Below are positions 1 to 64,000 of a stretch of DNA of 64,000 bases, piece after piece. Under the pieces are notes generated by a model. That model had not been told where the DNA came from, did not search any database, and saw nothing but the letters and a program-made list of their open reading frames with translations. The number at the start of each line of letters is the position of its first letter. Position 1 is the first letter of the stretch. Source of the stretch: Candidatus Enterousia sp. (lineage in GTDB: Bacteria > Pseudomonadota > Alphaproteobacteria > Rs-D84); assembly GCA_045646605.1 (NCBI GenBank), contig JAZRLA010000015.1, forward strand, positions 137,054 to 201,053, in the 5' to 3' direction. Made by a program: the position numbers and the translations under genes.

Positions 1-191
1 TATGGGGCGTCCGGGATGTCAAAAAATGGGGTTACGGAAAAAAGTGTGCTTGCCAGAATCCAACAAGAAGCCGAAACACCATATGAAAACAAAAAGAAAG
101 CAAATATAAACAAACTTCGCAATATCAACGTAAAGAAAAAAAATATGCTGACATCAATTTTGGAACACCTTGATAAATTGATTTAAAAAAT

Positions 192-785
192 ATGAATCAA
201 TACAACGAATTTTTGGATTCTTGGAATCATGTTCTGGGATACGAAACACCGAGGCATCATCAAGAAATGACAAATTTTCTTGCCAATGTCACCGAAGGCG
301 ATTCGCATCGTGGGTTACTTATGGCGTTCAGGCATTCCGGAAAATCAACAATTGTTGGAATTTTTGCCGCATGTGTGTTATATATGCGTCCTGAAACACG
401 AATTTTAATTTTATCTGCGGAAACACATTTGGCAACACGAATGGTTATGCATATACGGCATATATTGGAAAATCATCCATGGTGCGTCGATATGATCCCC
501 AAAAATAAACGTGAATGGGCAGAAAACAAAATAACAATCAACAGACCGATCGGCATACGTGAACCTTCGGTTGTTTGCCAAGGTATCCACGGAAATATAA
601 CGGGTATGCGTGCAGATTTAATAATATGTGACGATGTCGAGGTACCAAATACATGCAACACAATAAAAAAACGTGGTGCGCTGCGTGAAAGATTAAGGGA
701 ACTGGATTTCATCCTTTCACCACACGGCACCATGATTTATATTGGAACGCCACATACACTGGATACGATATATCGCACAAATTAA
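192..785 (+). CDS. phage/GTA-like terminase large subunit, N-terminal ATPase fragment (gene appears split)
   Basis: Walker A 'RHSGKST' and Walker B 'DLIICDDVE' motifs. ORF stops at 785. The matching nuclease half resumes at about 4160 on the same strand. Confidence 0.6.
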   Translation: MNQYNEFLDSWNHVLGYETPRHHQEMTNFLANVTEGDSHRGLLMAFRHSGKSTIVGIFAACVLYMRPETRILILSAETHLATRMVMHIRHILENHPWCVDMIPKNKREWAENKITINRPIGIREPSVVCQGIHGNITGMRADLIICDDVEVPNTCNTIKKRGALRERLRELDFILSPHGTMIYIGTPHTLDTIYRTN

Positions 786-1435
786 TCCTTGCCATGTGAT
801 GGCATAGAACTTGTCAAACCATGTAAACGATGTAACAGTTCTTTACCTTCGTTCCCAAACATAGGAAGATAAGTTTCATATTCCGGCATATCAACCTGAA
901 GATTTGCGCGAACACGATCAGTTACCGGTTGTGCAAGGATTTCATTCGCAATATTCCAAATTTGATACGCTTTGGATACACGAACAATGTCATCAAATTT
1001 TTTCAATTCTTCGTGATTGTTGGCCAATACGTTTCGTGACATCGTAACCCAATCAGTCCCAAATTTTTTTATGATTGGGTTATTCATAAATTCATCCATA
1101 CCTTCTGGGGTTGGATTAAACGAATCAACCGCCGAAATAACTTGCTGTAATTCTTCGGGCACTATATTGGTGACGACCGTTGATTCGGCCATCATACCAC
1201 CATATGGCAATAATTCTTGCGCAATAGAATCCATCGATGTGACACCATCACGCAGGTTTTTGATATGTTGAACCAACATTTTCCCCGTCGGCAAATCTTG
1301 CAATTCACGCAGAATCTCATCGTTTGCCTCGTTAACAAAAACCTGATTTACCGCGCTCCACCCGCCAACAATAACATGCGCCTGGCGGTACAGATTCAAA
1401 AGTTTCTGTGCGGTAACACTTGTCTTTGCCTTCAT
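782..1435 (-). CDS. hypothetical protein, part of the inserted module
   Basis: 217-aa ORF with no recognisable motifs. Lies inside the segment that separates the terminase halves. Confidence 0.35.
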   Translation of the reverse strand: MKAKTSVTAQKLLNLYRQAHVIVGGWSAVNQVFVNEANDEILRELQDLPTGKMLVQHIKNLRDGVTSMDSIAQELLPYGGMMAESTVVTNIVPEELQQVISAVDSFNPTPEGMDEFMNNPIIKKFGTDWVTMSRNVLANNHEELKKFDDIVRVSKAYQIWNIANEILAQPVTDRVRANLQVDMPEYETYLPMFGNEGKELLHRLHGLTSSMPSHGKD

Positions 1436-1453
1436 CTCGATTACTCCCCCGGG

Positions 1454-2464
1454 TTATTCACTGATGAACATTATGACCTTATGCATCGTTGGCGCCGAAA
1501 TCTTTTCGTCGGGTGAAACCATTTGACCATAGACCTTACCCTTTGAATCTTTGCGTACAATCGCGATATTCGCAGACACAACCTCTTCAGATTTAAGGGT
1601 GCTGAAATCTTTATTGATAAAAACAGCCAAATCGCCAACATTAACATCGGCCTTGGTATCGGCAAAAATATAAGATTTTTCAGGTACAAATCCACCCAAA
1701 CGCTTGGAATTTGGTATAACCGCGTAAACACCGCGACGACCTTCAAGATTTGCCGGGGCCGCGATCATATTTGAATCCGACCTTTTGAACGATAGGTTCT
1801 TGCCATCTGGTTTGCCAAATACGGGAATCAATTTGCGACGCGCATTATCATAAAGCTTTGCACCATACAAATGCCCGTGCATTTCATCAAAATCACCCGC
1901 CGAATCCCCAGGCACCAAAACGGCCTTTACACGTTCTTGGACCTTGTTCATTTGTTTCGCTAATTCGCCAGATTTGTAAAGTTCCGCAATTTTATCAAAC
2001 AGGCTTTCGACAGAATGTGCAAAAGATTTCGCCAACGGTTCAATTTCGTTTTTATAAACCTCGCGTTGTCCGACCTCTATCTTGTGATAAACCGAAAGTG
2101 TCATACCGGCGTCCTTGGCCGCTTGGGCAATTGTTTTGCCGGATTGTTGACGTATTTTGCGTAATCCACTGCCAAATACTTTAAGTCCACCATCTTCGTT
2201 GTCGTTCATACGACGTGTGATTTCGGTTTGCCACTTGGATGCAACTTCATCAGTATCCTTGATAAAAATGTCGGACAATTTGCACCCCAATATATTGCAT
2301 ATATTCAATAATTGTTTCTGATTAAGGCGCCGCACACCCTTTTCAATCTTGGAAACGGCGGACAAAGACAAATTTGAACGACGTGCAAGTTCGGTCATTT
2401 TCATGCCCGTCGCAAGCCTTATATTACGAATATTGTTTGGAAAAATGATTTCTTCTTGGGCCAT
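1454..2464 (-). CDS. XRE-family repressor-like protein with two HTH domains and a C-terminal S24 (LexA/CI)-like domain
   Basis: Two HTH_XRE-like segments ('MTELARRSNLSLSAVSKIEKG' and 'IAQAAKDAGMTLSVYHKIEVG'). C-terminal region resembles the S24 peptidase fold ('DSNMIA'). Confidence 0.5.
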   Translation of the reverse strand: MAQEEIIFPNNIRNIRLATGMKMTELARRSNLSLSAVSKIEKGVRRLNQKQLLNICNILGCKLSDIFIKDTDEVASKWQTEITRRMNDNEDGGLKVFGSGLRKIRQQSGKTIAQAAKDAGMTLSVYHKIEVGQREVYKNEIEPLAKSFAHSVESLFDKIAELYKSGELAKQMNKVQERVKAVLVPGDSAGDFDEMHGHLYGAKLYDNARRKLIPVFGKPDGKNLSFKRSDSNMIAAPANLEGRRGVYAVIPNSKRLGGFVPEKSYIFADTKADVNVGDLAVFINKDFSTLKSEEVVSANIAIVRKDSKGKVYGQMVSPDEKISAPTMHKVIMFISE

Positions 2465-2537
2465 TTAAAGTCTCCTTGGATAAATCTTGACAAAATAATA
2501 AGGGATTTTTTAAACCATGGCAAGGAAAAAGTTTTGG

Positions 2538-2625
2538 GGTGGTTAGTGTTAGTGGCTAGTGGTTAGTAAACTCTGGAACTTATCCATAATTGTGAACAAA
2601 ATCCAAAGGTTACTAACCACTACTC
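2538..2625. repeat. palindromic repeat element A, copy with a divergent core
   Basis: Left arm GGTTAGTGTTAGTGGCTAGTGGTTAGT and right arm TACTAACCACTAC flank a CTCTGGAA...core. Overlaps the dnaB stop codon. Confidence 0.55.
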
Positions 2626-4287
2626 AAATTCATCGGGAATTTCATCGATGTCAATCGGCGTTGGGGCGTCAGTTGGCCCAGGAACCGGCGATACATCGGG
2701 TGCAAATTCAACCGTGCGACCCGCCATTTCATTAAGGTTATCGAACAAACTATATTCAGCCAAGAACGCAACCGTAACCGTATCTGTTCGACCGTGACGA
2801 TTTTTACCAATGATAATATCAGCCTTGCCCTTGGCCTTTTCAAGTCGGTTTTGCCATGAATCAACAGACTTTTCACTTGGTGTATTTGAAAGTCGCCGCG
2901 ATGGATCACGGTTTTGCAGATAATATTCTTCGCGATATGTGAACATAACAATGTCTGCATCTTGTTCAATAGAGCCCGATTCACGCAAATCGGCAAGTTG
3001 TGGCCGTTTATCATCGCGATTTTCCACACTGCGCGACAATTGTGAAAGTGCGATAACCGGAACACTAAATTCCTTGGCCATCATTTTAAGACCACGCGTG
3101 ATTTCGGATAATTCCTGAACACGATTATCACTGCGTTTACCCCCCGGCAAAGTTAGTAACTGCAAGTAATCAATAACGATAAGCGCAATTCCGTTATATT
3201 TCCGGGCAAGCCGTCGCACGCGTGTGCGAATCATCGGCAAAGACATCCCTGGGGTATCATCAATAAACAATGGAATTCGTCCGATTGCATCGGAAAATTG
3301 CGCCATTTTAAGGAAATCTTCATCAGTTAAAGAACCTTCACGCATCGCGGACGATGGAATTCGTGCCTGGGATGACAAAACACGTGCCGCCAATTCGGAT
3401 GCACCCATCTCTAAGCTGAAAAACGCAACGGCACCTTTATACTGTTCATTCGCGCGACCAGAAAAAATCGCATTTGCCGCATTAAACGCAATATTCATGG
3501 CAAGTGTGGTTTTACCCATACCCGGGCGTCCCGCGATGATAAGTAAATTTGATTTATGCAATCCACTTATTGCACGGTCCAAATCGGTAAGCCCAGTGGT
3601 CAGCCCAGAAAGTTTCCCATCGGCTTTGTACGCGATTTCTGCTTCGGCCAGTGCATCCTTTAACGCATTTGCAATTGGTACGACATCACGCGACGCATCC
3701 CCGGTCATTGCAAGATTGAATAACTTTTGTTCGGCGGATTCGATTTGTGATGATACCGGGTTATCAAGGTCTTCAACAAATGCCGCATCGGTAACGGATT
3801 GCCCAAAATCAATAAGTTCGCGCCGCACCGCATTTTCGTGAACAATTCGCCCATACTGTTCAACATTCACGACCGTTGCGCCGGCGCCAGCCAATTGAGT
3901 CAGGTATTCAACCCCACCAACCGATTCCAATGTTCCCTGTTGATCAAGGTAATTTTTTGCCGTGATTATATCAAAAGGAATTCCGGCGGCAAATTGGCGC
4001 AGGGCAAGTTTATATATTTCCTGGTGCGCGGGATGTGAAAAATCTTCGGGTCGCAGAAATTCGGAAATTTTTTCCAATGCGCGATTTTTCATCAAAACCG
4101 CGGCAAGGACGGCCTGTTCGGCCTCTAAATTAGTCGGTAAAGTTTTGGGAGTAAAGTCCATGCCAAACATAGTATACGAAAAAAATGTTTTTTCAACGCC
4201 TTTTTTATCGGGATATGCGGAACTTAAAATTCCAATAGTCGACAAAGATGGAACCGCGGCATGGCCGGCGGTTTTTCCCATAGACAA
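2620..4287 (-). CDS. dnaB: replicative DNA helicase DnaB
   Basis: DnaB N-terminal domain followed by RecA-like core with 'GRPGMGKTTLA' Walker A and 'IVIDYLQLL'. True start may be the internal 'MFGMDF'. Acidic C-terminal tail. Confidence 0.85.
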   Translation of the reverse strand: MSMGKTAGHAAVPSLSTIGILSSAYPDKKGVEKTFFSYTMFGMDFTPKTLPTNLEAEQAVLAAVLMKNRALEKISEFLRPEDFSHPAHQEIYKLALRQFAAGIPFDIITAKNYLDQQGTLESVGGVEYLTQLAGAGATVVNVEQYGRIVHENAVRRELIDFGQSVTDAAFVEDLDNPVSSQIESAEQKLFNLAMTGDASRDVVPIANALKDALAEAEIAYKADGKLSGLTTGLTDLDRAISGLHKSNLLIIAGRPGMGKTTLAMNIAFNAANAIFSGRANEQYKGAVAFFSLEMGASELAARVLSSQARIPSSAMREGSLTDEDFLKMAQFSDAIGRIPLFIDDTPGMSLPMIRTRVRRLARKYNGIALIVIDYLQLLTLPGGKRSDNRVQELSEITRGLKMMAKEFSVPVIALSQLSRSVENRDDKRPQLADLRESGSIEQDADIVMFTYREEYYLQNRDPSRRLSNTPSEKSVDSWQNRLEKAKGKADIIIGKNRHGRTDTVTVAFLAEYSLFDNLNEMAGRTVEFAPDVSPVPGPTDAPTPIDIDEIPDEFE

Positions 4288-5008
4288 AATAGAAAAAATT
4301 CGTAAAACGGTCGGAGAAAGGTATTTTTCAGCACAAATGATGTTGCAATTTGTTGCGCCTGATAAAATACGCCTCGATCCGGGTGGTATAAAGTTTTATG
4401 ATACTGACTTTGATCCGCACAGTTGCCGAATTGGTGATACACCAATAACTGGGGCAACAATTTATTGGGACCCATCGGGCGGTCGACGAAATTCTGATAA
4501 CAGTGTTTGTGTCATTATTTATCGCGATGACCGAACGCACCGGGTTTTTATCCACGATATAATTTATATCGTTGTCCCAGACGCAATTCAATATCCGCTT
4601 GCCTATCAATGTGAAAAAGTTCTTGGGTTTGTGCGTGCGCATCGGCAAAGGGCGCTCTGTCTTGAAACAAATGGAATCGGTGCGGCATTGCCGGAAATAA
4701 TGCGCGAAACAATTTCACGCGCTGGTTACGAAATACAAATACGTCCAATAACCAACAGCCGTCGCAAAGAAGACAGAATTTTGGACGCGATTGAACCATT
4801 GCTTACGACCGGACGTTTTTACGCAAATCGACGTATAACCCAGACACCATTTATATCAGAAATGTTGGCATGGACCCCGATTGGCAGTTCCGAACATGAT
4901 GACGGATTGGACGCAGTCGCGGGTGCAATTTTATGTTCGGCCACACCGATGCGGCCGATTGGAACAAATGTTCACAATTACATTGCGAACACAGATTTTA
5001 AACTTTAA
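4160..5008 (+). CDS. terminase large subunit, C-terminal nuclease fragment
   Basis: Continues the terminase after the about 3.4-kb opposite-strand insertion. The six-frame ORF 3962-5008 has a spurious N-terminal extension that overlaps dnaB antisense. Confidence 0.5.
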   Translation: MPNIVYEKNVFSTPFLSGYAELKIPIVDKDGTAAWPAVFPIDKIEKIRKTVGERYFSAQMMLQFVAPDKIRLDPGGIKFYDTDFDPHSCRIGDTPITGATIYWDPSGGRRNSDNSVCVIIYRDDRTHRVFIHDIIYIVVPDAIQYPLAYQCEKVLGFVRAHRQRALCLETNGIGAALPEIMRETISRAGYEIQIRPITNSRRKEDRILDAIEPLLTTGRFYANRRITQTPFISEMLAWTPIGSSEHDDGLDAVAGAILCSATPMRPIGTNVHNYIANTDFKL

Positions 5009-5023
5009 CCAAAAGGAAAGAAA

Positions 5024-6250
5024 ATGAAATATGACTTACAAAAAATGTATTCACGTGCATTAAACCTGCGCGAACCATGGCTGAAACGCTGGTCGGATGC
5101 GCGCCGTTATACAATGCCAACAACCGATGAAGAAATCGCGACATTGTTTGATGGAACGGCGGCGGATGCGGCGGACAATCTTTCGGCATGTATGTATTCA
5201 TTGCTAACGCCACCGGAATCATTGTGGTTGAACCTTGTCCCTGAATCCGAAGAATCACCGGACCCGGTTGCGGCAACTATGGCATTACGTTCGAATCTTA
5301 ATGAATCTAACTTTTATACAACTGTTCATCAATGTTATATGGATTTGGTAACAATGGGAACGGCGTGTTTGTTTATGTCTGAATCACCAATTGGTGCGGC
5401 AAGTGCATTTAACTTTACGGCAATCCCGATGACGGACATCGCGATTTTGCCGAATGCGGTATTTCATACTGCAACCGTTACCGCCCAAGATGTCGCGCGC
5501 CGTTATCCTGAATGGACGCCACCACGTGCAATCGTTGACGCAATAAAGCAAAATCCTGAATATCAATTACGCCTGGTCCAGGCATTAATTGATACCGAAT
5601 TCACTGCATGGATAGATGCGGGTGGCAATATTGAAAACAATATTGTTGCGACCGGCACATTCGAAACAAACCCATACATCATATTCCGTTGGGCGTTGGC
5701 GAGTGGCGAACTTTACGGTCGCGGTCCAATTCTGCGTGCATTACCCGATATCAAAACTGCAAATAAAGTTGTAGAATTGGTCCTTAAAAATGCGACAATC
5801 GCGGTCAGTGGTATATGGCAAGCCGATGATGACGGGGTCATAAACCTTAGTAACATCAATTTAACACCTGGTGCAATAATTCCCAAAGCGGTGGGCAGCA
5901 CCGGCCTAACGCCACTTGCGACGGGCGCGAACTTTGATGTGTCACAGATAATTTTGAAAGACCTGCGTGAACGCATCCGCCACACAATGCTTGCGGACAG
6001 AATCGGCACGCTTTCGGACAAAGAAATGACCGCAACGGAAATACTTGCGCGGAACGCGGACATGCTGCGCATATTGGGCGCGACATATGGACGATTGCTG
6101 CACGAATTTATCCGCCCGCTTTGCGACCGCGGACTTCAAATTTTGGCGCGGCGCGGCGTAATCGACAAAATATCACTGCACAGTGATGCGGAATTAAAAT
6201 ACATCGCACCGATTGCACAAATGGTCGCGGAAAACGGCACATTGATATAG
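5024..6250 (+). CDS. phage portal (head-to-tail connector) protein
   Basis: 408-aa ORF directly downstream of the terminase with an RBS. Synteny and overall portal-like composition support the call. Confidence 0.5.
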   Translation: MKYDLQKMYSRALNLREPWLKRWSDARRYTMPTTDEEIATLFDGTAADAADNLSACMYSLLTPPESLWLNLVPESEESPDPVAATMALRSNLNESNFYTTVHQCYMDLVTMGTACLFMSESPIGAASAFNFTAIPMTDIAILPNAVFHTATVTAQDVARRYPEWTPPRAIVDAIKQNPEYQLRLVQALIDTEFTAWIDAGGNIENNIVATGTFETNPYIIFRWALASGELYGRGPILRALPDIKTANKVVELVLKNATIAVSGIWQADDDGVINLSNINLTPGAIIPKAVGSTGLTPLATGANFDVSQIILKDLRERIRHTMLADRIGTLSDKEMTATEILARNADMLRILGATYGRLLHEFIRPLCDRGLQILARRGVIDKISLHSDAELKYIAPIAQMVAENGTLI

Positions 6251-6259
6251 GGGGCGCGC

Positions 6260-6466
6260 ATGGAAAAAATCGCACACGAATACGCCCGCACTTTTGCAGG
6301 GCCGTCCGGTCGGGCGGTCATTGACCACCTGCGCCGGATAACAATCGAAAGGGTGTTGGGGCCGCACGCAACGGACGCAGAATTGCGAACGCTGGAGGGT
6401 GCGCGCGCAATCGTGCATCAAATTGAAACACTAATTGAACGGGGACGGAACAATGCCAAAATCTAA
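6260..6466 (+). CDS. hypothetical small protein in the phage-like cluster
   Basis: 68-aa ORF placed where GTA/phage head clusters carry a small ORF after the portal. Confidence 0.25.
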   Translation: MEKIAHEYARTFAGPSGRAVIDHLRRITIERVLGPHATDAELRTLEGARAIVHQIETLIERGRNNAKI

Positions 6467-6710
6467 TGGATTCGCAAACATCATCGACACATTGCGCAGT
6501 GGTTGGTTCCTTATCGCGTTTATTGCCGGCATGATATATTGGGTCGCGCGCCAAGATAACGCCCTGGTCGAACTTGACCGATTGACGACACGCATAACGA
6601 CACTTGAAAACCGGACAACGATTTTGGAAACCGGAATAGGGCAATTACAACTAAAAATCGACGGCATCAAAGAAGACCTGACCATCATCAAAACAGCGGT
6701 GATAAAGTAG
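6435..6710 (+). CDS. small membrane protein with coiled coil (holin-like or unknown)
   Basis: One TM helix ('WFLIAFIAGMIYWV') followed by a heptad-like region. Confidence 0.3.
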   Translation: MNGDGTMPKSNGFANIIDTLRSGWFLIAFIAGMIYWVARQDNALVELDRLTTRITTLENRTTILETGIGQLQLKIDGIKEDLTIIKTAVIK

Positions 6711-6726
6711 TGTTAGTGGTAAGTGT

Positions 6727-6814
6727 AAGTGGTTAGTATACTCTGGAATAATTTCGCAATTACGGATTGATTCCAGAAGACGACTAACCACTAGAAAGCG
6801 TTTTTTGAATTTAA
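6727..6814. repeat. palindromic repeat element A (canonical copy)
   Basis: Arms GTGTTAGTGGTAAGTGTAAGTGGTTAGT and ACTAACCACTAG flank the palindromic core TTCTGGAATAATTTCGCAATTACGGATTGATTCCAGAA. Confidence 0.7.
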
Positions 6815-6835
6815 TTTGAAAAATTTAACAACATA

Positions 6836-6864
6836 TTGACAATGTGTGTTTTCTGTGCTATTAT
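6836..6864 (+). promoter_or_regulatory. near-consensus sigma70 promoter for the 6897 gene
   Basis: TTGACA, 17-nt spacer, TATTAT. An AAAGAG RBS precedes the ATG at 6897. Confidence 0.5.
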
Positions 6865-6896
6865 ATGGTCGTACAACAAAATAAAAAGAGTAAAAC

Positions 6897-8183
6897 ATGA
6901 CAGAATTAAATAAAAAATTCGGCTTTACAGAAGAACAGTTAGAACAGTTTGATGACGATCTTAGAAATGGCGGAAGAGACGGTAGAAGAGCACAAATACC
7001 CAAAGAGGTTTTGGCGATACTGGGTGATTATTACGTGCAATTGATTGAAAAATCCGTTCAGGCGACCGAAAAAGGTATGTCACACGAGGATGACATAGCT
7101 TCAGTAAGTCACCCTTTGTGCCATATTTACGAAGATGGTTTGATGGCCAATGAATTATATCGCCCGATTGGTGATATTTTGTTAGATAAATTGATTGAAA
7201 AGGCCGAACAGGGGTATTACAGCCATGCAAATCGTTCAATAGATGGTTATTGGCGCAGTGTGAAAGATAATAAAGATGCCCAGAAAGGATTGAAAACGAT
7301 ATTAGAAAAACATCCTAACTATGCATTTGGGCAGAAATATTTATCATACATGAATGGTGCCAGTCCCGAAGACGAAATGGCGATGATACAAAGTTATATT
7401 GAAAACCCAGATATGTATTTTGTTACCACAATTATGGTCGATATTGATGGCACACTTATTCGAAACGGTAAAGCCAATGATAATTTGATAGATTCAATTA
7501 TTGGTCGTAAAAATATCGCCATTTATACGGGTGGGGACCCCGTGAGCCAAAAGAAAGTTCTTGTAAAGGCAATCGCAGAAAAAATTTTGGAAAAATTCCC
7601 TTTGATAAAGGAAGATTTTTCTGTGGATACTATTGTAAATATTTATTCCCAAGATAATGAACAGAATATAGCATTGCGTGAGAAGTTATCACGCACACTA
7701 AGAGACAAAATCTGGGGTTTGTTTTTCAACCAAGAACCTGGCAATAAAGTTGATGCCCATATGATAGATGATATGGCGAACCGGGCTAAACGTATTTTGG
7801 AATTTCTAAATCGTTTAACGGCAACAGGTGGTGATCAGATTAAAATTTATCCAAAACAGGCATTCGCGCAGGAAAATATTTGTTTGGCCGACACTGTGAT
7901 TGATGATACCCAACCAGCCGCCCAGGGAATGAAAAGTCTTTATTCAGCGTGTCTGACCCCAGGTGAATCCCCGTTTTGGGTGAAAGAGATCAGGGGTGTC
8001 GAAAGGGGAATATCCAAAGAACGCGAAATAACGGCAGAGCAAGCTTTTGCTATGTATCAGCAAAAATGTAAAGAAAACATGATTGCGGGCGCTAAACAAG
8101 TTGATAAGCTAAGTGCTACCGAACAGAAAGCAACGGCTTTTTCTGATTCGTGTAAAACCGATGTTAAAAAAACTACTAGATAG
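6897..8183 (+). CDS. hypothetical protein with a central HAD-like phosphatase motif
   Basis: 'FVTTIMVDIDGTLI' matches HAD motif I (hhhhDxDGTL). Large flanking regions are unknown. Bracketed by A elements. Confidence 0.45.
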   Translation: MTELNKKFGFTEEQLEQFDDDLRNGGRDGRRAQIPKEVLAILGDYYVQLIEKSVQATEKGMSHEDDIASVSHPLCHIYEDGLMANELYRPIGDILLDKLIEKAEQGYYSHANRSIDGYWRSVKDNKDAQKGLKTILEKHPNYAFGQKYLSYMNGASPEDEMAMIQSYIENPDMYFVTTIMVDIDGTLIRNGKANDNLIDSIIGRKNIAIYTGGDPVSQKKVLVKAIAEKILEKFPLIKEDFSVDTIVNIYSQDNEQNIALREKLSRTLRDKIWGLFFNQEPGNKVDAHMIDDMANRAKRILEFLNRLTATGGDQIKIYPKQAFAQENICLADTVIDDTQPAAQGMKSLYSACLTPGESPFWVKEIRGVERGISKEREITAEQAFAMYQQKCKENMIAGAKQVDKLSATEQKATAFSDSCKTDVKKTTR

Positions 8184-8196
8184 TACGAAACCAGAA

Positions 8197-8371
8197 TAGT
8201 GGGTAGTGTAAGTGATTAGTGTTAGTGCGGGCGCGTTTGCGCCCGTTTTTGCGACACCCCGGCCTGCGGCCACCCCTCTAGCCAGATGGGAACTTTGCTT
8301 TCTGGAATAATTTCACAATCACGGATTGATTCCAGAAACTACTAACCACTTCCCACTAACACTAACCACTA
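8197..8371. repeat. palindromic repeat element A with embedded hairpin and element B
   Basis: Contains the A arms and core, the hairpin GCGGGCGCGTTTGCGCCCG, and a B copy at about 8253-8295 (GACACCCCGGCCTGCGGCCACCCCTCTAGCCAGATGGGAACTT). Confidence 0.7.
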
Positions 8372-8710
8372 AAACGCATTTTTCGTCCAATCTATGTGCC
8401 ATCCGTGGACGATAATAACATCAAACCGCGCGTCACCACACCAACGCCGCTGCAGCAAAAATGTTTCCGCCGCCAATCGCAGCCGCCTTTGTTGCGCGGA
8501 CGTAATCGCACCCCACGCCGCCATCACATTTTTGCGCTTTTTTACTTCGACAAAGATAATAAGTTTTCCGCGTTTTGCAATTATATCAATCTCTGCGCGC
8601 CCCGTATTTCGCCCGGTCGTATAACGCCGATGCAAAATCCGAAATCCATGCAATACCAAAAAAGCGCATGCAAAAAATTCTGAAAAAATTCCGGTCTTGT
8701 ATGAATCCAT
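8369..8710 (-). CDS. yraN: YraN-family (UPF0102) endonuclease
   Basis: 113 aa with 'GRAEIDIIAKRGKLIIFVEVKKRK', typical of YraN. Confidence 0.65.
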   Translation of the reverse strand: MDSYKTGIFSEFFACAFLVLHGFRILHRRYTTGRNTGRAEIDIIAKRGKLIIFVEVKKRKNVMAAWGAITSAQQRRLRLAAETFLLQRRWCGDARFDVIIVHGWHIDWTKNAF

Positions 8711-8712
8711 AT

Positions 8713-9513
8713 CTAAAACGCATAGGGTTCGGCGGCAAAATTATCCTGTGATTGCTGGACATTAAGGGCGCTATCCTCCGCATGCTTGCCACAGTCAATC
8801 AATTCCAATTCCCCCGAATACGCCGTCATCATTGGGTCGAACGAATTATCTGAACTTGCCCACCGCGTTGCGCCCGCATTCGGCACGCCATATTTATCAA
8901 CAACATTTTGCCACCAATACATAGTTTTTTTGTCGCGTTGATTTTCAAACTTTTCCGCATCGCCTTCCATTTCATCGGTGTCGTTATGATAGACGATTTT
9001 CCACACGACATTATCGGTTGCGTTGCTTGTAAAGAACACATCAATTGTTTCGCCCGTGACACCGCGCACCAGGTGCAATTCCGCCGCATACAATACGCCA
9101 CGATTCCGCGCAAGTGAATTTATACATTTTTCCAATGCCGCCGGCGCATAAATTTTCATCCGTCGACATTCGTAATCAAGGTTATATTTCCAATCGGGGT
9201 GCATCGAATACACAACACTATTTTTTGGTCGTTCGGCATAAAGGCCATCGGCGGCCACAATAAATTTAACCGCATCAAAATCCATCCCCAGCATGATACC
9301 CGCAATATCAAAATCCGCAACCGGCGATACCGCCGCACCGGCGTTTAGTGACACGGTATCCAAACTGCACTCAATATCACCCGTGTCCGGCGTTTCGATA
9401 TAGTAATCATCAAAATTGATATTATCGTCTGCCAAAACATCATCAAACTCGTCCGCGCGCGCGCCGACCGATAACAAACAAACAAAAATTCCAACAATAA
9501 TTTTTTTCATCAC
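8713..9513 (-). CDS. secreted protein, possibly outer-membrane associated
   Basis: Signal peptide 'MMKKIIVGIFVCLLSVGARA'. C-terminal residue is aromatic ('...EPYAF'). Confidence 0.4.
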   Translation of the reverse strand: MMKKIIVGIFVCLLSVGARADEFDDVLADDNINFDDYYIETPDTGDIECSLDTVSLNAGAAVSPVADFDIAGIMLGMDFDAVKFIVAADGLYAERPKNSVVYSMHPDWKYNLDYECRRMKIYAPAALEKCINSLARNRGVLYAAELHLVRGVTGETIDVFFTSNATDNVVWKIVYHNDTDEMEGDAEKFENQRDKKTMYWWQNVVDKYGVPNAGATRWASSDNSFDPMMTAYSGELELIDCGKHAEDSALNVQQSQDNFAAEPYAF

Positions 9514-10169
9514 TATTTTTCTTCCACCAAGATCCGTTGTACATTGAACACAAATACCAACGCCGGATCAACACCGCGTTTCAATGCACCATGAATATCC
9601 CCATCTTTGACATCGCCGATTGCCCCAACCCAATTGTCACCACCCAAGTCAAGGTACATCGTTCCGCGCGTTATCTTTGGGCTTTCCGTCATGTCATTTG
9701 GTTTATACCATGTTTTCAGTTCATAATCAACCCGCCAATAATTACTTGCCGCCGGGCGATAGATTCCATTAAACACGGTCACCGTCCGTCGCGCCCCGGC
9801 TGTAACCAAACTTTCAATTTCCGGCAATTCGTTTTGCCGCCAATATTCCAACGCCGCCGCGCCCGACATTATGCGCAGTGCCGAATTTCGCGCGGTGCGC
9901 CGTTCAATATCCGCATCATCCGGCACAACATAAAAATATTCCGTCACATATTTTTGAATCAACCAATCGCGCAATTTGCGTTTTCCAACCTCCGCCCAAG
10001 AATGCGGCATTCCGGGCAAATCATTTGATTGAATACTGGTGCGCAAGAATCGCGGTTCCACGGCAAACTTTTCGGAAGTGTCATAGATGGACGCAGCAAC
10101 ATAAATCGCACCAAAGACCATAATCATGGTCGCAAGCCCGAATAAAAATCCGATCAGTTTCTTCATCAC
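9513..10169 (-). CDS. bitopic inner-membrane protein with periplasmic NTF2-like domain (VirB8-like or Tim44-like candidate)
   Basis: N-terminal TM helix. C-terminal domain is paralogous to the next ORF. Four-base overlap suggests an operon. Confidence 0.4.
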   Translation of the reverse strand: MMKKLIGFLFGLATMIMVFGAIYVAASIYDTSEKFAVEPRFLRTSIQSNDLPGMPHSWAEVGKRKLRDWLIQKYVTEYFYVVPDDADIERRTARNSALRIMSGAAALEYWRQNELPEIESLVTAGARRTVTVFNGIYRPAASNYWRVDYELKTWYKPNDMTESPKITRGTMYLDLGGDNWVGAIGDVKDGDIHGALKRGVDPALVFVFNVQRILVEEK

Positions 10170-10864
10170 TGTTCCCTGTACGCGTTAAATTCCGCCACGT
10201 AAAACCCAAGTGTTTGCGGGTACCTTTCCGCATTACGTGCGATTTTCACATACGCAATCACATCAAAATCGCCGTTCAGGTTTGACCGCACCGATGTCCG
10301 AACAATCCAGGTGCCACCATCTTTGGTTATTTCGCCATTGGGCATAACGCTAATCTTTTTTGTGTCGACATTCCAACGTTGGCCCACACCCTCATACGAA
10401 CGATACATCGGCAAAACTTTTTCGGCAAAGTAACGGAACATATTGTCACCCGCCATACAATACAAATCACAACCAACATCCGATTCAAAGGTATTACTTA
10501 TCCGGTTGACACAATCAGCGTTACGATCACACTGTGCCCAATTCTTGGAATTTAACGCCGGATCATCGGAAATAGTGAACCATTTTTTTGTAAAAACCCC
10601 TGCCAATGCCCGCTGTGCCGAATCATAATACGGCACAATGATATTTTTGCGAACCTGGCCCACCAATTGCCAATTCCCGCGCATTCCGTCAACATAAATC
10701 ACATACGGACTGACGGTGCGGCTGTTTTGCAACCACGGTATCGCGATGCAACATGCGATGGTCAAAAAGAACGCGACCATCACCCACACGCCAAAGGTGC
10801 GTGAAATCGCAATCCGTTTTCCTGCGGAAAATGCGGGCGTATCAAAATCTTCTGGGTAATCCAA
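10166..10864 (-). CDS. bitopic inner-membrane protein, paralog of the 9513-10169 ORF (VirB8-like candidate)
   Basis: Short cytoplasmic N-terminus, TM helix ('VWVMVAFFLTIACCIAIPWL'), periplasmic domain with a shared 'W.VD...P.G...G.W...VK' pattern. Confidence 0.4.
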   Translation of the reverse strand: MDYPEDFDTPAFSAGKRIAISRTFGVWVMVAFFLTIACCIAIPWLQNSRTVSPYVIYVDGMRGNWQLVGQVRKNIIVPYYDSAQRALAGVFTKKWFTISDDPALNSKNWAQCDRNADCVNRISNTFESDVGCDLYCMAGDNMFRYFAEKVLPMYRSYEGVGQRWNVDTKKISVMPNGEITKDGGTWIVRTSVRSNLNGDFDVIAYVKIARNAERYPQTLGFYVAEFNAYREQ

Positions 10865-10891
10865 AATTCCCCCCTACGCGGCGCCACGTCA

Positions 10892-11038
10892 CTATGCGCG
10901 ATATACCATGATGCATGCGCACGGACTAAGTTTCAATTCGTTTGTGTCATAACCGATTCCAACCGGTTCGCGGTCATAAATCTGGCCACAGCCGGCAAGT
11001 GTCAGTCCCAAAAACACGGCAACTAAAAACTTTTTCAT
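10892..11038 (-). CDS. small lipoprotein (VirB7-like candidate)
   Basis: 'MKKFLVAVFLGLTLAGC' lipobox. Mature peptide is about 30 aa. Confidence 0.4.
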   Translation of the reverse strand: MKKFLVAVFLGLTLAGCGQIYDREPVGIGYDTNELKLSPCACIMVYRA

Positions 11039-11184
11039 TATCTTTCCCCCTTTGCTTTTTTTGATTATAAAAAATTTTCTCTGCACCGGTCAAGTGTAAA
11101 TAAAGAGCAAATTTTTTAATGATTTTAAATTGAAATTTATTCGATTGATTGTATTATAATCGCAACAATATAAAAGGTTATACA

Positions 11185-11973
11185 ATGATAAAAACTATTA
11201 TTGCTGTGGGTGGTGGATCATATGGTCAAATCAAAATGTATCCTGATGGACGGCAAGTTCAAAAAAATAAAGATACAATAGAAATTGATAAGAAAATGGT
11301 AAAACTTGTCGGCAAAGAGCACCCAAAAATTGTGTTTATCGGTGCCGCACATGGCGATGATGAATCACGTTTTTTAGTAATCAAAAATTATTTTAATGGC
11401 GACTTTGGTTGCGATGTCGAAAATTTAAATTTGGTTGACGATTCAAAAAGACCAAGTGCCGATAAAATCAAAGAAATTATTTTGGGGGCCGATATCGTCT
11501 ATGTTGGTGGCGGAAATGTCACTTTCTTGATGAAGGTTTTGCAAAAGACCGGTGTCGATAAATTGTTGGTTCAGGCGTATAACAAGGGTACCATTATGGC
11601 CGGGAACAGTGCGGGTGGCTGTGTTTGGTTTGAATATTATGGTAACGATGAAGATGATGATTTTGATGGAACTTTTAATACATTTAAACCTAAAAAAGCA
11701 CTCGGGTTAGTTCGTGGATATTTTGAACCGCACTGGAACGAAAAGCCCGAAGAAGGAATTGATAAGGAATCTGTGTCTAAAAATGCTGTGCAACGGATGT
11801 TGGCGCACGAAGGAATATCGGGATATGGTGTTGACGAAGGTGCGGCGATTATGGTTCAAACTGATGGTGACAAGCAAACAATGACCGATATTGCATCAAA
11901 CAAAGGTGCCAAAGTATATAAACTGGTGCCCACAAAACAACAGCACATAAATCCCGGGAAGGGCAGGGAATAA
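11185..11973 (+). CDS. S51-family peptidase (peptidase E / cyanophycinase-like)
   Basis: 'IVYVGGGNV' and 'IMAGNSAGG' serine-nucleophile motif. Confidence 0.55.
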   Translation: MIKTIIAVGGGSYGQIKMYPDGRQVQKNKDTIEIDKKMVKLVGKEHPKIVFIGAAHGDDESRFLVIKNYFNGDFGCDVENLNLVDDSKRPSADKIKEIILGADIVYVGGGNVTFLMKVLQKTGVDKLLVQAYNKGTIMAGNSAGGCVWFEYYGNDEDDDFDGTFNTFKPKKALGLVRGYFEPHWNEKPEEGIDKESVSKNAVQRMLAHEGISGYGVDEGAAIMVQTDGDKQTMTDIASNKGAKVYKLVPTKQQHINPGKGRE

Positions 11974-11999
11974 AAATCTATCGTTCTCAAAACACTTGA

Positions 12000-12306
12000 A
12001 ATTTGGAAAAAATGTCCTACAATGAGAAATGAAAGCCGATAATCCACTAACAATGGGGAGGCGGAAGAAGAACGGCGGCAAAATACTTGCGCTTATTAGA
12101 ACTTCCCGGGATTGCCCGTCACAGCAAACGACTCTTTAATGGTATGGCGAATCCAGCGAGAGTTAAAAAGGCAACATTGGCGACAGTGTTGTAAAACAAG
12201 GTGGCACCGCGTTGGTGTTGTGTATTCTGAAATACGATATGCACGATATTTAACGTCCTTGTGTTCTTATTATAAACAGTAATAACGAAACATAAAGGAG
12301 GTTAAA
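12000..12306 (+). promoter_or_regulatory. putative T-box riboswitch leader of the AspRS gene
   Basis: AAGGTGGCACCGCG at 12198-12211 matches the T-box core AGGGUGGNACCGCG at 13 of 14 positions. Upstream 'AGCGAGAG' resembles the AGAGA box. Leader is about 300 nt. Confidence 0.35.
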
Positions 12307-13623
12307 ATGTCAATGATAAGAACGCATATCGCCGAAATTCCACAAAAGATTGGCGAAACAATAACTGTCAAAGGTCACGCGCAAACAATTCGCGAACAAT
12401 CAAGTGTTGCGTTTATTGTTCTGCGTGAAATAACTGGAACTGTTCAATGTGTTGTTGAACGGGGAACACCGGCCTTTGAAGTTGCAAAACAAATCACAAC
12501 GGAATCTGTCATTTCCGTGACGGGAACCGTTGTAAAAACGTCCAGTACGGAATCTGGATTCGAAATCCATGTTTCCGAATTGGAAATAATATCGCTAGCG
12601 GAGGCAACGCCGATACCGGTGACCCCAAAAGGCACTGCCGAAGTCACACCGGAAAAATCGCAAGATTGGCGTTTTCTATCGCTGCGCGCGCCGCGCAGTG
12701 CGACAATCATGCGCGCATTTTCTGCGATGACGGCGGGATACCACGAATATTTGGAAAAGCAAGGATTCATAGAAATCCAAACACCAAAGATTATGGCAAC
12801 ACCGTCTGAATCACGTGCCGAATTATTCAAACTTGAATACTTTGGGCAAACGGCATACCTTGCGCAATCGCCCCAGTTGTTCAAACAAATGGCAATTGCA
12901 AGTGGTCTGGAACGCGTGTTCGAAGTCGCACCGGCATTCCGTGCGGATCATTCTTTTACAACGCGTCATGCAACCGAATTCACATGTTACGATGTTGAAA
13001 TGGGTTACATTGAAAGTTTTGAAGAAGTGATGACGGAATTGGAACAAACGATACGCTATATGCTTACCTCAATAAAGAAAAAGTGTGGGCGGGAAATCGA
13101 AAAGTATTTCGGTATCACAGAGTTCCAGTTAAAAAAACCGATTCCACGCATAACCATGGCGCGTGCCAAGGAAATCTTGCGCGAAATGGGCGCGGCATCG
13201 GATCAGCCGGACCTTACCACGGCGGAAGAAAAGGCATTGGGCGAATATGTGCGGGAACATTTTGGTTCTGAATTCGTCTATGTCACCGAATGGCCATGGG
13301 CGGCGCGCCCGTTCTATCACAAGAAAGGCATTGGTGAACACGGTGAACCGATATCTGTTTCGGCCGACTTGCTGTACAAAGGCGTTGAAATCGTGACATG
13401 CGCCCAACGTGAAGAATCCTATGGCAAATTGTGTGAACAATTGCGCGAAAAGGGTTTACACCAAGAAGGCCTGCAATGGTACCTGGAATGCTTTCGCTAT
13501 GGCATGCCGCCACATGGTGGTTGGGGCTTTGGTGGTGCGCGGTTTATAAAACAGTTGTTGGAATTACCAACAATCCGCGAAGCGATGTTTTTATTCCGTG
13601 GTCCATCGCGCCTAATGCCGTAA
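12307..13623 (+). CDS. aspS: aspartate--tRNA ligase, archaeal/type-2 form (438 aa)
   Basis: C-terminus 'GMPPHGGWGFGGARFIKQLLELPTIREAMFLFRGPSRLMP' and 'FRADHSFTTRHATEF' are near-identical in pattern to archaeal-type AspRS. Confidence 0.8.
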   Translation: MSMIRTHIAEIPQKIGETITVKGHAQTIREQSSVAFIVLREITGTVQCVVERGTPAFEVAKQITTESVISVTGTVVKTSSTESGFEIHVSELEIISLAEATPIPVTPKGTAEVTPEKSQDWRFLSLRAPRSATIMRAFSAMTAGYHEYLEKQGFIEIQTPKIMATPSESRAELFKLEYFGQTAYLAQSPQLFKQMAIASGLERVFEVAPAFRADHSFTTRHATEFTCYDVEMGYIESFEEVMTELEQTIRYMLTSIKKKCGREIEKYFGITEFQLKKPIPRITMARAKEILREMGAASDQPDLTTAEEKALGEYVREHFGSEFVYVTEWPWAARPFYHKKGIGEHGEPISVSADLLYKGVEIVTCAQREESYGKLCEQLREKGLHQEGLQWYLECFRYGMPPHGGWGFGGARFIKQLLELPTIREAMFLFRGPSRLMP

Positions 13624-13661
13624 AACAAAAGCCCGCATATGCGGGCTTTTTTGATGCGTTA

Positions 13662-15920
13662 CTAAAACTGTGTTTCGAACGAAAGCAAGAATCGGCGTTC
13701 GCGGTCGTGTGGGCCGGTTTTCAGCGGCCAACCCCAACTGAAATTCATTGGCCCCATCGGTGTGTTCCAATATATACCAAACCCCGCGGACGTGCGTAGG
13801 CCCGTTTCAATATAATTCGGCTTCCCAAGGTAAGTATCTTCGCGGGCGGGCGGCTTGCCAAGTATACCATAGTCCATAAACACAAAACCCTTTATCTGAT
13901 ATTCGTCCGGAATAAATATCGGGAAATTGAGTTGCGTTGAACCGTTCGCCTTCCACATACCGCCAAGTGAATAGGACTGATACGCCCAATTACGGCTGCC
14001 CACGCCGGCGACATCAAACCCGCGCAGTGATTCGCCGCCCAAAAAGTACCGATACACACGCGGCACATAATCGCCACCAATCGTCTGAATATAACCAAAT
14101 TCCAGTGAAGAACGCAATTGCCACCGGTCGTCCCAAAAATTCACCATGCCAATCACATCGGCATTATACCGGAAAAATTCTTCCGTTCCGCCAAAGCCGG
14201 TATATGCCACGCCGATATTTCCAACAACACCGGTGTGGGTGTTCTGTTCAAAATTAGTATTCAAATTATGATACTTGAAATACGTCCCCAATGTATATAA
14301 TGTCGCATCGCGCCACCCACCTTCTTGCAAATCATAGTTTTGATCGAACGATGCAGATAAACGCAAAATTTGTGACCAATGGTCGGTCAGTTGCCACCCA
14401 AGCCGCCCCGCAATCGTAAGTGAATCGCGGTCATATCCAAAACCACCAAGTTTTTTATAGTTATACATTGTATACGACACATCAAACCCGGCGGACAACG
14501 CGCGCCCAAACAGGAACGGTTCGGTAAAACTAAACAAAGCTTGCTTTTGATACTGGGCGATTGACCCGCGCAACTGCACCGTTTGACCACGGCCCATAAA
14601 GTTATTTTCCGTAATCCCGGCATCAACCATAAATCCGTTTATATTCGACCAACCAAACCCGCCAGACAATTCACCCGTTGGTTGTTCTTCAACCTTGATA
14701 TCCAAATTCATCATGTTTGCATCGGGAATACGGCTCGGTACCATTTGCACATCTTTGAAATAGCGCGTCCGCATTAAACGTTGACGACCTTGTTCAATCG
14801 TTTGTAATGAAAACGGATCGCCCGCACGCATAGGAATCAGTTGATTAATCACGGAATCAAATGTTCGCACATTCCCAAGGATATTGATAGAATTCAAATA
14901 AATTCGATTTGTTTTCTGTATCTTGAACTTCAAATCAATCGTGCGCGTATCGTCATTTTTCTGCGGAATCGGGTCAACACTGATGAACGCATAGCCATAA
15001 TCAGCAACCGCGCCGCGAATGGCGGAAATTGTTGCCTCGACATCGTCAACATTATATGTGTCGCCGGTGGAAAGCTTCATAACATCAAACAATTCTTTGT
15101 CCGCAACATCCGAAAAAGGATTATCCAATTCAACCTTGCCAATCCTGTATTTTTCGCCTTCGTCCACATGGAAAACAACCGAATAAAATTGCCGATCGGG
15201 CGTAAATGTTCCCTTGGCACCCTTGACCTGAAAATCAACATAGCCGTTACGCAGGTAAAACTGGCGCAACATTTGTTGGTCATATTGAATGCGGTCTTCA
15301 TCATATACATCAAATTGCGACATAAAACGCCACCACGCATGTTCGCGCGAAAGAATTTCCCCGCGCAGCGTCCTATCACTGAACCGTTCGTTGCCTTCAA
15401 ATTCAATGGACTCAATGTATGTCGGGTGCCCTTCGGTAATTTCATAGACAACATTTACGCGGTTATCGTCCAACAGGATTTTTTTCGGTTCGATTTTTGT
15501 GCCAAAAAACCCCTTGCGCTGGTAAACCGTAAGCATACGCCCAACATCCGCGCCAATAACGGATTCATCAAACGCGGCGCGTTCCGCAAGTTTTATTTCT
15601 TTTTTCAAATCGTCGGTTGAAACATCATCGTTACCTTCGACCGTAACCATGTTTACAATTGGTGCCTCGGTCACGCGGATTTCCAACGTATCACCAACAG
15701 TTTTAACCGAAACCTTGGAAAAATATCCACTTCCCTGCAGCTTTTTTGCAATTTGGTTTGCGCGTTCCGTACCAACATTTTCGCCATATTTTACCTCTGC
15801 CAGAATACGGACCGATTCCGCGTCCATACGTTTATTACCAATAACATCAATGCGTGAAATACCCGCGTGCGCCGCACCTACCATAAACATAGTCAAACAA
15901 AAAGCGATCTTTTTCATCAT
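13662..15920 (-). CDS. bamA: outer membrane protein assembly factor BamA
   Basis: Signal peptide, POTRA repeats and a C-terminal Omp85 barrel ending in F. Confidence 0.85.
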   Translation of the reverse strand: MMKKIAFCLTMFMVGAAHAGISRIDVIGNKRMDAESVRILAEVKYGENVGTERANQIAKKLQGSGYFSKVSVKTVGDTLEIRVTEAPIVNMVTVEGNDDVSTDDLKKEIKLAERAAFDESVIGADVGRMLTVYQRKGFFGTKIEPKKILLDDNRVNVVYEITEGHPTYIESIEFEGNERFSDRTLRGEILSREHAWWRFMSQFDVYDEDRIQYDQQMLRQFYLRNGYVDFQVKGAKGTFTPDRQFYSVVFHVDEGEKYRIGKVELDNPFSDVADKELFDVMKLSTGDTYNVDDVEATISAIRGAVADYGYAFISVDPIPQKNDDTRTIDLKFKIQKTNRIYLNSINILGNVRTFDSVINQLIPMRAGDPFSLQTIEQGRQRLMRTRYFKDVQMVPSRIPDANMMNLDIKVEEQPTGELSGGFGWSNINGFMVDAGITENNFMGRGQTVQLRGSIAQYQKQALFSFTEPFLFGRALSAGFDVSYTMYNYKKLGGFGYDRDSLTIAGRLGWQLTDHWSQILRLSASFDQNYDLQEGGWRDATLYTLGTYFKYHNLNTNFEQNTHTGVVGNIGVAYTGFGGTEEFFRYNADVIGMVNFWDDRWQLRSSLEFGYIQTIGGDYVPRVYRYFLGGESLRGFDVAGVGSRNWAYQSYSLGGMWKANGSTQLNFPIFIPDEYQIKGFVFMDYGILGKPPAREDTYLGKPNYIETGLRTSAGFGIYWNTPMGPMNFSWGWPLKTGPHDRERRFLLSFETQF

Positions 15921-16972
15921 AGCCCAAACACCCGCGCGATATCATTCCACATGGTCAGCATGAACACGAACCCAAGGAAAACCCAGCCACACACAATTAC
16001 GATTTCCATACCCTTGCCACCAAGTTTTCTGCGTGTTGCCGCTTCTATAAGCAAAATAAGCAAATATCCCCCATCCAACACCGGCAACGGAAGTAAGTTT
16101 ATCACACCCAAATTTACCGACAACAACGCGATAATAGATAGCAACGCAAAGAACCCTGCCGCCAACGCCTGGCCTGAAACTTGGGCTATCGTAATGAACG
16201 ACCCAAGTTGCTTTGAAGACCTATCACCGGTTATAATCTGTTTTAACACAACGACCAACGTCCGCGATTGATAATAAGTTTCACGCGCACCGGCATATAA
16301 CGCACCAAAGAACCCCTTTTTACGTAACTCTGTCTTACTGCCATCCGCAACAAGGCCCCATCGCGACGCGGGCGAAAGTTTAACATTAATGGTTTCGCCA
16401 TCGCGCGCAATCACAACATCCGCATCATGTGTGCCCGCCAATTCTTTGGCAATAACCAATTCACCCCAGTTTGTAATATCCGCATCATCAATTTTGCGAA
16501 TAACATCGCCCGGTTTAACGCCGGCATTAAATGCGACGGTTCCTTGAATAACCTGGCCCACGACGGGCAATTGCACATCGCGCGGTTTGAACATAAATAT
16601 CGCAGAATAAATCGCCCATGCCAAAACAAAGTTCATAAACACACCCGCACCGATTATAATAAATTGCTTCCACGCCGGTGCAGAAAGATAATGGCCAACC
16701 TTTTTTACCTTTGGCAATTCATTATATTTTTTGCGATTGAACATATCTTCTTGGCCATAAATGGAAACATATCCACCCAGTGGCAAGCACGCAATTTTCC
16801 ACACAGTTCCCTTTTTATCGTGCCATTTTATAATCGCGGGACCAAACCCAATGGAAAAAGCATCAACACGCACGCCAGCCCAGCGCGCGGCCAAAAAATG
16901 CCCCAGTTCGTGAATAAACACCACAACCCCAAGGACAATTAATAACGCAACAATTGTTGTTATCGTATGCAT
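15917..16972 (-). CDS. rseP: RIP zinc metalloprotease RseP
   Basis: 'HELGHFLAA' HExxH motif, PDZ domain, multiple TM helices. Confidence 0.85.
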   Translation of the reverse strand: MHTITTIVALLIVLGVVVFIHELGHFLAARWAGVRVDAFSIGFGPAIIKWHDKKGTVWKIACLPLGGYVSIYGQEDMFNRKKYNELPKVKKVGHYLSAPAWKQFIIIGAGVFMNFVLAWAIYSAIFMFKPRDVQLPVVGQVIQGTVAFNAGVKPGDVIRKIDDADITNWGELVIAKELAGTHDADVVIARDGETINVKLSPASRWGLVADGSKTELRKKGFFGALYAGARETYYQSRTLVVVLKQIITGDRSSKQLGSFITIAQVSGQALAAGFFALLSIIALLSVNLGVINLLPLPVLDGGYLLILLIEAATRRKLGGKGMEIVIVCGWVFLGFVFMLTMWNDIARVFGL

Positions 16973-16987
16973 CTTCCTTTTCCCCCT

Positions 16988-17638
16988 TTATGCAAGTATC
17001 AACCAAATCAGTGGCAACACATAAATCCAACCGTCCATGCGGTCAATGATTCCGCCGTGCGCACCAAGCACATGACTAAAATCTTTGATTTTAAGTTTGC
17101 GTTTTACAAAACTTGCGGTTAAATCGCCATATTGCGATAGCAATGAAACACTTATTCCAATCCATAACAATTGTGGTGCAAACGCGCCAAGCGTCAAATA
17201 TCCATACAAAACGGCGACCGTTGTTCCACCAATTACACCAAAAATCTGACCGGCCCAAGTTTTATGCTCGGAAATGCGCTCCCAAAGTTTGTCGCCACCG
17301 ATTATCCTGCCAAAAAGCCACGCGCAAATATCCGCCGCGCATATCACGCACAACACGAACAGCAATAACATCGGCCGATGCCCAAGTGTCAAAAGCGAAA
17401 CGAAATCAACCCCTAAAATACCAAGGAAAATTCCGAACAAAACAAAATTTTTTACATTAAACATAACCGCGCGTGGTGCATGCCAAAGGCAATATGCAAA
17501 TTCGCCAATCATTGCAAGCCCAACAACGATACAAAGCCAATAAACACCGTGAATTCCCAAAAATTCCAACCACGCGGCAACACCGATGACGAACGCCAAT
17601 CCGGCCGCAACCAAAATTCTGTTCATTGTATCTGACAT
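16988..17638 (-). CDS. cdsA: phosphatidate cytidylyltransferase
   Basis: Polytopic protein with the CdsA C-terminal signature 'SFVKRKLKIKDFSHVLGAHGGIIDRMD'. Confidence 0.8.
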   Translation of the reverse strand: MSDTMNRILVAAGLAFVIGVAAWLEFLGIHGVYWLCIVVGLAMIGEFAYCLWHAPRAVMFNVKNFVLFGIFLGILGVDFVSLLTLGHRPMLLLFVLCVICAADICAWLFGRIIGGDKLWERISEHKTWAGQIFGVIGGTTVAVLYGYLTLGAFAPQLLWIGISVSLLSQYGDLTASFVKRKLKIKDFSHVLGAHGGIIDRMDGWIYVLPLIWLILA

Positions 17639-17649
17639 ATTTTTTACCT

Positions 17650-18402
17650 TTATTTCTTTCCGGAATAATTTGCTTTTTTCCCACCACCAAACCGGCGATT
17701 ACGTTTCGCATATTCATCCAGCACAAATTGCCAAAGTTTTTCGGACTTTACCAAATCCGGCCAATGTTCCGGCACAAACAGCAATTCCGCATACGCCAAT
17801 TTCCACAACAAGAAATTTGAAATTCTAAATTCATTACTTGTCCGCACCATTAAATCAATAGGTAACAAATCCCCCGTATCAAGGAAAGTTTCAAATGTTT
17901 CGCGTGTGACGGATGCGCCGGCGGCAACCGCGGCGTTCACGGCATTCACAATTTCATCTTGGCCACCATAGTTCAACGCAAATACAACCGTGCCACCCGT
18001 GTTTTCTGCGGACTGCGCTTCCAATTCATCACAAAGCTGTGCCAACTTTTTTGGTAACCTTTCGCGCGTTCCGATAACACGATAGCGCAGATTTTTTTCA
18101 ATCGCATGTTTTAAATTCTTTTCCAATTCAGAATAAAATAAATCCATAAGGAAATCGACTTCTTCTTCGGATCGATTCCAATTTTCCGTTGAAAATATAA
18201 AGAACGTAACCGTCGTTACACCACGCGCGATAAACCAATCGACCAAGTTTTCAAAATTCGAAATCCCTGCACGATGCCCCATCAGCGGCGGCAAACCACG
18301 TGCCTCGGCCCAGCGGCGATTCCCGTCACAAATAAAAGCAACATGCTTTGGAACCTTCGCCGGTTGTACGTTTTTTTCTCTCTTTTTAAGTATTTTGAAC
18401 AT
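17650..18402 (-). CDS. uppS: undecaprenyl-diphosphate synthase
   Basis: 'HVAFICDGNRRWA' cis-prenyltransferase motif. Confidence 0.85.
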   Translation of the reverse strand: MFKILKKREKNVQPAKVPKHVAFICDGNRRWAEARGLPPLMGHRAGISNFENLVDWFIARGVTTVTFFIFSTENWNRSEEEVDFLMDLFYSELEKNLKHAIEKNLRYRVIGTRERLPKKLAQLCDELEAQSAENTGGTVVFALNYGGQDEIVNAVNAAVAAGASVTRETFETFLDTGDLLPIDLMVRTSNEFRISNFLLWKLAYAELLFVPEHWPDLVKSEKLWQFVLDEYAKRNRRFGGGKKANYSGKK

Positions 18403-18422
18403 TTTTTTCGCTTTTGATTTTG

Positions 18423-18983
18423 TTACACCGACATAATATCCGCTTCTTTTTGCTTGGCAATTGCATCGACTTCGGCCGTGCGGGCATCAAACACCTTTTG
18501 CAGGTCGGATTCATACTGACGCTGGTCATCTTCGGAAATTTCTTTGTCGGTGACGGCGCGTTTAATTTTGCCCATCGCATCTTGGCGAATATTACGCATA
18601 GAAATTTTTGCCTCTTCGGCATATTTTCCCGCCACTTTGGTCAGTTCCCGCCGGCGTTCTTCGGTAAGCGGTGGCATGTTAATGCGAATAACCGCACCCG
18701 CACTCATCGGGTTCAGGCCCAAACCGGAATCACGAATCGCCTTTTCCACTGGGCCAACATTTGTAATATCCCAAACGGTAACCGAAAGTGTTTGATTATC
18801 GGGCGTTGACACAGTTGCCAATTGATTCAACGGCATATCGGAACCATAGGTCTGGACCCGCACGCCGTCAAGCAAATGCACCGATGCGCGCCCCGTACGC
18901 AAACCCGCATATTCACCCCGCAAAACATCCAACGTTTGCGCGGTTTTTTGTTCAACTTCTGATTTCAAAGATTGATAGTCCAT
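18423..18983 (-). CDS. frr: ribosome recycling factor
   Basis: Typical 186-aa RRF sequence. Start taken at the internal 'MDYQSL'. Confidence 0.8.
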   Translation of the reverse strand: MDYQSLKSEVEQKTAQTLDVLRGEYAGLRTGRASVHLLDGVRVQTYGSDMPLNQLATVSTPDNQTLSVTVWDITNVGPVEKAIRDSGLGLNPMSAGAVIRINMPPLTEERRRELTKVAGKYAEEAKISMRNIRQDAMGKIKRAVTDKEISEDDQRQYESDLQKVFDARTAEVDAIAKQKEADIMSV

Positions 18984-19068
18984 GTATACATCTCCTTGCT
19001 TATCGCACACAGGTTAGCAAATCCATTTGACATTTGGCAAGAAGAAATATAGAATACGCGATTGATAT

Positions 19069-19144
19069 GGGGTTGTAGCTCAGTTGGTAGAGCACTTGCA
19101 TGGCATGCAAGGGGTCGTCGGTTCGAGTCCGATCAGCTCCACCA
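19069..19144 (+). tRNA. tRNA-Ala (GGC)
   Basis: Cloverleaf with anticodon loop ATGGCAT, G3:U70 alanine identity pair, CCA encoded. Confidence 0.9.
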
Positions 19145-19150
19145 AAAATT

Positions 19151-19179
19151 CAAACCGCCGTTCGGCGGTTTTAATTTTT
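19151..19179 (+). terminator. rho-independent terminator after tRNA-Ala
   Basis: Hairpin AACCGCC-GTTC-GGCGGTT followed by a T run. Confidence 0.6.
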
Positions 19180-19265
19180 GCCGCGATCAGACGGATTTTT
19201 ACAAACGCAGTGCAGTAAAAATAAATTGCGAACGCAATTTGTCGTCACCCCGGCGCAGGCCGAGG

Positions 19266-19281
19266 CCGATCAGCTCCACCA
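19266..19281 (+). repeat. 16-bp direct copy of the tRNA-Ala 3' end (att-like)
   Basis: CCGATCAGCTCCACCA is identical to tRNA positions 19129-19144. Confidence 0.7.
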
Positions 19282-19433
19282 TCCGTCTTCGCTTCGCTCC
19301 GTCGCGATTGGTACAATCGGGCGGGGCGATGTGATTTTAATCACGCGAAGCGGATGTCGCGACGGAGCATACAAAGTATGCGTAGACGGACAAAGTCGCG
19401 AAGTAGCGTAAGCGCAGACGGACGGACAATAAA

Positions 19434-19673
19434 ATGTATTATGTATATATTTTGCAAAGTATAGATTCCCCAGATAAATTTTATATCGGATATACCGAAG
19501 ATTTGAAACGTCGTATGAAACAACATAATTACGAACATTTCGGACATACAGAAAAATATCGTCCGTGGCGACTGAAAGATTATTTTGCTATTGATAATGA
19601 AAATAAAGCAAAAAAATTTGAACAATATCTAAAATCTCAATGTGGTCGAGAATTTATAAAAAAACATTTTTAA
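19434..19673 (+). CDS. small stand-alone GIY-YIG nuclease family protein
   Basis: 'YYVYILQS...KFYIGYTEDLKRR' matches the GIY-YIG motif. 79 aa. Confidence 0.7.
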   Translation: MYYVYILQSIDSPDKFYIGYTEDLKRRMKQHNYEHFGHTEKYRPWRLKDYFAIDNENKAKKFEQYLKSQCGREFIKKHF

Positions 19674-19693
19674 TCGTACACGTCCAATGTCTT

Positions 19694-19936
19694 TTACAAC
19701 AACCCTTCGAAAAATCTTAAGATTTCGCGATTGTTAAAATCCAGCGCGCGCAGGATCCGTACCAAATCTATAATATCCAACCGACGTTCGCATGTTTCCG
19801 CACGCCCGACAAAGCAATGCGCAACCCCCAACTTTTTCGCCAAATCGCGTTGGGTTAAACCCTGTTGCATACGCAAAGATTTTAACGAATCTATCATCGC
19901 GCGATATTTTGGGTCAAAAATTGTTTTCCTGGTCAT
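19694..19936 (-). CDS. XRE-family HTH transcriptional regulator
   Basis: 'LRMQQGLTQRDLAKKLGVAHCFVGRAE' HTH. Confidence 0.6.
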   Translation of the reverse strand: MTRKTIFDPKYRAMIDSLKSLRMQQGLTQRDLAKKLGVAHCFVGRAETCERRLDIIDLVRILRALDFNNREILRFFEGLL

Positions 19937-20018
19937 GATATCATTTTGATATCAAAAAATACTTGAACTCAAATTGAGAACAAAGTAGAATGTTTTCCGG
20001 AAAAAGAGAGATAAAATT

Positions 20019-20771
20019 ATGAAAAAATTTATTATATTTTGCACATTCTTGTTTTGCACCGCCGCAATTGCACATACAATAAATTGGTATGTTGATGGTT
20101 CGTTATATCACACAACAACTTGCAATTCCGGCGACAGCGTAACACCACCAACCCCACCGACAAAATATGGGTACACTTTCCGTGAGTGGGAAGGATATAC
20201 GCAATTGGAATATATCGAAACTACTGGAACCCAGTATATTGATACTGGGATTTATCCAAACGGTTTAATAAGAATGACAGCTAAAATAGAAACTTTAAGA
20301 GCAGGAACAGAAATCTCCGCGTTTTCAGGTGTTATTCATAGCGGGTTTACAGGAGTATGGCAAGTTGTTTATTCTTATCAAGGAGGCGTAGATTTTAATG
20401 TTTCACAACAAGAAATAGTCTTTTCTCAATCATATGTAGGTATTCAGGATTTTGATATAGATCAAATAAACAAAACAATTATATGTAACGGTATCACTAA
20501 ATATATGACAGAAACACCAGTTGCTGTGGAACCTGGCCATTCTAATATTCCCTTGGGCAGATACCAATATGAAATCGGTCCAGGACCGAGCAATTTTTGG
20601 TATGGAAAAATATATTTTACCAAATTATATGACAACAACATCCTTGTCAGAGATATGATTCCCGTTCTTGATAAAAATGGTACACCATGTATGTACGACA
20701 AAGTTAGTAACACTTTTTTTTATAATGCGGGAACTGGTGACTTTATTGCGGGGCCGGCGGTTAGTGAATAA
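20019..20771 (+). CDS. secreted hypothetical protein
   Basis: Signal peptide present. Shares the 'TCNSGD' motif with the next ORF. Confidence 0.4.
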   Translation: MKKFIIFCTFLFCTAAIAHTINWYVDGSLYHTTTCNSGDSVTPPTPPTKYGYTFREWEGYTQLEYIETTGTQYIDTGIYPNGLIRMTAKIETLRAGTEISAFSGVIHSGFTGVWQVVYSYQGGVDFNVSQQEIVFSQSYVGIQDFDIDQINKTIICNGITKYMTETPVAVEPGHSNIPLGRYQYEIGPGPSNFWYGKIYFTKLYDNNILVRDMIPVLDKNGTPCMYDKVSNTFFYNAGTGDFIAGPAVSE

Positions 20772-21496
20772 TGAAAAAAGTTTTTGCTTCTTTATTATTT
20801 GTTTTGACTGCAAATGCCACATTCGCGGCATTCATGTGCGACGATGCAACAAATTATAAGGCAATATATGATATAAATTCTTATACTTGTAATTCGGGTG
20901 ATTTTTTACCGGCAAATTATGATAATGGGTGTGTTACCTGTCCGGCAAATGCAACATGTAATGGCGGAACATTTGTTTTTAATCCAAACAGTTTTCAAGG
21001 ATTAAACATAGGTAATAGTATAACAGGTGCAACAATGAATAATGTATGCGCGGATAATTTACAACCTAGTTGGCGGGCAATTTATATCCCAAATCAACAC
21101 ACATGCGCACCCGGATATTATATGCCGGCGAATACAGACGGTTGTGTTGTGTGTCCCGAAAATTCATACTGCGCTGGTGGAACATATACATTTAATGAAA
21201 CAACCGCCCAGGGCATAGTTGCGTGCGCATCGGGCCTGTTTGCGCCGACGGGAATGTGGGAACCCGAACAATGTGGCCGTGTATTGCACGTGGACAATGA
21301 TGTTATTTACCTGCGTTCAACAAAAAAGACCACACATGCGATACACTTTGATATGAACCATGATGGAACCGCGGATTATTTTGCAAATATGACAACGGCG
21401 GCCGTTCCAATGCATGCTGGTTCAACGCGCAAACTAAAGGTGCAATTTGGCGGGCAAACATATTCCGTCCATGATGATACAGTGACGGTTCCGTAA
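20771..21496 (+). CDS. secreted Cys-rich repeat protein (furin/ephrin-receptor-like Cys-rich repeats)
   Basis: Signal peptide. Two copies of a C..G.Y.PAN.DGCV.CP.N..C.GGT..FN module. Confidence 0.45.
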   Translation: MKKVFASLLFVLTANATFAAFMCDDATNYKAIYDINSYTCNSGDFLPANYDNGCVTCPANATCNGGTFVFNPNSFQGLNIGNSITGATMNNVCADNLQPSWRAIYIPNQHTCAPGYYMPANTDGCVVCPENSYCAGGTYTFNETTAQGIVACASGLFAPTGMWEPEQCGRVLHVDNDVIYLRSTKKTTHAIHFDMNHDGTADYFANMTTAAVPMHAGSTRKLKVQFGGQTYSVHDDTVTVP

Positions 21497-21547
21497 TATC
21501 TTTACTAACAACTTGCCTTTCGCTACTTTCTGTCCTATACTCAACCT

Positions 21548-22150
21548 ATGCTCTATATCATGCGACATGGCGAAACCGATTGGAATCTTGAAAATAAAAT
21601 TCAAGGTCAAAGCGATGTGCCACTAAATGATGCCGGACGAACCCAGGCATATGAAATGTCAAAAAAACTGTCGCGTTTTAATCCGGAATATATTATTTCA
21701 TCTGATTTGTCGCGGGCGGCGGAAACCGCGCAAATCATCGGCGATAATTTGAATCTGCGGGTCAAATACGATACGCGATTGCGTGAATATAATTTCGGAA
21801 TTTTGACCGGGCTAACCAGGGCTGAGCTGTCCCCACAAACGGTGGAATTATTCTTTATGAACCCAACAAAATTTGATGCCGAACCATTATGTGATGCCTT
21901 TGCGCGTGTTGGTGATTTTCTAAAAACTTATGACTATAACCCGCACAGCGCGGTTGTAACACACGGTGGTGTTATAAATTTTATGTTGTGTTATTTGGAA
22001 GACGACCATAACATCCATCCACATGCATATCTACAAAAATGCCTTTATACAAAAATCAATAATGCGGCGATATTGCGCATCAAAAATTTGGAATCGGGTA
22101 TATCGATACTTAAAAACAAAAGATTTTTTAAATTGCAAAGTTCGAAGTGA
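21548..22150 (+). CDS. histidine phosphatase family protein (phosphoglycerate mutase-like)
   Basis: 'IMRHGETDWN' RHG catalytic motif. Confidence 0.65.
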   Translation: MLYIMRHGETDWNLENKIQGQSDVPLNDAGRTQAYEMSKKLSRFNPEYIISSDLSRAAETAQIIGDNLNLRVKYDTRLREYNFGILTGLTRAELSPQTVELFFMNPTKFDAEPLCDAFARVGDFLKTYDYNPHSAVVTHGGVINFMLCYLEDDHNIHPHAYLQKCLYTKINNAAILRIKNLESGISILKNKRFFKLQSSK

Positions 22151-23074
22151 TTACATAACAAGCTGCATTGTATAAACCACATACGCAATCAGAAACAGAA
22201 TCCCCCCCACGCGCGACAACCGTGAATTTTTTGCTACAAAAATCATCAGCATAATAACCGCCAATAACGCGACCAGCCCGTCAATCACAAACGCACGTTC
22301 AAAGGGCAGGGGGCTTATCGCCGCCGTCGCACCAAGGACAAACAAAATATTGAAAATATTTGACCCAACGATATTCCCGACCGCCATATCGTATTCGCGC
22401 TTTATCGCCGCGGCAACACAGACGACAAGTTCGGGCAAACTGGTCCCCAATGCCACCAGTGTGAGACCGATTACGCGTTCCGACACGCCCAATCGCGTTG
22501 CAACATCCGTCGCGGAATCAACCGTTAGGTTGCTGCCGATAATCAATGCGGCGATGCCTGCAACAATCATAACGATTGTTTCAATCATCGGGATTTTTTT
22601 ATATTCCGCCACCGGTTCGTTTGATTTCTTGGCGATAATGATGGTGTAAATTATAAAACCAACAAACAATGTTAAAAACACCGCCGCCGCCCCGCGCGAA
22701 ATTTCCCCGAACCAAAAACCAATCAAACACAGCAACAAAGTTATGATCCCAACAAACGGCAATTCATAAAACTTGGTATTTTTACGAATTGGTAATGCGG
22801 CGATAACCGCGGTAAGGCCAAGTATAAGGAAAATGTTTGTGATATTGCTGCCGATGATATTCCCAATGGACACACCGTCCGACCCGGCGATTGCGGCGGT
22901 AATACTGATTGCGGCCTCTGGCGCACTGGTGCCGATGGCGACAAGTGTTGTGCCAATAACAATCGGCGGAATATCAAAACGTCGTGCAATACTTACCGCG
23001 CCATCAACAAAAGTATCCGCACCGCGTACCAATAACACAAAACCGACAATTAATAAAACAAGTAATATCAACAT
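22151..23074 (-). CDS. Ca2+/Na+ antiporter, CaCA family (YrbG-like)
   Basis: Two alpha-repeats: 'GTSAPEAAISI...GNIIGSNITNIF' and 'GTSLPELVVCV...GNIVGSNIFNIL'. Confidence 0.75.
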   Translation of the reverse strand: MLILLVLLIVGFVLLVRGADTFVDGAVSIARRFDIPPIVIGTTLVAIGTSAPEAAISITAAIAGSDGVSIGNIIGSNITNIFLILGLTAVIAALPIRKNTKFYELPFVGIITLLLCLIGFWFGEISRGAAAVFLTLFVGFIIYTIIIAKKSNEPVAEYKKIPMIETIVMIVAGIAALIIGSNLTVDSATDVATRLGVSERVIGLTLVALGTSLPELVVCVAAAIKREYDMAVGNIVGSNIFNILFVLGATAAISPLPFERAFVIDGLVALLAVIMLMIFVAKNSRLSRVGGILFLIAYVVYTMQLVM

Positions 23075-23085
23075 ATGAAATATAT

Positions 23086-23125
23086 TATCACAAAAAGACT
23101 TTTCTTAGAACAACTTTTGTGATAA
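23086..23125. promoter_or_regulatory. perfect 12-bp inverted repeat (operator-like) in the divergent promoter region
   Basis: TTATCACAAAAG, 16-nt spacer, CTTTTGTGATAA. Lies between the antiporter start (23074) and the giant gene start (23163). Confidence 0.4.
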
Positions 23126-23162
23126 AATTGTAAAAAACTTAAATCAAAGGGAGATTTTTATT

Positions 23163-26100
23163 ATGCCGACGAATGAAAAATTAAACGAAAATACCAAGAT
23201 TTATGACAAAAATGTTGCCCGTTTTGCTAAGCGAATTGCCGCGGCTTATGGTGACGCCAAGGTTCGTCTTTTGGCTTCGCGCGATGTTCGTCGTGCGGTC
23301 CTTTTGCGCGATATTGATGCCATAAATAATGTTATTGCCAAGGTTCCACAAATGTCGGCGGGACTACGTTTGGATTTTTGCGATGCCTTTGTTGGTGAAG
23401 ATATGTCGGGACTGGATTTAGCCACACCGGCAATTTTGGCGGATGCGTATCGCGCCATTTCCGCGCGTGTCAAAGAAGGGGATGCAAAACAGCAAGAACG
23501 TCTTGATAAAATTGCGGCGCGTATCGACGATTTATCCGCGGATTTTGCAAATTCTGGCGGCATGGTGGTAAGCCAAAATGAATGGCCATTGGTTGATATG
23601 TCGAATATTGCCAATATTTATGAAGGTTTCGGCAATATGCTTGATGCACGTATCGTGGATGTGGACGTGGATAAAAATCCAGAAAAAGTCGCAGAAATGC
23701 AGGCAAACAAAAAACAGATAGAAACGGTTGTTTCGGATTATGATGGGTCTTGGGGGCTTGGAAAGTTGCGCGCCGAAGATGCACCAAAATTGGCGGACCG
23801 TTGGGACGAAATTTATGCCATGTTGAACCGTGCAAAAATCTTTGATGAAACCAAGGAAAAAACCGCAAAATGTAAGTTTTTGGATGCCCGTGGTAATATT
23901 ATTCCGCAGTTCAAGTCTAATAAACGTGGCGACACGAAAAGATATGAAGAATACGATGTTGGGTTCGATATTGCCAAAGATGGTCGACTTGCATCCATTG
24001 TTGAACTTGCGCGTCATAATGTCGCAAAAAGACACGTTGCAAATTTTGATGACAAAATCGATGAAGATACGCTTGAATCTGAATTAAACGAAGAAATTTT
24101 GAGTGTTTTATATGAGGTTTACGCCGCAGACCAAGTTGCCCAGGATGCAACCAAAACCCCAGAACAATTTTCTGACCCTGAATTTCGTGCGGAATTTATG
24201 ACCGCCCTTAATGAAATGGGTAAAGAAATTTCAGATAATGGATATAACGTCGCAATTGAAACACAAACCGATGCAACCGTTGGGTGGGCAGCGCGTATTA
24301 AAAGCAAATTAGGTGCGGCGACCAAGAAACTCGATGGATTGTGGACGCGTGCTAATCGGCCACTTGATAGAATTGATGATATGGCGGATGTTCGTATGTC
24401 GCGCGGGGCGGTTGCGCGTCGTAAAAAACGTCGTGAATTTTGTTGGCGTATTTTAAAGGGTTTTAACAGTTCGTTTATCGTAAGTGCGCTTATTACGGTG
24501 ATTGCAGCCGCGGCGGCGGCAAGGTTGGGCGTGTCACTTGCGTCGGGACTTGCCATGATTGGCGGCGGCCTTGCGCTTGGGATGATTGGTTTCCAAGTTG
24601 CGCGTTGGATTAAAAATCAAAAAAAGAATAATTTACCGGTCAGTTTAGAGGAGTTTTTCAAGGATAAACAGTTGGTACGTTCAATTGTGACCAGTGCGCT
24701 TGCAATTGCGGCCATGGGACTTGGTGCGGCTGGATTGGGTGCCGCCGCAATGACCGTTGGTGTTGGTGCGGCGTTACTTGGCGCATACAATAATGGACGC
24801 GGTGTATTCGAAGCGGCGCGTGATGTTAAAATGTCGCACCGTCAAAGAATCGCATGGGCGATTGCGAATGCCGGATCGGTCATTGCGGGTGCGCTTGGCG
24901 GCGGTTATGTTGGACGCGGATTGGTCAGTATGTTTAACCGTTTGTATCCGGGTAACACATTTTTCCAAAATAAAGAAACAGTTGAAGGACCAAAGCGCAA
25001 GGTTTCTGACGAAATCACGCACGAAAGGACAACCAGACATTATACAGATGATATGTTAAGAAGCGCCAAGGATGCCGTGGAAGATTGGTACGCGCACGAT
25101 TATCCAAATCATCCGGAAATATTGCAACAGGATATTGATGCCGTAAATCAGTACAATGCGGACCATGATACCAACCTTGATCCATATCGTATATTGCGCG
25201 CAATGAAAACATCGCAACCATCACGTTTGGTATATACCGAGGGTTGGACCAATGCACATAACATTTCCCAAGAAACAATTGCTCAGGCCGCAAATGCGGT
25301 TGGTGGTGGAACCTATAATCCCGCGGGCATAGAATCCGCACGTTTGATAGATGCAAATATGGGTACCCAAGGCGAAGTGGGCCCGGTTGGGGATTTTACA
25401 AATAAAACCTATTCACCGATTACGGAATTACCAACCGACAAAATCGAAACCGTTGTTGATCAACCGGCGGTTTACGAGCAAACATATAACGATACATACA
25501 AACCTGTTGATGTAAAGCCTGGATATGGCGCATTCGGAAATTACACGCCACGTGAACGCATTAATGATCGTATTGCTTCTTTCCTTGATCGTGTGCGTCG
25601 TGGTCGGCGTGCGGAATCAAAACCGACGTTGGAACCAAAACCGACATATGTTCCGCCAATTACCAGCATAAAAGAACCCGCAGACAAAAAATTACAAGGT
25701 TTTGAATCGGATACAAAAGATAAAAAGCCGACATATGTTCCGCCAATTACCCACATAAAAGAACATGCAGACAAAAAATTACCGGATATATCACTTGATC
25801 GTGTGTTTCCGAAACCGGCTTTTGACGATACCGAAGGGCACCTGCGTCGCATACGTGATGCATACCGGGATTTAAAAACCCAAGATGTACCTGTGGCCCC
25901 CGAAAAAACGGACGTCGCACCAAAACGTACGTCTGTTTTGGCGGTGACATACGCGCGTGCAAAAAAATGGGACGAATTGCATGACAAATTGGACGAAGTC
26001 AGGAATAAAATAATGAATTCTGCGCTTGGTGCGGCAAAAAGTGCGGAACTTAGGGCCCAAGAAAAGAATATTATCCACAAAATAGAACATTTATATAATT

Positions 26101-28262
26101 ATTTTGGACGGCCGTCTATGGATGAACTTGGCGCTGCACTTGCCAATGCGTATCGCCGTGAATATGTATATCATATGCGTGCAAAACCCGATGAAAAACA
26201 TTCTTCGCACAAGACGGTTCGTGATTGGAATGAAAAACACGAACGTTTGTTGAAAAAAATGGAATTGTATGGTTGGGATGAACCTTTGGACGGCGAAAAT
26301 CTTGATTTTGCCGCTCCAGTTATGGGCGTTCAGGCGCAAAAACAGGTTGTTCGTGGCCAAAAATATGAACAAGAACGTTTGCAACGTGAAGAGGCCGAAC
26401 AACAGAAAGTAAAAAATTTACGTTTGCCGGTCTTGATGTACAGACCTGAAAAAAAGAAAAATAGAAGATTTCATAAACCCTTTGAACAGGAAAAACCCAT
26501 AATTTTGGCGGACCTTGGGACGGCACTTGAAAATGTCCAGGCAAAGGATGGACAACAAGTTGGTGATAGAAAATATTTTGTTCCAGATGCCCTTAGAAAT
26601 TTGGCCGGAAACAAAAATTTGTTCACAGAACCGCTGATTGAAATACGCGGTGTGCCGGTTAACCTTATCGATTTAACGGGGCAGAATAACCCAATTACAC
26701 AAAGTGAAAATCGCGTAATGGTTATGGTAGATGTTGATGGATTGCGGATGCCGTTCTTCCTTGCCAATGGCGATGAAAAGTTTGAAAATATTAAACCCGG
26801 GAAATGGTATCCGGCATTCGATTTATCGCGTGACGGTTCGTGGCGTTTTTGGAAAACGGCGGAATACCTTGATTCGAAAAGAGGTGAAACATCCGAGAAA
26901 ATTGATGAGATATCCAAAACATTGAACGAAGTTATTGGTGATATAAGGAATTACAGGGATACCAAGGCAACAACCGAAAATGAAATACGCGGATTTGATG
27001 GTTTTGTCGGCGGTGTGGACGCCTTTGACCGTGTTGATCCCGATATCATAGTAAATATGACCGAACATCAACCAAATGATTTGGGCAAATATATGTATTG
27101 GTTAAGTTTGGGGGACAAAATGACGGGTGCGTATGTGCCATATATAAAATGGTATTTTGAAAATATTAAATCACCCGATTATGCCCCAGAAGAAAAAAAT
27201 TGGCTTGATGAAATAATTGAAAAACATCAGGACACCGTGCAAAACGTCAAGAGCACCGCCAAGAACGTCGTGCAAAACGTCAAGAGCACCGCCAAGAACG
27301 TTGTGCAAAACGTCAAGAACACTGTCCAGGAACGTCGTGAAAAACGTCAAGAACGCCGCCAAGAACGTCGCGAAAACCGTTCCGGCATTATATCAAATGC
27401 GGATGTCGAAAACGTGTTACCCGGGGACATGATGCTACCGGTTTCTGAACCTGTTCAAAAACCGATTGAAAAACACATTGATGAACCAAAGCCGGTTGAG
27501 CCGGTGGTTGCGCAAAACGGCCTTGGAACGGTGCTTGAAACCGCAATTTACAAAAATGAACACGACACTGGTGGTGAACACAAAGTGCCCGAATCTTTGA
27601 TCGATTTGGCACGTCGGCCGGATATTTTTTCCACGCCAATTACGACCATACGTGGTGTACCGGTGAAATTGGTTGATATCACGGGACACAATAACCCATT
27701 CACCCAAAGTGAAAATCGCGCAATGGTTATTGTCGATGTTAATGGCCAACGTTTACCATTTTACCTTGCCAATGGGAACGAACGTGGTGTGACGGGGGTC
27801 GCGGGTGTTTGGCGACCGGTTTTGACCCTTGATCGTACCGGCCGGTGGTATATAAATTCAAATGATCATGTTGATTCCAAAGAGTTAAATACGATCATCA
27901 ACGCGTTGAATGAACACATCGGCGACATACGGAATTACAGGGATAAAACGGCCACACATACACGAATGGAAATAACAGGGGACAAGGAAAATTTTGTTGG
28001 TGGTGTTGATGCCATTGACCAGGTTGATCCAAACAAAATCTTGGATATCATAAGGGCGGGCAACACAACCAATGATGATGACATTATATGGTGGCCTTAT
28101 GGTGGGGGTGCATCGTGGCATGCAAAACCGGGTGCCGTTGCAAAGTTTTTACGTGGGGTAGAATCGCCCGATTATCGCCGATCAAGAGGTTTTCTGGAAA
28201 AGTTAGAGGAAGGATTAGGCCGGCGGTTTAAACGGTTTAATAGGGATAAAAAATACGAATAA
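23163..28262 (+). CDS. giant (1699 aa) multi-domain membrane protein with duplicated C-terminal domains
   Basis: Continuous ORF. TM cluster at about aa 430-590. Tandem repeats at protein and DNA level. Two paralogous modules of about 170 aa. Confidence 0.6.
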   Translation: MPTNEKLNENTKIYDKNVARFAKRIAAAYGDAKVRLLASRDVRRAVLLRDIDAINNVIAKVPQMSAGLRLDFCDAFVGEDMSGLDLATPAILADAYRAISARVKEGDAKQQERLDKIAARIDDLSADFANSGGMVVSQNEWPLVDMSNIANIYEGFGNMLDARIVDVDVDKNPEKVAEMQANKKQIETVVSDYDGSWGLGKLRAEDAPKLADRWDEIYAMLNRAKIFDETKEKTAKCKFLDARGNIIPQFKSNKRGDTKRYEEYDVGFDIAKDGRLASIVELARHNVAKRHVANFDDKIDEDTLESELNEEILSVLYEVYAADQVAQDATKTPEQFSDPEFRAEFMTALNEMGKEISDNGYNVAIETQTDATVGWAARIKSKLGAATKKLDGLWTRANRPLDRIDDMADVRMSRGAVARRKKRREFCWRILKGFNSSFIVSALITVIAAAAAARLGVSLASGLAMIGGGLALGMIGFQVARWIKNQKKNNLPVSLEEFFKDKQLVRSIVTSALAIAAMGLGAAGLGAAAMTVGVGAALLGAYNNGRGVFEAARDVKMSHRQRIAWAIANAGSVIAGALGGGYVGRGLVSMFNRLYPGNTFFQNKETVEGPKRKVSDEITHERTTRHYTDDMLRSAKDAVEDWYAHDYPNHPEILQQDIDAVNQYNADHDTNLDPYRILRAMKTSQPSRLVYTEGWTNAHNISQETIAQAANAVGGGTYNPAGIESARLIDANMGTQGEVGPVGDFTNKTYSPITELPTDKIETVVDQPAVYEQTYNDTYKPVDVKPGYGAFGNYTPRERINDRIASFLDRVRRGRRAESKPTLEPKPTYVPPITSIKEPADKKLQGFESDTKDKKPTYVPPITHIKEHADKKLPDISLDRVFPKPAFDDTEGHLRRIRDAYRDLKTQDVPVAPEKTDVAPKRTSVLAVTYARAKKWDELHDKLDEVRNKIMNSALGAAKSAELRAQEKNIIHKIEHLYNYFGRPSMDELGAALANAYRREYVYHMRAKPDEKHSSHKTVRDWNEKHERLLKKMELYGWDEPLDGENLDFAAPVMGVQAQKQVVRGQKYEQERLQREEAEQQKVKNLRLPVLMYRPEKKKNRRFHKPFEQEKPIILADLGTALENVQAKDGQQVGDRKYFVPDALRNLAGNKNLFTEPLIEIRGVPVNLIDLTGQNNPITQSENRVMVMVDVDGLRMPFFLANGDEKFENIKPGKWYPAFDLSRDGSWRFWKTAEYLDSKRGETSEKIDEISKTLNEVIGDIRNYRDTKATTENEIRGFDGFVGGVDAFDRVDPDIIVNMTEHQPNDLGKYMYWLSLGDKMTGAYVPYIKWYFENIKSPDYAPEEKNWLDEIIEKHQDTVQNVKSTAKNVVQNVKSTAKNVVQNVKNTVQERREKRQERRQERRENRSGIISNADVENVLPGDMMLPVSEPVQKPIEKHIDEPKPVEPVVAQNGLGTVLETAIYKNEHDTGGEHKVPESLIDLARRPDIFSTPITTIRGVPVKLVDITGHNNPFTQSENRAMVIVDVNGQRLPFYLANGNERGVTGVAGVWRPVLTLDRTGRWYINSNDHVDSKELNTIINALNEHIGDIRNYRDKTATHTRMEITGDKENFVGGVDAIDQVDPNKILDIIRAGNTTNDDDIIWWPYGGGASWHAKPGAVAKFLRGVESPDYRRSRGFLEKLEEGLGRRFKRFNRDKKYE

Positions 28263-28292
28263 AAATATGGGGCCCCGCCCCATATTTTTTGT
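28262..28292. terminator. bidirectional terminator (perfect palindrome)
   Basis: AAAAATATGGGGCCCCGCCCCATATTTTTT. Confidence 0.6.
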
Positions 28293-28296
28293 TCGT

Positions 28297-28340
28297 GGTT
28301 ACCCCACTAACCACTAACACTTGCACTAACCACTTTTTTA
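28297..28340. repeat. partial element A (right-arm CACTAACCAC repeats only)
   Basis: GGTTACCCCACTAACCACTAACACTTGCACTAACCAC. Confidence 0.5.
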
Positions 28341-28380
28341 TGTTTCTTATCGCAAAAATTTATGATATAATACGATTATC

Positions 28381-29328
28381 ATGAGAAGTAGGATTTTATC
28401 TTTTTTTGCCGTTTTATGCGGTTTATCTGCGGGTTCGGCGTTTGCCAATTGGCAATATGCGGGCGGTTCGCTTTATGATACGGGGTACGGTGATAACGGT
28501 TCGCGCGTAACGGTATCGTTCCGTGGCGGGGCGTCGCTTGCTTTTTCCAAGATAAAAAATGATGTTGGGTCCGTTGTCTATTCCTATTGCGTTGACCCTG
28601 TGACCGGCGACATTTATCCGACCGATTCAGATGGCGGGTGCCCCAGCGGTGATGCTTTTGCCGGGACCGGATCCCTTGGGTCATTAGGCGCCGAAAACAT
28701 GCACGAAATTGGTTTTTCGGCGGGTGCAAGTATTGGATGGGTTTTACCCCAAACACCACAATGGCGAATTGAACTGGGGTGGGATCATTTTAGCAAAGTT
28801 GATTACAATAAATCACCATTATTTTCCGGCAATATGCCACTTTCCGAAGGCTATTCTGTGCACATAGATAGCGGCAGTGTTCAATCCACAATGTCAACGG
28901 ATATCATAAGTGTAATGGCGTATTACGATTTCTTTGATGGGTTGCAAAAACCGATTCGAAAAGCAATACCGTATATTGGTCTTGGGTTTGGTTATGCCGA
29001 TACCCAAACGGTGATGAACCTTGCAGATCCCTGGGGTGACTTGTCCGGTGTCGAAGATTTGACCAATTTTGGAACGGTAAATTCGAATGGTGTTTTACAG
29101 TTTTATCGTTCAACCACAAATACAACAAATGTTGCGGGGATTGTGGCACTTGGCTTTTCGTTCGGCATAGATGAAAACTTGTTTGTTGACTTTGGTGCGC
29201 GCGCGGCGTATTTGCCACGTGTAAAGTATGCGCTTGTGAATTCTGATGATACGCGTCATTTGGATTGGTTCAGTGCGAAAAATCTGATATACGCGAATGT
29301 TATGCTTGGTCTGCGCATTGAATTTTAG
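28381..29328 (+). CDS. outer-membrane beta-barrel protein
   Basis: Signal peptide, alternating amphipathic strands, C-terminal '...LGLRIEF'. Confidence 0.55.
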   Translation: MRSRILSFFAVLCGLSAGSAFANWQYAGGSLYDTGYGDNGSRVTVSFRGGASLAFSKIKNDVGSVVYSYCVDPVTGDIYPTDSDGGCPSGDAFAGTGSLGSLGAENMHEIGFSAGASIGWVLPQTPQWRIELGWDHFSKVDYNKSPLFSGNMPLSEGYSVHIDSGSVQSTMSTDIISVMAYYDFFDGLQKPIRKAIPYIGLGFGYADTQTVMNLADPWGDLSGVEDLTNFGTVNSNGVLQFYRSTTNTTNVAGIVALGFSFGIDENLFVDFGARAAYLPRVKYALVNSDDTRHLDWFSAKNLIYANVMLGLRIEF

Positions 29329-30851
29329 TTTTTAAGTTTTACACCGTATTTACCACGATTGATCGGACGGTACGAAATCGCTTCGGCCAAATCATCCATC
29401 GTAATATCATCGCCCCCGCGCAGGTCGGCAATCGTTCGCGCAATTCGCTTTATACGATTATATCCGCGCGCCGACATTCCCATCTTTTCCGCCGCATTAT
29501 TTAGGAATGTTGTAAGTTCATCGCTTAAAACAATATATTTTTCCAAATCCGCCCCGTCCAGCAACGCGTTCACATACCCTTGGCGGGCGATTTGGCGGGC
29601 GCGTGCGGCAACAACGCGTGCGCGGATTGTCGCACTGCCTTCGGCCGGAATATTGCTTTTCATTTCCCACGGATTTACCGGGTCAACATCAACATGCAAA
29701 TCAATACGGTCAAGCAGTGGCCCCGAAATTTTATTCTGGTACGCTTCGGCACACCTGGGTGCGCGGGAACAGGACAGGGCGGCGTTGCCCAAATGTCCGC
29801 ACGGACATGGATTCATTGCGGCGATAAGTTGAAACCGTGCGGGATATGTCGCGTTGCGCTTTGCACGCGAAATCATAATTTTCCCCGATTCCATCGGTTG
29901 CCGCAAAATTTCCAGTGTTGCCCGATTAAATTCCGGCAATTCGTCCAAAAACAAAACGCCATTGTGTGCCAATGATATTTCGCCCGGTCGCGCATCCGAC
30001 CCGCCGCCGGCAAGTGAAACCGGACTTGAAGTATGATGTACACTGCGGAACGGGCGACGTGACATCAGGGTTTTATTATCCAACTTTCCCGCAATCGAAT
30101 AAATTATCGATGTTTCCAAAACTTCATCCGCGGTCATTTCCGGCATAATCGTGGCCAATCGTGATGCAAGCATTGTTTTCCCCGACCCCGGTGGCCCAAC
30201 CATCAACATTGCATGCCCGCCCGCCGCCGCAATTTCGATGGCGCGTTTTGCCGCCACCTGGCCATGCACTTCGGCCATATCGGCGGTCGTGTTTGCACTT
30301 TCCGTATGCGCCGCCGGCAAATCCGGCAACAACAGTGGATTTTTTCCATTAAAATGGTTGATAAGTTCCAAAACATGAAACGGCGCGAGGATATCCAAAT
30401 CGCCGGCCCATCGCGCTTCGGCCCCTTGGTCGCCGGGACATACTATACCAAATCCGTTTTTCTTGGCCCATACGGCCGCCGCCAAAACACCATTTGTCTT
30501 TGCAACCGTACCGTTCAGGCCGACTTCGCCAATAATAATATATTTTGATAATTTATCTTGGGGCAAAATGTCGAACGCGCAAAGTATTCCACACAATATC
30601 GGCAAATCAAAATGTGCGCCGCTTTTTTCGACATCCGCCGGCGAAAGGTTTACGGTCAACCGCTTTGGTGGTAATTGCAGGCCCAACGCCGAAAGAACAT
30701 TTACAATGCGTTCCGCAGATTCCTTGACCGCGCGGTCGGCAAGCCCGATAATTTTGAAATCAGGTTTCCCAAGGCCCGCGGAAATTTGCACCTGGACATC
30801 AATTTTTATCGCATCCATTCCGTTAAAGATAATAGAAGCCAAAGAAATCAT
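29325..30851 (-). CDS. comM: Mg-chelatase-like AAA+ ATPase YifB/ComM
   Basis: N-terminal Lon-like domain, 'MLMVGPPGSGKTMLA' Walker A, and the Cys cluster 'PCPCGHLGNAALSC'. Confidence 0.8.
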   Translation of the reverse strand: MISLASIIFNGMDAIKIDVQVQISAGLGKPDFKIIGLADRAVKESAERIVNVLSALGLQLPPKRLTVNLSPADVEKSGAHFDLPILCGILCAFDILPQDKLSKYIIIGEVGLNGTVAKTNGVLAAAVWAKKNGFGIVCPGDQGAEARWAGDLDILAPFHVLELINHFNGKNPLLLPDLPAAHTESANTTADMAEVHGQVAAKRAIEIAAAGGHAMLMVGPPGSGKTMLASRLATIMPEMTADEVLETSIIYSIAGKLDNKTLMSRRPFRSVHHTSSPVSLAGGGSDARPGEISLAHNGVLFLDELPEFNRATLEILRQPMESGKIMISRAKRNATYPARFQLIAAMNPCPCGHLGNAALSCSRAPRCAEAYQNKISGPLLDRIDLHVDVDPVNPWEMKSNIPAEGSATIRARVVAARARQIARQGYVNALLDGADLEKYIVLSDELTTFLNNAAEKMGMSARGYNRIKRIARTIADLRGGDDITMDDLAEAISYRPINRGKYGVKLKN

Positions 30852-30932
30852 GGTTTTTGTATTATATACTTGCCATAATTGAATTCAAGTCTTAAAATGC
30901 AAATCGCGAAATTGTCAAAGAAAGGAAAGAAG

Positions 30933-31811
30933 ATGATAAAAAAGCCCAAAAATCGCCTGCGTGAATGGTTTGATACACTGTTTTACGGAATCCTTATTGC
31001 CATTATATTCCGCAGCTTATTCCTTGAACCATTTAATATTCCATCGGGTTCAATGATACCCACGTTGCATATCGGTGACCATATTTTCATAACCAAATGG
31101 TCATACGGTTATTCGCGGTATTCGTTTCCGTTTGGTTCGTGGCACCTGTGGAACGGGCGCATATTCAAAACTATGCCAAAGGTTGGCGATGTTATCGTAT
31201 TCCGTAATCCAAAGAATGAATCACTGGATTATGTAAAGCGCCTAATTGGATTGCCGGGTGATACGATTCAGATGAAAGATGGGCGCCTGTATATAAACGG
31301 TGAAATGGTTGAACGCAAAGATCCGCGGCCCTATGTCGTCGCGGTTTTGCCACGTTCATTGCGCAGTACCGGTTATTACTATGAAAATATGCAGGTGCGT
31401 GGGAACAAGGTTTATGTTGACGGTGCGCCGGCGGACTTTAATTATACCATAGAATATCGTGCCGACCATATTTGCCGCACCACACCCGGCCTTTGTGGCA
31501 TTTTCCCGGCAACCGAATATACCGAGGTTTTACCGAATGGCATCGAACACAGCATAATTGAATACACTGATAATGGGCCGATGGATAACACGATGGAATT
31601 CTTGGTGCCGGCGGGTCAATTGTTCTTTATGGGTGATAACCGTGATAACAGCAACGACAGCCGTGCGGATGTTGGATTTGTTCCGGTTGAAAATATGCTT
31701 GGGCGCGTTTGGTTTGTGTGGTATTCACATAATTACGCGTCACCAATGGTTGCATTTTGGAATTGGAATGCTAAGATGCGCTGGAACAGATTTGGCAAAG
31801 GCATAAATTAA
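30933..31811 (+). CDS. lepB: signal peptidase I
   Basis: 'SGSMIPTL' catalytic Ser box. Start moved to the internal Met preceded by an AGGAAAG RBS. Confidence 0.8.
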   Translation: MIKKPKNRLREWFDTLFYGILIAIIFRSLFLEPFNIPSGSMIPTLHIGDHIFITKWSYGYSRYSFPFGSWHLWNGRIFKTMPKVGDVIVFRNPKNESLDYVKRLIGLPGDTIQMKDGRLYINGEMVERKDPRPYVVAVLPRSLRSTGYYYENMQVRGNKVYVDGAPADFNYTIEYRADHICRTTPGLCGIFPATEYTEVLPNGIEHSIIEYTDNGPMDNTMEFLVPAGQLFFMGDNRDNSNDSRADVGFVPVENMLGRVWFVWYSHNYASPMVAFWNWNAKMRWNRFGKGIN

Positions 31812-31812
31812 A

Positions 31813-32457
31813 ATGAAACTATATTACAAATTCAAAGATAAATCGCTTTTGGAACTTGCGCTGACGCAACGTGGCGTGAACAGTCATCATAACAATGAAC
31901 GCCTTGAATTCGTGGGCGACCGCGTCTTGGGGCTAAGTGTCGCCGCCATGCTTTACGCGATGTATCCAAACGAAAACGAAGGTGAACTTGCGCGGCGTTT
32001 TGCCTCCCTGGTATCGACGGAAACATTGGCGGATGTCGCGCGTTCGTTTGATTTACATAAAGAGGTTCGACACACTCATATGACCGCCGGCCGCACGCGA
32101 CACATGCTTGCCAATGCGATGGAGGCGGTAATCGGTGCGATATTCTTTGACGGCGGGTTTGACAATGCGCAACGCTTTGTATGCGGCATTTGGCACGATT
32201 TGGCCGCCGCGGAACTAAGACCGCCCAAGGATCCAAAAACCATGCTCCAAGAATTCGTGCAAAAACATGCGGACGGCGCATTGCCGGTCTATGCCGATGC
32301 GGAAAAGACCGGCGAAGATCACAGCCCCGTGTTCACCGTGACGGTCACCGCCATGGGCGAAAGTGCAAGTGGTGACGGCCCATCCAAAAAATCCGCCGGG
32401 TCCGCCGCCGCCGCCGCATTGTTGAAAATACTTGAAAGCAAGAAAATTGATGATTAA
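31813..32457 (+). CDS. rnc: ribonuclease III
   Basis: 'ERLEFVGDRVLG' RNase III signature and a C-terminal dsRBD. Confidence 0.8.
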   Translation: MKLYYKFKDKSLLELALTQRGVNSHHNNERLEFVGDRVLGLSVAAMLYAMYPNENEGELARRFASLVSTETLADVARSFDLHKEVRHTHMTAGRTRHMLANAMEAVIGAIFFDGGFDNAQRFVCGIWHDLAAAELRPPKDPKTMLQEFVQKHADGALPVYADAEKTGEDHSPVFTVTVTAMGESASGDGPSKKSAGSAAAAALLKILESKKIDD

Positions 32458-32484
32458 AATGTTGCAGAAATAAAAGGATAAAAA

Positions 32485-32856
32485 ATGTTTTCAATTTTAC
32501 TGGTATTACTGATAATCGTTGCGGTATTCATGACCGGAATTATTTTGTTACAAAAATCAGAGGGCAGTGGTATGTCCGGTTCGTCCGCGGCATCTATGTT
32601 CGGTGGCGCACTGACCGGTGCGGCGGCGGGAAATTTTCTGACAAAACTAACCACATGGCTTGCGATAATCTTTTTCGTGTTGTGCGCGGCGTTGGCGGTT
32701 GTGTCGTCCAAAACCGCGGGTAACGCGCAAAGCGAACTTCGCACGGAACTTGCGGCGGACGAATTGGCAAACGAACCAACACCCACACCCGATGCGACCG
32801 ATGGCGCGGCGCCCGCCGAACCGGTTCAAACAACCGACACACCGGCACAGAATTAA
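32485..32856 (+). CDS. secG: preprotein translocase subunit SecG
   Basis: 'LLVLLIIVAVFMTGIILLQKSEGSGM' is SecG-like. Ala/Pro/Thr-rich tail. Confidence 0.7.
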   Translation: MFSILLVLLIIVAVFMTGIILLQKSEGSGMSGSSAASMFGGALTGAAAGNFLTKLTTWLAIIFFVLCAALAVVSSKTAGNAQSELRTELAADELANEPTPTPDATDGAAPAEPVQTTDTPAQN

Positions 32857-32882
32857 AAAGTAAAAAGGTTAAAAAACAAAAA

Positions 32883-32914
32883 CCCCAAAGATTAAAACTT
32901 TGGGGCTTTTCGTT
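32883..32914. terminator. rho-independent terminator
   Basis: CCCCAAAG-ATTAAAA-CTTTGGGG followed by a T run. Confidence 0.6.
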
Positions 32915-33216
32915 TATCGTCTTTTTACATTATTACTGGTCAAAGATAGAAACAAATCGACTTTTGCGTTGTCCGCGTTTTCTTTTGACCCAAAAAATAC
33001 GCAGTATCGTTCAGTGGCAAATGGTAATTTGCATGCATAATAACAAAAGTTGACATAATCAAATAATTTTTTAGGTTCTGGACCGTAGACATAAGTCGGT
33101 TCGGGGGAAATTGAATAACGACCTGGCACCGGTTCACATCTATCACAACCGTTACATCTTGGGAAACATTCGTTCGCCATGTTAATTATTTCTTGTTCTG
33201 TGTATTGTTTCGACAT
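32914..33216 (-). CDS. hypothetical Cys-rich protein
   Basis: 'CFPRCNGCDRCEP' cluster. No known family assigned. Confidence 0.3.
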   Translation of the reverse strand: MSKQYTEQEIINMANECFPRCNGCDRCEPVPGRYSISPEPTYVYGPEPKKLFDYVNFCYYACKLPFATERYCVFFGSKENADNAKVDLFLSLTSNNVKRR

Positions 33217-33241
33217 AATATATTCCTTTTTTTGTATTGAT

Positions 33242-34240
33242 TTATCTTAACCCAAGCGCAAGTTTAGCGCGGTTCAGGGTTTCTGATGCAACTACGCGGG
33301 CTTTTCCTGCGCCATCATCAAGAATCTTGTTCAACACTTCCGGATTCTTGAACCGCTGATATTTTGTTTGAATGTTTCCAATTAAACCGCAAACCGCATC
33401 CGCAACTTCGCGCTTGAAATCGCCGTACCCATGACCCGCAAAACGTTTTTCTATTGCTTCAATGCTTTCGCCGGTTGTCGCGGCCAGTATGCTTATCAAA
33501 TTTGAAAGGCCGGGTTTCGCACTTTCATCAAACCGTATCACAGATTCATTGTCCGTGACCGCCGACATTATCTTTTTGCGAACCAATTTCAAATCGTCCA
33601 TCAGAAAGATTGTTCCCGGGTTTGGACCGTCCGATTTATTCATCTTTTCCGTTGGATTTTGCAGGTTCAATATCTTGTTCCCCACGGGCGCGATATAAAC
33701 ATCGGGTTCATTAAATGTATCGCCATATCGCTTGTTAAACCGTTGTGCCAAATCGCGGGTTAATTCCACATGCTGTTGCTGGTCCAATCCAACCGGAACC
33801 ACATCTGTATTATACAGCAATATATCGGCGGACATCAACGGCGGATACACAAACAGCCCCGTATCAATTCCGTTTTTGCCCACATTTTGCGATTTCAATT
33901 TGAACTGGGTCATACGCGACAATTCGCCCATATGCGTTTGAAACGTCATTATAAAGCCCATAATGCCGTGTTCCAAAACATCGCTTTGCCGAAAGACAAT
34001 TGTTTGTTCTGGGTCAACACCGCACGCCAAATACATGGCGATACAGTCATTGACCGCGATCTGCAATTCCGCCGGGTCGCGGGGCGATGTTATCGCATGC
34101 AAGTCCGCCACAAAAATATAACTTTTGTATTGGGCCTGGCGCGTCACAAAATTTTTTATGGCGCCCAAATAGTTCCCAAGTGTCAGGTTTCCACTGGGCC
34201 GCACACCGGTTAACATAACCTTTTGTTCATTGTTTTTCAT
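33242..34240 (-). CDS. trpS: tryptophan--tRNA ligase
   Basis: Class I HIGH-like 'TGVRPSGNLTLGNYLG' and 'KMNKS' (KMSKS) motifs. Confidence 0.85.
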   Translation of the reverse strand: MKNNEQKVMLTGVRPSGNLTLGNYLGAIKNFVTRQAQYKSYIFVADLHAITSPRDPAELQIAVNDCIAMYLACGVDPEQTIVFRQSDVLEHGIMGFIMTFQTHMGELSRMTQFKLKSQNVGKNGIDTGLFVYPPLMSADILLYNTDVVPVGLDQQQHVELTRDLAQRFNKRYGDTFNEPDVYIAPVGNKILNLQNPTEKMNKSDGPNPGTIFLMDDLKLVRKKIMSAVTDNESVIRFDESAKPGLSNLISILAATTGESIEAIEKRFAGHGYGDFKREVADAVCGLIGNIQTKYQRFKNPEVLNKILDDGAGKARVVASETLNRAKLALGLR

Positions 34241-34765
34241 AATAAAAATCCTTTGTTTATAATTAAACTAAATTGAGTTGAAAAAACATAATAGGTATAG
34301 AAAGTACTGGCTGTGACTACAGCCACCAAACGAAAGAACAAAATGCAACTTGCGTGTTCATACCGTGAATTATAATGTATTTTATTTGAAAAGTCAATGC
34401 ATAGACATGATTAGCGCACCCAGAAGGGTTTGCTCGCACGACACTGAGTGTCGGCTGCGCGCAACCCGTGACGATTTCGCTGCACTCCGTTTGCAAAATC
34501 TACTTGGTTTCGACCCCTTCGTTGCTTCGCAACTCTGTCGGGTTCGCATCCCTGTTGTTCCAACAGTAAAAATAAAAACATCGCGCAAGGCGATGTTTTC
34601 ATTTTTATCCTGGCGCACCCATTCATTCCCCTTGATAAACAATAAATAAAATTAAAAAATTTACTTGCATAAATTTTTAAAATTTTACTAATTGTTCATC
34701 TGCGTATTGTGTGCTGCGCCGATACAGGGCTCGCACACATCCTTCTGGGTGCATTGTCCCAAAAA

Positions 34766-34792
34766 TTAAAAACCGACCATAAACGGTCGGTT
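34766..34792. terminator. terminator hairpin downstream of tRNA-Arg
   Basis: AAAACCGACC-ATAAAC-GGTCGGTTTT. Confidence 0.6.
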
Positions 34793-34801
34793 TTGAATTT
34801 C

Positions 34802-34878
34802 TGGCGCACCCAGAAGGATTCGAACCCTCAGTCTTCTGATCCGTAGTCAGACGCTTTATCCAGTTGAGCTATGGGTGC
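34802..34878 (-). tRNA. tRNA-Arg (ACG)
   Basis: Reverse complement folds as a cloverleaf. Anticodon loop CTACGGA. CCA encoded. Confidence 0.9.
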
Positions 34879-34927
34879 AACGCGTATTATTTTATACCAA
34901 AATATCCCGATTGCAAGAAAAAAGATT

Positions 34928-35854
34928 TCACATCTCCTCCAACCGCCGGATTCTTTCCTTAATCGGTGGGTGGGTCGCCATAATTTCACCGAAAAACGCG
35001 CGCGCCCGTGTTGGGTTTGCGATGCATATTGCCGCCATTGTCTTGCGACCATCAAGGTTTTTAACAACCGAATGTTCCGAAATTTTGCGCAGCGCCGCCG
35101 CGAGTGCCCGCGGATTCCGCGTTATATACGCGCCCGTCGCGTCCGCCGCATATTCACGCCGCCGCGAAATCGCCATGCGTAAAATCGGCGTGACAACGAC
35201 ATTAAAAATCGTAAACGCCAACCAGACCATCATTATCACCGCCGCACCATTGCTTTTATCGTTATCGCGCGGACGTGCATACATCATATTCCGCGCCAAC
35301 ATATCCGCAATAAAGACCGTAACGCCAATGCCGGTTATGATAAACATATCAAGACGTATATCGCGGTTGCCAATGTGTGCCATTTCGTGGGCGATGACAC
35401 CTTCCAATTCCGGTCGGTCCAATTTTTCAATAATCCCACGCGTCAGCGCAACCGTCGCATCACGTGGCGCGCGGCCCGTTGCGAATGCGTTAAGGCCGGC
35501 GTCTTCGATAATATAAACGCGTGGTGTGGGCAACCCGGCGGCGATTGCGACATTTTCCACTGATTTGTAAACATAGCGATAATCTGGGTCGGTGTCGTTT
35601 ATCTGCTTTGCGCCCGCCACGGAAAGCATCATCGAATCCCCAAACGCCCACGATATCAGCATCCAAATGGCGCACACAACAACCGTCGGCACCGCCACCA
35701 TCGTCGTCGTATTTATCGCATCAACCGGCGGTTGCACACACCAAACACACAGAAACACAATTGCGATAAAAATAATTGGAAACATCATCACCAACACCGC
35801 GGTCTTTATATTATTCGCGCGTATATGGTCATAAACAGTTTTAACTTTTTTCAT
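34928..35854 (-). CDS. htpX: M48 zinc protease HtpX
   Basis: 'HEMAHIGNRD' HExxH motif and TM helices. Confidence 0.8.
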   Translation of the reverse strand: MKKVKTVYDHIRANNIKTAVLVMMFPIIFIAIVFLCVWCVQPPVDAINTTTMVAVPTVVVCAIWMLISWAFGDSMMLSVAGAKQINDTDPDYRYVYKSVENVAIAAGLPTPRVYIIEDAGLNAFATGRAPRDATVALTRGIIEKLDRPELEGVIAHEMAHIGNRDIRLDMFIITGIGVTVFIADMLARNMMYARPRDNDKSNGAAVIMMVWLAFTIFNVVVTPILRMAISRRREYAADATGAYITRNPRALAAALRKISEHSVVKNLDGRKTMAAICIANPTRARAFFGEIMATHPPIKERIRRLEEM

Positions 35855-35940
35855 ATCCTAATCATACCGAAATATATCGGCACAATTCAATAAAAATTTC
35901 ACTAACCACCAACCACTAAATATGATAAAATACATACATA

Positions 35941-36786
35941 ATGTGGCGGAAAATGGTTTTCGTTTTTGCAATGTTCACGCACACGGCAGTTTATGCCGGG
36001 TTCCTTGCACCAATGGAATTTCCAAAGACCGCGGCCGATTTGTCTTTTGTTGATCGCATGGCACTAAACGCCGCCGGATATGAACCATACGAAAGCGAAT
36101 ATGATGAAAACGGAAAATGCATTTCGGGGTGCGCGTATGTGTTGCCAAATATCGAAGAAGAAATCGCCGCAATGCAACGCCGTAATGCGATTGTTCGCCA
36201 AGAATTGGTAGACAATTACGGATACACCGAAACCGAAGACGGTGGTTTAATTCCACCGCCCGAATACGTGCCACCCGTTTCCGTCCCAGATGCCCCTGAA
36301 ACCCCATTCCCAGACGATACGCAAACCAAACTATGTGCCATTCAAAATCCAAAGTTTAAAAACACTAATGTGCCATCTGGGTCGCCACTTGGGTATATAA
36401 CATGTATAACATCAGATTACGGCGTGCAAAGAAAATTGTCTTGGAACAAAACTACGAAGATTCATTATGGCATTGATTTGGCCGCAAACACCGGAACGCC
36501 GATATACGCACCGGCAAACGGTGTTGTTGAAACAATTTTCAATATGAATAAAACCTGTGGCAACGGAATAATTATAAAGCATCCAAGTGGTTACACAACA
36601 CAATATTGCCATCTAAGTAAAGTGTCCGTATCGCGTGGTGAATCTATTTTATCGGGTTGCCTTATTGGTTATACAGGTAACACCGGCCTTTCAACCGGCC
36701 CGCACCTGCATTATGCGGTAAAGAAAGATGGTTATGCGGTTGACCCGAAAAACTTTATCGAACCCGGCCACAAAATGTGTCACTAG
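35941..36786 (+). CDS. M23 family metallopeptidase (LytM domain)
   Basis: 'HYGIDLAANTGTPIYAPANG' and 'GNTGLSTGPHLHYAV'. Confidence 0.7.
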   Translation: MWRKMVFVFAMFTHTAVYAGFLAPMEFPKTAADLSFVDRMALNAAGYEPYESEYDENGKCISGCAYVLPNIEEEIAAMQRRNAIVRQELVDNYGYTETEDGGLIPPPEYVPPVSVPDAPETPFPDDTQTKLCAIQNPKFKNTNVPSGSPLGYITCITSDYGVQRKLSWNKTTKIHYGIDLAANTGTPIYAPANGVVETIFNMNKTCGNGIIIKHPSGYTTQYCHLSKVSVSRGESILSGCLIGYTGNTGLSTGPHLHYAVKKDGYAVDPKNFIEPGHKMCH

Positions 36787-37060
36787 GGTAAATGTTACTA
36801 AATTCTATGGCAAGATTATCGTAACGTTGCGACAATTTCCAGAACGACGTCATACCGCCGAAGGGCGGTATCCAGTTTTTGCGAATGCAAAAACTTGCGT
36901 CGCAGACATTTATGTTTTTCATCGCAAAGCGATGAAAAATCCCTTGCGGGGCAAGTCATCGCTATCGCAATGCCTGGGCACCACGCTTCCGCGGTGTGAC
37001 GATTCACTGGAATTTTAGTAACCTGTTTCAATTGTGCATTAACAAAAATTTACAAATTAC

Positions 37061-37088
37061 TTGACATTGTATATTTTTGTATTATATT
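37061..37088 (+). promoter_or_regulatory. sigma70-like promoter
   Basis: TTGACA, 16-nt spacer, TATATT, upstream of the 37118 ORF. Confidence 0.4.
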
Positions 37089-37117
37089 TGTGTTGAACAA
37101 ATACAAAAGAGTTGTTT

Positions 37118-37717
37118 ATGAAAATTAAAACACCGGATTTTAACGAAATAGCGGTTAATGCGAAAAAAGCAAAAAGATGGGCTATTGTAGCGGTTGTTGT
37201 TGGTTTTTATGCGCTTATAGAAACCTTTGTTTGGTGGAATTGGCTTGAGCGTGCTAGTGCTTATTCCTATAAACCTAATAATTTTTATGACCGTTTTTTT
37301 GAAAGCATAAACGGATGGCCTCTTTCTACCATGTGTGAATTTTGTCTGTGTTTTATTGCGCTGCTCTGTTGGAATGATCGTCGCGATGATTCAAAAAACG
37401 TTATAGACAAGATAATAAAATCGCGTTTCCCCAATGTGGATTTCAAAGATATTGAGTGTGCAAAATTGATGGCGGAATACATTTTAGGCTTTATGACAAA
37501 TGATGAAAAATCAATGATAAAAAATGCACATAAAAGCACGAATTTTAATGACAACGGTTCGATAGATAAATTTGTCAAATGTGTTAACAAAACTGTTGAC
37601 GGCGCTCTTAAACGTGAATATGCGCGTAATTCCAAAATAAAAGAAGACTTGACAGCCATAGCCAAAGGTAAAACGTATATGTTTAGCAGTTGGAATTATT
37701 GTCATAGCGGTCGGTAA
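37118..37717 (+). CDS. hypothetical membrane protein
   Basis: Two TM helices. No recognisable motifs. Confidence 0.35.
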   Translation: MKIKTPDFNEIAVNAKKAKRWAIVAVVVGFYALIETFVWWNWLERASAYSYKPNNFYDRFFESINGWPLSTMCEFCLCFIALLCWNDRRDDSKNVIDKIIKSRFPNVDFKDIECAKLMAEYILGFMTNDEKSMIKNAHKSTNFNDNGSIDKFVKCVNKTVDGALKREYARNSKIKEDLTAIAKGKTYMFSSWNYCHSGR

Positions 37718-37763
37718 TACCCCTTAATCAAAATGGGCGCAAACGCGCCCTTTTTATAATGTA

Positions 37764-38135
37764 TCAATTGTTGGCTGAACTGCGAAATTTTACCGCGAAA
37801 CTGCCATTATTTATCGGTGTGCATGAAACAATGTACGGCGAAAGCAAACTTTCCCGTACCCATTCTTGGAATTTTATTTTTAATATTCCACTTGCGCCGG
37901 TGATAATCTTTGCGTCCTTTACGCCCGATAGCGCAAGTTCCATAATGGCATCCCAAGATTGTTCAATTGTTTTCATGTGCAAATCCAGTGTTGCGTGTTC
38001 GGGTACATGAACGGGCGCGGGTATTCGCGTTGAAAGGTGTAACTCGGTCCGCACCCGCCGCCGCACATCGGAATCGTCCGGCGAAAAATTCGCACCAATC
38101 ATTTCTGCAATATCTTGGTCAGTTAAGTTTCGCAT
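37764..38135 (-). CDS. Smr-domain protein
   Basis: 'LDLHMKTIEQSWDAI' with 'KIITGASGILK' matches the Smr/MutS2 C-terminal pattern. Confidence 0.45.
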   Translation of the reverse strand: MRNLTDQDIAEMIGANFSPDDSDVRRRVRTELHLSTRIPAPVHVPEHATLDLHMKTIEQSWDAIMELALSGVKDAKIITGASGILKIKFQEWVRESLLSPYIVSCTPINNGSFAVKFRSSANN

Positions 38136-38138
38136 ACA

Positions 38139-38867
38139 CTATTTATCCCCCAATTTTTTCGCCCATTTGCCGTCTGGAAAATTGAGTTTCAACATTTCGG
38201 CATACCCGTCCGCCTGTTCCGGCAAGCCTATCGCGGTATATGCCTCGGTCAACCTATACATTGCCTCTTCGGGCATAACGGTTTCCGGCGCATCGGTTAT
38301 AACCGATTGAAATTTCGTAATTGCACTTGCCCAATTTTCTTTGCGCATATCATTTCGCGCGGAATACATAACCTTGCCCGCAATATAGTTTTTTAGGATA
38401 TTGATTTTATTTTTCGCATTTTCGGCATACGGCGACCGTGGAAAACGGTCAACAATTTGCTGAAATTGCTGCAGGGCATAGACCGACATCCCTGGTTCGC
38501 GGCGAACATCACTTACCTGGCGATAATAACACATCCCACGCAGGTAAAGCACATACGGCACATCTTTGTGCCCGGGGTGAAACCGCATAAACCGGTCGGC
38601 GGTAAGGATTGCACCCGGAAAATCGTCATCCAAATATTGTGAATATGCCGCCATAATCAACGCATCAGCCGTCCACGGGTTGGCGGGGTATTGCGTTTCG
38701 ACCATCATGAATTTTTCGGCGGCATCGTCATAATCTTTTTTTTCAAATTCGCCGTACGCGTCATCATACAACTCGGCAAGTGTTTTATTTGTAATAATTT
38801 TGTCGGCATCCCCACTGCATCCGGCAACAATTGTACCCAATAAAAGCGGTAAAAATAATTTTTTCAT
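38139..38867 (-). CDS. bamD: outer membrane protein assembly factor BamD (YfiO)
   Basis: Lipobox 'IVAGCSG'. TPR-like repeats. Confidence 0.7.
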   Translation of the reverse strand: MKKLFLPLLLGTIVAGCSGDADKIITNKTLAELYDDAYGEFEKKDYDDAAEKFMMVETQYPANPWTADALIMAAYSQYLDDDFPGAILTADRFMRFHPGHKDVPYVLYLRGMCYYRQVSDVRREPGMSVYALQQFQQIVDRFPRSPYAENAKNKINILKNYIAGKVMYSARNDMRKENWASAITKFQSVITDAPETVMPEEAMYRLTEAYTAIGLPEQADGYAEMLKLNFPDGKWAKKLGDK

Positions 38868-38921
38868 TTCTTTTTATTCCTGTCTTGATTTTGGTTATTC
38901 GCGTTTAGTATAATCTAAACT

Positions 38922-40385
38922 ATGAAACTTGGCAAACATATTTTCGGCGTCGGTCTTATGACAGGAATAAGTCGCATATTCGGATTCATTCGTGATATGC
39001 TGATTGCGCGTGTTTTGGGGGCGGGGCGACTTTCCGATATCTTTCTTGCCGCGTTCAAGTTACCAAATTTGTTTCGTGATTTGCTGGGCGAAGGCGCGCT
39101 TTCCGCAATTTTTATTCCAATGTATGCGGATTCCCGACACGATAAATCATTTGCAAAAAATGTTTTTTCTTGGTTGATGGTTGTGTTGCTTGGCATAACA
39201 ATAGTTTTTGAAATTTTTATGCCACTTGTTGTGTGGATTTTGGCACCTGGGTTTGCGGACGTGCCGGGTAAAATGGAAATGACGGTTGTTATATCGCGCA
39301 TAATGTTTTTCTATGTAATCTTTATTTGCGCGGCGGCATTTTTGTCGGCGGTGTTGAACGCATTTTCGCGCTTTATGCTTGCGGCATTCATGCCGGTGCT
39401 GTTAAACATAATGCTGATTTGTGCATTAATATTTTCGCTGTACATCGGCGCATCAGATACAGTTCTGTATATAATGGCGGGCACGGTTGTTTTGTCTGGA
39501 ATAATTCAGTGTTTGGTTTTACTGGCGCGTATAAGGCGAAAGCATTTTGGATTGCACCTTGTTATTCCGCGATGGACCCCATCGATAAAGACAATGTTTA
39601 AACGTTTCGGGGTCAGCATTATCGGCAACGGATTTTATCAGATCACGATTATTCTTGGTACACTGGTGGCCAGTTTTGAAAGTGGTGCGGTTTCATGGCT
39701 TTATTATTCCGACCGTATTGTTCAATTGCCGTTTGCAATGATTGGTCTTGCGGTTGGAACGGTTTTGATGTCGTCAATATCGAACGCACTCGCAGAAAAG
39801 AATATGCGCAGTGTTCATATCCAGCAAAATTCTTCGATGCGCCAATCAATGATGCTGATAATGCCGTGCGTTGCGGGTCTGTTTGTGTTGGCAGAACCGA
39901 TAATAAAGTATTTGTTTGAATACGGCGCATGGACGGCGCATTCTACGCACGCGGTCGCAATCGCAATTATGATTCAGATCTTTGTTTTGCCCGCCATGCT
40001 GGTCAGCCAGATTTTCAGTAAAACTCTCTATGCTTCCCAAGATGTTAAAACCCCGGTTAAAACAAGTATCGTATCACTTGGCATTGCATCGGCGATATAT
40101 TTAGGATTGTTTTATTTCGTTGGCTATTTGGCAATACCAATCGGTGTGGTAATAAGTGGATATGTGAAAAATTACCTGTTGGGACGGGCGTGTCGCCGGC
40201 TCGGACTTACCAAAATTGATGGCCGAACGGTTCGTGCTGTGGCCATATTTGGGTTGCTTGCGGCGGTGCTTGGGTGCGGATTGTGGTTCGTTCCGATAAA
40301 CAGCATTTTTGCACTTGGACTTGCGATTGCGGGTTATGGAATTATCTATATGCCAATTGCGTTTTTGATAAATCGCAAAATATAA
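38922..40385 (+). CDS. murJ: lipid II flippase MurJ
   Basis: MviN-type polytopic protein of 487 aa. 'RDMLIARVLGAG' N-terminus. Confidence 0.8.
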   Translation: MKLGKHIFGVGLMTGISRIFGFIRDMLIARVLGAGRLSDIFLAAFKLPNLFRDLLGEGALSAIFIPMYADSRHDKSFAKNVFSWLMVVLLGITIVFEIFMPLVVWILAPGFADVPGKMEMTVVISRIMFFYVIFICAAAFLSAVLNAFSRFMLAAFMPVLLNIMLICALIFSLYIGASDTVLYIMAGTVVLSGIIQCLVLLARIRRKHFGLHLVIPRWTPSIKTMFKRFGVSIIGNGFYQITIILGTLVASFESGAVSWLYYSDRIVQLPFAMIGLAVGTVLMSSISNALAEKNMRSVHIQQNSSMRQSMMLIMPCVAGLFVLAEPIIKYLFEYGAWTAHSTHAVAIAIMIQIFVLPAMLVSQIFSKTLYASQDVKTPVKTSIVSLGIASAIYLGLFYFVGYLAIPIGVVISGYVKNYLLGRACRRLGLTKIDGRTVRAVAIFGLLAAVLGCGLWFVPINSIFALGLAIAGYGIIYMPIAFLINRKI

Positions 40386-40454
40386 AAAATAAAAAGTTGA
40401 AACCACCTTTTTTATATGATATAATGCCAGCATAAAGAATGTAAGGAGTAATCA

Positions 40455-41348
40455 ATGAAAAAATTGGTATCTTTGGCGGTTTTAACCGCACTGGTCGCGG
40501 GATGCGCGGATTTGTCACAAACAAGTGGAAACGGTGACTATGGAACAGAGGGTATTGCTGAAGAAACGCTTAGTACTGAACCCAAGGTTGCACCGGTGGA
40601 TGACGATTCGTATCTGCTTGCGGCGGCGCCTCGTTACTATATTGGTAATGCGTATAAGGTTGAAGATATTCAATACATACCGGTTGAAGATTTTACATAC
40701 AACCAGGTTGGCATGGCGGGTATAATTCCAACAGAATTAAATGGTACCAAGACCAGTAATGGTGAAACATATAATATGGGACAAATGTTGGCAACAAGTA
40801 AAACTTTGCCATTGCCCACAATTGCCAAGGTTACGAATTTGGAAAACGGTGAATCGGTCGTTGTTCGTATAAACAATCGTGGCCCGTTTGTGAACACACG
40901 TATTATGGATTTATCTGCGGCCGCGGCGGAAAAAATTGGTATAACCAATCAATCCAAGGTCCAGGTCCAAGTTATGCCGGAACAAACAATGTTGGTTAAA
41001 ACCGCAACCGTTGGAAAAAATCCGGCAACTGTACCGGCGGGTGAGCCTGCTGCCAAACAACCGGTCGCCGAAGAAACAACTGTGCCGGCGCCAACACCGG
41101 TTGCGACGGGCGATTACAGTGTCCAAGTTGCGGCGTTCTATGCCGAAGATAGCGCAAATACATTATTGCAAAAAATGCGCACCTATGGTGACGCGATTGT
41201 CGTCAAAGAAGGCGACATGTATAAGGTTCGTATTGTGAATCTTGATGCGGCCGGTGCGCGTCGCGTAATTGATGCACTGCGCAATGGCGAAGGTATGGCC
41301 CCGGGTCTGTTAAAGAACGGCCGTTGGGTAAATGCCGACAGCATCTAG
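40455..41348 (+). CDS. rlpA: septal ring lytic transglycosylase RlpA-like lipoprotein with SPOR domain
   Basis: Lipobox 'LVAGCAD', DPBB-like middle region, C-terminal SPOR domain ('YSVQVAAFYAEDSANTLL'). Confidence 0.6.
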   Translation: MKKLVSLAVLTALVAGCADLSQTSGNGDYGTEGIAEETLSTEPKVAPVDDDSYLLAAAPRYYIGNAYKVEDIQYIPVEDFTYNQVGMAGIIPTELNGTKTSNGETYNMGQMLATSKTLPLPTIAKVTNLENGESVVVRINNRGPFVNTRIMDLSAAAAEKIGITNQSKVQVQVMPEQTMLVKTATVGKNPATVPAGEPAAKQPVAEETTVPAPTPVATGDYSVQVAAFYAEDSANTLLQKMRTYGDAIVVKEGDMYKVRIVNLDAAGARRVIDALRNGEGMAPGLLKNGRWVNADSI

Positions 41349-41397
41349 TGTAAAGGCGTTCCTCCTAAAAATCCCCGTTACAAAACGGGGATTTTTC

Positions 41398-41886
41398 TTA
41401 GTGGGATTTATCGTTCGTACTGATTGATTTATATATAACGCCGGCTTCGTCAAACATTTTAAAAGACGTTGCCAAACTATCGCGCCAACCTGGTATCTGT
41501 TTCCTTTCTTCTGGTTCCATATAAATTACTTCTTTGATTCCGGCCTGAATAATTGCGCCCGCACAATGTGTGCATGGTGGCATAGTCACATATAAAATTG
41601 CCCGACTAAGATTGGTTCCATTTCTTGCAGCATTCAACACGGCGTTCACTTCGGCATGCACGACGTAATCATACTTTGTTGGACGCGTCCATCTTTCTGG
41701 AATGTTATCATTTACCAAACGTGGAAAACCGTTGTATCCCATGGAACGAACCTCTTTATCCGGCCCTATGATAACACAACCAACCTTGGTGCTGGTATCC
41801 TTGGACCATGTCGCGATAAGTTTCGCCATATCCATAAACCGCAAATTCCATTTTTCATCAAATGTGAAACTTTTCTGTTCTTTCAT
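41398..41886 (-). CDS. dCMP deaminase (CMP/dCMP deaminase zinc-binding)
   Basis: 'HAEVNAVLNAA' and 'PCTHCAGAI'. Confidence 0.65.
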   Translation of the reverse strand: MKEQKSFTFDEKWNLRFMDMAKLIATWSKDTSTKVGCVIIGPDKEVRSMGYNGFPRLVNDNIPERWTRPTKYDYVVHAEVNAVLNAARNGTNLSRAILYVTMPPCTHCAGAIIQAGIKEVIYMEPEERKQIPGWRDSLATSFKMFDEAGVIYKSISTNDKSH

Positions 41887-41966
41887 AATAAATCCTTTTG
41901 TAATTACCTTGACCACAACTTACAATAACCGCGGAATTTTGCAAGTTTTTTGTTCACTTTTGAAAT

Positions 41967-42881
41967 ATGTGTGCTATTGTGTATGGTATGAGCAAGACAT
42001 ATTCAGGTTTTATCGCCATTGTCGGCCCAACGAACGCCGGCAAAAGCACTCTGTTGAATCAGATCATGGGGCGTAAGGTTTCTATCGTTTCGCACAAGGT
42101 GCAAACCACGCGAACGAACCTGCGTGCCGTTAAAATGGTCGGGGATCGTCAATTGATTTTTGTCGATACGCCGGGAATTTTTAGGCCCAATCGGCGTTTG
42201 GATCGCGCGATGGTTTCGGCGGCGATGACGGCACTTTCCGATGCGGACGCGGTACTTTTGATTATTGATGCGACCAAGGGTATTACCGATACGGTGCGTG
42301 GTATCGTTGAAAAAATTCGCGGACATAAAAACCTGTTTGTGGCGTTGAACAAAACCGATGCGGTAAAAAAATCTGATTTGTTACCGATTGCGGCGGATTT
42401 AAATGAAATGGCGGATTTTCGTGAAATCTTTATGATTTCGGCTATGAAAAATGATGGCGTTGCGGAAATGTTGGTGTCGATTGCGTCGGTAATGCCGGAA
42501 TCACCGTATCTGTTTGATGCGACGGACGCAACCGATGTTCCGGATAACCTGTACCTTGCGGAATTGACGCGGGAAAAGGTCTATCGTTATATCCACCAAG
42601 AATTGCCATATCACATAAATGTCGTGACGGAACGTGTTGATGTGGATGACGAAGGGGTGCTTGATATATATCAAAAAATCGTCGTGCAAAGTGATGCGCA
42701 TAAAAAAATTGTAATTGGTCGCGGTGGTGCGCAACTTAAGAAAATAGGAACATCGGCGCGCCATGATATCCAAGATCAATGGGGCGTGAACGCACGTTTG
42801 CATTTGTTCGTGCGTGTTGAACCGGATTGGGAAAATACCGCCGAAAATTACACCGACCAAGGGTTAGAGTTTAAGAAATAA
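41967..42881 (+). CDS. era: GTPase Era
   Basis: 'GFIAIVGPTNAGKSTLLN' G1 motif, 'DTPG' G3 motif, C-terminal KH domain. Confidence 0.85.
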   Translation: MCAIVYGMSKTYSGFIAIVGPTNAGKSTLLNQIMGRKVSIVSHKVQTTRTNLRAVKMVGDRQLIFVDTPGIFRPNRRLDRAMVSAAMTALSDADAVLLIIDATKGITDTVRGIVEKIRGHKNLFVALNKTDAVKKSDLLPIAADLNEMADFREIFMISAMKNDGVAEMLVSIASVMPESPYLFDATDATDVPDNLYLAELTREKVYRYIHQELPYHINVVTERVDVDDEGVLDIYQKIVVQSDAHKKIVIGRGGAQLKKIGTSARHDIQDQWGVNARLHLFVRVEPDWENTAENYTDQGLEFKK

Positions 42882-44813
42882 ATGCTGCACACATCCGACT
42901 TTGATTTTGAATTACCCCCGGAACTTATCGCATCGCACCCACTTGCGCGTCGTGACGCATCCCGTATGTTGGTGGTGGAACCAAGTTCCCCTCCGTTGGA
43001 TGGGTGCCCGCAGGGCGGGGTGGGGGCGAAAGTTCCCCTCCTGTGGAGGGGTGGCCGAAGGCCGGGGTGGTCTTTTGAAGCGTGTAAATTCGGCGCAAAC
43101 TTCAAATTGCCTTTTAATAAAAATTTGGTGGAACGTGCCCGCAAACTTCGTAAAGCAGGTAGTTTACCAGAAGCGTTATTATGGAAAGAAATTAAAGGCA
43201 AGCAAGTAAATGGTTTAAATTTTGATAGGCAAAAAGTTATCGGAAATTACATAGTGGACTTCTTTTGCCCAGAATTGGGGATTGTTATAGAAATAGACGA
43301 TAAAACGCACGACTTTAAAGCTGAATATGACGAAAAAAGAGAAAAATATTTGCGCAGTCTTGGGCTGGAAATAATACACATCAGTGCCAAAGATGTTTTA
43401 GAAAATCCGGCATCCGTTGCGTTGTGGTTAAAGACCGCCCCGGCCTTCGGCCACCCCTCCACAGGAGGGGAACTTACCCTCTCCGACAAACATATACGCA
43501 ATTTTTTGGATTACCTGCGCCCTGGTGATGTGGTTGTGTTTAACAATTCGCGGGTGATTCCGGCGCGTTTTGATGCGGACGGTTATGAAATCACATTGCA
43601 TACCGCGGTTGATGACAAAAATTGGTGGGGCCTGTGTAAAAAATTCAATAAAATAAAAGTTGGCGATACACTTACCATGGCGGACGGCACAACAATTACG
43701 GTTGTGGACAAAGACGATGAAAGTGGCCTTTTGCTGCACTTTAATTGCGATAATGTATTTGATGTCTTGAACCGTGTTGGAAAGATGCCATTGCCTCCAT
43801 ACATGAAACGCGATGCCGAAATCGCCGATCAAACGCGCTATCAAACGGTTTATGCGGACCCACTTGGGTCAATGGCGGCACCGACGGCGGGTTTACACTT
43901 TACCGATGAATTGATGCGTGAAATAGAGGCACGTGGCGCGAAAATCGTGAAAATCACACTGCATGTCGGCGCGGGAACTTGGATGCCGGTCAAGACCGAA
44001 AATCTGTCCGAACATAAAATGCACAGTGAATGGTGCCAAATCACACCGCAGCAAGCCGGAATCATAAACGCCGCAACGCGTGTAATCGCCGTTGGCACAA
44101 CAACGCTCCGCACATTGGAATCCGCCGCGTCAAGTTCCCCTCCTTTGGAGGGGTGGCGGGTAGCACCCGCCGGGGTGGTTAGAGACACCGCAAACTATCG
44201 CACATTACCATTTAACCCAAAATTAAAAGAGCGTGCACGCGAATTGCGGCATGCGGGCAGTTTGCCCGAGGCATTATTGTGGAACGAAATCAAAAATAAA
44301 AAATTAAATGGTCTGGATTTTGATAGACAGAAAATAATTGGAAATTACATCGTTGATTTCTTTTGTGCGTCAAAATTTTTAGTTATCGAGGTTGACGATA
44401 AAACCCATGACACAAAAGTTGATTATGATAGGCAGCGTGATGAATATCTAAAATCTTTAAATCTTGCAGTGATACATATCCAGGCCAAAGATGTCTTGCA
44501 AGACCCTCACGGTGTTTTTAACTGGCTGTCTAACCACCCCGGCACTTCGTGCCACCCCTCCAACGGAGGGGAACGTGCGCGTGTCGCACCAATCTGCCAA
44601 ACCACAGATATCTTTATTACACCCGGTTACAAATTCCGCGTGGTTGATGTGTTGCTGACGAATTTTCATTTGCCACGGTCAACACTTTTTATGTTGGTGT
44701 CGGCGTTTTCGGGATTCGCCGAAATGAAGGCGGCATACGCCCACGCCATCGCCGAAAAATACAGATTCTTTAGTTATGGCGATTGCTGTTTGTTATTTAG
44801 AAAGGATAATTAA
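42882..44813 (+). CDS. queA: S-adenosylmethionine:tRNA ribosyltransferase-isomerase QueA with two in-frame insertions
   Basis: QueA N-terminus, middle and C-terminus are separated by two insertions of about 150-167 aa. Each encodes a DUF559-like domain. Total 643 aa against about 340 typical. Confidence 0.8.
   Translation: MLHTSDFDFELPPELIASHPLARRDASRMLVVEPSSPPLDGCPQGGVGAKVPLLWRGGRRPGWSFEACKFGANFKLPFNKNLVERARKLRKAGSLPEALLWKEIKGKQVNGLNFDRQKVIGNYIVDFFCPELGIVIEIDDKTHDFKAEYDEKREKYLRSLGLEIIHISAKDVLENPASVALWLKTAPAFGHPSTGGELTLSDKHIRNFLDYLRPGDVVVFNNSRVIPARFDADGYEITLHTAVDDKNWWGLCKKFNKIKVGDTLTMADGTTITVVDKDDESGLLLHFNCDNVFDVLNRVGKMPLPPYMKRDAEIADQTRYQTVYADPLGSMAAPTAGLHFTDELMREIEARGAKIVKITLHVGAGTWMPVKTENLSEHKMHSEWCQITPQQAGIINAATRVIAVGTTTLRTLESAASSSPPLEGWRVAPAGVVRDTANYRTLPFNPKLKERARELRHAGSLPEALLWNEIKNKKLNGLDFDRQKIIGNYIVDFFCASKFLVIEVDDKTHDTKVDYDRQRDEYLKSLNLAVIHIQAKDVLQDPHGVFNWLSNHPGTSCHPSNGGERARVAPICQTTDIFITPGYKFRVVDVLLTNFHLPRSTLFMLVSAFSGFAEMKAAYAHAIAEKYRFFSYGDCCLLFRKDN
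43031..43475 (+). mobile_element. TIR-flanked DUF559 endonuclease-domain cassette, in-frame in queA (copy 1)
   Basis: 42-bp inverted B elements sit at 43031-43072 and 43434-43475. Interior encodes a DUF559 domain ('GNYIVDFFCPELGIVIEIDDKTH'). An extra degenerate B half-copy lies at 42984-43027. Confidence 0.6.
44133..44576 (+). mobile_element. TIR-flanked DUF559 endonuclease-domain cassette, in-frame in queA (copy 2)
   Basis: Inverted B-like elements at 44133-44178 and 44535-44576. Second DUF559 domain ('GNYIVDFFCASKFLVIEVDDKTH'). Same ~444-bp size as copy 1. Confidence 0.6.
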
Positions 44814-44814
44814 C

Positions 44815-45921
44815 ATGTCACTGAAATTTTGTCTTTTAGCAACGGACGGAAATGCGCGGCGGGGGGCGGTTGAAACCGCGCACGGAACTTTTCAAACGCC
44901 GGCGTTTATGGCGGTTGGTACGGCGGCAACGGTCAAGGCACTGACCATGGACCAAGTAGCGGCGACGGGAACCCAGGTTATTTTGGGCAACACATATCAT
45001 CTGATGATGCGGCCCGGCGGTGACTTGGTGGAAAAGATGGGTGGATTGCATAAATTTAGCGGTTGGCACGGGCCGATTTTGACGGACAGTGGCGGTTTTC
45101 AGGTTATGTCGCTTTCGAACCTTGTTAAAATGAAAGAAGAGGGCGTAGAGTTCACTTCGCACATTGACGGCGGGATAAAACACTTTTTGCGCCCCGAAGA
45201 TTCCGTGCATATTCAACACCAACTTGATTCCAATATCACAATGGTTTTGGACGAATGTTTGAAACTGCCCACAACGCGTGCACGTGCGGAAAAAAATGTT
45301 GATATGGTAACGCGTTGGGCGGCGCGCAGTAAAAATGCGTTTGTTGACCGCCTGGGCTATGGTATTTTCGGCATTGTCCAAGGTGCGGATTATAAAGATT
45401 TGCGTGAAAAGTCCGCACGGGAACTGACCGCGATTGGGTTTGACGGGTACGCAATCGGCGGACTGGCCGTCGGAGAACCGCAAAGCGTTATGTTTGATAT
45501 GATTGCAACGGTCACGCCAATGTTGCCGACAGACAAACCGCGGTATTTGATGGGGGTTGGAACACCGCTGGATATACTGGGCGCGGTGGAACGCGGTGTT
45601 GATATGTTCGATTGCGTCATGCCAACGCGCGCGGGTCGTACGGCGATGGCGTTCACGCGACATGGCACAATGAATATGCGCAATGCGAAATATCGCGATG
45701 ATGATGCGCCACTGGACGACAAATGTGGTTGCCCTGCATGCAAGCTTTCGCGCGCGTATTTGCACCACTTGATTAAGTGTAACGAGATTTTAGGCTCAAC
45801 ACTTCTTACACAACATAACCTTTGGTTTTATCAAGACCTGATGCGCGATATTCGCGAAAGCATAGAGCAGGGCCGTTTTGCCGAGTTTAAGGCAGAATTT
45901 ATAAAGAATTATATGGGTTAG
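44815..45921 (+). CDS. tgt: queuine tRNA-ribosyltransferase
   Basis: 'MSLKFCLLATDGNARRGAVETAHGTFQTPAFMAVGT' Tgt N-terminus and 'CGCPAC' zinc site. Start set just after the queA stop. Confidence 0.85.
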   Translation: MSLKFCLLATDGNARRGAVETAHGTFQTPAFMAVGTAATVKALTMDQVAATGTQVILGNTYHLMMRPGGDLVEKMGGLHKFSGWHGPILTDSGGFQVMSLSNLVKMKEEGVEFTSHIDGGIKHFLRPEDSVHIQHQLDSNITMVLDECLKLPTTRARAEKNVDMVTRWAARSKNAFVDRLGYGIFGIVQGADYKDLREKSARELTAIGFDGYAIGGLAVGEPQSVMFDMIATVTPMLPTDKPRYLMGVGTPLDILGAVERGVDMFDCVMPTRAGRTAMAFTRHGTMNMRNAKYRDDDAPLDDKCGCPACKLSRAYLHHLIKCNEILGSTLLTQHNLWFYQDLMRDIRESIEQGRFAEFKAEFIKNYMG

Positions 45922-45963
45922 TTCTCCTCCTGTGGAGGAGTACGGCGAAGCCGGGAGGTGGTC
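45920..45963. repeat. solo element B (double-hairpin) immediately after the tgt stop
   Basis: AGTTCTCCTCCTGTGGAGGAGTACGGCGAAGCCGGGAGGTGGTC. Confidence 0.6.
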
Positions 45964-46042
45964 TTTTTGAAAAAATAATTTTCCGTTGCAATGAAATTTG
46001 TTTCTTTGTTAAAATGAAAATAATTAAAACAAAGGAGCAAAC

Positions 46043-47017
46043 ATGCCAAAGAAAAAAGAAATCGAAGTAATCGACCGCGGCGGTGCGAAAACCGTCGCAA
46101 AGAAAACGTCTGTGGTCACGCACGCGCGGCGCATATTTTTGATCGTGTCCATTATATGGCTTGCGTTCGTTGTATGGTTTCCACTGCATGTAAAGGCCAA
46201 GTATTCTGATTCGATAAAGCAATCGACCGTTGTTGCAATTTTCTATGATTTGCAACGCAATGTTGCGGAACAATATGAAAGGATGCTGGGCGGAATCAAA
46301 AATGCGATAAACCTTGAAAAGCCTGTCGCGATTGCGATTGACAAGGTAAAGATGGTTGAAAATCAGGTAAATAAAGTGACCGACACAACGGCCAAGGCCA
46401 AGGAACAAACGGCCAAGGTCAAAGAACAAACGTCCGGTGTGCGTGGCCTTACCGGTCTTGCAAATAAATTTGGGGTGAAAACCGATGCAATTGATAATGC
46501 GCTGGACCGTGCGGACGGTGCGGTGGACAAAGCAAATGCGGCGGTTGATAAAGTCGACAATGTTGCAAAAAAGGTAAACGAAAAATTGGACGGCGTTGAA
46601 AAAGAACTTACGCGGGTTACACAGTTAGAGGTTGATAAAGTAATCGATGCCGCAATCAAAAGCCAAATGGATTCGGCGGTTGCGATGCTGTTCACGAAAT
46701 ATGATATCAAACATGTGTATCCGTGGGAACCATCATCTTGGCCGACCGCGCGCAAGATTTATCGCGAACTGGCGAATTCCAATCTGGATTTTGTTCAGAC
46801 GATTATCAAGACCGTGAATAAATATTTCGGTTACGTGATTTGGACTTTCGTAATTGCGGCGTGGTTGCTGGGGCTTTATATCTGGACATTTATTAACAAG
46901 TGGTACAAGGCGACAATTGCACCATTCATCGTATGCCCGCGCTGTGGCCACACATTTGCAGACAAACGCACGGCGATGAGTATGCTAAAATTACTGCAAC
47001 CATGGAAATGGTTTTAA
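46043..47017 (+). CDS. hypothetical membrane protein with coiled coil and C-terminal zinc ribbon
   Basis: TM helices near both ends. 'CPRCGHTF' motif. Confidence 0.4.
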   Translation: MPKKKEIEVIDRGGAKTVAKKTSVVTHARRIFLIVSIIWLAFVVWFPLHVKAKYSDSIKQSTVVAIFYDLQRNVAEQYERMLGGIKNAINLEKPVAIAIDKVKMVENQVNKVTDTTAKAKEQTAKVKEQTSGVRGLTGLANKFGVKTDAIDNALDRADGAVDKANAAVDKVDNVAKKVNEKLDGVEKELTRVTQLEVDKVIDAAIKSQMDSAVAMLFTKYDIKHVYPWEPSSWPTARKIYRELANSNLDFVQTIIKTVNKYFGYVIWTFVIAAWLLGLYIWTFINKWYKATIAPFIVCPRCGHTFADKRTAMSMLKLLQPWKWF

Positions 47018-47113
47018 AATGGGAATTTGATGCCGCCCCATCGGGGCGGCATTTTGTTTGACCAAGATAGCATTTTCTGATAAAATTTATATGAAAAAAC
47101 AAAAGGATTATAT

Positions 47114-48550
47114 ATGCGAAAGTCGGTGTCGCAAAAAAACAAACTTAAAAAAATTTTATTTGGTATCGCAACACTTGGATTGGTGACATTTGTCGGAACC
47201 AAAGCCGGAAAATTAGTTAATAACAGAAATAGCGATAAAGAAGAAAAAGAAGAAATAATCAAAGAACCGGAAAAACCAACAGATTTTACTTCGTTGGCGA
47301 TGGCGCATTATTATCCTGAATTGTTTGTCGCGGTCGAAGAATTAGAGACATATCGCGCAACACCAAAAAAGCACACCAAAGAAAAACGCTATACATATTG
47401 GAACGGTTTGACATGGGTTTATACGGTGAATAAAAACGGCACAATTTCCCAGCACCCGTGTACCGGACAATGGAAAAATATGGCGGCGGGTTTCAGTCGT
47501 GAACAATGTGAAGAACAATTTCGTTTGCACTTGCAATTCGAAACATTTAAATCACTTGAAATGGCAATCAGTGGTAAAAGCAATATAAATCATCAACAGA
47601 TAATGGGCTTGTTAATGTTGGGTTATCAATTGCCCGGAAAAATTGCCCCGATTGCGGTTCATTTGAATAAAGCAACAAATACACAACAAATAATGGACGC
47701 TTTCAAATACAGTTTGCCCGAAAACACATTATGGCGCGAAGGAACACTTAAACGTCGTTGGTGGTGTGGGGCATACGCCGCGGGTTTGATAACGGTTGAT
47801 GATTTGCTGGGTTTGAAAAAAGATTCCTTTTCAAAAATATCTTTGGCGAAAGTTGCAACCGGAATTAAAAGAAATTCAAAAGGCGAAGTGTTATCAATTG
47901 AACATTTCAAATTTGATACGGCAACTGTGCAATATGCGTTGAATACTGCCCGCACAAAAGGGAACAACCCAATCGTTAGGGATGTATTAAATCAAACCGC
48001 CGGTGGTCGTGCTGTGATAAAGGCCGTTGAATCTGGGACACAGATTGATTTTATTATCGCAAAATCGAATTTTGATCAAACAGATTATGCCAAAGCGGTA
48101 ACATCTTTCAGGTCCGGCGATTACGAATCCGCGGCGGCGGGGTTTAAGAAACTGTTAGAAACAAATCCGAATGATGCATTGCTTTGGAATGATTTGGCCG
48201 CGTCTTACAATAACCTTGGCAAATATGATTTGGCACTTGAATGCACAGGCAAAATTTTCAAAGAAATTGGGGATAGGTCACAATATGCGGCCGCGTACTA
48301 TAATGCCGGCGTCGCACGCGAAAATTTGGGGCAATATAAATCCGCATTGGCTAATTATCAATACGCGAAAAAGAGTGGTAATAAATCGCCGGATGTTGAT
48401 ACGGCAATCGCCCGTGTGCAGAAAATAATGGCAAAATCCGCCAAAATGCGGGCTTATAATGCCGGAACACAAAAAGTTGGTGCCACTATGCAACACCACA
48501 AATTGCAAAATATCCGTACATTGCCCAAGACGGGCGCGCGACGCGCATAA
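47114..48550 (+). CDS. membrane-anchored TPR-repeat protein
   Basis: N-terminal TM helix. C-terminal TPR repeats ('LLWNDLAASYNNLGKYDLALE'). Confidence 0.45.
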   Translation: MRKSVSQKNKLKKILFGIATLGLVTFVGTKAGKLVNNRNSDKEEKEEIIKEPEKPTDFTSLAMAHYYPELFVAVEELETYRATPKKHTKEKRYTYWNGLTWVYTVNKNGTISQHPCTGQWKNMAAGFSREQCEEQFRLHLQFETFKSLEMAISGKSNINHQQIMGLLMLGYQLPGKIAPIAVHLNKATNTQQIMDAFKYSLPENTLWREGTLKRRWWCGAYAAGLITVDDLLGLKKDSFSKISLAKVATGIKRNSKGEVLSIEHFKFDTATVQYALNTARTKGNNPIVRDVLNQTAGGRAVIKAVESGTQIDFIIAKSNFDQTDYAKAVTSFRSGDYESAAAGFKKLLETNPNDALLWNDLAASYNNLGKYDLALECTGKIFKEIGDRSQYAAAYYNAGVARENLGQYKSALANYQYAKKSGNKSPDVDTAIARVQKIMAKSAKMRAYNAGTQKVGATMQHHKLQNIRTLPKTGARRA

Positions 48551-48621
48551 AAACACCGGTTTTTTGCGGAATATTTTTTCCTTGCAAATTGGATTTTTGT
48601 GTGTAAGAATATGCGGGCAAT

Positions 48622-48698
48622 GCGAGCGTAGCTCAGTTGGCTAGAGCGCAACCTTGCCAAGGTTGAGGTCGAGGGTTCGAGCCCCTTTGCTCGCACCA
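48622..48698 (+). tRNA. tRNA-Gly (GCC)
   Basis: Cloverleaf with anticodon loop TTGCCAA. CCA encoded. Confidence 0.9.
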
Positions 48699-49034
48699 AA
48701 GTTTTTTATTAGAAATCCGGACGTTTGCGCCGGATTTTTTGTTTTGTGTCGAAAAATACCGATGCAACGAACCCCTTATAAATCTAACATTTTTTGCTTT
48801 TGGCACACTTGAAAAATAAAGGATGAAAACCTATGTTTAAGAAGTGTAAAGCAAACTGTCAAGCAAACTGATAAAAGAGCAGGTAAAAAGCGGCGGAAAT
48901 CGCGGCGGAACAAAGTGGAGACGGCAAGCAAATATCTATGGGGTAATGCGTTTTATTAGACTATCGAATCGCCGTTTCAAGACGGTAAAAAGGGAAAACG
49001 AATTGTTTTACGCCCGCAATATCGTTCAAAATTC

Positions 49035-49562
49035 TTAATCTGGGTGATAAAGGTAAAATTTATCTTGTTGATGCGTGGTTTTACTCCATAATTCCCCAGA
49101 TTCCTTTTCTGACATATTTGAAAAATCGATTCTTTCTTTAAGGACAAATACTCTGATATTGCCATTTTTTATTTCTTGCATAATGTCAATTTCAATAATT
49201 CTTTTAATTTTCTTGTCTGCCAAGCAATAATAATCCGTACCAGTATCATGCATGAACCCGTCGGAATCCAATTCATATACATACGCTTTTTCTGGAATAT
49301 TTGGTTTGAGTCTTTCGACATATAACGCAGAACTGCCCACGGGGGATTTCCAACCACTGCCTATCAATCTCATGACGGCGTAAAGGCGCGCGTGTGCAAA
49401 ATCAGACGTTGCGAACACAGCGGTTATTTCCGTTTTCATATGATCTATATAGCCCGGTGACATCTGAATAAATCCGGTGTCTATTTTCACGCGAGAACCA
49501 TGATAAAGGATTTCTGGTAACTTATCATTCATGCGAATGAGTGTACCAAAAAATAATGACAA
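49035..49562 (-). CDS. hypothetical protein (island cargo)
   Basis: 175 aa. 'ILYHGSRV' N-terminal motif. No family assigned. Confidence 0.35.
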   Translation of the reverse strand: MSLFFGTLIRMNDKLPEILYHGSRVKIDTGFIQMSPGYIDHMKTEITAVFATSDFAHARLYAVMRLIGSGWKSPVGSSALYVERLKPNIPEKAYVYELDSDGFMHDTGTDYYCLADKKIKRIIEIDIMQEIKNGNIRVFVLKERIDFSNMSEKESGELWSKTTHQQDKFYLYHPD

Positions 49563-49596
49563 TTCAAGGAATTTATAGGGGCATAAATCTGGTTTT

Positions 49597-50190
49597 TTGT
49601 TGACAAATTCGTTTAATATAATATACTTTGGGCGACAAAAAGCAGAAAAAGGTAAAAATGTGACAAATAACGATAATCATGAAAAACAGGAAATACAATC
49701 CGATGACCCGATAATCCAAAAATGCTTGGATATTATTCGTAATGAAAAGACCATAGTCATAAAACCTTTTCAAAAACACGGCGACTTTTATGTAGCGTAT
49801 ATAAAAAATGGGGAACTTTTCAGCTTTGTTCCAGAATACAGCATATTGGGCAAAACGTGGAAACATACCATTAGAATAAATAATGATAAGCAACCAACCG
49901 TTTTTTATGGAAAGCGATCGTCAGATTTAATAGAATTGCATAAATTATGTGACGAAAAATATTTTAAAAGAAAAGAAGCCCAAAAAGAATGGAGGCGAAA
50001 ATATTATCCAATAATTTTAGCTTCTGCGCTTGGTGTCGGTATGCTCGTTTTTGGTTGGTCCAGAATTCATAAAAAAGATAATGTTGATAAACAGGTTGAA
50101 TCGTATGAAAAAACTTTACCGGGGTATTTGGAACAAAAACAGACGGTCGAACACTATCGCGACAGTTTAATGCACGCCAAAAGACGGTAA
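49597..50190 (+). CDS. hypothetical protein with C-terminal TM helix (island cargo)
   Basis: ORF with one predicted TM helix ('YPIILASALGVGMLVFGW'). Confidence 0.35.
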   Translation: MLTNSFNIIYFGRQKAEKGKNVTNNDNHEKQEIQSDDPIIQKCLDIIRNEKTIVIKPFQKHGDFYVAYIKNGELFSFVPEYSILGKTWKHTIRINNDKQPTVFYGKRSSDLIELHKLCDEKYFKRKEAQKEWRRKYYPIILASALGVGMLVFGWSRIHKKDNVDKQVESYEKTLPGYLEQKQTVEHYRDSLMHAKRR

Positions 50191-50209
50191 AGAAAGAAAA
50201 GCAATTTTT

Positions 50210-50371
50210 TTGCGACCATTTTCGGCACAATCAAAGAAATTAAAACTATCACGAAATACTAAAAAGATTAAAAACTGGTTAGATACAGGATTCACAAAAT
50301 ACCGCATTGCAAAAATGATGTCTGTATCACCATCAACTGTTTCGAACTTTATTCAACGGATGGGGGGGTGA
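50210..50371 (+). pseudogene. HTH-domain fragment, possibly a transposase or excisionase N-terminal remnant
   Basis: No ATG start (TTG at 50210). Encodes 'TGFTKYRIAKMMSVSPSTVSNFIQR', a typical IS/recombinase HTH. Ends in a G7 homopolymer. Confidence 0.3.
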
Positions 50372-50393
50372 TGCACCATATGGCGTTTTCGAT

Positions 50394-51419
50394 TTAATTT
50401 CTGCGGTTCAAGACACTGATAACAACTTGCTTTACCGTTTCCATCTCGGCGGGTTTGCTTTCTGCGATAAGCAAAGTCAATGCGAATAAGGTTGCGCCAT
50501 CAATCAGTGTTTGACCGTTTTCGTCATACAACATTTTGTTCCGGTCCAAGAAATACAGGAAACAACTGGCCCCTATGCGTTTGTTCCCGTCAACAAAACT
50601 GTGGTTTTTGACAATCAGGTAAAGTAATGTCGCGGCTTTTTCTTCCAACGATGGATAGAATTCTTTGCCGTCAAAGGTTTGATAAATCTGTCCCACAGAA
50701 CTGTAAAAACCTTGGTCTTTTTGCTTTGCGAAAACATCACTGGCAAAACTGCCCTTCATTTGGTCAACCACAGACAAAAATTCTTCAGCACCAATCACAA
50801 CCGCGTCGTTTTTGGTTCTGCCAGTTCGGTCCAGTGTTTTATGGTCAAAGTCGTCCAACAAATTTAACCCGCGCACAAAATCATTCAAAACGCGCGAAAT
50901 CTCTTGGACTTGGTCCATATTATCAGTTTGATTTTCAATGCTGCGCGTCATTAAATCCAAAGTTTTTTGCAAAGTCAGCAACTTTGATTTTTGTTCAGCG
51001 ATGACGCGTTGGTTTATAACATAACCCTGGACCAGGTAATCTTTCAGCGTTTTCGTTGCCCAGATACGGAATTGAGTCGCAGTTTTTGATTTTACCCGAT
51101 ATCCAACCGACAAAATCATGTCCAGGTTATAGAATTTTATATGACGGGTTATCTTGCGCTTGCCTTCTTGTTGAACTTGTGCAATTTTGGCACAAGTTGA
51201 ATTTTCTGCCAATTCTCCGTCTTTAATAATGTTTCGTATGTGCTTTACTATCGCCGTTCTGTCTGTATTAAACAATGCAGACATCTGGTCTTGGGTCAAC
51301 CAGACGGTATCGTCCTGAATCTTGACATCAATCCGTGTTTGACCATTTTCAGCGGTATAAATCGCAATTTGATTATTTATATCGTTCATATCAAATCCTT
51401 TGGTGGGATTATAACCCAA
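50394..51419 (-). CDS. RhuM-family N-terminal domain fused to a Fic/Doc-family domain
   Basis: N-terminus 'IAIYTAENGQTRIDVKIQDDTVWLTQDQMSALF' is RhuM-like. C-terminus 'HSFVDGNKRIGAS' matches the Doc/Fic motif HxFx(D)GNKR. Confidence 0.7.
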   Translation of the reverse strand: MGYNPTKGFDMNDINNQIAIYTAENGQTRIDVKIQDDTVWLTQDQMSALFNTDRTAIVKHIRNIIKDGELAENSTCAKIAQVQQEGKRKITRHIKFYNLDMILSVGYRVKSKTATQFRIWATKTLKDYLVQGYVINQRVIAEQKSKLLTLQKTLDLMTRSIENQTDNMDQVQEISRVLNDFVRGLNLLDDFDHKTLDRTGRTKNDAVVIGAEEFLSVVDQMKGSFASDVFAKQKDQGFYSSVGQIYQTFDGKEFYPSLEEKAATLLYLIVKNHSFVDGNKRIGASCFLYFLDRNKMLYDENGQTLIDGATLFALTLLIAESKPAEMETVKQVVISVLNRRN

Positions 51420-51600
51420 AACACCGAGTTGTGAAATAAAAAAATCGTGTACTTTTGCCGAAAATCGTGTTATTTTATAAAAGTGCCAAGCAAAGTGTCA
51501 GGCAAACTGATAAAAAACAGGTAAAAAGCGGCAAAAAGGGTTGAAAAAACGGCTAAAAAAAGTCAAATGCGTTCCCCTTTGCTCGCACCAGAAATTTTAA

Positions 51601-51626
51601 AAACCACCATTTGGTGGTTTTTTCTA
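51601..51626. terminator. terminator hairpin
   Basis: AAAACCACC-ATT-TGGTGGTTTTTT. Confidence 0.5.
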
Positions 51627-51681
51627 TTGATTTTATATTTTACTTTTTAATACACTGCCCCAGGAAGGAAAGGAGAAATTC

Positions 51682-52308
51682 ATGAAAAAATTCATCGGTA
51701 TTTTATTTGCGTTCGTTGCGCTTGTTGCGTGCACTGTTAAACTAAGCGCGATATTAAATGTTTCTGATATTCTATCGGACCAGAACAAGGCGTTGATGGT
51801 AGATGTTCGTATCTTGGTTATGAATTGCGATGAAGATTCAATTGCGGAAATCCAAACCGCGTTTGAAAAACGAAAAATTTCTGCGCGATTCAACAAGTGC
51901 GGTTCCGAAGATATGTTTAATGAATACGCGGGTTTTTCTCTGCCGATCGCAATAGTTCATGATTTATCTAAACCGATCCCGGTTGAAAATGGAATATATT
52001 TCTATGTAGCGGATGATACATTGTCGCTAAGGACATCTGATAATTTTGCATCAATGTTGGCTTCGGATTCTGATTTTGACGATGGTATTGAAATTTCATC
52101 GATTGAATTTTCACTAACGAACGATGGCATGTCGGATTTTGTTATAAAGCCGTGGTTGGTGTTTGTTGATGAACGCCCTGTGTTTGATAGTGAAATTACG
52201 ATTCCTTCGTTTAGCAAGGTTTCAATAAAATTGCCAGATGTCGCGAATAAATTGCTAGAAAAATCGAATGCCGAATATCCGATATTCAGGTTCATGCGTA
52301 ACAATTAA
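51682..52308 (+). CDS. hypothetical lipoprotein
   Basis: Signal peptide with 'LVAC' lipobox. Confidence 0.4.
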   Translation: MKKFIGILFAFVALVACTVKLSAILNVSDILSDQNKALMVDVRILVMNCDEDSIAEIQTAFEKRKISARFNKCGSEDMFNEYAGFSLPIAIVHDLSKPIPVENGIYFYVADDTLSLRTSDNFASMLASDSDFDDGIEISSIEFSLTNDGMSDFVIKPWLVFVDERPVFDSEITIPSFSKVSIKLPDVANKLLEKSNAEYPIFRFMRNN

Positions 52309-52356
52309 CAAAATATAGAAACGCCGGTTTGTCCGGCGTTTTACTACGATAATAAC

Positions 52357-54432
52357 CTATGCCAATGCGCCGACGGACATCGTGATACGACGAATTCCAC
52401 TGCTGATGGATTTTTCCTTGTTTATTTTTGCGCGGATAATTTCGCCGGTGTGGTTAACATGTGTCCCACCACACAGTTCACACGATACATCGCCCGCCGT
52501 TATTACGCGCACGACATCACCATACTTTTCACCAAACAGTGCCATCGCACCGCGTTTTTTTGCTTCGTCAATTGGCATTTCTTCGTGTTTAACGGGCATA
52601 TCCGCCACAATCCATTTGTTCACCAAATCTTCAACCGCCGTCTTTTCTTCCGCGGTCATTGCGCGACCAAACGAAAAGTCAAATCGCACGGAATCCGGTG
52701 CAACCTTTGATCCACGTTGTTCCACATCGGTATTCAAAACTTGTCGCAATGCCGCTTGCAACAAATGCGTCGCGGTATGTGCACGTGCCGTTTGCGTGCG
52801 AACATCCGCATTTACAACCGGCGTTACCGTGTCGCCAACCGAAATTTTTCCAACAACCGTTCCGCGATGCAAAACAACATTATTTGCACGCGTGGCATCC
52901 GTTACATCCAAAACGACATTATCGCCAATTTTCAATTTACCACTGTCGCCGACCTGGCCACCCTGGGTACCATAGAAATTTGTTTTATCCAATGCAACCT
53001 CTACCACATCGCCATCGGTCGCACTATCCACGAATTCTTCGCCATGCAATATCGCCAAAACGCGCGATTGCATATCGGCATTTGGCGCATACTTTGTCGT
53101 GTCATCCGTCGCCGTCACATCACCGCGTGATTCCCACAGCAATTTTGTCCCGCGTGTGTCGGCGCGACTGCGTTCCTTTTGCGCCGCCATCTCCGATTCA
53201 AATCCGGCGACATCAACATCGATGCCGCGTTCCCGCAAAATCATTTGTGTTAAATCAAGCGGAAATCCATATGTATCAAATAACTTAAACGCGACCGCGC
53301 CCGGCAATGTTTTCCCGGAAAGTTTCGGCAATTCATTGTCCAACAACTTCATACCATTATTCAACATATCGGCAAAGGCGTTTTCTTCGTTTGTTATAAT
53401 TTCAACAACGTGCGCCTGATTTTTGGCAAGTTCTGGATATGTCGCGCCCATTTGTTCCACCAATGCCGGATAAAGTTTCGATAGCAACGCCCCCGAATGC
53501 CCAAGCAATTGACCATGGCGCATCGCACGACGCAAAATACGGCGAATCACATAACCACGGTCGGTATTCGACGGGATAACACCATCGGCAATCGCAAAAC
53601 CAACAGAACGCAAATGGTCGGTAATAACCTTGAAACTGGTTTTGTTTGCGTCCGTCTCTTTGACGCCCGTCACGTCACTCACCGCGCGTTTAAGGTTTAC
53701 GAACAAATCGGTGTCATAGTTATCAAATTTCCCCTGAAGCATCGCGGCCCAGCGTTCCAACCCCGCGCCCGTATCAACATTTTGCTTTGGCAGGTTAGTT
53801 AAATTCCCATTTGCATCGCGGTCATATTGCATAAACACATCGTTCCAGATTTCGACAAAACGCCCGCCGTCTTCGTCCGGCGTCCCCGGCAGTCCCCCCG
53901 GAATATCCGCGCCAAAGTCATAGAATATTTCAGTGCACGGGCCACATGGACCGGTATCGCCCGCCGACCACCAGTTATCTTTGTCCAAACGAATTGCATC
54001 TTTGTTTGCGACGCGTCGCCAAATTGCGGTTGCTTCGTCATCGGAAATATGTGTTGTTACGACAAGGCGCGCTGGGTCCAATCCAATAACGCGCGTCAAT
54101 AAATCCCATGACATTTCGATTGCGCCCTCTTTGAAATAATCGCCAAACGACCAATTCCCCATCATTTCAAAGAATGTATGATGCCGCCCGTCAAAACCGA
54201 CATCTTCCAAATCATTATGTTTGCCCCCCGCACGAATACACTTTTGCACATCGGCCACACGTGGTGCCGGTGCGGGTTCAAGCCCCTGTAATATCCCCTT
54301 CCACGGAACCATGCCCGCCACAGTGAATAACAGTGTCGGGTCATTCGGTATAAGTGACGCAGACGGCACAATTTTATGCCCGTGCGATTCAAAATAATTT
54401 AAAAAAACTTTTCTAATTTCATCGTATGTCAT
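52357..54432 (-). CDS. alaS: alanine--tRNA ligase (short form, 691 aa)
   Basis: Class II catalytic core, tRNA-binding and editing domains ('HTATHLL...', 'CGGTH'). Lacks the usual C-terminal extension. Confidence 0.85.
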   Translation of the reverse strand: MTYDEIRKVFLNYFESHGHKIVPSASLIPNDPTLLFTVAGMVPWKGILQGLEPAPAPRVADVQKCIRAGGKHNDLEDVGFDGRHHTFFEMMGNWSFGDYFKEGAIEMSWDLLTRVIGLDPARLVVTTHISDDEATAIWRRVANKDAIRLDKDNWWSAGDTGPCGPCTEIFYDFGADIPGGLPGTPDEDGGRFVEIWNDVFMQYDRDANGNLTNLPKQNVDTGAGLERWAAMLQGKFDNYDTDLFVNLKRAVSDVTGVKETDANKTSFKVITDHLRSVGFAIADGVIPSNTDRGYVIRRILRRAMRHGQLLGHSGALLSKLYPALVEQMGATYPELAKNQAHVVEIITNEENAFADMLNNGMKLLDNELPKLSGKTLPGAVAFKLFDTYGFPLDLTQMILRERGIDVDVAGFESEMAAQKERSRADTRGTKLLWESRGDVTATDDTTKYAPNADMQSRVLAILHGEEFVDSATDGDVVEVALDKTNFYGTQGGQVGDSGKLKIGDNVVLDVTDATRANNVVLHRGTVVGKISVGDTVTPVVNADVRTQTARAHTATHLLQAALRQVLNTDVEQRGSKVAPDSVRFDFSFGRAMTAEEKTAVEDLVNKWIVADMPVKHEEMPIDEAKKRGAMALFGEKYGDVVRVITAGDVSCELCGGTHVNHTGEIIRAKINKEKSISSGIRRITMSVGALA

Positions 54433-54468
54433 GGTGATTCCCTTTTTGTCATGGCAAATTATAGAACA

Positions 54469-55278
54469 TTATTGCGCGTCCGCAACCATATTTTGCATCG
54501 CGGCGCGTTCAAACATTTCGGTAAATTTTTTGATAACATTTGAATTAAAGGTTTTCGCGGATGTTGCCGGCACCGCACGCATGCCATACTTTTGCGCCGC
54601 ATGCCCAAGTTTTATGGAAACATAATTTGTTTGATTCATATAAATTGCGGACATTTCCGGATGCGCCGCGCGCATAAATGTCTTTAACCCCGCCCACATT
54701 ACCGCGCCCGCCGGCACGCGATATTTGAACCCGTGCGCGATTTTTGCAATTTCCGGCAGATTCACACGCATAAAGTGTGCAAATTCAATCGCCACATCCC
54801 GCCGAATAAGTGTTCCGGTAATATCAAAGTGCGCGCCCGTCTTGCCATATTCCGAACCGGCCGTCCATTTTGGTGTTATCTTGAAAATGTCGGTTATGTT
54901 ATCCGAAATCGTTGTCGCATTTTGAACAACCGCAAAGGTTGATTCCGAAACATTCGGTATATTAACATCAATCAGTGCATCGTCGTCATCAACAAATACA
55001 ATCCAATCACACGGAATTTTTTCTTTATCGATATATTTCAAAACCGCGATTCGTGATTCAAATTCACCGAGATTGTTTTCTTCGTTTATAATATGCAACG
55101 CGCCGCGCCACCCAAGTTTATGAATAAATTGTTTTGTAACCAATGTGTCGGGATTGTCATTGTGCACAATTAAAATTGCGTCACGCGCACACCGTCGCAC
55201 CGCAGGCACAGACAAATGCAACGCATCAATATCATACGTGGTTATTGCAATAACGATGTCTGATTTCCGTGTGAACAT
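54469..55278 (-). CDS. putative glycosyltransferase (GT2-like)
   Basis: 'IVIAITTYD...' N-terminus and 'IVFVDDDDAL' DxD-type motif. Confidence 0.4.
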   Translation of the reverse strand: MFTRKSDIVIAITTYDIDALHLSVPAVRRCARDAILIVHNDNPDTLVTKQFIHKLGWRGALHIINEENNLGEFESRIAVLKYIDKEKIPCDWIVFVDDDDALIDVNIPNVSESTFAVVQNATTISDNITDIFKITPKWTAGSEYGKTGAHFDITGTLIRRDVAIEFAHFMRVNLPEIAKIAHGFKYRVPAGAVMWAGLKTFMRAAHPEMSAIYMNQTNYVSIKLGHAAQKYGMRAVPATSAKTFNSNVIKKFTEMFERAAMQNMVADAQ

Positions 55279-55362
55279 AGTTAAAGTGTAAATAAAACTT
55301 TCTAAAATTGCAATTGGTTAGTTTTTTGTGGTATAATAAGATATCAAAAGGAATTTTCGCAC

Positions 55363-55842
55363 ATGAAAAAGTCAATGATATCGGTCATCACTTTTTTAAC
55401 CGCCATTGTTTTGATGGCGACGTTTGATTTGTCGTTGGGCCCCGACACGGTAATAAATGTCCCGGAAAGTATGCGTGGACGCGCCTTGTTCGTGTGTCCT
55501 GCGGAAAGTGATTTGTGGAATTCGCTTGCCACCGGATTTGGACATTTTTATAAATATATAACAATTGGATTTTTCTTTGCGATGATTATATTGGTGTTCG
55601 TTTGGGGATGGTCTTTGTATCAAAATTTGTTAAAAGATTCTTTTAAAAAAGAAGATTTTTCGAAACCTTGGGCGTTTACCAAGTTGCTTTTTTGGGCGGG
55701 CGTGATATTAATCCTTATATTCAATACACCAAATAAATATCGCGAAGTTAGCATTACAAATAAACCGGGAAACTGGGTTTTGTGCGAAAATTCATCGACC
55801 GGCGCCCAGGCGATAAACAGTAATCTTGTCAAAGCAAAATAA
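55363..55842 (+). CDS. hypothetical membrane protein
   Basis: Three predicted TM helices. Confidence 0.35.
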   Translation: MKKSMISVITFLTAIVLMATFDLSLGPDTVINVPESMRGRALFVCPAESDLWNSLATGFGHFYKYITIGFFFAMIILVFVWGWSLYQNLLKDSFKKEDFSKPWAFTKLLFWAGVILILIFNTPNKYREVSITNKPGNWVLCENSSTGAQAINSNLVKAK

Positions 55843-56056
55843 TTATCATAATAAAAAATACGCGCGTTTATAAATACATCTTGACTTGGATGCCGGAATT
55901 CTCTACGATTCGGTTAGGCGTTTCGGGCAATGCCCTTGAAAATTGCTTGGTTGCATTTTTGCATATCTTGTAACTGGCACGAATGTAACGATTTTCATGG
56001 GCATTGCCAAATGAAGCGTTGGACACCTTAAATAAATTTATGAAAGGAGAAAACAA

Positions 56057-56329
56057 ATGAACAAACAACAATTAATTGAAGCAATCGCAAACGAAGTTGA
56101 CATTACCAAGGCAACAGCTGCGGCGTGTCTTGATGCGTTTATTAACACTGTCACAAAAGTTCTGAAAAAGAAAGGTGACGTTCGTTTGGTCGGTTTTGGA
56201 ACATTCACAACCGCAAAACGCAAGGCCACAACCGGCCGCAACCCACAAACGGGTGCCGCTATCAAAATTCCGGCTTCTACTCAGCCGAAATTTAAACCTG
56301 GCAAGGCCTTAAAGGATGCTTTGAATTAA
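56057..56329 (+). CDS. hup: DNA-binding protein HU
   Basis: 'MNKQQLIEAIANEVDITKATAAA...GFGTF...RNPQTG' is classic HU. Confidence 0.8.
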   Translation: MNKQQLIEAIANEVDITKATAAACLDAFINTVTKVLKKKGDVRLVGFGTFTTAKRKATTGRNPQTGAAIKIPASTQPKFKPGKALKDALN

Positions 56330-56458
56330 ACAATTGTTTGATTTATTGCGCACCCCGCAATCGCGGGGTGTTTTTTGTCGTATGGTTACTATTTCCCTTG
56401 TATTTGTTATAAAAAAACTGTATTATCTTTGCTGAATTTTTAACAAAGGATTTTATAA

Positions 56459-58285
56459 ATGGTAAAGTTACACGAATACATTGACCCAGATCTTGAATTG
56501 GATGCCGAAAACGAAGATAATTTATCTGTGCATGTTTCAAGTGAAAAAAATACTAAAAAGAAAAAAGATACGCGCACCGCGAATGCAGATGATGAAAAAG
56601 TATATTTTATGGCGCTTGGTGGGTTGGAACATGTCGGGCAAAATATGTACCTGTATAAATACAGGGATAAATTTATTGTTGTTGATTGTGGTATGGGATT
56701 CTTGGAGGAGGAAATCGGTGCCGGCGATGTGCAATATTGTGATACCAAATGGCTTGAGAAACGTAAAAAAGATGTTGTCGCTTTTGTTATCACACATGGC
56801 CACGAAGATCATATTGGTGCGTTGAAATACATTTGGCCAAAGTTCCGTAAACCGATTTATTGCACGCGTTTTCCGGCGGAAATTTTGCGTCAAACTTTTC
56901 GCGGTATTGAATTGGATTTTGACCCAAAGCGTGACATCGTTGAATTTGATGCGGCGGGCGCAACATTAAAACTTGATCCGTTTGAAATTGAAACTTTCCA
57001 CGTAAGCCATTCGGTCCCAGAGGCACAGATGTTAATTATCAAAACCGGTGCGGGAAAAATTTTGCATACTGGTGATTGGACATTTAATGACGATAACCCA
57101 ATTGAACCTGGAACAAATTATGAACGTTTGCGTGAAATTGGTTCGGACCCGCGGCTTATCGCGTGCGCGTGTGATTCAACATCTGTGTCGCGTCAAAATC
57201 CGCAAACAACGGAAATTCAGGTTCGTGATACATTAACACAAATTATGCGTGATGCACCGGGCCGCGTTATTGTTACGGGGTATTCACGCAGTATTGCACG
57301 TCTTAAAATGTTTGCCGAAGCGGCACGCGCAACGGGCCGTATGGCGGCGATAAAGGAACGCAGCAATCCAAATCCGGTACCGTACGTTGGATTGCCGGAA
57401 TTCCGCGAAATGGGAATCGATTTTAAATACTTAAATGAAAACGATATTCTTCAGTTTTCGGAAATCAAAGATTTGCCGGCGGAAAAACAGGCAATATTCC
57501 TAACGGGGTCCCAGGGCGAAAAATACGCAATGCTTACGCGTCTTTGCCGGGGCCAGGTAAAGGAAATGAAACTTATGCCGACGGACACGGTCGTGTTCAG
57601 TGCGATTATTATTCCGGGCCGCGAACAAGATGTTTCTTTCCTGTATAATAAACTTGCCAAGATGGGAATCCACACTCACACAATTTACGATACCGACCAT
57701 GTGCATGCCAGTGGCCACGCCGGTCGACCGGAACTTGAACGATTCTATGACATGGTTCATCCCCAGGTTTCAATACCGATGCACGGTGATTACATAAATG
57801 AAATGCTGAACGGAAAAATGGCGATGGAACGTGGTGGCGCAAAGCACATGATGCTGGTGCGGAATGGTGAAATGATTGCATTGGGTGATGGGGCGGAACC
57901 ATACGTGTGTGAAACGATTGAAACAGGATATGTTGTTATGGAGGGCGAAACCGAACGCAGTGCCAATGACCCGGTTTACAAAAATCGCAAGAAAATTGCA
58001 TCGAACGGCGCGATATTTGTAACGTTACCGGTTGATAAACGTGGGTATTTAAAAGGCACCCCAGAGGTTTCCAGTGCGGGTATTTTTGAATCTGATACAA
58101 CCGGATTTATGAAACGACAAATTCAAATTGAAATCACCAAGGCGATTGATGAATTGTCCAAGGCCGAACGTAAATCCCAAGATAACTTGGTCCGTGCGGT
58201 GCAAACGGCGGCGAACAAGGTTGTGCGCGGTGCGCTGGGTGCGGATAAAAAACCACAATACAGCGTACACTTTGTGCAGAAGTAG
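56459..58285 (+). CDS. rnj: ribonuclease J
   Basis: Metallo-beta-lactamase motif 'ITHGHEDHIGAL', beta-CASP domain. Lys-rich N-terminal extension. Confidence 0.8.
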   Translation: MVKLHEYIDPDLELDAENEDNLSVHVSSEKNTKKKKDTRTANADDEKVYFMALGGLEHVGQNMYLYKYRDKFIVVDCGMGFLEEEIGAGDVQYCDTKWLEKRKKDVVAFVITHGHEDHIGALKYIWPKFRKPIYCTRFPAEILRQTFRGIELDFDPKRDIVEFDAAGATLKLDPFEIETFHVSHSVPEAQMLIIKTGAGKILHTGDWTFNDDNPIEPGTNYERLREIGSDPRLIACACDSTSVSRQNPQTTEIQVRDTLTQIMRDAPGRVIVTGYSRSIARLKMFAEAARATGRMAAIKERSNPNPVPYVGLPEFREMGIDFKYLNENDILQFSEIKDLPAEKQAIFLTGSQGEKYAMLTRLCRGQVKEMKLMPTDTVVFSAIIIPGREQDVSFLYNKLAKMGIHTHTIYDTDHVHASGHAGRPELERFYDMVHPQVSIPMHGDYINEMLNGKMAMERGGAKHMMLVRNGEMIALGDGAEPYVCETIETGYVVMEGETERSANDPVYKNRKKIASNGAIFVTLPVDKRGYLKGTPEVSSAGIFESDTTGFMKRQIQIEITKAIDELSKAERKSQDNLVRAVQTAANKVVRGALGADKKPQYSVHFVQK

Positions 58286-58432
58286 TGGATAGTGGCTAGT
58301 GTAAGTGGGTAGTGTAAGTGAACCACACCCCGGCCTTCGGCCACCCCTCTCTAGAGGGGAACTTTATATTCTGGAATAAATTCGCAATTACAAACTAATT
58401 CCAGAACTCACTAACCACTAACACTAATCACT
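58286..58432. repeat. palindromic repeat element A with embedded element B
   Basis: Contains the A arms and core. B copy at 58322-58364 (ACCACACCCCGGCCTTCGGCCACCCCTCTCTAGAGGGGAACTT). Confidence 0.7.
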
Positions 58433-58494
58433 TTTCTCTGGACATTGAAATTTAATTTCTATACAATAAACACGCAAAACAAAAAGGAAGGAAA

Positions 58495-58914
58495 ATGCAA
58501 AAAAAATCATCTGTTAAAAGAACAACAAAACGCACGGTAAAACGTCCGGCCATGGCCGAAATTCCGGCACCGGAAATGCACGAATGCAAATGTGGCACAT
58601 CGTGTGGGTGCGGTTGTCATTGCGGTAAGTTTAAAAAATTTATCGTGTTGTTAATCGTGTTTGCCCTGGGGTTCGCGGTTGCAAAGTTAACATGCTGTCG
58701 TGGCCATCATCACATGCCGAAAATGGAACCAAAGTTTGAAAATGGTTGCCTTGTTATGGATTCAATCAAATGTCCAAAAAAGCAATCAGAGTTGGTTTTT
58801 GCCGATACGGATATGGATGGTTGTATTTCGCGTGTTGAATTTGATTCGGTAAAAAAATCTATGCACAAAAAAATGCGTGAACATCGCAGACACGACGAAC
58901 GTAAAGACGATTAA
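58495..58914 (+). CDS. small membrane protein with metallothionein-like Cys cluster and EF-hand-like loop
   Basis: 'CKCGTSCGCGCHCGK', then a TM helix. 'DTDMDGCISRVE' matches the EF-hand loop pattern DxDxDGxIxxxE. Confidence 0.45.
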   Translation: MQKKSSVKRTTKRTVKRPAMAEIPAPEMHECKCGTSCGCGCHCGKFKKFIVLLIVFALGFAVAKLTCCRGHHHMPKMEPKFENGCLVMDSIKCPKKQSELVFADTDMDGCISRVEFDSVKKSMHKKMREHRRHDERKDD

Positions 58915-58986
58915 ATAAAGCTTTATAAAGAAGAACGCCCAAATTATTGGGCGTTTTTTGATTCGTAAATTTTATAACTTTTCACA

Positions 58987-59532
58987 TTATTTAAAACTGA
59001 CGCGCGGGTTTGCCCGTTCGGATTCATCAATTTCAAATAACTTTTCATGTGAAAAACCAAACATGCGTGCAACGATACTGCTTGGGAATTGGTCGATTTG
59101 CGTGTTAAGTCCCATGACCACCGTATTATAGAATTGTCGCGCAGATTGAATTTTCGTTTCCGTATCGGTCAATTCACGTTGCAATTCTAAAAAGTTTTCG
59201 TTCGCACGCAGGGCAGGGTACGCCTCGCCCAATGCGAATAATTTGTTCAATGCACCCGATAAACCGTGCTCTGCCGTTGATTTATCGTCAACACCACGTG
59301 CAGACATCGCCGCATTTCGTGCCGCAATAACCGCACCAAGCGTTTCCTTTTCATGTGCCGCCGCGCCACGCACGGTTTCAACCAAGTTTGGAATTAAATC
59401 ATACCGCCGTTTAAGTTGTGTATCAATCGTCGCCCATGCCTCACGTACCTGATTCCGTCGCGCGGCCAGGCCATTATACACCGCAATAAAATACAAAACC
59501 AAAACCGCAACAATACCAATCGCCGTCCACAT
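58987..59532 (-). CDS. lemA: LemA family protein
   Basis: N-terminal TM helix and LemA-like sequence throughout. Confidence 0.75.
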   Translation of the reverse strand: MWTAIGIVAVLVLYFIAVYNGLAARRNQVREAWATIDTQLKRRYDLIPNLVETVRGAAAHEKETLGAVIAARNAAMSARGVDDKSTAEHGLSGALNKLFALGEAYPALRANENFLELQRELTDTETKIQSARQFYNTVVMGLNTQIDQFPSSIVARMFGFSHEKLFEIDESERANPRVSFK

Positions 59533-59652
59533 AAAAAACTCCTTTTGTTGATGTATAAATTATACCGAAAAATAGCAAAAAAATCAACCACGATAAACAA
59601 ATTATCACTAACACTTACACCAAAAAGTCCTGCACTTGCAGGACTTTTTTTT

Positions 59653-59985
59653 CTATTTTTTCCAGAAAGCAAACCCAGAATGTTTTTCTTCTTTTTTACT
59701 TTCTTCGCGCGCGCGCCGTCTTTCGGCACGCCGTTCTTGAAATCGTTTGGCTGATTCTTCGTCGCGTTGAACAAGTTTTAATGTTGTGACCGACAATTTG
59801 CCATTACGAACTTCCTCATCAAATTCGACGATATCGCCTTCGTTCAAATATCGCAAATCCGCATTTTTTAATGAACTTGAATGAACAAATACATCATCCG
59901 TGTTGCCATCCGCATTCGGTGTATCCGGCGCAATAAAGCCGTAACACTTTTTGCCATTGTACCATTTTACTTTACCTTGGCGCAT
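59653..59985 (-). CDS. cold-shock domain protein with basic C-terminal extension
   Basis: 'GKVKWYNGKKCYGFIAPD' RNP1-like CSD motif. Confidence 0.7.
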   Translation of the reverse strand: MRQGKVKWYNGKKCYGFIAPDTPNADGNTDDVFVHSSSLKNADLRYLNEGDIVEFDEEVRNGKLSVTTLKLVQRDEESAKRFQERRAERRRAREESKKEEKHSGFAFWKK

Positions 59986-60109
59986 CTTTTTTTCCTTTAC
60001 TACCTTGTTGATGATTTAACCGATCGATTAAATCTGATTTAATCTTGTCATAACGAAAAAGTAAAATCAAGAAAATAACGCACGTGCCAAAAAGGACATT
60101 TGTCCCGGC

Positions 60110-61516
60110 CTATATATTGCGTTCGGAATTATAGTATCGTGAAACTTCATGCATAACAAAATTGAACAATCGTACCGCAAGTGTATCACCCGAAACTTTG
60201 CAACCCACGTGCGTATACGGCATCGCCGAAACCAAAACAAACCGCGCCATAAAACGGAAAATTGCGATTTCCTGTGCCTTGTCCAATTTTGATGAAGAAT
60301 TTGTCACAACAAAAATTTCATTTTTAACCGCGGCATCCAATTTATTCATAATTTTTTCAACAATTGAATGCGGATAATAAAGTTTACATTCACGCGGAAA
60401 ACCTTCAAACAGTGAAACATCATTACCACGACTGTATAAAATATTCCAACCAACGCGTTCAAGTAAATCGTCCAAACACCTACATATCATCTTATTATAT
60501 TGCTCGATACCGTTTTCCATCATTTCGGCGGCTTCGGCTTCGATTTTTGCATTTGTCGCATTTGGATTTTGACGCAATGCCGCATAGTAATCATGTGTCC
60601 GGCGTTCAAATTCAAAAAACGTTCGAACCTGGCATATAATTTCCATTGGGATAACTTTATCCGCCGTGCCGATGTTCAAAATTACCTTGGAATCACGATA
60701 GTTGCGCGGATTCGTAATATCATAAAATTTATCACGCACCGATATAACGCGTTCCGGCATCATATCGCGCAGACGCTCAATAAAAGTTCGTGCCTGAGGA
60801 ACCAAATCAAACAAACATTTTACGCGCCACACATCGTTCAGGTGCAAATAAGGTTTCTTGATCTTATCCAATTCACGCACAAGTTTCACAACCAAACCAT
60901 CTTCACTTTGCCCCATGATGGATAAAACTTCTTCGGCGGCATTGGTTACATAATGGTCCGCAAAACCTTTGCGAATTTTTTCTTCCATTTTTTTAATCTG
61001 TTTTTCGCGTCCTGTTTCTGTGAACACGCGCGTAACCGCCGATATAACATCATTGATAAAGAACTGATAGTATTTCCCGGTCACTTTTTCCAACGCGCGT
61101 TCAACATTTTTCTGGGCGGCAACAATTACCGTCACAATCGATGATACCGACAAATCGATTTTGTGTGATGCACGACACGTAAAAAACTGATTTCGCATTG
61201 GGTCCGCGTCCAAACGATGATTGACCAAGTATGAACAAAGCGGATTTATATCAACAATTTTTATTGGCTTGTCCACCGACAAATCCGTCACAGGGTCATA
61301 TTCCGTAACCGCTGTTTTCGGCGCGCCAAAGCATTTACCCAAAACATGAAACACATCGCGATAGCAATCCATGCCGTCGGCATAAAGCCGCCGCAAATAC
61401 TGCGCCGTTTCATCGTCTATGCGTCCCGTATCATACGCATTATCAATAAACGCGATGTTATGCCGGTCACGATCGGCGGTAAGAATATCAGCATCTGGGA
61501 CGGTTGTTTTTACCAT
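60110..61516 (-). CDS. hypothetical protein (468 aa)
   Basis: Long ORF with coding-like composition. No family assigned. Confidence 0.4.
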   Translation of the reverse strand: MVKTTVPDADILTADRDRHNIAFIDNAYDTGRIDDETAQYLRRLYADGMDCYRDVFHVLGKCFGAPKTAVTEYDPVTDLSVDKPIKIVDINPLCSYLVNHRLDADPMRNQFFTCRASHKIDLSVSSIVTVIVAAQKNVERALEKVTGKYYQFFINDVISAVTRVFTETGREKQIKKMEEKIRKGFADHYVTNAAEEVLSIMGQSEDGLVVKLVRELDKIKKPYLHLNDVWRVKCLFDLVPQARTFIERLRDMMPERVISVRDKFYDITNPRNYRDSKVILNIGTADKVIPMEIICQVRTFFEFERRTHDYYAALRQNPNATNAKIEAEAAEMMENGIEQYNKMICRCLDDLLERVGWNILYSRGNDVSLFEGFPRECKLYYPHSIVEKIMNKLDAAVKNEIFVVTNSSSKLDKAQEIAIFRFMARFVLVSAMPYTHVGCKVSGDTLAVRLFNFVMHEVSRYYNSERNI

Positions 61517-61527
61517 GCATTCATCCG

Positions 61528-62994
61528 TTACTTCATAATTGGAAATAAAATTACGTCACGTGCGGTCGGTTGATCAAATACGATCATGGCAAGTCTGTCA
61601 ATACCCATGCCCACACCGGAAATCGGCGGGAACCCATGTTCCATCGCGCGTACAAAGTCATTGTCCGGATTAAACGCTTCTTCTTCACCGCCTTCGATAT
61701 TTTTGGCTTGGTCTTCGAACGCTTTGGCCTGTTGAATCGGATTTACCAATTCGGAATAACCCTTGCACAGTTCGCCCCCCGCCACCAACAATTGATACAT
61801 ATCAAGCCGCCGGTCATCTTCATCATTATGCCGCGCAAGTGGTACCATGTATGTTGGATAGTTATAAAGGAACGTCGGTTGGACAATCTGATTCCGGATT
61901 TTCCGCTTGTACACATAATCAACCAACGTTGCAAGTGATTTTAAATCTTCCAATTCAGACATCGGGAACATACCCATATCAACCAATTTTTGCCGCAATA
62001 CATCGACATCATCAAAATCCAAAATATTGCATCCAAAAAGTTCGTTCATTCTTGCGGTATAATCCATCATGTCATACTTACTGAAATCAAGTTTGGTTCC
62101 TTGAAATTCAATCTGTAACGTTCCGCGTGCACGCTTTATCAGTTCTTGGACCATTTGCCACGTGAATTCAATATTGCGCCGATAATCCCAATACGCCGCA
62201 TACCATTCAATCATGGTGAATTCTTGCAGGTGCATCGCATCCATACCTTCGTTGCGGAAATCCTTGGCTACTTCATAGACGCGGTCAAACCCGGCACCAA
62301 TCGCCATCTTTAAAAACAACTCTGGTGAAATGCGCAACTGGAAATCCGCATCTAATGCATTGTGATGCGTAACAAATGGCCGCGCCGCTGCACCCGATGC
62401 GATGTTTTGCATAATCGGCGTGTCAATTTCCAAGAAACCATGGCTGTTCATAAATTCGCGCAAATGCTGGGTCATTTTGAATCGCCCAAGCAATGCATTG
62501 CGTGATTCCGGATTCGATACAATATCCAAATAACGCTGACGATAACGCGTTTCCATATCGGTAAGGCCATGGAACTTTTCCGGTAACGGCCGCAATGCCT
62601 TGGCCAGAATTTCGTAATTTGCCACGCGTACGGTCAATTCGCCCGCGGTCGTATGATAAAGTTTCCCACTTATTCCGATAAAGTCACCCAAATCAACATT
62701 TGCCTTCATGAATTTATAGTTTTCTTCGCCCAATTCTTCGCGGGACATAGAAAACTGAATTTCGCCATTTATATCATAAATGCGCCCGAACATAAGCTTT
62801 CCCATCCAACGCAACGCCGTCACGCGCCCGCAAAGACGAACATCTGTGTCGTCAGGTAATTCACGCGCATCGGCAATTGTGTGCGTGCGATCAAATTTAT
62901 CCTTCCACACAACACCATCGCGTGCGCGAATGTTTTCCGCCTTTTGCAGGCGTGCGGTTAATTCGTTTGTGGACATTGTTTCATTTTCTGACAT
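61528..62994 (-). CDS. lysS: lysine--tRNA ligase (class II)
   Basis: Anticodon-binding OB fold followed by class II motifs ('FRNEGMDAMH', 'GGELCKGYSE', 'GMGIDRL'). Confidence 0.85.
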   Translation of the reverse strand: MSENETMSTNELTARLQKAENIRARDGVVWKDKFDRTHTIADARELPDDTDVRLCGRVTALRWMGKLMFGRIYDINGEIQFSMSREELGEENYKFMKANVDLGDFIGISGKLYHTTAGELTVRVANYEILAKALRPLPEKFHGLTDMETRYRQRYLDIVSNPESRNALLGRFKMTQHLREFMNSHGFLEIDTPIMQNIASGAAARPFVTHHNALDADFQLRISPELFLKMAIGAGFDRVYEVAKDFRNEGMDAMHLQEFTMIEWYAAYWDYRRNIEFTWQMVQELIKRARGTLQIEFQGTKLDFSKYDMMDYTARMNELFGCNILDFDDVDVLRQKLVDMGMFPMSELEDLKSLATLVDYVYKRKIRNQIVQPTFLYNYPTYMVPLARHNDEDDRRLDMYQLLVAGGELCKGYSELVNPIQQAKAFEDQAKNIEGGEEEAFNPDNDFVRAMEHGFPPISGVGMGIDRLAMIVFDQPTARDVILFPIMK

Positions 62995-63170
62995 AACGTT
63001 TCCTTTTTTTTGTTAAAAAGAACGGGGCACCACAAAGGTGCGCCCGTAAATTACTTTATGGTCGCACCATTATAACAAAAATTTTTTGCAAATCGTACGC
63101 ATTTCGCCCACCATTATGCACGGTCTTTTTCCAAATGTAAAGTATTTTTTATCGGCCCAGAAAAAAATCA

Positions 63171-63422
63171 TTGATTATGCGAAAACTTGCCCTTATAATC
63201 CCCCGCAAACGAAAGGAAGTACAAATGCCATACGAAATATCAAAAATTAAATGGTTTCCGCAAATTGGGTATTTCAAAGTTATAATAAAGACCGGCGATA
63301 CCCCGGTCAACGAACAGATTGTGTTATCAAAAAAACGCGTGGCACTTGAAAATTATGTCGCCGAATTCATCGCAGATCGTCGGCAAAACGAAAAAATATA
63401 TGCCCGCGCACACGGTCAGTAA
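63171..63422 (+). CDS. hypothetical small protein
   Basis: 83-aa ORF, no recognisable motifs. Confidence 0.25.
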   Translation: MIMRKLALIIPRKRKEVQMPYEISKIKWFPQIGYFKVIIKTGDTPVNEQIVLSKKRVALENYVAEFIADRRQNEKIYARAHGQ

Positions 63423-63486
63423 CCACCCAACACTTTTCTATTGACTTTTCATACAAAAGTGCATAAAATATGCACACTTGAGTTTT

Positions 63487-63563
63487 GGGGTTGTAGCTCA
63501 GTTGATTAGAGCGCCTGATTTGCATTCAGGAGGTCGTGGGTTTGAGTCCCATCAGCTCCACCA
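63487..63563 (+). tRNA. tRNA-Ala (TGC)
   Basis: Cloverleaf with anticodon loop TTTGCAT, G3:U70 pair, CCA encoded. Confidence 0.9.
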
Positions 63564-63776
63564 CCGATTTTTGTTATCGCGCGCACATCGGGCCCCGCGA
63601 AATTTGAAAAATTTTGTGGGTGATACGGGCGCACGATTAAAAAAATCGAGTGCCGCGCCGTCATCCCGCGCTTGATGCGGGATCTCGTGGTTTCAACTGT
63701 GACGCGGGGATACCGCCCTTCGGCGGTATGACGGTGGCAACAAACATCAAACATCGCCAAAGGGGGTGAATAGTTT

Positions 63777-63983
63777 ATGGTAAAAGTTTTGGTTCGTGAT
63801 AACAACGTCGAACAGGCTTTGCGTGTCGCAAAACGCAAATCGCAAAAAGAAGGACTGTATCGCGAAAGCAAGGAACGTCAACGTTACGAAAAACCGACGA
63901 CAAAGCGCAAACGTCTGCGTGAAGAGGCCGTGCGTAACGAAAAGAAACGGCAATCAAAACAACGCATGGTCTTTGGATTCTAA
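63777..63983 (+). CDS. rpsU: 30S ribosomal protein S21
   Basis: '[21 protein letters not shown]...[10 protein letters not shown]' is classic S21. Confidence 0.8.
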
Positions 63984-64000
63984 GTGTTGTTTAATTCCAA

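Follow-up and report, generated by a model that had tools for sequence, protein, structure and literature searches.

A large terminase gene in two parts around dnaB in a podovirus-like gene cluster of Candidatus Enterousia

Is a terminase gene that is interrupted by a replicative helicase gene the remnant of a decaying phage, or does it encode an enzyme of two subunits? This question is raised by a locus of Candidatus Enterousia (order Rs-D84, gut and rumen Alphaproteobacteria). The window, a stretch of 64 kb that was analysed as a whole, covers the right-hand side of a gene cluster that is about 12.3 kb long. All sequence data are from uncultured metagenome-assembled genomes (MAGs) and metagenome contigs, and the cluster is known here from sequence alone. 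The Ca. Enterousia MAGs that contain it have genome sizes of about 0.75-1.0 Mb and are reported as reduced. A tblastn scan of species-representative genomes gave 184 matches, of which the best 80 loci were taken for comparison; together with 50 IMG/VR contigs about 130 relatives were compared. The best explanation, to which we assign a probability of roughly 70%, is a domesticated, vertically inherited podovirus-like (GTA-like) particle cluster whose terminase is genuinely an enzyme of two subunits. The packaging gene of this phage-derived cluster is split around a helicase gene, and the layout is kept under strong selection in the approximately 130 relatives.

Two parts of one large terminase

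The first part, TerL-N (192-785, + strand, 197 aa), is by family matches and alignment to intact TerLs the Rossmann-type ATPase core of a T7-type large terminase. It matches phrog_38 (positions 273-459), Pfam Terminase_6N and NCBIfam termin_lrg_T7 (positions 2-190 of 500), and it aligns with residues 44-211 of the solved T7-like TerL structures 8dgc_E and 4bij_A. Walker A reads FRHSGKST, Walker B LIICDDVE and motif III GTP, and the C-terminal end lies about 10 residues past motif III. The second part, TerL-C (4160-5008, + strand), was likewise assigned by family matches and alignment, and comprises the remaining ATPase domain, probably the lid subdomain, and an RNaseH-like nuclease. Its + frame matches phrog_38 positions 479-707 and the Terminase_6C / T7 RNaseH-like models, and the acidic motifs WDPS, ETNG and HDDGLDA are all kept. 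The mechanically called TerL-C ORF of 348 aa is over-extended; conservation in the relatives sets the ATG at 4160, which is supported by the N-terminal PFLSGY motif that aligns with intact TerLs.

Aligned with seven intact TerLs (451-510 aa, about 50% identical), the two parts abut cleanly without a missing residue, and across both of them Walker A, Walker B, motif III and the nuclease acidic motifs are present. The first-pass annotation had placed two terminase parts here on one strand and proposed this very alignment, which identifies them as the halves of one T7-type TerL. Their junction falls in a loop of low conservation between '...GTPHT..TIY' and 'PFLxGY', just past motif III; TerL-N matches intact TerLs up to at most two residues from its stop, and TerL-C from residue 12 or earlier. 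In TerLs, the lid subdomain and a flexible linker come after motif III (PMC5389665). A two-ORF TerL broken at the same loop, without an insert, is found in an unrelated lineage, and the break is best explained as a permissive surface loop.

With Walker A/B and motif III in TerL-N and the RNaseH-like acidic motifs in TerL-C, the protein shares the fold family of T7-type large terminases (NF033889 termin_lrg_T7; 4BIJ, 8DGC), and a T7-type portal gene adjoins it. In contrast to that family, the Enterousia TerL consists of two ORFs 3.4 kb apart, each with its own stop or start signals, and the break divides the ATPase domain between motif III and the lid instead of lying in the ATPase-nuclease linker. 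A genuinely two-piece terminase, one of several readings offered by the first-pass annotation, is favoured: the split is clean, the catalytic motifs are kept and purifying selection across many species is as strong as on DnaB. On the best reading of the alignments the Enterousia terminase would be a two-subunit enzyme, in which TerL-N and TerL-C presumably function together; as separate polypeptides they would have to join non-covalently for DNA packaging. Jumbo phages are a precedent, with split DNA polymerase III alpha and RNA polymerase subunits (PMC7824862). There, too, one enzyme is made as separate polypeptides with reassembly presumed. The jumbo-phage examples, however, lie within phage genomes, whereas the Enterousia gap holds an inverted cassette of host type whose regulatory signals overlap with those of the terminase.

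The inverted cassette and its overlapping signals

The gap of about 3.4 kb is filled by genes of the opposite strand. As described in the first pass, these are an ORF of 217 aa, a two-HTH regulator gene and a full dnaB, although some boundaries had to be corrected. The dnaB gene (2620-4161, - strand) encodes a full-length replicative DNA helicase of 513 aa with N- and C-terminal DnaB domains; the mechanically called ORF of 555 aa is over-extended, and conservation in the relatives puts the ATG at 4161. The protein passes the NCBIfam equivalog NF006606 'replicative DNA helicase' (595 bits versus a cut-off of 540) but stays below the cut-offs of phage_DnaB (405 versus 498) and of the SPI-7 type (375 versus 655). 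Its best matches among phage DnaB proteins are 41-43% identical, none being higher. According to these models DnaB is of the chromosomal type. No second dnaB is present in the 64-kb window, and 80 related elements whose gene order is canonical have none close to the cluster. We infer that this dnaB is probably the only replicative helicase gene of the cell. An essential helicase inside phage-derived DNA would be consistent with the family assignment.

Both ends of the cassette are interlocked with the terminase. At the left junction the palindrome TTAA (782-785) contains the stop codons of both TerL-N (+) and ORF217 (-), and the identical 4-nt overlap is seen in 61 of 79 loci. At the right junction the dnaB start does abut the resumed terminase frame, as had been noted: dnaB (-) and terL-C (+) share 2 nt of their start codons within the 4-nt palindrome CATG (4159-4162). 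CATG was scored as the start junction in 56/79 loci. The other 23 were scored with a downstream ATG; in 20 of them the junction sequence listed still has CATG at the dnaB start, and in loci read frame by frame (e.g. L036, L050) its ATG is in frame with TerL-C. In L083-L085 CAT is followed by a different base. An SD-like GGGAG of terL-C (4147-4151, + strand) is antisense to dnaB codons 4-5, and a purine-rich equivalent (GGGAG, GGGGG or AGGGG) precedes terL-C in all loci.

The dnaB promoter, TTGAAA-16-TACTAT (4169-4196, - strand), lies within terL-C codons 3-13 and is conserved in 68 unique relatives. Its -10 hexamer stops 7 nt short of the dnaB ATG, which suggests that the dnaB mRNA is probably leaderless. 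Synonymous variation is strongly suppressed in terL-C codons 1-20 (codon homozygosity 0.88 and 0.76, versus a gene mean of 0.50). A conserved promoter for terL-C and the portal gene was not found inside dnaB. We propose that the inverted 3.4-kb cassette of dnaB, two-HTH regulator and orphan gene was wedged into the TerL loop, and that compaction would have fused both systems through the shared TTAA and CATG, the dnaB promoter in the first 20 terL-C codons and the terL-C ribosome-binding site in the first dnaB codons.

Directly past the dnaB stop a long hairpin of AGTGGTTAGT repeats (2538-2622) may end the dnaB transcript. The motif is a genome-wide intergenic repeat with 24 copies in the window versus 1.2 expected, and a second hairpin copy (6706-6800) marks the right end of the cluster. 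The first-pass annotation had also advised to look for repeats at the two junctions, but no direct or inverted repeats flank the cassette. The sole repeat near a junction, shared by the left junction and the regulator promoter, has 21-nt arms that are 81% complementary, and by a rough estimate repeats of this size are expected by chance in 7 kb.

The regulator (1454-2464, - strand, 336 aa) has two Xre-type HTH domains (HTH_3 twice and HTH_31), as predicted by its earlier label of a dual-HTH, CI/LexA-like repressor. The second half of that label is not borne out: the C-terminal domain of about 150 aa has no family match, and no S24 peptidase signal was detected in it by Pfam and PDB profile searches or by hhalign against LexA and the S24 repressors of related elements. 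The gene has the promoter TTGCCA-17-TATTAT and, following it, the SD AAGGAG as its ribosome-binding site (2472-2523, - strand). In the relatives the -10 hexamer is covered by a palindrome TTGAC-N9-GTCAA, which is likely an autoregulatory operator. The orphan gene ORF217 (782-1435, - strand, 217 aa) follows 19 nt downstream of the regulator gene in the same orientation and has no match in Pfam, PHROG, NCBIfam or PADLOC. Of its 731 homologues, the 120 listed are about 212-229 aa long, and those with a name are unnamed proteins of 'Alphaproteobacteria bacterium' MAGs. The AF2 model (pLDDT 80) is all helical without a fold match in PDB or BFVD; ORF217 is thus predicted to be a clade-restricted, all-alpha protein.

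The cluster in its relatives

In the relatives the gene order is lipB / lysin, scaffold, capsid, two tail-tube genes, TerL-N / cassette / TerL-C, portal and Bbp19-like gene, with a small gene between the tail-tube genes and TerL-N. Only the 3' end of this small gene is located in the window, whose edge cuts it (1-186, + strand); its product has 115-116 aa in the relatives, and tblastn with the 116-aa protein of L001 gave 40% identity over window positions 1-183. It has no family match and is possibly the small terminase subunit. Downstream of TerL-C follow the T7-type portal protein, a head-to-tail connector (5024-6250, + strand; Head-tail_con, E = 9e-80), a Bbp19-like small phage protein (6260-6466, + strand; PF25181) whose position is conserved in the relatives, and orf91 (6435-6710, + strand), the last gene of the cluster. 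Orf91 has one predicted membrane helix followed by a coiled-coil-like tail and is kept in the relatives at 59-97% identity (dN/dS 0.083); its L001 orthologue weakly matches phrog_736. The earlier remark that a portal but no capsid genes follow is correct for the downstream side. The apparent lack of protease and capsid genes is an effect of the window edge, as scaffold, capsid and tail-tube genes lie directly upstream of TerL-N in the relatives. The cluster would encode a compact T7-like head with a short tail. Proteins for a tail fibre, receptor binding or internal ejection are not recognisable in the cluster, and none of its genes is confirmed as a small terminase. The fibre, ejection and small terminase functions could be encoded elsewhere or be absent.

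Comparison of synteny, which had been recommended as well, revealed the split-terL/dnaB layout colinear in the best 80 genome loci from the 184 matches as far as the contigs extend, with one deletion variant, and in the 50 IMG/VR contigs without exception. The cluster adjoins lipB in every locus with a contig long enough. In the deletion variant, L085, which is a single MAG, the capsid-to-tail genes, most of TerL-C and the portal gene are lost, while an intact TerL-N, the cassette and the promoter-bearing 5' end of terL-C remain; the cluster is therefore not indispensable.

Every part of the cluster is under purifying selection. The dN/dS values are 0.064 for TerL-N, 0.108 for TerL-C, 0.070 for the portal, 0.068 for DnaB, 0.074 for the regulator and 0.21 for ORF217, all of them rough because dS (about 1.2-1.3) is near saturation. 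TerL-C evolves about twice as fast as TerL-N. Mean pairwise protein distances are 0.15 (capsid), 0.20 (portal), 0.20 (DnaB), 0.23 (TerL-N) and 0.32 (host lipB). Distance matrices are correlated between the genes of the cluster, the cassette and lipB (Spearman 0.55-0.88), and the cluster co-diverges with its host. Vertical inheritance in Ca. Enterousia is the best reading of these comparisons.

Alternative explanations and known systems

The first-pass annotation had also considered a decaying GTA or prophage head module, in which terL was destroyed by insertion and the pieces persist as pseudogene fragments for the sake of the overlapping cassette signals. The interruption by 3.4 kb of opposite-strand genes would fit, the dnaB promoter within terL-C and the ORF217/TerL-N stop overlap indicate that some constraint is cassette-derived, and L085 shows that the module can be lost. 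However, the overlap accounts for only about 20 terL-C codons, and both pieces are intact ORFs in all relatives as far as the contigs extend, except for TerL-C of L085. We reject decay, to which we give very little probability, because the layout is the same in the relatives and dN/dS is 0.06-0.11 in both TerL pieces, equal to DnaB, with the catalytic motifs kept. The module is intact and syntenic in nearly all relatives, its capsid and portal change no faster than DnaB and more slowly than host lipB, and reduced genomes of about 0.75-1 Mb would hardly hold 9 kb of dead DNA across many species. An on-demand restoration of intact terL, by site-specific excision or inversion of the cassette (cf. 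the skin element in sigK and phage regulatory switches) or by protein trans-splicing, is the most improbable idea. Some interrupted genes of bacteria are known to be rejoined by excision, and lysing producer cells could afford the loss of dnaB, but the cassette encodes no recombinase and lacks flanking repeats. Its junctions, a stop codon and a start codon with its own SD, point to separate translation, and both pieces match intact TerLs nearly to the break, which leaves no space for intein halves.

Virus-mining pipelines label the locus viral, the early regions of temperate phages commonly pair an HTH repressor with a DnaB-type helicase (PHROG matches), and in related elements an S24 repressor is encoded near terL on the opposite strand. 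That the locus is an active temperate phage of Enterousia, with the cassette as its own lysogeny and replication module, is nevertheless very unlikely: no integrase or excisionase is found in or beside the cluster, which spans only about 12 kb without fibre and ejection genes, lipB adjoins it wherever the contig extends, and it co-diverges with host genes. Moreover, its DnaB is accepted by the chromosomal equivalog but not by the phage model, phage DnaBs are at most 43% identical, and no dnaB lies close by in the 80 related elements. A function other than DNA transfer, such as a protein/DNA nanocompartment, a killing particle or a role of TerL-N with the replication cassette, we consider unlikely. 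It could explain the unrecognisable fibre and ejection proteins, the intact TerL-N of L085 after loss of capsid, tail, portal and most of TerL-C, and the conservation of TerL-N much above that of TerL-C. L085 is one MAG only, however. The genes that are conserved as a group, namely those of the lysin, scaffold, capsid, tail tube, portal and both TerL pieces with intact ATPase and nuclease motifs, are those of a particle that packages DNA and lyses cells.

According to the preferred reading of a domesticated particle cluster with a two-subunit terminase, particles would be made, probably GTA-like and carrying host DNA. We know of no GTA whose terminase is split or which has an essential replication gene nested within it. 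With RcGTA and its relatives and with FpGTA the cluster shares phage-like structural genes without integration or self-replication genes, vertical inheritance, a fixed locus and purifying selection; unlike that of RcGTA, its head module is T7-like and not HK97/RcGTA-like. Late control in lambda operates by the promoter PR', the terminator tR' and the antiterminator Q. The leader of the Enterousia cluster lies outside the window and was read in the relatives, where 61/61 unique leaders have a strong sigma-70-type promoter and, between it and the first late gene, one or two intrinsic terminators. Its presumed control function would be similar, in that read-through of the tandem terminators would switch the cluster on and transcription would then traverse the cassette antisense into terL-C and the portal gene. 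In contrast to lambda, no Q-like protein was found, and ORF217 is without a fold match. The first podovirus-like GTA-like element reported is FpGTA of Faecalibacterium (PMC12946183).

Related elements with canonical gene order occur in other bacteria (L147, L175, L088, L091), and IMG/VR contains 305 portal relatives. They share homologous portal, Bbp19-like, scaffold, capsid (55-63% identical), o76 and two tail-tube genes as well as an opposite-strand regulator near the structural operon. Their T7-type TerL is a single ORF (e.g. L147, L088) as far as the contig extends, versus the two pieces in Enterousia, and they lack the dnaB of the Enterousia cassette. Unlike in Enterousia, the regulator of L147 and L175 can be recognised as an HTH-S24 (CI/LexA-type) repressor; in addition, a GTA_holin_3TM-family holin is encoded by L147 and a collagen-like fibre protein by L175. 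Compared with these elements the order in the Enterousia cluster is rearranged, with the portal after TerL and the lysin first.

Anatomy of the split terminase

The genes of the window were taken from an ORF listing together with family scans. TerL-N, encoded on the plus strand at 192-785, is the N-terminal part of a T7-type large terminase (TerL); its 197 aa match positions 2-190 of 500 of NF033889 and 273-459 of phrog_38, and alone it reaches 226.7 bits with NF033889 (cut-off 150). The remainder of the protein, TerL-C, is encoded on the same strand at 4160-5008 and matches phrog_38 479-707 as well as RNaseH-like nuclease models (Terminase_6C and Terminase-T7_RNaseH-like). To our knowledge the large terminases of tailed phages are regarded as single polypeptides. 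Here TerL is encoded by two ORFs, with 3.4 kb of opposite-strand genes between them, in all relatives examined. The mechanically called ORFs of dnaB (555 aa) and TerL-C (348 aa) were over-extended, and the true starts were set from relatives, which place the dnaB ATG at 4161 (MDFTPKTLP...) and the TerL-C ATG at 4160.

Both pieces were aligned with orthologues from two relatives and with seven intact TerLs (451-510 aa, about 50% identical) drawn from an exhaustive representative search. TerL-N carries the ATPase motifs FRHSGKST (Walker A), LIICDDVE (Walker B and catalytic Glu) and IGTPHT (motif III), and the nuclease motifs WDPS, ETNG and HDDGLDA are found in TerL-C. TerL-N ends with 'IGTPHTLDTIYRTN*' 10 residues past motif III, and TerL-C begins with 'MPNIVYEKNVFSTPFLSGY...'. 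In the intact TerLs the loop from 'TIY' to 'PFLxGY' is short and unconserved, and it is in this loop that the two pieces meet cleanly, with no residues lost. TerL-N spans residues 44-211 of solved T7-like TerLs, and the cut therefore falls within the ATPase domain, at the boundary between the Rossmann core and the lid. In TerLs the lid subdomain covers the ATP site, and a flexible linker connects it to the nuclease (PMC5389665). From homology, the lid would belong to TerL-C, and the two pieces are presumably active together.

A split intein or trans-splicing was considered and rejected, as phrog_38 matches TerL-N through residue 195 of 197 and the alignment of TerL-C to intact TerLs starts at about its residue 12, which leaves no surplus sequence. 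Repeats that might mark an insertion, excision or inversion were looked for at both junctions and none were found. No record identical to the TerL-N of the window was found.

The opposite-strand genes and their overlapping signals

The minus-strand dnaB (2620-4161) encodes both DnaB domains (PF00772 and PF03796). The protein scores 595 bits with the 'replicative DNA helicase' equivalog NF006606 (cut-off 540) and 502 with TIGR00665 (cut-off 385), and stays below the cut-offs of the phage_DnaB and SPI-7-island models; NF006606/PRK09165 is what we take to be the alphaproteobacterial model. The best matches among true phage DnaBs are 41-43% identical. MT835812, the best 'phage' match (49%), proved to be a bacterial contig mislabelled as phage. 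Neither the 64-kb window nor any of the fetched 20-kb loci contains a second dnaB, and in the two species with rpsF-rpsR-rplI in the fetched flank dnaB is not the next gene after rplI. No homologues of dnaB, the regulator or ORF217 lie near the 80 related elements with canonical gene order. The family scores and genomic context fit a host-type helicase that serves as the working copy, and this dnaB is presumably the sole copy of the cell. Public virus catalogues call the locus viral, including the host-type gene (P0323, a protein hit, and the IMG/VR contigs L095-L144), under the label 'DnaB-like replicative helicase [Caudoviricetes sp.]'. As a practical consequence, a host dnaB is already labelled as viral by virus-mining pipelines.

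On the same strand follow a 336-aa regulator (1454-2464) and ORF217, a 217-aa orphan (782-1435). The regulator had been described in the first-pass annotation as a CI/LexA-like repressor. Its two HTH_3 domains (residues 12-65 and about 97-148) agree with this description, but an S24 domain with a Ser-Lys dyad gave no signal in any search: the C-terminal domain of about 150 aa has no Peptidase_S24 match, a PDB profile search was empty, and hhalign against E. coli LexA and the S24 repressors of the related elements L147 and L175 gave probabilities below 1%. The candidate Ser falls in an alignment column with less than 90% conservation, and the single-sequence AF2 model, with a pLDDT of 32, is too poor to use. 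Related elements with canonical gene order carry an HTH-S24 repressor on the opposite strand near terL, and descent of the regulator from such a repressor is therefore possible. A conserved promoter of its own precedes the regulator gene, and in relatives a TTGAC-N9-GTCAA palindrome over the -10 hexamer is plausible as a candidate autoregulatory operator.

At the left junction the stops of TerL-N and ORF217 overlap by 4 nt (TTAA) in 61 of 79 loci. At the right junction the starts of dnaB and terL-C overlap by 2 nt (CATG) in 56 of 79 loci; 20 of the 23 remaining loci, which were scored with a downstream ATG, still have CATG at the dnaB start in the listed junction sequence. A minus-strand promoter (TTGAAA-16-TACTAT) lies within codons 3-13 of terL-C and, together with an upstream A-tract, is kept in 68 unique sequences. 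This promoter leaves a clear synonymous-site footprint in terL-C, with a codon homozygosity of 0.88 in codons 1-10 and 0.76 in codons 11-20, compared to a gene mean of 0.50. It ends 7 nt from the dnaB ATG, so that the dnaB transcript probably lacks a leader; in a subclade, an insertion of 19-25 nt has brought an AAGGA Shine-Dalgarno sequence instead. In all loci the purine-rich Shine-Dalgarno sequence of terL-C is antisense to dnaB codons 4-5. For a terL-C promoter embedded in dnaB no clear excess of synonymous conservation was seen, and no footprint comparable to that of the dnaB promoter. An apparently essential helicase gene has its promoter and start codon in common with a phage packaging gene. 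Fusion of host and virus genes to this degree is unusual, and it hints at a possible coupling of replication control to particle production.

Conservation and origin of the arrangement

The best 120 of 855 TerL-N homologues have 183-215 aa and are 74-100% identical. A tblastn search of species-representative genomes gave 184 matches. The best 80 all belong to 'Candidatus Enterousia' or to unnamed alphaproteobacterial MAGs from gut or rumen, and the other 104 are below 72% identity; the source material consists throughout of MAGs or metagenome contigs, with no Enterousia isolate among the records and literature found. The genomes of these bacteria have a size of 0.75-1.0 Mb (PMC12306168). Up to the contig ends the best 80 loci are colinear in the order TerL-N(+), ORF217(-), regulator(-), DnaB(-), TerL-C(+), portal, Bbp19-like protein and orf91, and the gene order of 50 IMG/VR contigs is identical. 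The split layout is hence kept in both sets of relatives. In each of two MAGs the whole locus occurs twice, in differing copies on different contigs (L043/L060 and L073/L084), and the junction variant of L084 is common to L083, a locus of another MAG; this points to mixed bins and not to true duplication.

The first-pass annotation had considered the region a decaying prophage or GTA head module. Decay is at odds with the colinearity in relatives and with dN/dS values that are low across the genes, although these are approximate because dS is near saturation: 0.064 for TerL-N, 0.068 for DnaB, 0.070 for the portal, 0.074 for the regulator, 0.083 for orf91, 0.108 for TerL-C, 0.21 for ORF217 and 0.22 for the Bbp19-like protein. 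Mean pairwise protein distances are 0.15 for the capsid, 0.20 for both DnaB and the portal, 0.23 for both TerL-N and the regulator, 0.32 for host lipB and 0.40 for TerL-C. The distance matrices of the cluster, the inserted genes and the flanking host genes correlate with each other (Spearman 0.55-0.88), which indicates co-divergence with the host and not horizontal spread. The arrangement is anciently fixed and selected. The sole deletion variant among the best 80 loci, L085, has two clean deletions, which run from capsid residue 70 to the 116-aa gene and from TerL-C residue 86 to Bbp19 residue 16 (L085 9635-14345). It retains TerL-N, the opposite-strand genes and the start of terL-C with the dnaB promoter region. 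In this locus the inserted genes are the indispensable part and the particle genes are dispensable.

The nearest relatives outside Enterousia have capsids that are 55-63% and portals that are 41-44% identical. There are 305 of them in IMG/VR, some apparently in isolate genomes, judging by the UViG identifiers. Their gene order is portal, Bbp19-like protein, scaffold, capsid, o76, tube A, tube B ... TerL, and terL is a single ORF wherever it is on the contig. The split and the inserted genes therefore arose within the Enterousia lineage. In an unrelated bacterium (L092/L093 10001-11480, on a 1.47-Mb contig) a T7-type TerL (44% / 30% identical) is likewise encoded by two ORFs. The break lies in the loop that is also split in Enterousia; the ORFs overlap there by 8 nt (ATGGGTGA) without an insert, and the loop is thus a permissive cut site for TerL. 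This protein has a variable PKFPE repeat linker, and capsid and portal genes are absent nearby. Other short TerL-N-like proteins were set aside: P0141 is due to an in-frame stop, on a contig of 1.2 kb, and the contigs of P0260 and P0121 are too short to interpret. L147, L175 and 78 more IMG/VR loci (L147-L226) are small podovirus-like elements with a GC content of 0.35-0.73, many of them bounded at about 18 kb. L147 and L175 contain the opposite-strand HTH-S24 repressor, and one holin of the GTA_holin_3TM family and one collagen-like fibre protein occur in the group; these elements may be phages or GTA-like. No paper on the Enterousia locus, on prophages of the order Rs-D84 or on a terminase split by dnaB was found.

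The particle gene cluster and its possible function

Downstream of TerL-C the plus strand encodes a T7-type portal (5024-6250), a Bbp19-like protein (6260-6466) and orf91, a small membrane or coiled-coil protein (6435-6710). In the 65 loci that reach far enough upstream the order is lipB, lysin-like gene, o78, T7-type scaffold, major capsid (Phage_capsid_2), o76, tail-tube A-like gene, nozzle or tube B-like gene, 116-aa gene and TerL-N. The earlier remark that protease and capsid genes are missing is right for the downstream side, but in relatives the capsid genes lie upstream, immediately outside the left edge of the window. A T7-type head is built with a scaffold and does not need a protease. 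The split terminase reported in the first-pass annotation is confirmed as a two-ORF terminase in a complete, compact podovirus-like module, which encloses a host-type helicase operon with overlapping expression signals. In some relatives a 105-aa lysine/alanine-rich protein with an HC2 histone-H1-like match is encoded between scaffold and capsid (L001 5641-5958), which may be a DNA-condensing internal protein. Small inserts are found in the terL-C/portal or portal/Bbp19-like gap of a few species (L040, L065, L080, L079); that of L065 (14976-15311) contains a 111-aa ORF with a lipoprotein-like N-terminus, i.e. a hydrophobic stretch followed by Cys.

As is typical of gene transfer agents (GTAs), this is a structural cluster at a fixed chromosomal site without integrase or self-replication genes. 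No integrase was found in or beside it, and lipB adjoins it in every locus with sufficient contig reach. Vertical inheritance and purifying selection, likewise expected of a GTA, are seen in dN/dS values of 0.06-0.22 and in matrices that correlate with those of lipB and DnaB. A phage satellite (PICI or capsid-forming PICI) was rejected in view of the missing integrase, the fixed locus and the co-divergence with the host. A domesticated, inducible, GTA-like particle system is the most likely function, and particles would presumably be formed. As a domesticated system of podovirus type, for DNA transfer or particle production, the locus is a strong candidate. Known GTAs are few. According to PMC12946183 they are mainly from Alphaproteobacteria, FpGTA is the first of podovirus-like morphology, and no earlier one stems from a human-gut commensal. 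With about 0.75-1 Mb, the genomes that carry this candidate system have kept little DNA that they could do without.

In relatives, all 61 unique leaders 5' of the first cluster gene contain a strong promoter (TTGAC[TA]-N16-18-TAnnnT), which is followed by two intrinsic terminators in 43 leaders and by one in 18. An example with two tandem terminators is L006 4206-4312, between lipB and the lysin gene. This layout matches that of lambda PR'-tR' and by analogy implies that the cluster would be controlled by antitermination or attenuation. An antiterminator was not identified, and Rfam searches of the leader and the loci returned only tRNAs.

We consider it unlikely, with a probability of roughly 0.15, that the nesting is functional and not mere tolerance. 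The locus would then be a GTA-like system that is ancient and derives from a podovirus, and three of its features would be linked: a packaging motor that is a true two-subunit TerL, the only replicative helicase gene and the cluster regulator placed head-on within the late operon, and late transcription that, once the leader terminators are overridden, would run antisense across ORF217, regulator and dnaB to terL-C and portal. Collision and antisense RNA would silence dnaB and the regulator, and with dnaB silenced replication would be switched off and the cell committed to particle production and lysis. An essential gene inside the cluster would also shield the latter from deletion in a shrinking genome. 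Independent of this, a natural cut of TerL between the ATPase core and the lid plus nuclease, kept under selection in many species, offers a direct test of whether a motor of two chains can work.

Directly past the cluster, in a low-GC patch (0.35-0.39), lies a gene for a 428-aa orphan (6897-8183) with a near-consensus promoter (TTGACA-17-TG-TATTAT, 6836-6864). It is missing from all 85 loci of genomes and metagenomes, but one IMG/VR contig has it; a recent gain at a variable site is probable. Hairpins of a AGTGGTTAGT unit, found near the promoter of the regulator and where the cluster ends, were ruled out as operators, as they belong to a genome-wide intergenic repeat (24 motif copies, 1.2 expected). 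The repeat forms long hairpins, mostly just past stop codons (2538-2622, 6715-6792, 8198-8370, 28306-28334, 35901-35917 and 58284-58432), and resembles a REP or terminator element of the Enterousia sp. genome. A 1699-aa ORF without Pfam match (23163-28262) is found in this lineage, the MAGs of which have 0.75-1.0 Mb. A weak VirB8-like protein (10166-10864) and a ComM/Mg-chelatase-like ATPase (29325-30851) are encoded among the housekeeping genes for YraN, BamA, RseP and Asp/Asn-tRNA synthetase.

Follow-up and report, generated by a model that had tools for sequence, protein, structure and literature searches.

Element A and its copies in the window

Element A, as we call it here, is a family of non-coding palindromic repeats of roughly 90-290 bp that lie against gene ends; the window is the whole stretch of 64,000 nucleotides analyzed here. 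An nhmmer profile built solely from copies in other genomes found four core-bearing copies in the window with E=1e-13 to 4e-20 (matches at 2544-2631, 6714-6795, 8296-8364 and 58365-58432). The copies, the parts nested in them and the remnants are as follows (no strand is assigned):

2538-2622: element A copy 1; left arm 2538-2567, diverged core 2572-2608, right arm 2612-2622
6708-6794: element A copy 2; left arm 6708-6737, core 6742-6777, short right arm 6783-6794
8197-8371: element A copy 3, composite; left arm 8197-8227, core 8301-8336, right arm 8341-8371
8227-8251: intrinsic terminator, nested in copy 3
8254-8295: B module, nested in copy 3
28295-28335: collapsed copy without core, GTGGTTA fused to five CACT(A/T)-type right-arm units; marginal nhmmer match
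35900-35919: solo right-arm remnant (CACTAACCACCAACCACTAA) in the divergent region of the M48 and M23 peptidase genes
58283-58433: element A copy 4, composite; left arm 58283-58320, core 58370-58405, right arm 58409-58433
58321-58364: B module, nested in copy 4
59606-59621: weak arm remnant (CACTAACACTTACACC) adjoining an intrinsic terminator; 2-3 units only, could be chance

The original prediction was of at least six full or partial copies that share one core. The family is real and far exceeds chance expectation, but the core is present in only four copies, and the stretches at 28297-28340 and 35900-35921 hold arms and no core. The core consensus proposed at that time is matched within three mismatches only at 6741-6778 and 8300-8337 (and in none of 100 shuffles); the core of copy 4 is more diverged than these two, and that of copy 1 is strongly diverged and in the opposite orientation. 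Similarly, the copy placed at 6727-6814 exists, but its true span is 6708-6794, and ORF 6435-6710 ends with the TAG of the copy's first unit. The nested B element expected in two copies was found in both composite ones.

Copy 1 is located between the dnaB stop and the promoter of an HTH gene (nhmmer E=3e-15). It has orthologues in the related loci L113 and L046, and the L037 dnaB site retains a collapsed remnant in which, as at 28295-28335 in the window, the outer left unit is fused to outer right units. Copy 2 gave the strongest match (E=4e-20), copy 4 has an orthologous copy in L061, and a solo arm like that at 35900-35919 is retained as a solo arm in L056, L020 and L095.

Architecture and distribution of the family

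Full copies share a conserved 36-bp palindromic core, TCTGGAAT-20 nt-ATTCCAGA, where the 20-nt interior is A/T-rich, palindromic in itself and has TAATTA at its center. The core is flanked by inverted AGTGGTTAGT units, giving the conserved module AGTGGTTAGT-N4-TCTGGAAT-20-nt interior-ATTCCAGA-N4-ACTAACCACT, and then by variable tandem units of 7/6 nt (TAGTGGT/TAGTGT). Read from the outside to the center, the element consists of a left arm of (N)TA(G/A)GTG units, a 4-nt spacer, the stem TCTGGAAT and the interior; from the center outward, ATTCCAGA is followed by a spacer and then by the CACT(A/T)A(C) units that make up the right arm. The arm units, most commonly TAGTGT and TAGTGGT, alternate between 7 and 6 nt with a period of ~13 nt (transitions 7→6, n=126; 6→7, n=121; 6→6, n=41; 7→7, n=37). 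The outer arrays vary in length from 2 to more than 10 units, while the conserved inverted repeats (AGTGGTTAGT-N4-TCTGGAAT) are internal. Seven arrays of three or more units were counted in the 64-kb window, compared to 0.02 per shuffle. GTAG is found at most 14 nt 5' of the stem in 47 of 136 listed flanks, on both sides and within GGTTAGTAG, and thus does not form a one-sided tag.

One genome per species was scanned with the pattern TTCCAGA-N3-5-ACTAACCACT, which gave at least 116 loci, of which about 75 among those listed have arm arrays. Gathering loci with an element-derived pattern biases the set towards conserved copies. The AGTGGTTAGT-N4-TCTGGAAT arrangement is however also present on the element side that the pattern leaves free, and the conservation of inner unit and stem is therefore real and not a search artefact. 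Among the matches listed, those with arrays belong to Candidatus Enterousia and to rumen/gut MAGs named 'Alphaproteobacteria bacterium RGIG...' and 'uncultured proteobacterium RUG...', with half an element in a Peribacteria MAG as the single exception; the other matches listed (e.g. Polaribacter) are chance matches inside coding sequence that have no structured element. In addition to the four cores in the window there are at least 68 more 36-bp cores in related loci, several listed loci are syntenic with the window at 80-90% identity, which places the window in this group (order Rs-D84), and L011 carries two copies with identical 34-nt cores and near-identical flanking arm sequence. Copies beyond the window are thus abundant in related genomes, where orthologous sites both with and without element A were found.

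Three IMG/VR contigs with element A were considered as a sign of phage origin; they are orthologues of the dnaB/HTH/portal region of the window and give no phage-borne evidence. A literature search with strings of the arm sequence returned chance primer matches only, and the Enterousia literature found by name yielded nothing on repeats (a text search of one paper for 'repeat' was empty).

Element A and the stop codons of neighboring genes

At four window genes the outermost arm unit is the stop codon:

2620-2622, minus strand: CTA, the TAG stop of dnaB
6708-6710, plus strand: TAG stop of the small ORF 6435-6710
8369-8371, minus strand: CTA, the TAG stop of the UPF0102 gene
58283-58285, plus strand: TAG stop of rnj

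It had been suggested that the small ORF and rnj end next to the element and that the dnaB-adjacent copy overlaps the stop. The contact is closer than that in the first two cases, as the TAG codons themselves are the outermost arm units, and in the third CTA is indeed the last arm unit. The UPF0102 gene was absent from the earlier description. For the giant gene, which was said to end 0-5 nt from an element, this did not hold, since its TAA (28260-28262) is followed by an ordinary G+C-rich terminator hairpin (28263-28291) and the arm of the collapsed copy starts from ~28295-28305.

The position of stops was then scored for 172 arms from the window and related loci among the matches listed. An incoming open frame of at least 80 codons is faced by 119 of these arms, and 110 of the 119 frames end within the arm or no more than 30 nt ahead of it: the stop is the first arm unit itself (38), inside the arm (28), 1-3 nt upstream (4) or 4-30 nt upstream (40). 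Only 9 frames end farther upstream or past the arm. TAG is the stop codon for 85 of the 119 listed arms, compared to a background of TAA 33, TAG 15 and TGA 6 for long frames in the window. Read from outside inward, the arms place TAG or TAA in two or three frames, and stops in all three frames were found in 99 of the 172 listed arms; for shuffled arms the share is 10%, and for random genomic segments of equal length it is 1%. Element A was never seen inside an ORF among the matches listed.

The 58 listed full elements sit at 30 convergent, 15 tandem and 2 divergent junctions, with 11 unclassified. The convergent share of the classifiable elements (30/47, 64%) far exceeds the background of the same sequences, which is 23% convergent, 61% tandem and 16% divergent (binomial p about 3e-9). 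Position relative to stops is therefore strongly non-random among the listed arms and elements.

Folding and transcript ends

The excess of convergent junctions and the few divergent ones also suit another explanation, in which element A is a host-selected bidirectional transcript-end element (terminator, insulator or 3' stabilizer) that is repeated due to its function and not to mobility. The predicted hairpins of the window copies are stable, ranging from -26 to -67 kcal/mol with z from -2.2 to -7.8 (copy 1, -37 kcal/mol and z=-7.8 on the minus strand; copy 2, z=-3.8 on the plus and -6.0 on the minus strand; copy 4, -67 kcal/mol and z=-7.4 on the minus strand). Furthermore, 41 of the 58 listed elements have no other terminator-like hairpin nearby, and in the window promoter-like sites for the next gene directly follow two tandem-context copies at 2538-2622 (2523-2495, minus strand) and 6708-6794 (6836-6864). 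The strong sequence conservation of core stem and inner unit between species might just as well reflect a host function.

Other observations argue against such a function. A T-run after the arm (at least 6 T in 8 nt) is seen in only 6 of the 58 listed full elements; the other 52 have none, and the stems are A/T-rich. The G+C-rich stem and T/U tract of an intrinsic terminator are thus mostly absent from element A, and the proposal that it acts as a terminator is not supported for the canonical type. A separate canonical terminator is nested between the arms in 13 of the 58 listed elements, where it would be redundant if element A itself terminated transcription, and lies just outside in 7. In 15 tandem contexts the differences between sense and antisense folding energy scatter around zero with no bias, and the better-folding strand is independent of the direction of the flanking genes. 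The arms of one element pair no better with each other than with the arms of other elements, beyond the family consensus, and given this lack of co-adaptation, selection for a long hairpin is shown at most for the core and inner unit. At least one listed copy is found between cistrons that are ~17 nt apart in a relative without the element, with an RBS-like GGAG directly downstream, and the precise presence/absence and interior swapping described below fit a dispensable element. We therefore regard a host-selected transcript-end element as unlikely, although a role as a non-canonical 3' hairpin is possible and would be consistent with the promoter-like sites after the two copies.

Precise gain and loss, and exchange of interiors

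Flank-anchored comparison gave filled and empty orthologous sites at five loci. The best-resolved site is the stop of the M48 peptidase gene (window 34928-35854, minus strand), which is empty in the window and L148 and filled in L144, L095, L136, L056 and L020; L136, L144 and L148 were added by a metagenome scan with the conserved left flank. On the gene strand the window gene ends with ...ATG TGA AATC, and L020, L056 and L095 end with ...ATG [TAGTGG...element...CACTAA] TGAAATC or close variants. The insertion point is precisely behind ATG, the last sense codon, and ahead of the stop, leaving the C-terminus unchanged with TAG for TGA. The earlier idea that the element targets gene ends is in line with this site, whereas in other filled/empty pairs the element follows a terminator or separates two cistrons.

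Within the M48 gene (900 nt compared) the empty L148 and the filled L144 are 93% identical, each of them matches the filled clade of L020, L056, L095 and L136 at about 83%, and the window gene is 86-88% identical to all six relatives. Because an empty and a filled site occur in such close relatives, sequence comparison indicates at least two precise gain/loss events at the same nucleotide, and this is so whichever state, filled or empty, is ancestral. The interior of the element behaves differently from its surroundings. L144 has a 44-nt core identical to that of L095 and L056 despite 83% flank identity, and its flanks are of L148-type right up to the element junctions; L136 has L095-type outer arms but the L020 core variant and B module. 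These patterns show that interiors are replaced or converted independently of the surrounding DNA. Together with split elements, the exchanged interiors support the suggestion that the copies are hot spots for recombination and insertion.

No clean target-site duplication was found in six filled/empty comparisons. At the M48 site an eroded repeat of 0-3 bp is possible, where 2-3 bp (CA/CAT) fits L020 and L056 but not L095 and L144, and three other pairs each have about 16-20 nt in the empty allele that the filled allele lacks. Pfam searches of ~25 of the roughly 58 window ORFs revealed no transposase, RAYT or integrase, and the translated cargo ORFs from three split-element sites, judged by eye, did not look like transposases. 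A RAYT-like candidate between paired copies of element A in several species proved by translation to be uracil-DNA glycosylase (GQDPYH motif). Thus, of the predicted REP- or MITE-like nature, the interspersed palindromes tied to gene ends hold, while a MITE in the strict sense is at best weakly supported, as no unambiguous duplication and, among the ORFs checked, no autonomous partner were found.

Genes carried between copies of element A

Copies of element A can harbor nested B hairpins, GC-rich hairpins, intrinsic terminators and entire orphan genes. In the window a gene is placed between copies 2 and 3:

6836-8183, plus strand: cargo between two copies of element A, comprising a promoter (6836-6864) and a 428-aa orphan gene (6897-8183)

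This gene was earlier described as HAD-like and bracketed by two copies. The bracketing is correct; the gene has a DIDGT motif and no Pfam match. The promoter is sigma-70-like with 11/12 matches.

What lies between the small ORF and the UPF0102 gene differs from relative to relative. L080 has a single complete element A with both stops in its arms and no cargo, and the window has element A, the promoter, the gene and a second element A with terminator and B module. L017 carries the 428-aa gene of the window at 80% identity (its left end is not covered), and L037 and L113 carry other orphan genes. In the window, L037 and L113 the cargo is bounded by element A sequence at both ends. The junctions are found after the first right-arm unit (window), inside the core (L037) and directly after the core beside B (L113), and at another locus, L047, cargo is present within the left arm.

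Such variable cargo, size polymorphisms of 0.4-1.7 kb at several other sites of element A, and an imperfect palindrome positioned right after stops, as attC sites are, could point to an attC-like site of an integron-like cassette system, where the step from a single element to element-gene-element would be site-specific capture. We find this highly improbable. The differing junctions, at varying points in arms or core, are evidence against a site-specific attC-like crossover, and hence against taking the recombination site proposed earlier as a site-specific one; they favor recombination via the repeated arms or insertions tolerated in dispensable DNA. In addition, GTTAGTG misfits GTTRRRY at positions 6-7, and the order of the GTT/AAC boxes is reversed relative to RYYYAAC...GTTRRRY. 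The cargo brings a strong promoter of its own, the neighbors of most copies are housekeeping genes (dnaB, rnj, ung, M48 peptidase), and no cassette arrays and no integrase were seen among the window ORFs examined. Membership of the attC class was rejected because of the consensus, the varying junctions and the cargo promoter.

The B module and the polarity of the core

The B module has the form (A/G)ACCAC(A)CCCC, hairpin 1, A, CCCCTCY-N4-RGAGGGG, AACTT, and hairpin 1 stays paired although at least 8 different stem sequences occur; its loop is often TTCG. In 20 of 27 strict matches B is separated from the core of element A by a fixed 5-nt spacer. Outside element A, B modules are present in the window at:

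42983-43023
43030-43070
43438-43476
44132-44172
44539-44577
45919-45959

In queA (42882-44813) B occurs as inverted pairs around DUF559 endonuclease coding sequence, in frame and twice. The gene is uninterrupted in L107, and L144 has the same first insert and a short B-only insert at the second site, where the frame stays open. The pairs around DUF559 show that B is the end, or terminal repeat, of a separate mobile element, and this B-ended element uses element A as one of its landing sites. TGGAA(T/C) motifs were found near the points of B insertion in queA and uvrB.

The cores are not symmetric in their mismatches. Transition mismatches are polarized (G:T-only or A:C-only) in 32 of 56 listed cores versus 18 expected, and when B is set 5' of the core, A:C outnumber G:T mismatches in 11 of 13 informative cores. 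Polarity within the core and relative to B together indicate that one strand of the core is preferred, which would fit an intermediate of single-stranded DNA or RNA, and also descent from asymmetric master copies. A bias of the polarized cores with respect to the replication strand was considered and rejected, as both orientations occur in one contig (L036); the GC skew of the window gave no pointer either way.

If the hairpin of one strand matters, element A (with B) could act as or code for a structured RNA (small RNA gene or cis-regulator), or else be an array of binding sites for an oligomeric protein that recognizes (U/T)AG units. The consistent polarity and the preserved pairing of B hairpin 1 are the observations in its favor, but polarity can also result from shared ancestry of core subfamilies or from single-stranded DNA intermediates, and the better-folding strand does not track flanking gene direction. 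Moreover, Rfam gave four tRNAs only at the gathering threshold for the whole window and no match even at E<=1 for 2300-8600, and no promoter-like site was found within the three copies of element A in 2300-8800. We thus consider an RNA or binding-array function very unlikely.

Comparison with known repeats

Element A resembles REP, BIME, GTAG-REP and REPIN sequences, which are high-copy imperfect palindromes of ~20-40 bp, with its 36-bp core, its extragenic position crowded at gene 3' ends, its mosaic structure with other motifs, its role as an insertion hot spot and its proposed 3' hairpin role. Its termini often donate a TAG stop, and in the part of Di Nocera et al. (2013, PMC3733652) that concerns GTAG-REP termini these are likewise described as often giving TAG to flanking ORFs. 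It differs from REPs in lacking a strict unpaired GTAG or CGTC tag at one end, in being symmetric with long variable arms of tandem units, which REPs do not have, and in its A/T-rich stems, those of REPs being G+C-rich; furthermore, there is no RAYT gene among the window ORFs scanned.

Similarly to MITEs (Correia/NEMIS, RUP, CIR, Nezha), element A is small, non-coding and palindromic, shows presence/absence polymorphism between relatives, has stops in all frames, is mostly intergenic and can alter neighboring C-termini. Stops in all frames are ascribed to Correia, CIR and RUP elements, and are called common in small bacterial repeats, in the relevant part of Delihas (2008, PMC2229807). Unlike MITEs it seems to have no defined terminal inverted repeats at fixed ends, as its ends are fuzzy tandem arrays whose length changes by gain or loss of units; nor is there a clear target-site duplication, or a related autonomous insertion sequence in the ORFs checked.

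Rickettsia palindromic elements (RPE) also proliferate in reduced alphaproteobacterial genomes, and the nested B resembles them, as within queA it is translated in frame. Element A itself, with arms full of stops, does not permit read-through and has no sequence similarity to RPEs. With attC sites and Vibrio cholerae repeats it shares an imperfect palindrome right after ORFs, a bracketed gene and a variable locus; it lacks the attC core/inverse-core consensus and order, its junctions vary, its cargo has its own promoter, and the window ORFs examined include no integrase and no cassette array. In common with an intrinsic bidirectional terminator it forms a stable hairpin between convergent genes, but its stem is A/T-rich, long and imperfect, and true G+C-rich terminators are often nested in it or adjacent to it.

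Origin and significance of element A

Our preferred reading, which we hold to be probable, is that element A is a lineage-specific mosaic repeat of the REP/BIME/MITE class in Rs-D84 / Candidatus Enterousia that is kept at gene ends. It would have been spread and homogenized by transposition and/or by arm-mediated recombination and gene conversion, and it would survive only where it is harmless, with the stop-rich arms making overlap with last codons tolerable. The Rs-D84 / Enterousia genomes are mostly <1 Mb and about 90% coding (PMC12306168), and in such a genome the harmless sites would therefore be gene ends. Once resident, element A may become a landing pad for further insertions, because it is one of the few dispensable stretches of DNA. 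Possibly, its long transcript hairpin has a secondary role as a 3'-end barrier or stabilizer, as proposed for REPs.

A further and rather doubtful idea is that the core of element A is the cleavage or homing site of the DUF559 (Vsr-like PD-(D/E)XK) endonuclease of the B-bounded element. The fixed B-core junction, the B-relative polarity of the core, the swapping that is uncoupled from the flanks and the TGGAA(T/C) motifs are what this may rest on. If true, breaks at cores would be mended from other copies, giving core swapping, and would lead to B being copied 5 nt from the stem and orphan genes being moved between sites of element A. The two modules together would then form an integrase-free, endonuclease-driven system of cassette exchange, with gene flux into genomes of <1 Mb.

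On our preferred reading of a mosaic repeat kept at gene ends, element A is a new family with a new architecture in an uncultured lineage and not a new principle, because the literature on REPs and MITEs already describes repeats at 3' ends, TAG stops provided by the repeat and stop codons in every frame. Rs-D84 / Enterousia genomes are <1 Mb and yet keep several nested families of palindromic repeats, and element A illustrates how a repeat can persist in a streamlined genome, by occupying the zero-length space between convergent genes and bringing its own stops. It would thereby also be an entry point for hairpin modules, terminators and orphan surface-protein-like genes without damage to genes. 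For annotation this means that the repeat defines many stop codons and C-termini in these MAGs, and that it marks strain-variable loci and is a likely cause of assembly breaks.

Endonuclease inserts and B modules in host genes

Two in-frame interruptions were found in QueA, each consisting of a DUF559 (Vsr-like PD-(D/E)XK) endonuclease domain of ~165 aa. Both are bounded at the two ends by inverted copies of the B module, a hairpin repeat that occurs nested in the palindromic element A and also outside it, and here the B modules are themselves translated.

42882-44813: queA, with inserts at ~42983-43476 and 44132-44577

Among the comparison loci (L numbers, from other genomes or metagenomes and mostly Rs-D84-type relatives), L107 has queA without interruption. 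L144 has kept the first insert, its second site holds a short insert made up of B alone, and the frame is still open. Most of the nearest DUF559 homologues stand alone as proteins of 127-185 aa. In queA the insert has the look of a mobile endonuclease cassette, RPE-like or of the homing type, that is tolerated within the enzyme.

Related DUF559 elements were also observed at host-gene 3' ends, namely at uvrB (L124-L127), where the element duplicates the last 13 nt of the gene, TTATTGGTGGAAT, and at L136 5183-6070, a tandem double insertion in which ~48 nt of the host-gene end are duplicated. By this duplication the C-terminus of the host ORF is preserved. The ends of the L136 element belong to a different hairpin family, CCCCTTCAC...GTGAAGGGG.

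A solo B module was found at the end of tgt.

45919-45959: solo B module, beginning at the tgt TAG stop (GGT TAG TTCTCCTCC...)

Since it starts at the stop codon and has GGTCTTTTTG as its 3' end, this module may be the terminator of tgt.

Element A between co-oriented genes and a half copy in an outlier MAG

Where element A lies between co-oriented genes (L009 4579-4600, and past the right arm in L012, L078 and L081), the sequence from the arm to the next start reads AAGTGAACGGAGTGAACGAT-ATG, and this stretch, which looks derived from the A arm, provides a GGAG ribosome-binding site before the start codon. In L032, a relative without the A element, an unrelated 17-nt spacer carries its own ribosome-binding site.

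The left arm and left half-stem of A, …GGTTAGTTGATCTGGAAAG, were also detected in a Candidatus Peribacteria MAG of the CPR phylum (L082 4557-4600), which could be explained by contig mis-binning or by horizontal transfer.

Possible integration remnants, a phage-like block and gene-internal repeats

Repeated partial copies of the tRNA-Arg 3' end (CTGGCGCACCC...), each paired with a terminator-like hairpin, lie in the stretch 34400-34880, upstream of tRNA-Arg, and they are more numerous in L056 (3640-4230) than in the window. The partial copies resemble serial att-site remnants of integrated elements.

34802-34878, minus strand: tRNA-Arg

A block of phage-like genes shows synteny with four or more related MAGs (~85% identity), and its orthologous contigs L117, L120 and L121 are classed as viral in IMG/VR. 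The block could represent a prophage remnant that has been conserved, or else a phage module that a reduced genome has domesticated.

1454-6250: HTH (Cro/C1-type) gene, DnaB, T7-like terminase fragment and T7-like portal
3962-5008: T7-like terminase RNaseH-domain fragment
5024-6250: T7-like portal

Repeats were also seen inside the 1699-aa giant gene (23163-28262), which in addition to a tandem array has longer internal repeats ~1 kb apart.

27226-27380: tandem array, ~33-nt unit in four copies

Other hairpin modules and their mosaic combination

A further short hairpin repeat, CGTCATACCGCCGAAGGGCGGTATCC, is present in two 26-nt copies that are perfectly complementary and 27 kb apart, and in L074 a related copy adjoins an A element.

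36848-36873 and 63708-63733: short hairpin repeat CGTCATACCGCCGAAGGGCGGTATCC

In relatives, the A arms also contain or adjoin other G+C-rich hairpin modules, of which there are at least two, CCCGTCGCGGCACGCCGCGCCGCGGTCGTGACGG and ...CCAGGGCAAAGCCCTGG....

L012 5830-5870, L045, L056 4365-4400, L004 and L049; L020 4385-4445, L095 2060-2130, L104 and L110: two groups of sites of the further G+C-rich modules

The lineage has a full repertoire of small modules, combined in mosaic fashion.

Follow-up and report, generated by a model that had tools for sequence, protein, structure and literature searches.

Three solitary copies of a short GC-rich double hairpin, here called B, were confirmed to belong to the same repeat family as the inverted arms of two nuclease-encoding cassettes in the gene queA, and this family shows a strong, two-way association with genes of the DUF559 family. 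The copies lie in a stretch of 64,000 nucleotides from Candidatus Enterousia sp. that was analysed as a whole (the window). Taking all lines of evidence together, the solitary copies are probably best explained as gene-less members of a REP/MITE-like B family that also has a coding form, with a gene for a Vsr/EDxHD-type nuclease.

The window contains eight copies of the approximately 45-nt element, five of them in the two queA cassettes and three solo, and six of the eight sit in or beside queA (Table 1). The motif was found at all three sites, and at essentially the positions, where the sequence-only reading had placed solitary copies. One of these had been described as directly following the tgt stop codon; a copy is indeed present there, but its outer end (TAGTTCTCC...) and the stop codon overlap. 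Each solo is a single arm rather than an inverted pair, and all three are located at the 3' ends of genes, the tgt copy at a distance of 1.3 kb from queA cassette 2. The gene-less copy in tandem with the left arm of cassette 1 had not been named as a solo in the earlier reading. A profile built from all eight copies returned exactly eight matches in the 64 kb (E 8e-15 to 5e-9), the next match having E = 0.3. With nhmmer the solos gave E = 1.1e-10 (8252), 1.5e-13 (58319) and 4.8e-9 (45920), and with a covariance model the copies at 8253, 58321 and 45919 scored 58.5, 57.2 and 53.3 bits, respectively. As the motif is short and C/G-rich and shuffled versions of the 8253 copy fold just as well, we considered whether the resemblance could be due to chance or be a by-product of GC-rich low-complexity sequence. 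Such an origin, whose probability we regard as practically nil, is refuted by shuffling (four matches of a degenerate B pattern in the window versus none in 100 shuffles), by the clean gap between noise and profile E-values reaching 1e-14, and by the covariance-model scores; moreover, the features follow one order in each of the eight copies, as they do in hundreds elsewhere.

Table 1. Positions of B copies, cassette components and A-type repeats in the window.
Feature	Position	Strand	Remarks
Solo B	8253-8295	+	Inner end GCGACAC; stem 2 CCCCTCT/AGATGGG; within A-type repeat 8196-8375
Solo B	58321-58364	+	Stem 2 CCCCTCT/AGAGGGG; within composite A+B repeat 58289-58424, directly 3' of RNase J gene
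Solo B, B3 subtype	45919-45963	-	ACCACCTCCC...CTCCTCC/GGAGGAG; outer end supplies tgt stop TAG (45919-45921)
Extra gene-less B	42983-43023	-	In tandem, with 47-nt period, with left arm of queA cassette 1; translated in frame in queA
Left arm B(-), queA cassette 1	43030-43074	-	Inverted repeat, 98% complementary
DUF559 (Vsr/EDxHD-like nuclease) coding core, cassette 1	43107-43430	+	In frame with queA
Right arm B(+), queA cassette 1	43432-43475	+	
Left arm B(-), queA cassette 2	44132-44180	-	Stem 1 of 7 bp
DUF559 coding core, cassette 2	44220-44522	+	Residues 447-547 of 643-aa ORF; in frame with queA
Right arm B(+), queA cassette 2	44533-44577	+	Conserved in relatives L051 and L041
A-type repeat	8196-8375		AGTG-rich arm, terminator hairpin 8225-8247, B, central hairpin, CACT-rich arm
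A-type repeat	58289-58424		Host of the solo B at 58322
A-type repeat without B	6700-6795		Empty comparison copy
Diverged A-type repeat without B	2540-2622		A+B composite at orthologous place in four relatives

Folding of the window copies showed that each consists of two adjacent hairpins, as the designation double hairpin had implied, although the fold z-score is weak for the 8253 copy, whose stem 2 has a G>T change. Copies range from approximately 42 to 48 nt in length, and the aligned window copies share a conserved outer end (AAGTT/AACTT) and an inner end RACCAC. Stem 2 occurs in the types CCCCTCC/GGAGGGG, CCCCTCT/AGAGGGG and CTCCTCC/GGAGGAG, and 96.6% of its pairs are Watson-Crick, which renders a strand-specific wobble bias, as a possible sign of a role in RNA, uninformative. 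Stem 1 varies in sequence: 285 of 363 copies, compared to 77 of 363 shuffles, form a stem of 4 bp or more without mismatch, 122 different stem sequences are represented, and the two arms of a single cassette can have unrelated ones. In an alignment that was itself fitted to the structural model, 91.3% of cells are paired, double-sided changes occupy 65 cells versus 15 expected (a number reached by 0 of 500 shuffles), and slid controls gave 0.02-0.04 versus 0.123. Together with a compensatory G/C swap between the left arm of cassette 2 and its counterpart in the relative L051, this shows that both stems are maintained by compensatory changes. B is open in all six reading frames in 34% of copies, versus 16% of shuffles. 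Rfam searches, of the whole window at the gathering threshold and of 42.9-46.1 kb at E <= 10, returned tRNAs and noise only and no family for B.

The protein encoded between the cassette arms matches Pfam DUF559 with E = 1.8e-53, and also DUF559 / REase_MTES_1575. Residues D55, E66 and H72 are invariant and D68 is at least 90% conserved in DUF559, and all four are present in both window cassettes. A structure model of the domain (pLDDT 87.7) was matched by Foldseek to 3HRL (E = 1.3e-5), to the homing endonuclease I-Bth0305I (3R3P, E = 2.9e-4, TM 0.62) and to Vsr (1VSR, 0.057). The cassette protein is thus predicted to adopt a catalytic fold like that of Vsr, and acidic and histidine residues are conserved in it. 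Within the 643-aa ORF Pfam identified only Queuosine_synth, DUF559 and MTES_1575, and neither a self-splicing intron family (Rfam) nor an intein domain (Pfam, 643-aa ORF) housing DUF559 was detected. Across relatives, DUF559 cassettes occupy fixed sites within the conserved host gene queA, and the subtype of the 8253 solo also forms cassette arms in L051 and L130.

The association of B with the nuclease was assessed from the protein side at 70 evaluable DUF559 loci chosen by protein alone, using a query devoid of B-encoded residues. B was present on both flanks in 52 of the 70 loci, 47 of them in the canonical order B(-)-gene-B(+); at a cut-off of at least 20 bits these numbers were 41 of 70 and 38. 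Within 200 nt of DUF559 the density of B amounts to 3.4-4.6 per kb, versus 0.10-0.20 per kb elsewhere in those loci, an enrichment of 23-34x depending on the score cut-off. The sequence-only reading would have been undermined by a ubiquitous motif with no enrichment around DUF559 cassettes; the motif did prove to be widespread, but it is strongly concentrated next to DUF559. The two-way association of B with DUF559 is strong. We found no description of it in the searchable literature, no description of hairpin repeats in the papers there that mention DUF559, and nothing relevant on Vsr together with MITEs or inverted repeats. The nearest item reports that DUF559 genes are 14-fold enriched among inverted-repeat-flanked "programmed inversion" predictions (PMC9881135).

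Beyond the window, a genome collection was scanned with an exact 19-base core pattern of stem 2, so that the loci obtained are selected on that core. It occurs at no fewer than 119 loci in about 14 phylum-level groups. Among the B-selected loci listed there are 247 B hits, of which 30 lie within 150 nt of DUF559, 122 in clusters lacking DUF559 and 95 singly, corresponding to a ratio of gene-less to cassette-linked copies of about 7 to 1 in this set. One possibility offered by the sequence-only reading was that the cassette draws its termini from a hairpin family existing independently of it; this is supported in a broader form, with about 14 phyla and most of the listed copies away from DUF559. 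Gene-less B takes several forms: single copies, tandem runs, inverted doublets in either polarity and in-frame ORF inserts, the last in Der, MnmE, MnmA and an E2 acyltransferase. Proper pairs are no more common than single ends or outward-facing doublets. The gaps of -/+ pairs are bimodal, measuring either 16-110 nt or 244-455 nt with none between. Mini pairs of approximately 125-131 nt have AT-rich spacers, no DUF559 remnants were found in the spacers of short -/+ pairs, and one MAG carries six paralogous copies of a discrete gene-less form.

Comparison with relatives for presence or absence of the element showed that all three solo sites differ, which indicates that the solos are recent or dynamic. 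Two of them lie, as had been noted from the sequence, inside A-type repeats (the 8253 and 58322 copies), and in both hosts B is flanked by the AGTG-rich arm on one side and by the central TTCTGGAAT...ATTCCAGAA hairpin, which its AACTT end faces, on the other. At the locus of the empty A-type repeat 6700-6795, L005 carries B(-) and L008 two tandem B copies. In L005 the position of the 8253 copy is taken by a B(-)/B(+) pair without a gene, whose right arm corresponds to this copy and shares its derived GATGGG change. Composites nearly identical to that at 58289-58424 are found in L001, L005, L006 and L007, while at the orthologous 58322 site of L209, L210 and L212 B is absent and plain terminators are present instead. 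After tgt, B is absent in three relatives (L109, L041 and L051). Positionally orthologous B copies diverge far more than their flanks, which could reflect conversion and weakens simple statements of orthology. No target-site duplication was seen at two informative filled/empty sites, whose junctions are somewhat untidy: at the first, the empty sequence AAAG-GTT corresponds to AAAG-(38 nt)-GTT with no direct repeat, and at queA site 3, empty in the window, L051 has a gene-less in-frame B, with 58 nt in place of 7 nt and again no direct repeat.

These data bear on the suggestion that the solos are footprints of excised or decayed cassettes, each having once been a full DUF559 cassette from which the gene and one arm were deleted or excised. 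B flanks DUF559 genes of this subfamily on both sides in nearly every case, the tgt copy is close to cassette 2, and the derived change shared with the right arm of the L005 pair speaks weakly for such an origin of the 8253 copy alone. However, no DUF559 remnant was detected beside any of the solos by tblastn or in the sequences of the three sites, and the L005 pair is itself gene-less, with a spacer typical of the mini pairs. The 58322 copy is part of a multi-copy A+B composite copied as a unit, and the tgt copy is of the B3 subtype, unlike the arms of the neighbouring cassette. More generally, the bimodal pair gaps provide no continuum of decay, the gene-less copies outnumber the cassette-linked ones among the listed loci, and +/- doublets cannot result from internal deletion of one cassette, nor can tandem runs derive from one. 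We therefore regard decay of full cassettes as quite unlikely to account for the solos.

Another alternative is that the solos are retained by the host as terminators or mRNA-stabilising hairpins at gene ends, as has been proposed for REP. It can draw on the location of all three solos at gene 3' ends and on the 58322 site, where relatives have a GC hairpin and T-run right after RNase J and the window has only A+B; in a terminator consensus scan of this copy only stem 2 plus AACTTTATAT scores, weakly, as terminator-like. The proposal that the hairpin doubles as a terminator after tgt was not supported: no terminator was called there, 10 nt separate the T-run from the last stem, the element is missing from the relatives named above, and in L109 the ribosome-binding site of the next gene follows within about 20 nt of the tgt stop without any hairpin. 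Nor was a terminator called by the consensus scan at the 8253 copy, which sits just downstream of a separate canonical terminator. As to a preference for stop codons, no firm rule could be drawn: gene-less clusters in other genomes lie between convergent genes in 23 cases and divergent genes in 11, but the copies are not placed close against the stops, the median distance to the 3' end being about 70 nt (both numbers on crude gene calls). Furthermore, B occurs in both orientations, within ORFs and in divergent regions, and a generic terminator would not require a stem 2 sequence conserved across phyla. A host function of this kind is, in our estimation, very improbable.

Family membership, association with DUF559, turnover of sites, compensatory stems, occurrence in both orientations and inserts within ORFs together point to recognition at the level of DNA rather than to an RNA signal. 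For the preferred explanation, that the solos are gene-less members of a family with a nuclease-bearing form, we envisage the following scheme. The coding form would be the compact cassette B(-)-DUF559 nuclease gene-B(+), which gene-less copies would outnumber as REP/REPIN sequences outnumber RAYT genes and MITEs their parent IS. The Vsr/EDxHD-type DUF559 nuclease may recognise in trans the conserved stem 2 (CCCCTCC/GGAGGGG) and the flanking AAC, presented as single-stranded or extruded hairpins, and may in this way mobilise gene-less copies. Since DUF559 is limited to hydrolysis of DNA and target-site duplications were absent from the informative sites, we propose that B would be copied through repair of breaks or nicks and through gene conversion, not by cut-and-paste as with a transposase. 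The 8253 copy would then be one arm of a gene-less inverted pair of the kind carried by a relative, the 58322 copy a passenger in a lineage-specific composite A+B repeat, placed where relatives have an ordinary terminator, and the 45919 copy a B3-subtype insertion in the last codons of tgt that now supplies the stop codon. It counts against the preferred explanation that DUF559 lacks strand-transfer chemistry for insertion at sites without homology.

The reverse order of events was also considered, in which B is an autonomous or host-propagated family older than DUF559, a homing-type DUF559 targets the spacers of -/+ doublets with B as its landing site, and the solos owe DUF559 nothing. The fold match to the homing endonuclease I-Bth0305I (PMC3239194) fits such a course, as do the common short -/+ doublets, which could serve as empty sites, the far greater abundance of B than of the DUF559 gene, and the unrelated stem 1 sequences in arms of one cassette, as expected from a pre-existing doublet. 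On the other hand, the doublet spacers are heterogeneous and AT-rich, unlike the short stretches between arm and DUF559 core in cassettes, no other candidate enzyme for the spread of B was seen, and the near-invariant position of the arms relative to DUF559 across 45-80% protein identity fits co-inheritance as a unit equally well. We consider this scenario unlikely. Going further than the preferred reading, B and DUF559 might together constitute an undescribed prokaryotic selfish element, namely a hairpin-ended, nuclease-only cassette that relies on a Vsr/EDxHD-type enzyme in place of an HUH or DDE transposase, with REPIN/MITE-like gene-less copies mobilised in trans, present across about 14 phyla and tolerated in frame in essential genes, of which the solos would be units mobilised in trans and not debris; we advance this tentatively, as a possibility with somewhat less than even chances.

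The spread of short palindromic repeats is understood for the REP/RAYT and MITE/IS pairs. To our knowledge it is still open for Rickettsia palindromic elements, Correia elements and mitochondrial GC/double-hairpin elements, and we know of no settled function for the DUF559 family. Here, across many phyla and from both directions, one repeat family is linked to one small nuclease that is predicted to have the Vsr/homing-endonuclease fold. If this nuclease serves the repeats, DUF559 would gain a testable role, REP-like repeats a second enzymatic solution, and the in-frame "protein-coding palindromes" of housekeeping genes a candidate driver. A point for annotation is that translated B copies make up the P/G/S-rich tails of many database DUF559 proteins, as well as unusual inserts in Der, MnmE, MnmA or QueA.

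In comparison with known systems, B resembles the REP/REPIN-RAYT arrangement (REPtrons) in being short, GC-rich and palindromic, in being scattered, for the most part at gene ends, as single copies, clusters and inverted doublets, in having one small enzyme gene between two inverted copies with gene-less copies far commoner, and in keeping its pairing while its sequence varies. It differs in that the bracketed gene encodes a PD-(D/E)XK nuclease of the Vsr/EDxHD type (DUF559) and not an HUH Y1 transposase, and in that the unit comprises two hairpins, with the sequence of stem 2 conserved across phyla. In REPs one end of the palindrome bears a conserved tetranucleotide, GTAG or CGTC (PMC3733652), whereas the outer end in the B copies read here is AAGTT/AACTT. 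REPs are also strictly extragenic and high in copy number; the three window solos lie outside genes or, in one case, at a stop codon, and other B copies lie in frame in Der, MnmE, MnmA, E2 and queA.

With MITEs the family shares gene-less pairs, here of approximately 125-131 nt, that have the same ends as a coding version, occur in multiple copies per genome and vary in presence among relatives. In contrast to MITEs, B shows no target-site duplication (at the two informative sites), its coding version specifies a predicted hydrolytic nuclease without recognisable transposase, unlike a parent IS, and the window solos are single arms in a family whose single ends and outward-facing doublets are as frequent as proper pairs.

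Rickettsia palindromic elements are reportedly palindromic repeats inserted in frame in conserved protein genes without destroying them. They measure about 100-150 bp, are AT-richer, occur in Rickettsia only and are not linked to any gene. B likewise occurs in an alphaproteobacterial lineage and, as a family though not in the three solos, in frame in protein genes, but is set apart by size and composition, being approximately 45 nt long and GC-rich, as well as by its many host phyla and its link to DUF559. Mitochondrial double-hairpin elements, or GC clusters, are said to consist of two adjacent GC-rich hairpins that sometimes border mobile endonuclease ORFs. B, too, is composed of two adjacent GC-rich hairpins, is both intergenic and genic, and varies between close relatives; by description it is set apart from these organellar elements, which are presumably unrelated in sequence and are linked to other endonuclease families, by its hosts, bacteria of many phyla. 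Finally, the cassette protein resembles the EDxHD/Vsr-like homing endonuclease I-Bth0305I (PDB 3R3P; PMC3239194) in its predicted fold, its acidic and histidine residues and its fixed sites in queA. Unlike EDxHD homing endonucleases, DUF559 is read through in the host ORF without an intron or intein, and it is bracketed by hairpin inverted repeats that also exist in many gene-less copies.

The GC-rich double-hairpin repeat B, about 45 nt long, flanks the DUF559 nuclease genes of the two queA cassettes and is present also, without a gene, at the three solo sites that the sequence-only reading had named. Alignment of the three solo copies with the five queA copies gives the consensus (R)ACCAC-CCC, stem 1 (e.g. 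GGCC TTC GGCC), A, stem 2 (CCCCTCC NNN GGAGGGG) and an outer AACTT end. A degenerate version of this pattern matches four times in the window (0 in 100 shuffles), while a profile search of the 64 kb returns exactly eight copies (E 8e-15 to 5e-9; next match E = 0.3), for each of which the two adjacent hairpins of the earlier description are indeed predicted. Two solo copies lie within larger intergenic repeats (A-type) in identical relative position: the AGTG-rich arm is on one side of B and on the other, towards which its AACTT end points, is the central TTCTGGAAT...ATTCCAGAA hairpin. The third had been placed directly after the tgt stop codon; it does stand at the 3' end of tgt, but takes in the stop codon itself, because the TAG belongs to the outer end of B. 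Head-to-tail runs occur beside cassettes, with two copies in the window (47-nt period), and reach six copies among the matches listed (L104 513-780, 45-nt period, adjoining a DUF559 gene); several tandem copies with a 42-nt period are found in L046 at 1752-2040.

Coordinates of B copies and other features in the window
Feature	Position	Strand	Remark
Solo B, 8253 site	8253-8295	+	refined coordinates
Solo B, 58322 site	58321-58364	+	refined coordinates
Solo B, tgt site	45919-45963	-	refined coordinates; subtype B3
tgt stop codon TAG	45919-45921
Extra gene-less B	42983-43023		tandem with left arm of cassette 1
queA	42882-44813		single 643-aa ORF
Counterpart of third queA site	43570-43590		empty
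A-type repeat	2540-2622
A-type repeat	6700-6795		B-free
A-type repeat	8196-8375
A-type repeat	58289-58424
Canonical terminator	8225-8247		separate from B
Similarity to viral contigs	1-9337		69-92% identity
dnaB	2620-4287
Portal gene	5024-6250		T7-type head-tail connector
26-nt inverted pair	36848-36873, 63708-63733		perfect
1699-aa ORF	23163-28262
Four tandem repeats in this ORF	27226-27380		33-34 nt each
Longer internal repeats in this ORF	26643/27648, 26915/27899		~1 kb apart

The A-type repeats, built of arms of AGTG(G/A)TTAG-like units around their hairpin, were found among the matches listed only in L001, L005, L006 and L007, the closest relatives, and in the window itself. Their arm unit GTGGTTAG is similar to the inner ends of the cassette-2 arms (GGGGTGGTTAGAG), and both in L209 and at window position 8196 a plain terminator comes after the arm. 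The 26-nt inverted pair, CGTCATACCGCCGAAGGGCGGTATCC, is a second repeated hairpin unrelated to B, each repeat being a hairpin itself (ATACCGCC GAAG GGCGGTAT). The first 9337 nt resemble five IMG/VR contigs filed as viral (L001, L005-L008) and may represent a prophage remnant or a conserved phage-derived module; the portal gene in this segment lies between dnaB and a 428-aa ORF for which no family match was obtained.

The association of B with DUF559 holds in both directions. A metagenome collection was searched with the DUF559 core alone, a query free of B-encoded residues, which yielded 80 loci at 45-80% protein identity, 70 of them evaluable. Counting all B hits, B lies upstream in 58 loci, downstream in 58, on both sides in 52 and in the canonical arrangement, B(-) upstream and B(+) downstream, in 47; for hits of at least 20 bits the corresponding numbers are 44, 49, 41 and 38. 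In canonical loci, about 70 nt separate the upstream B(-) from the core, and 0-30 nt separate the core from the downstream B(+). Over the DUF559 loci, B density within 200 nt of the gene is 3.4-4.6 per kb as compared to 0.10-0.20 per kb in their remaining sequence. A ubiquitous repeat without enrichment around cassettes would have spoken against the link; B, widespread as it is, is enriched there. Translated B also appears in database DUF559 proteins, as N-terminal tails across many phyla (e.g. SPPLEGW..GVV, IPLLWRGG) and as C-terminal tails (e.g. NHPALRAPLQGGE, TTPAxGHPSTGGEL).

Within queA, two DUF559 domains, each flanked by B(-) and B(+), cut Queuosine_synth into three pieces in one frame throughout; the ORF stays open across both cassettes, B arms included, and no separate start codon is evident for either DUF559 segment. 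The window derives from a gut alphaproteobacterium close to Candidatus Enterousia; its queA and tgt DNA is about 80% identical to L041 and to L051 (Candidatus Enterousia sp.), whose queA carries DUF559 at both window sites and is likewise open there. DUF559-QueA fusions recur among database fragments (P0011, P0013, P0014, P0021, P0024, P0029), with a cassette-2-type DUF559 at site 1 in P0013. A third queA site (RFDA|YEITLH) holds an in-frame gene-less B in L051 (7268-7330) and is empty in the window. The filled site is 51 nt longer than the empty one, 58 nt having replaced 7 nt, and shows no target duplication.

To follow B across genomes, a genome collection was scanned for the 19-base stem 2 core with flanks (GCCACCCCTC N4-5 GAGGGGAAC), which selected at least 119 loci. 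Among the matches listed, about 69 are gut or termite alphaproteobacterial MAGs, and the others belong to Bacteroidota, Verrucomicrobiota, Kiritimatiellota, Lentisphaerota, Binatota, Deferribacterota, Ignavibacteriota, Actinomycetota, Bacillota, Cyanobacteriota, Armatimonadota, Cloacimonadota, Gammaproteobacteria and two Patescibacteria lineages. These listed matches, nine viral-collection loci and the window form a set of 129 sequences, in which a profile trained on alphaproteobacterial copies finds 247 B copies and tblastn detects DUF559 in only 10 sequences. Of the 247 copies, 30 have a DUF559 gene no more than 150 nt away, 122 are in clusters lacking DUF559 and 95 are single. Discrete gene-less forms exist: again among the matches listed, there are about 30 +/- doublets that abut with their outer ends towards each other (ACCCACCCCG...CGGGGTGGGT; gaps 0-25 nt) and 23 short -/+ pairs (gaps 16-110 nt), next to nine -/+ pairs spaced as full cassettes (gaps 244-455 nt); no -/+ pair has a gap between 110 and 244 nt. 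The short pairs measure about 125-131 nt in several genomes, and their AT-rich spacers contain no DUF559 remnant. In the termite gut MAG JAISGC01, a B(-)/B(+) mini pair is central to six paralogs of a ~200-nt repeat (L014, L032, L056, L060, L098, L101), whose conservation extends outside the pair and whose stem 1 shows compensated differences and has in some grown into a long hairpin. The +/- doublets cannot have arisen through internal deletion within a single cassette.

All three solo sites show turnover between the window and its relatives. Two junctions overall are informative as filled/empty pairs, that of the third queA site and that of an A repeat described below. At the 8253 site, L005 (flanks 87-92% identical) has B3(-), a 26-nt AT-rich spacer and B(+), the right arm having the derived GATGGG change and downstream junction in common with the window copy. 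The window lacks about 105 nt present there (left arm, spacer and a short ATTCCAGAG stretch); therefore either the window lineage has lost one arm or L005 has gained one. Gene conversion may also have acted, since stem 1 differs strongly between the two. At the 58322 site, a plain terminator comes after the AGTG arm in L209, the closest relative (RNase J 95% identical), which has neither B nor central hairpin; L210 and L212 (87%) have the plain terminator only. The window A+B composite is 82-89% identical to composites elsewhere in L001, L005, L006 and L007, at which locus the window A repeat lacks exactly the 38-nt B core (AAAG|GTT versus AAAG-38 nt-GTT), and B abuts eight of the nine detectable A central hairpins. 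This makes the 58322 solo a passenger of a composite repeat that is lineage-specific. The A-type repeat at 6700 has B(-) in L005 and, in L008, two tandem copies directly after a stop codon. After tgt, B is absent in L109, L041 and L051, where Tgt ends in NYTSKQD, KYTGE and NYTNQSE, respectively (NYMG-stop in the window). The tgt copy belongs to subtype B3 (ACCACCTCCC-stem 1-GTACTCCTCC NNN GGAGGAGAACT), to which the neighbouring queA arms do not belong. In 12 of 12 B3 copies (also L005 1166-1216, L018 2266-2314, L062 7205-7257 and others) the 5' flank CACCTCCC instead of CACCCC goes together with stem 2 CTCCTCC/GGAGGAG instead of CCCCTCC/GGAGGGG. As this flank has the sequence with which the stem 2 5' arm begins, the co-change may reflect alternative pairing, two protein half-sites or simply one common origin.

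In other genomes, gene-less B singles or doublets lie in frame, with host domains on either side, in Der/EngA (two copies), MnmE, MnmA, an E2 acyltransferase linker and an alpha/beta hydrolase; all six frames are open in 34% of B copies (16% of shuffles). Both stems are maintained by compensatory change. In 150 copies aligned to a covariance model, a fit that favours structure, 91.3% of cells are paired, six of 11 pairs show double-sided changes, compensatory changes fill 65 cells versus 15 expected (0/500 shuffles) and the covariation score is 0.123 versus 0.02-0.04 for slid controls. In an independent count, 285 of 363 copies form a perfect stem 1 (4 bp or longer), as opposed to 77 of 363 shuffles, and its sequence takes 122 distinct forms; stem 2 occurs in three compensated types, and compensated swaps are seen also among same-genome paralogs and orthologous cassette arms. 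B is found in either orientation with respect to adjacent or host genes, which argues for a DNA-level feature and not an RNA signal. By context statistics that rest on crude gene calls, gene-less B clusters lie at convergent gene ends more often than at divergent ones (23 to 11), at a median of about 70 nt from a 3' end. No terminator was called at the tgt copy, the 8253 copy lies directly downstream of a canonical terminator, and the 58322 copy scores, weakly, in stem 2 only. Since that copy stands where relatives have a terminator, it alone has possibly been exapted as one.

Taken together, the solo copies belong to the B family, and the best-supported reading counts them as gene-less members of a REP/MITE-like family that has a Vsr/EDxHD-type nuclease in its coding form. 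Less likely rivals would make the solos decay footprints of full cassettes, B the homing target of the nuclease and not a terminus, or the hairpins host terminators. On the favoured reading the nuclease would recognise the conserved stem 2, and B copies would spread via break- or nick-induced repair or conversion. The cassette protein matches Pfam DUF559 (1.8e-53), with D55, E66 and H72 invariant among aligned homologs and a second aspartate, D68, in at least 90%; both window cassettes carry all four residues. The closest solved sequence, 3HRL, is also the best match of the AlphaFold model (pLDDT 87.7), followed by the catalytic domain of I-Bth0305I (3R3P), a characterised homing endonuclease (PMC3239194), and further by RAP-domain proteins, PvuRts1I/AbaSI and Vsr. 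DUF559 has been placed with Vsr and intron endonuclease in a superfamily survey (PMC3424549) and assigned to the EDxHD family (PMC9403480), and a Caulobacter DUF559 protein causes DNA damage once a cytosine methylase is removed (PMC12907096).
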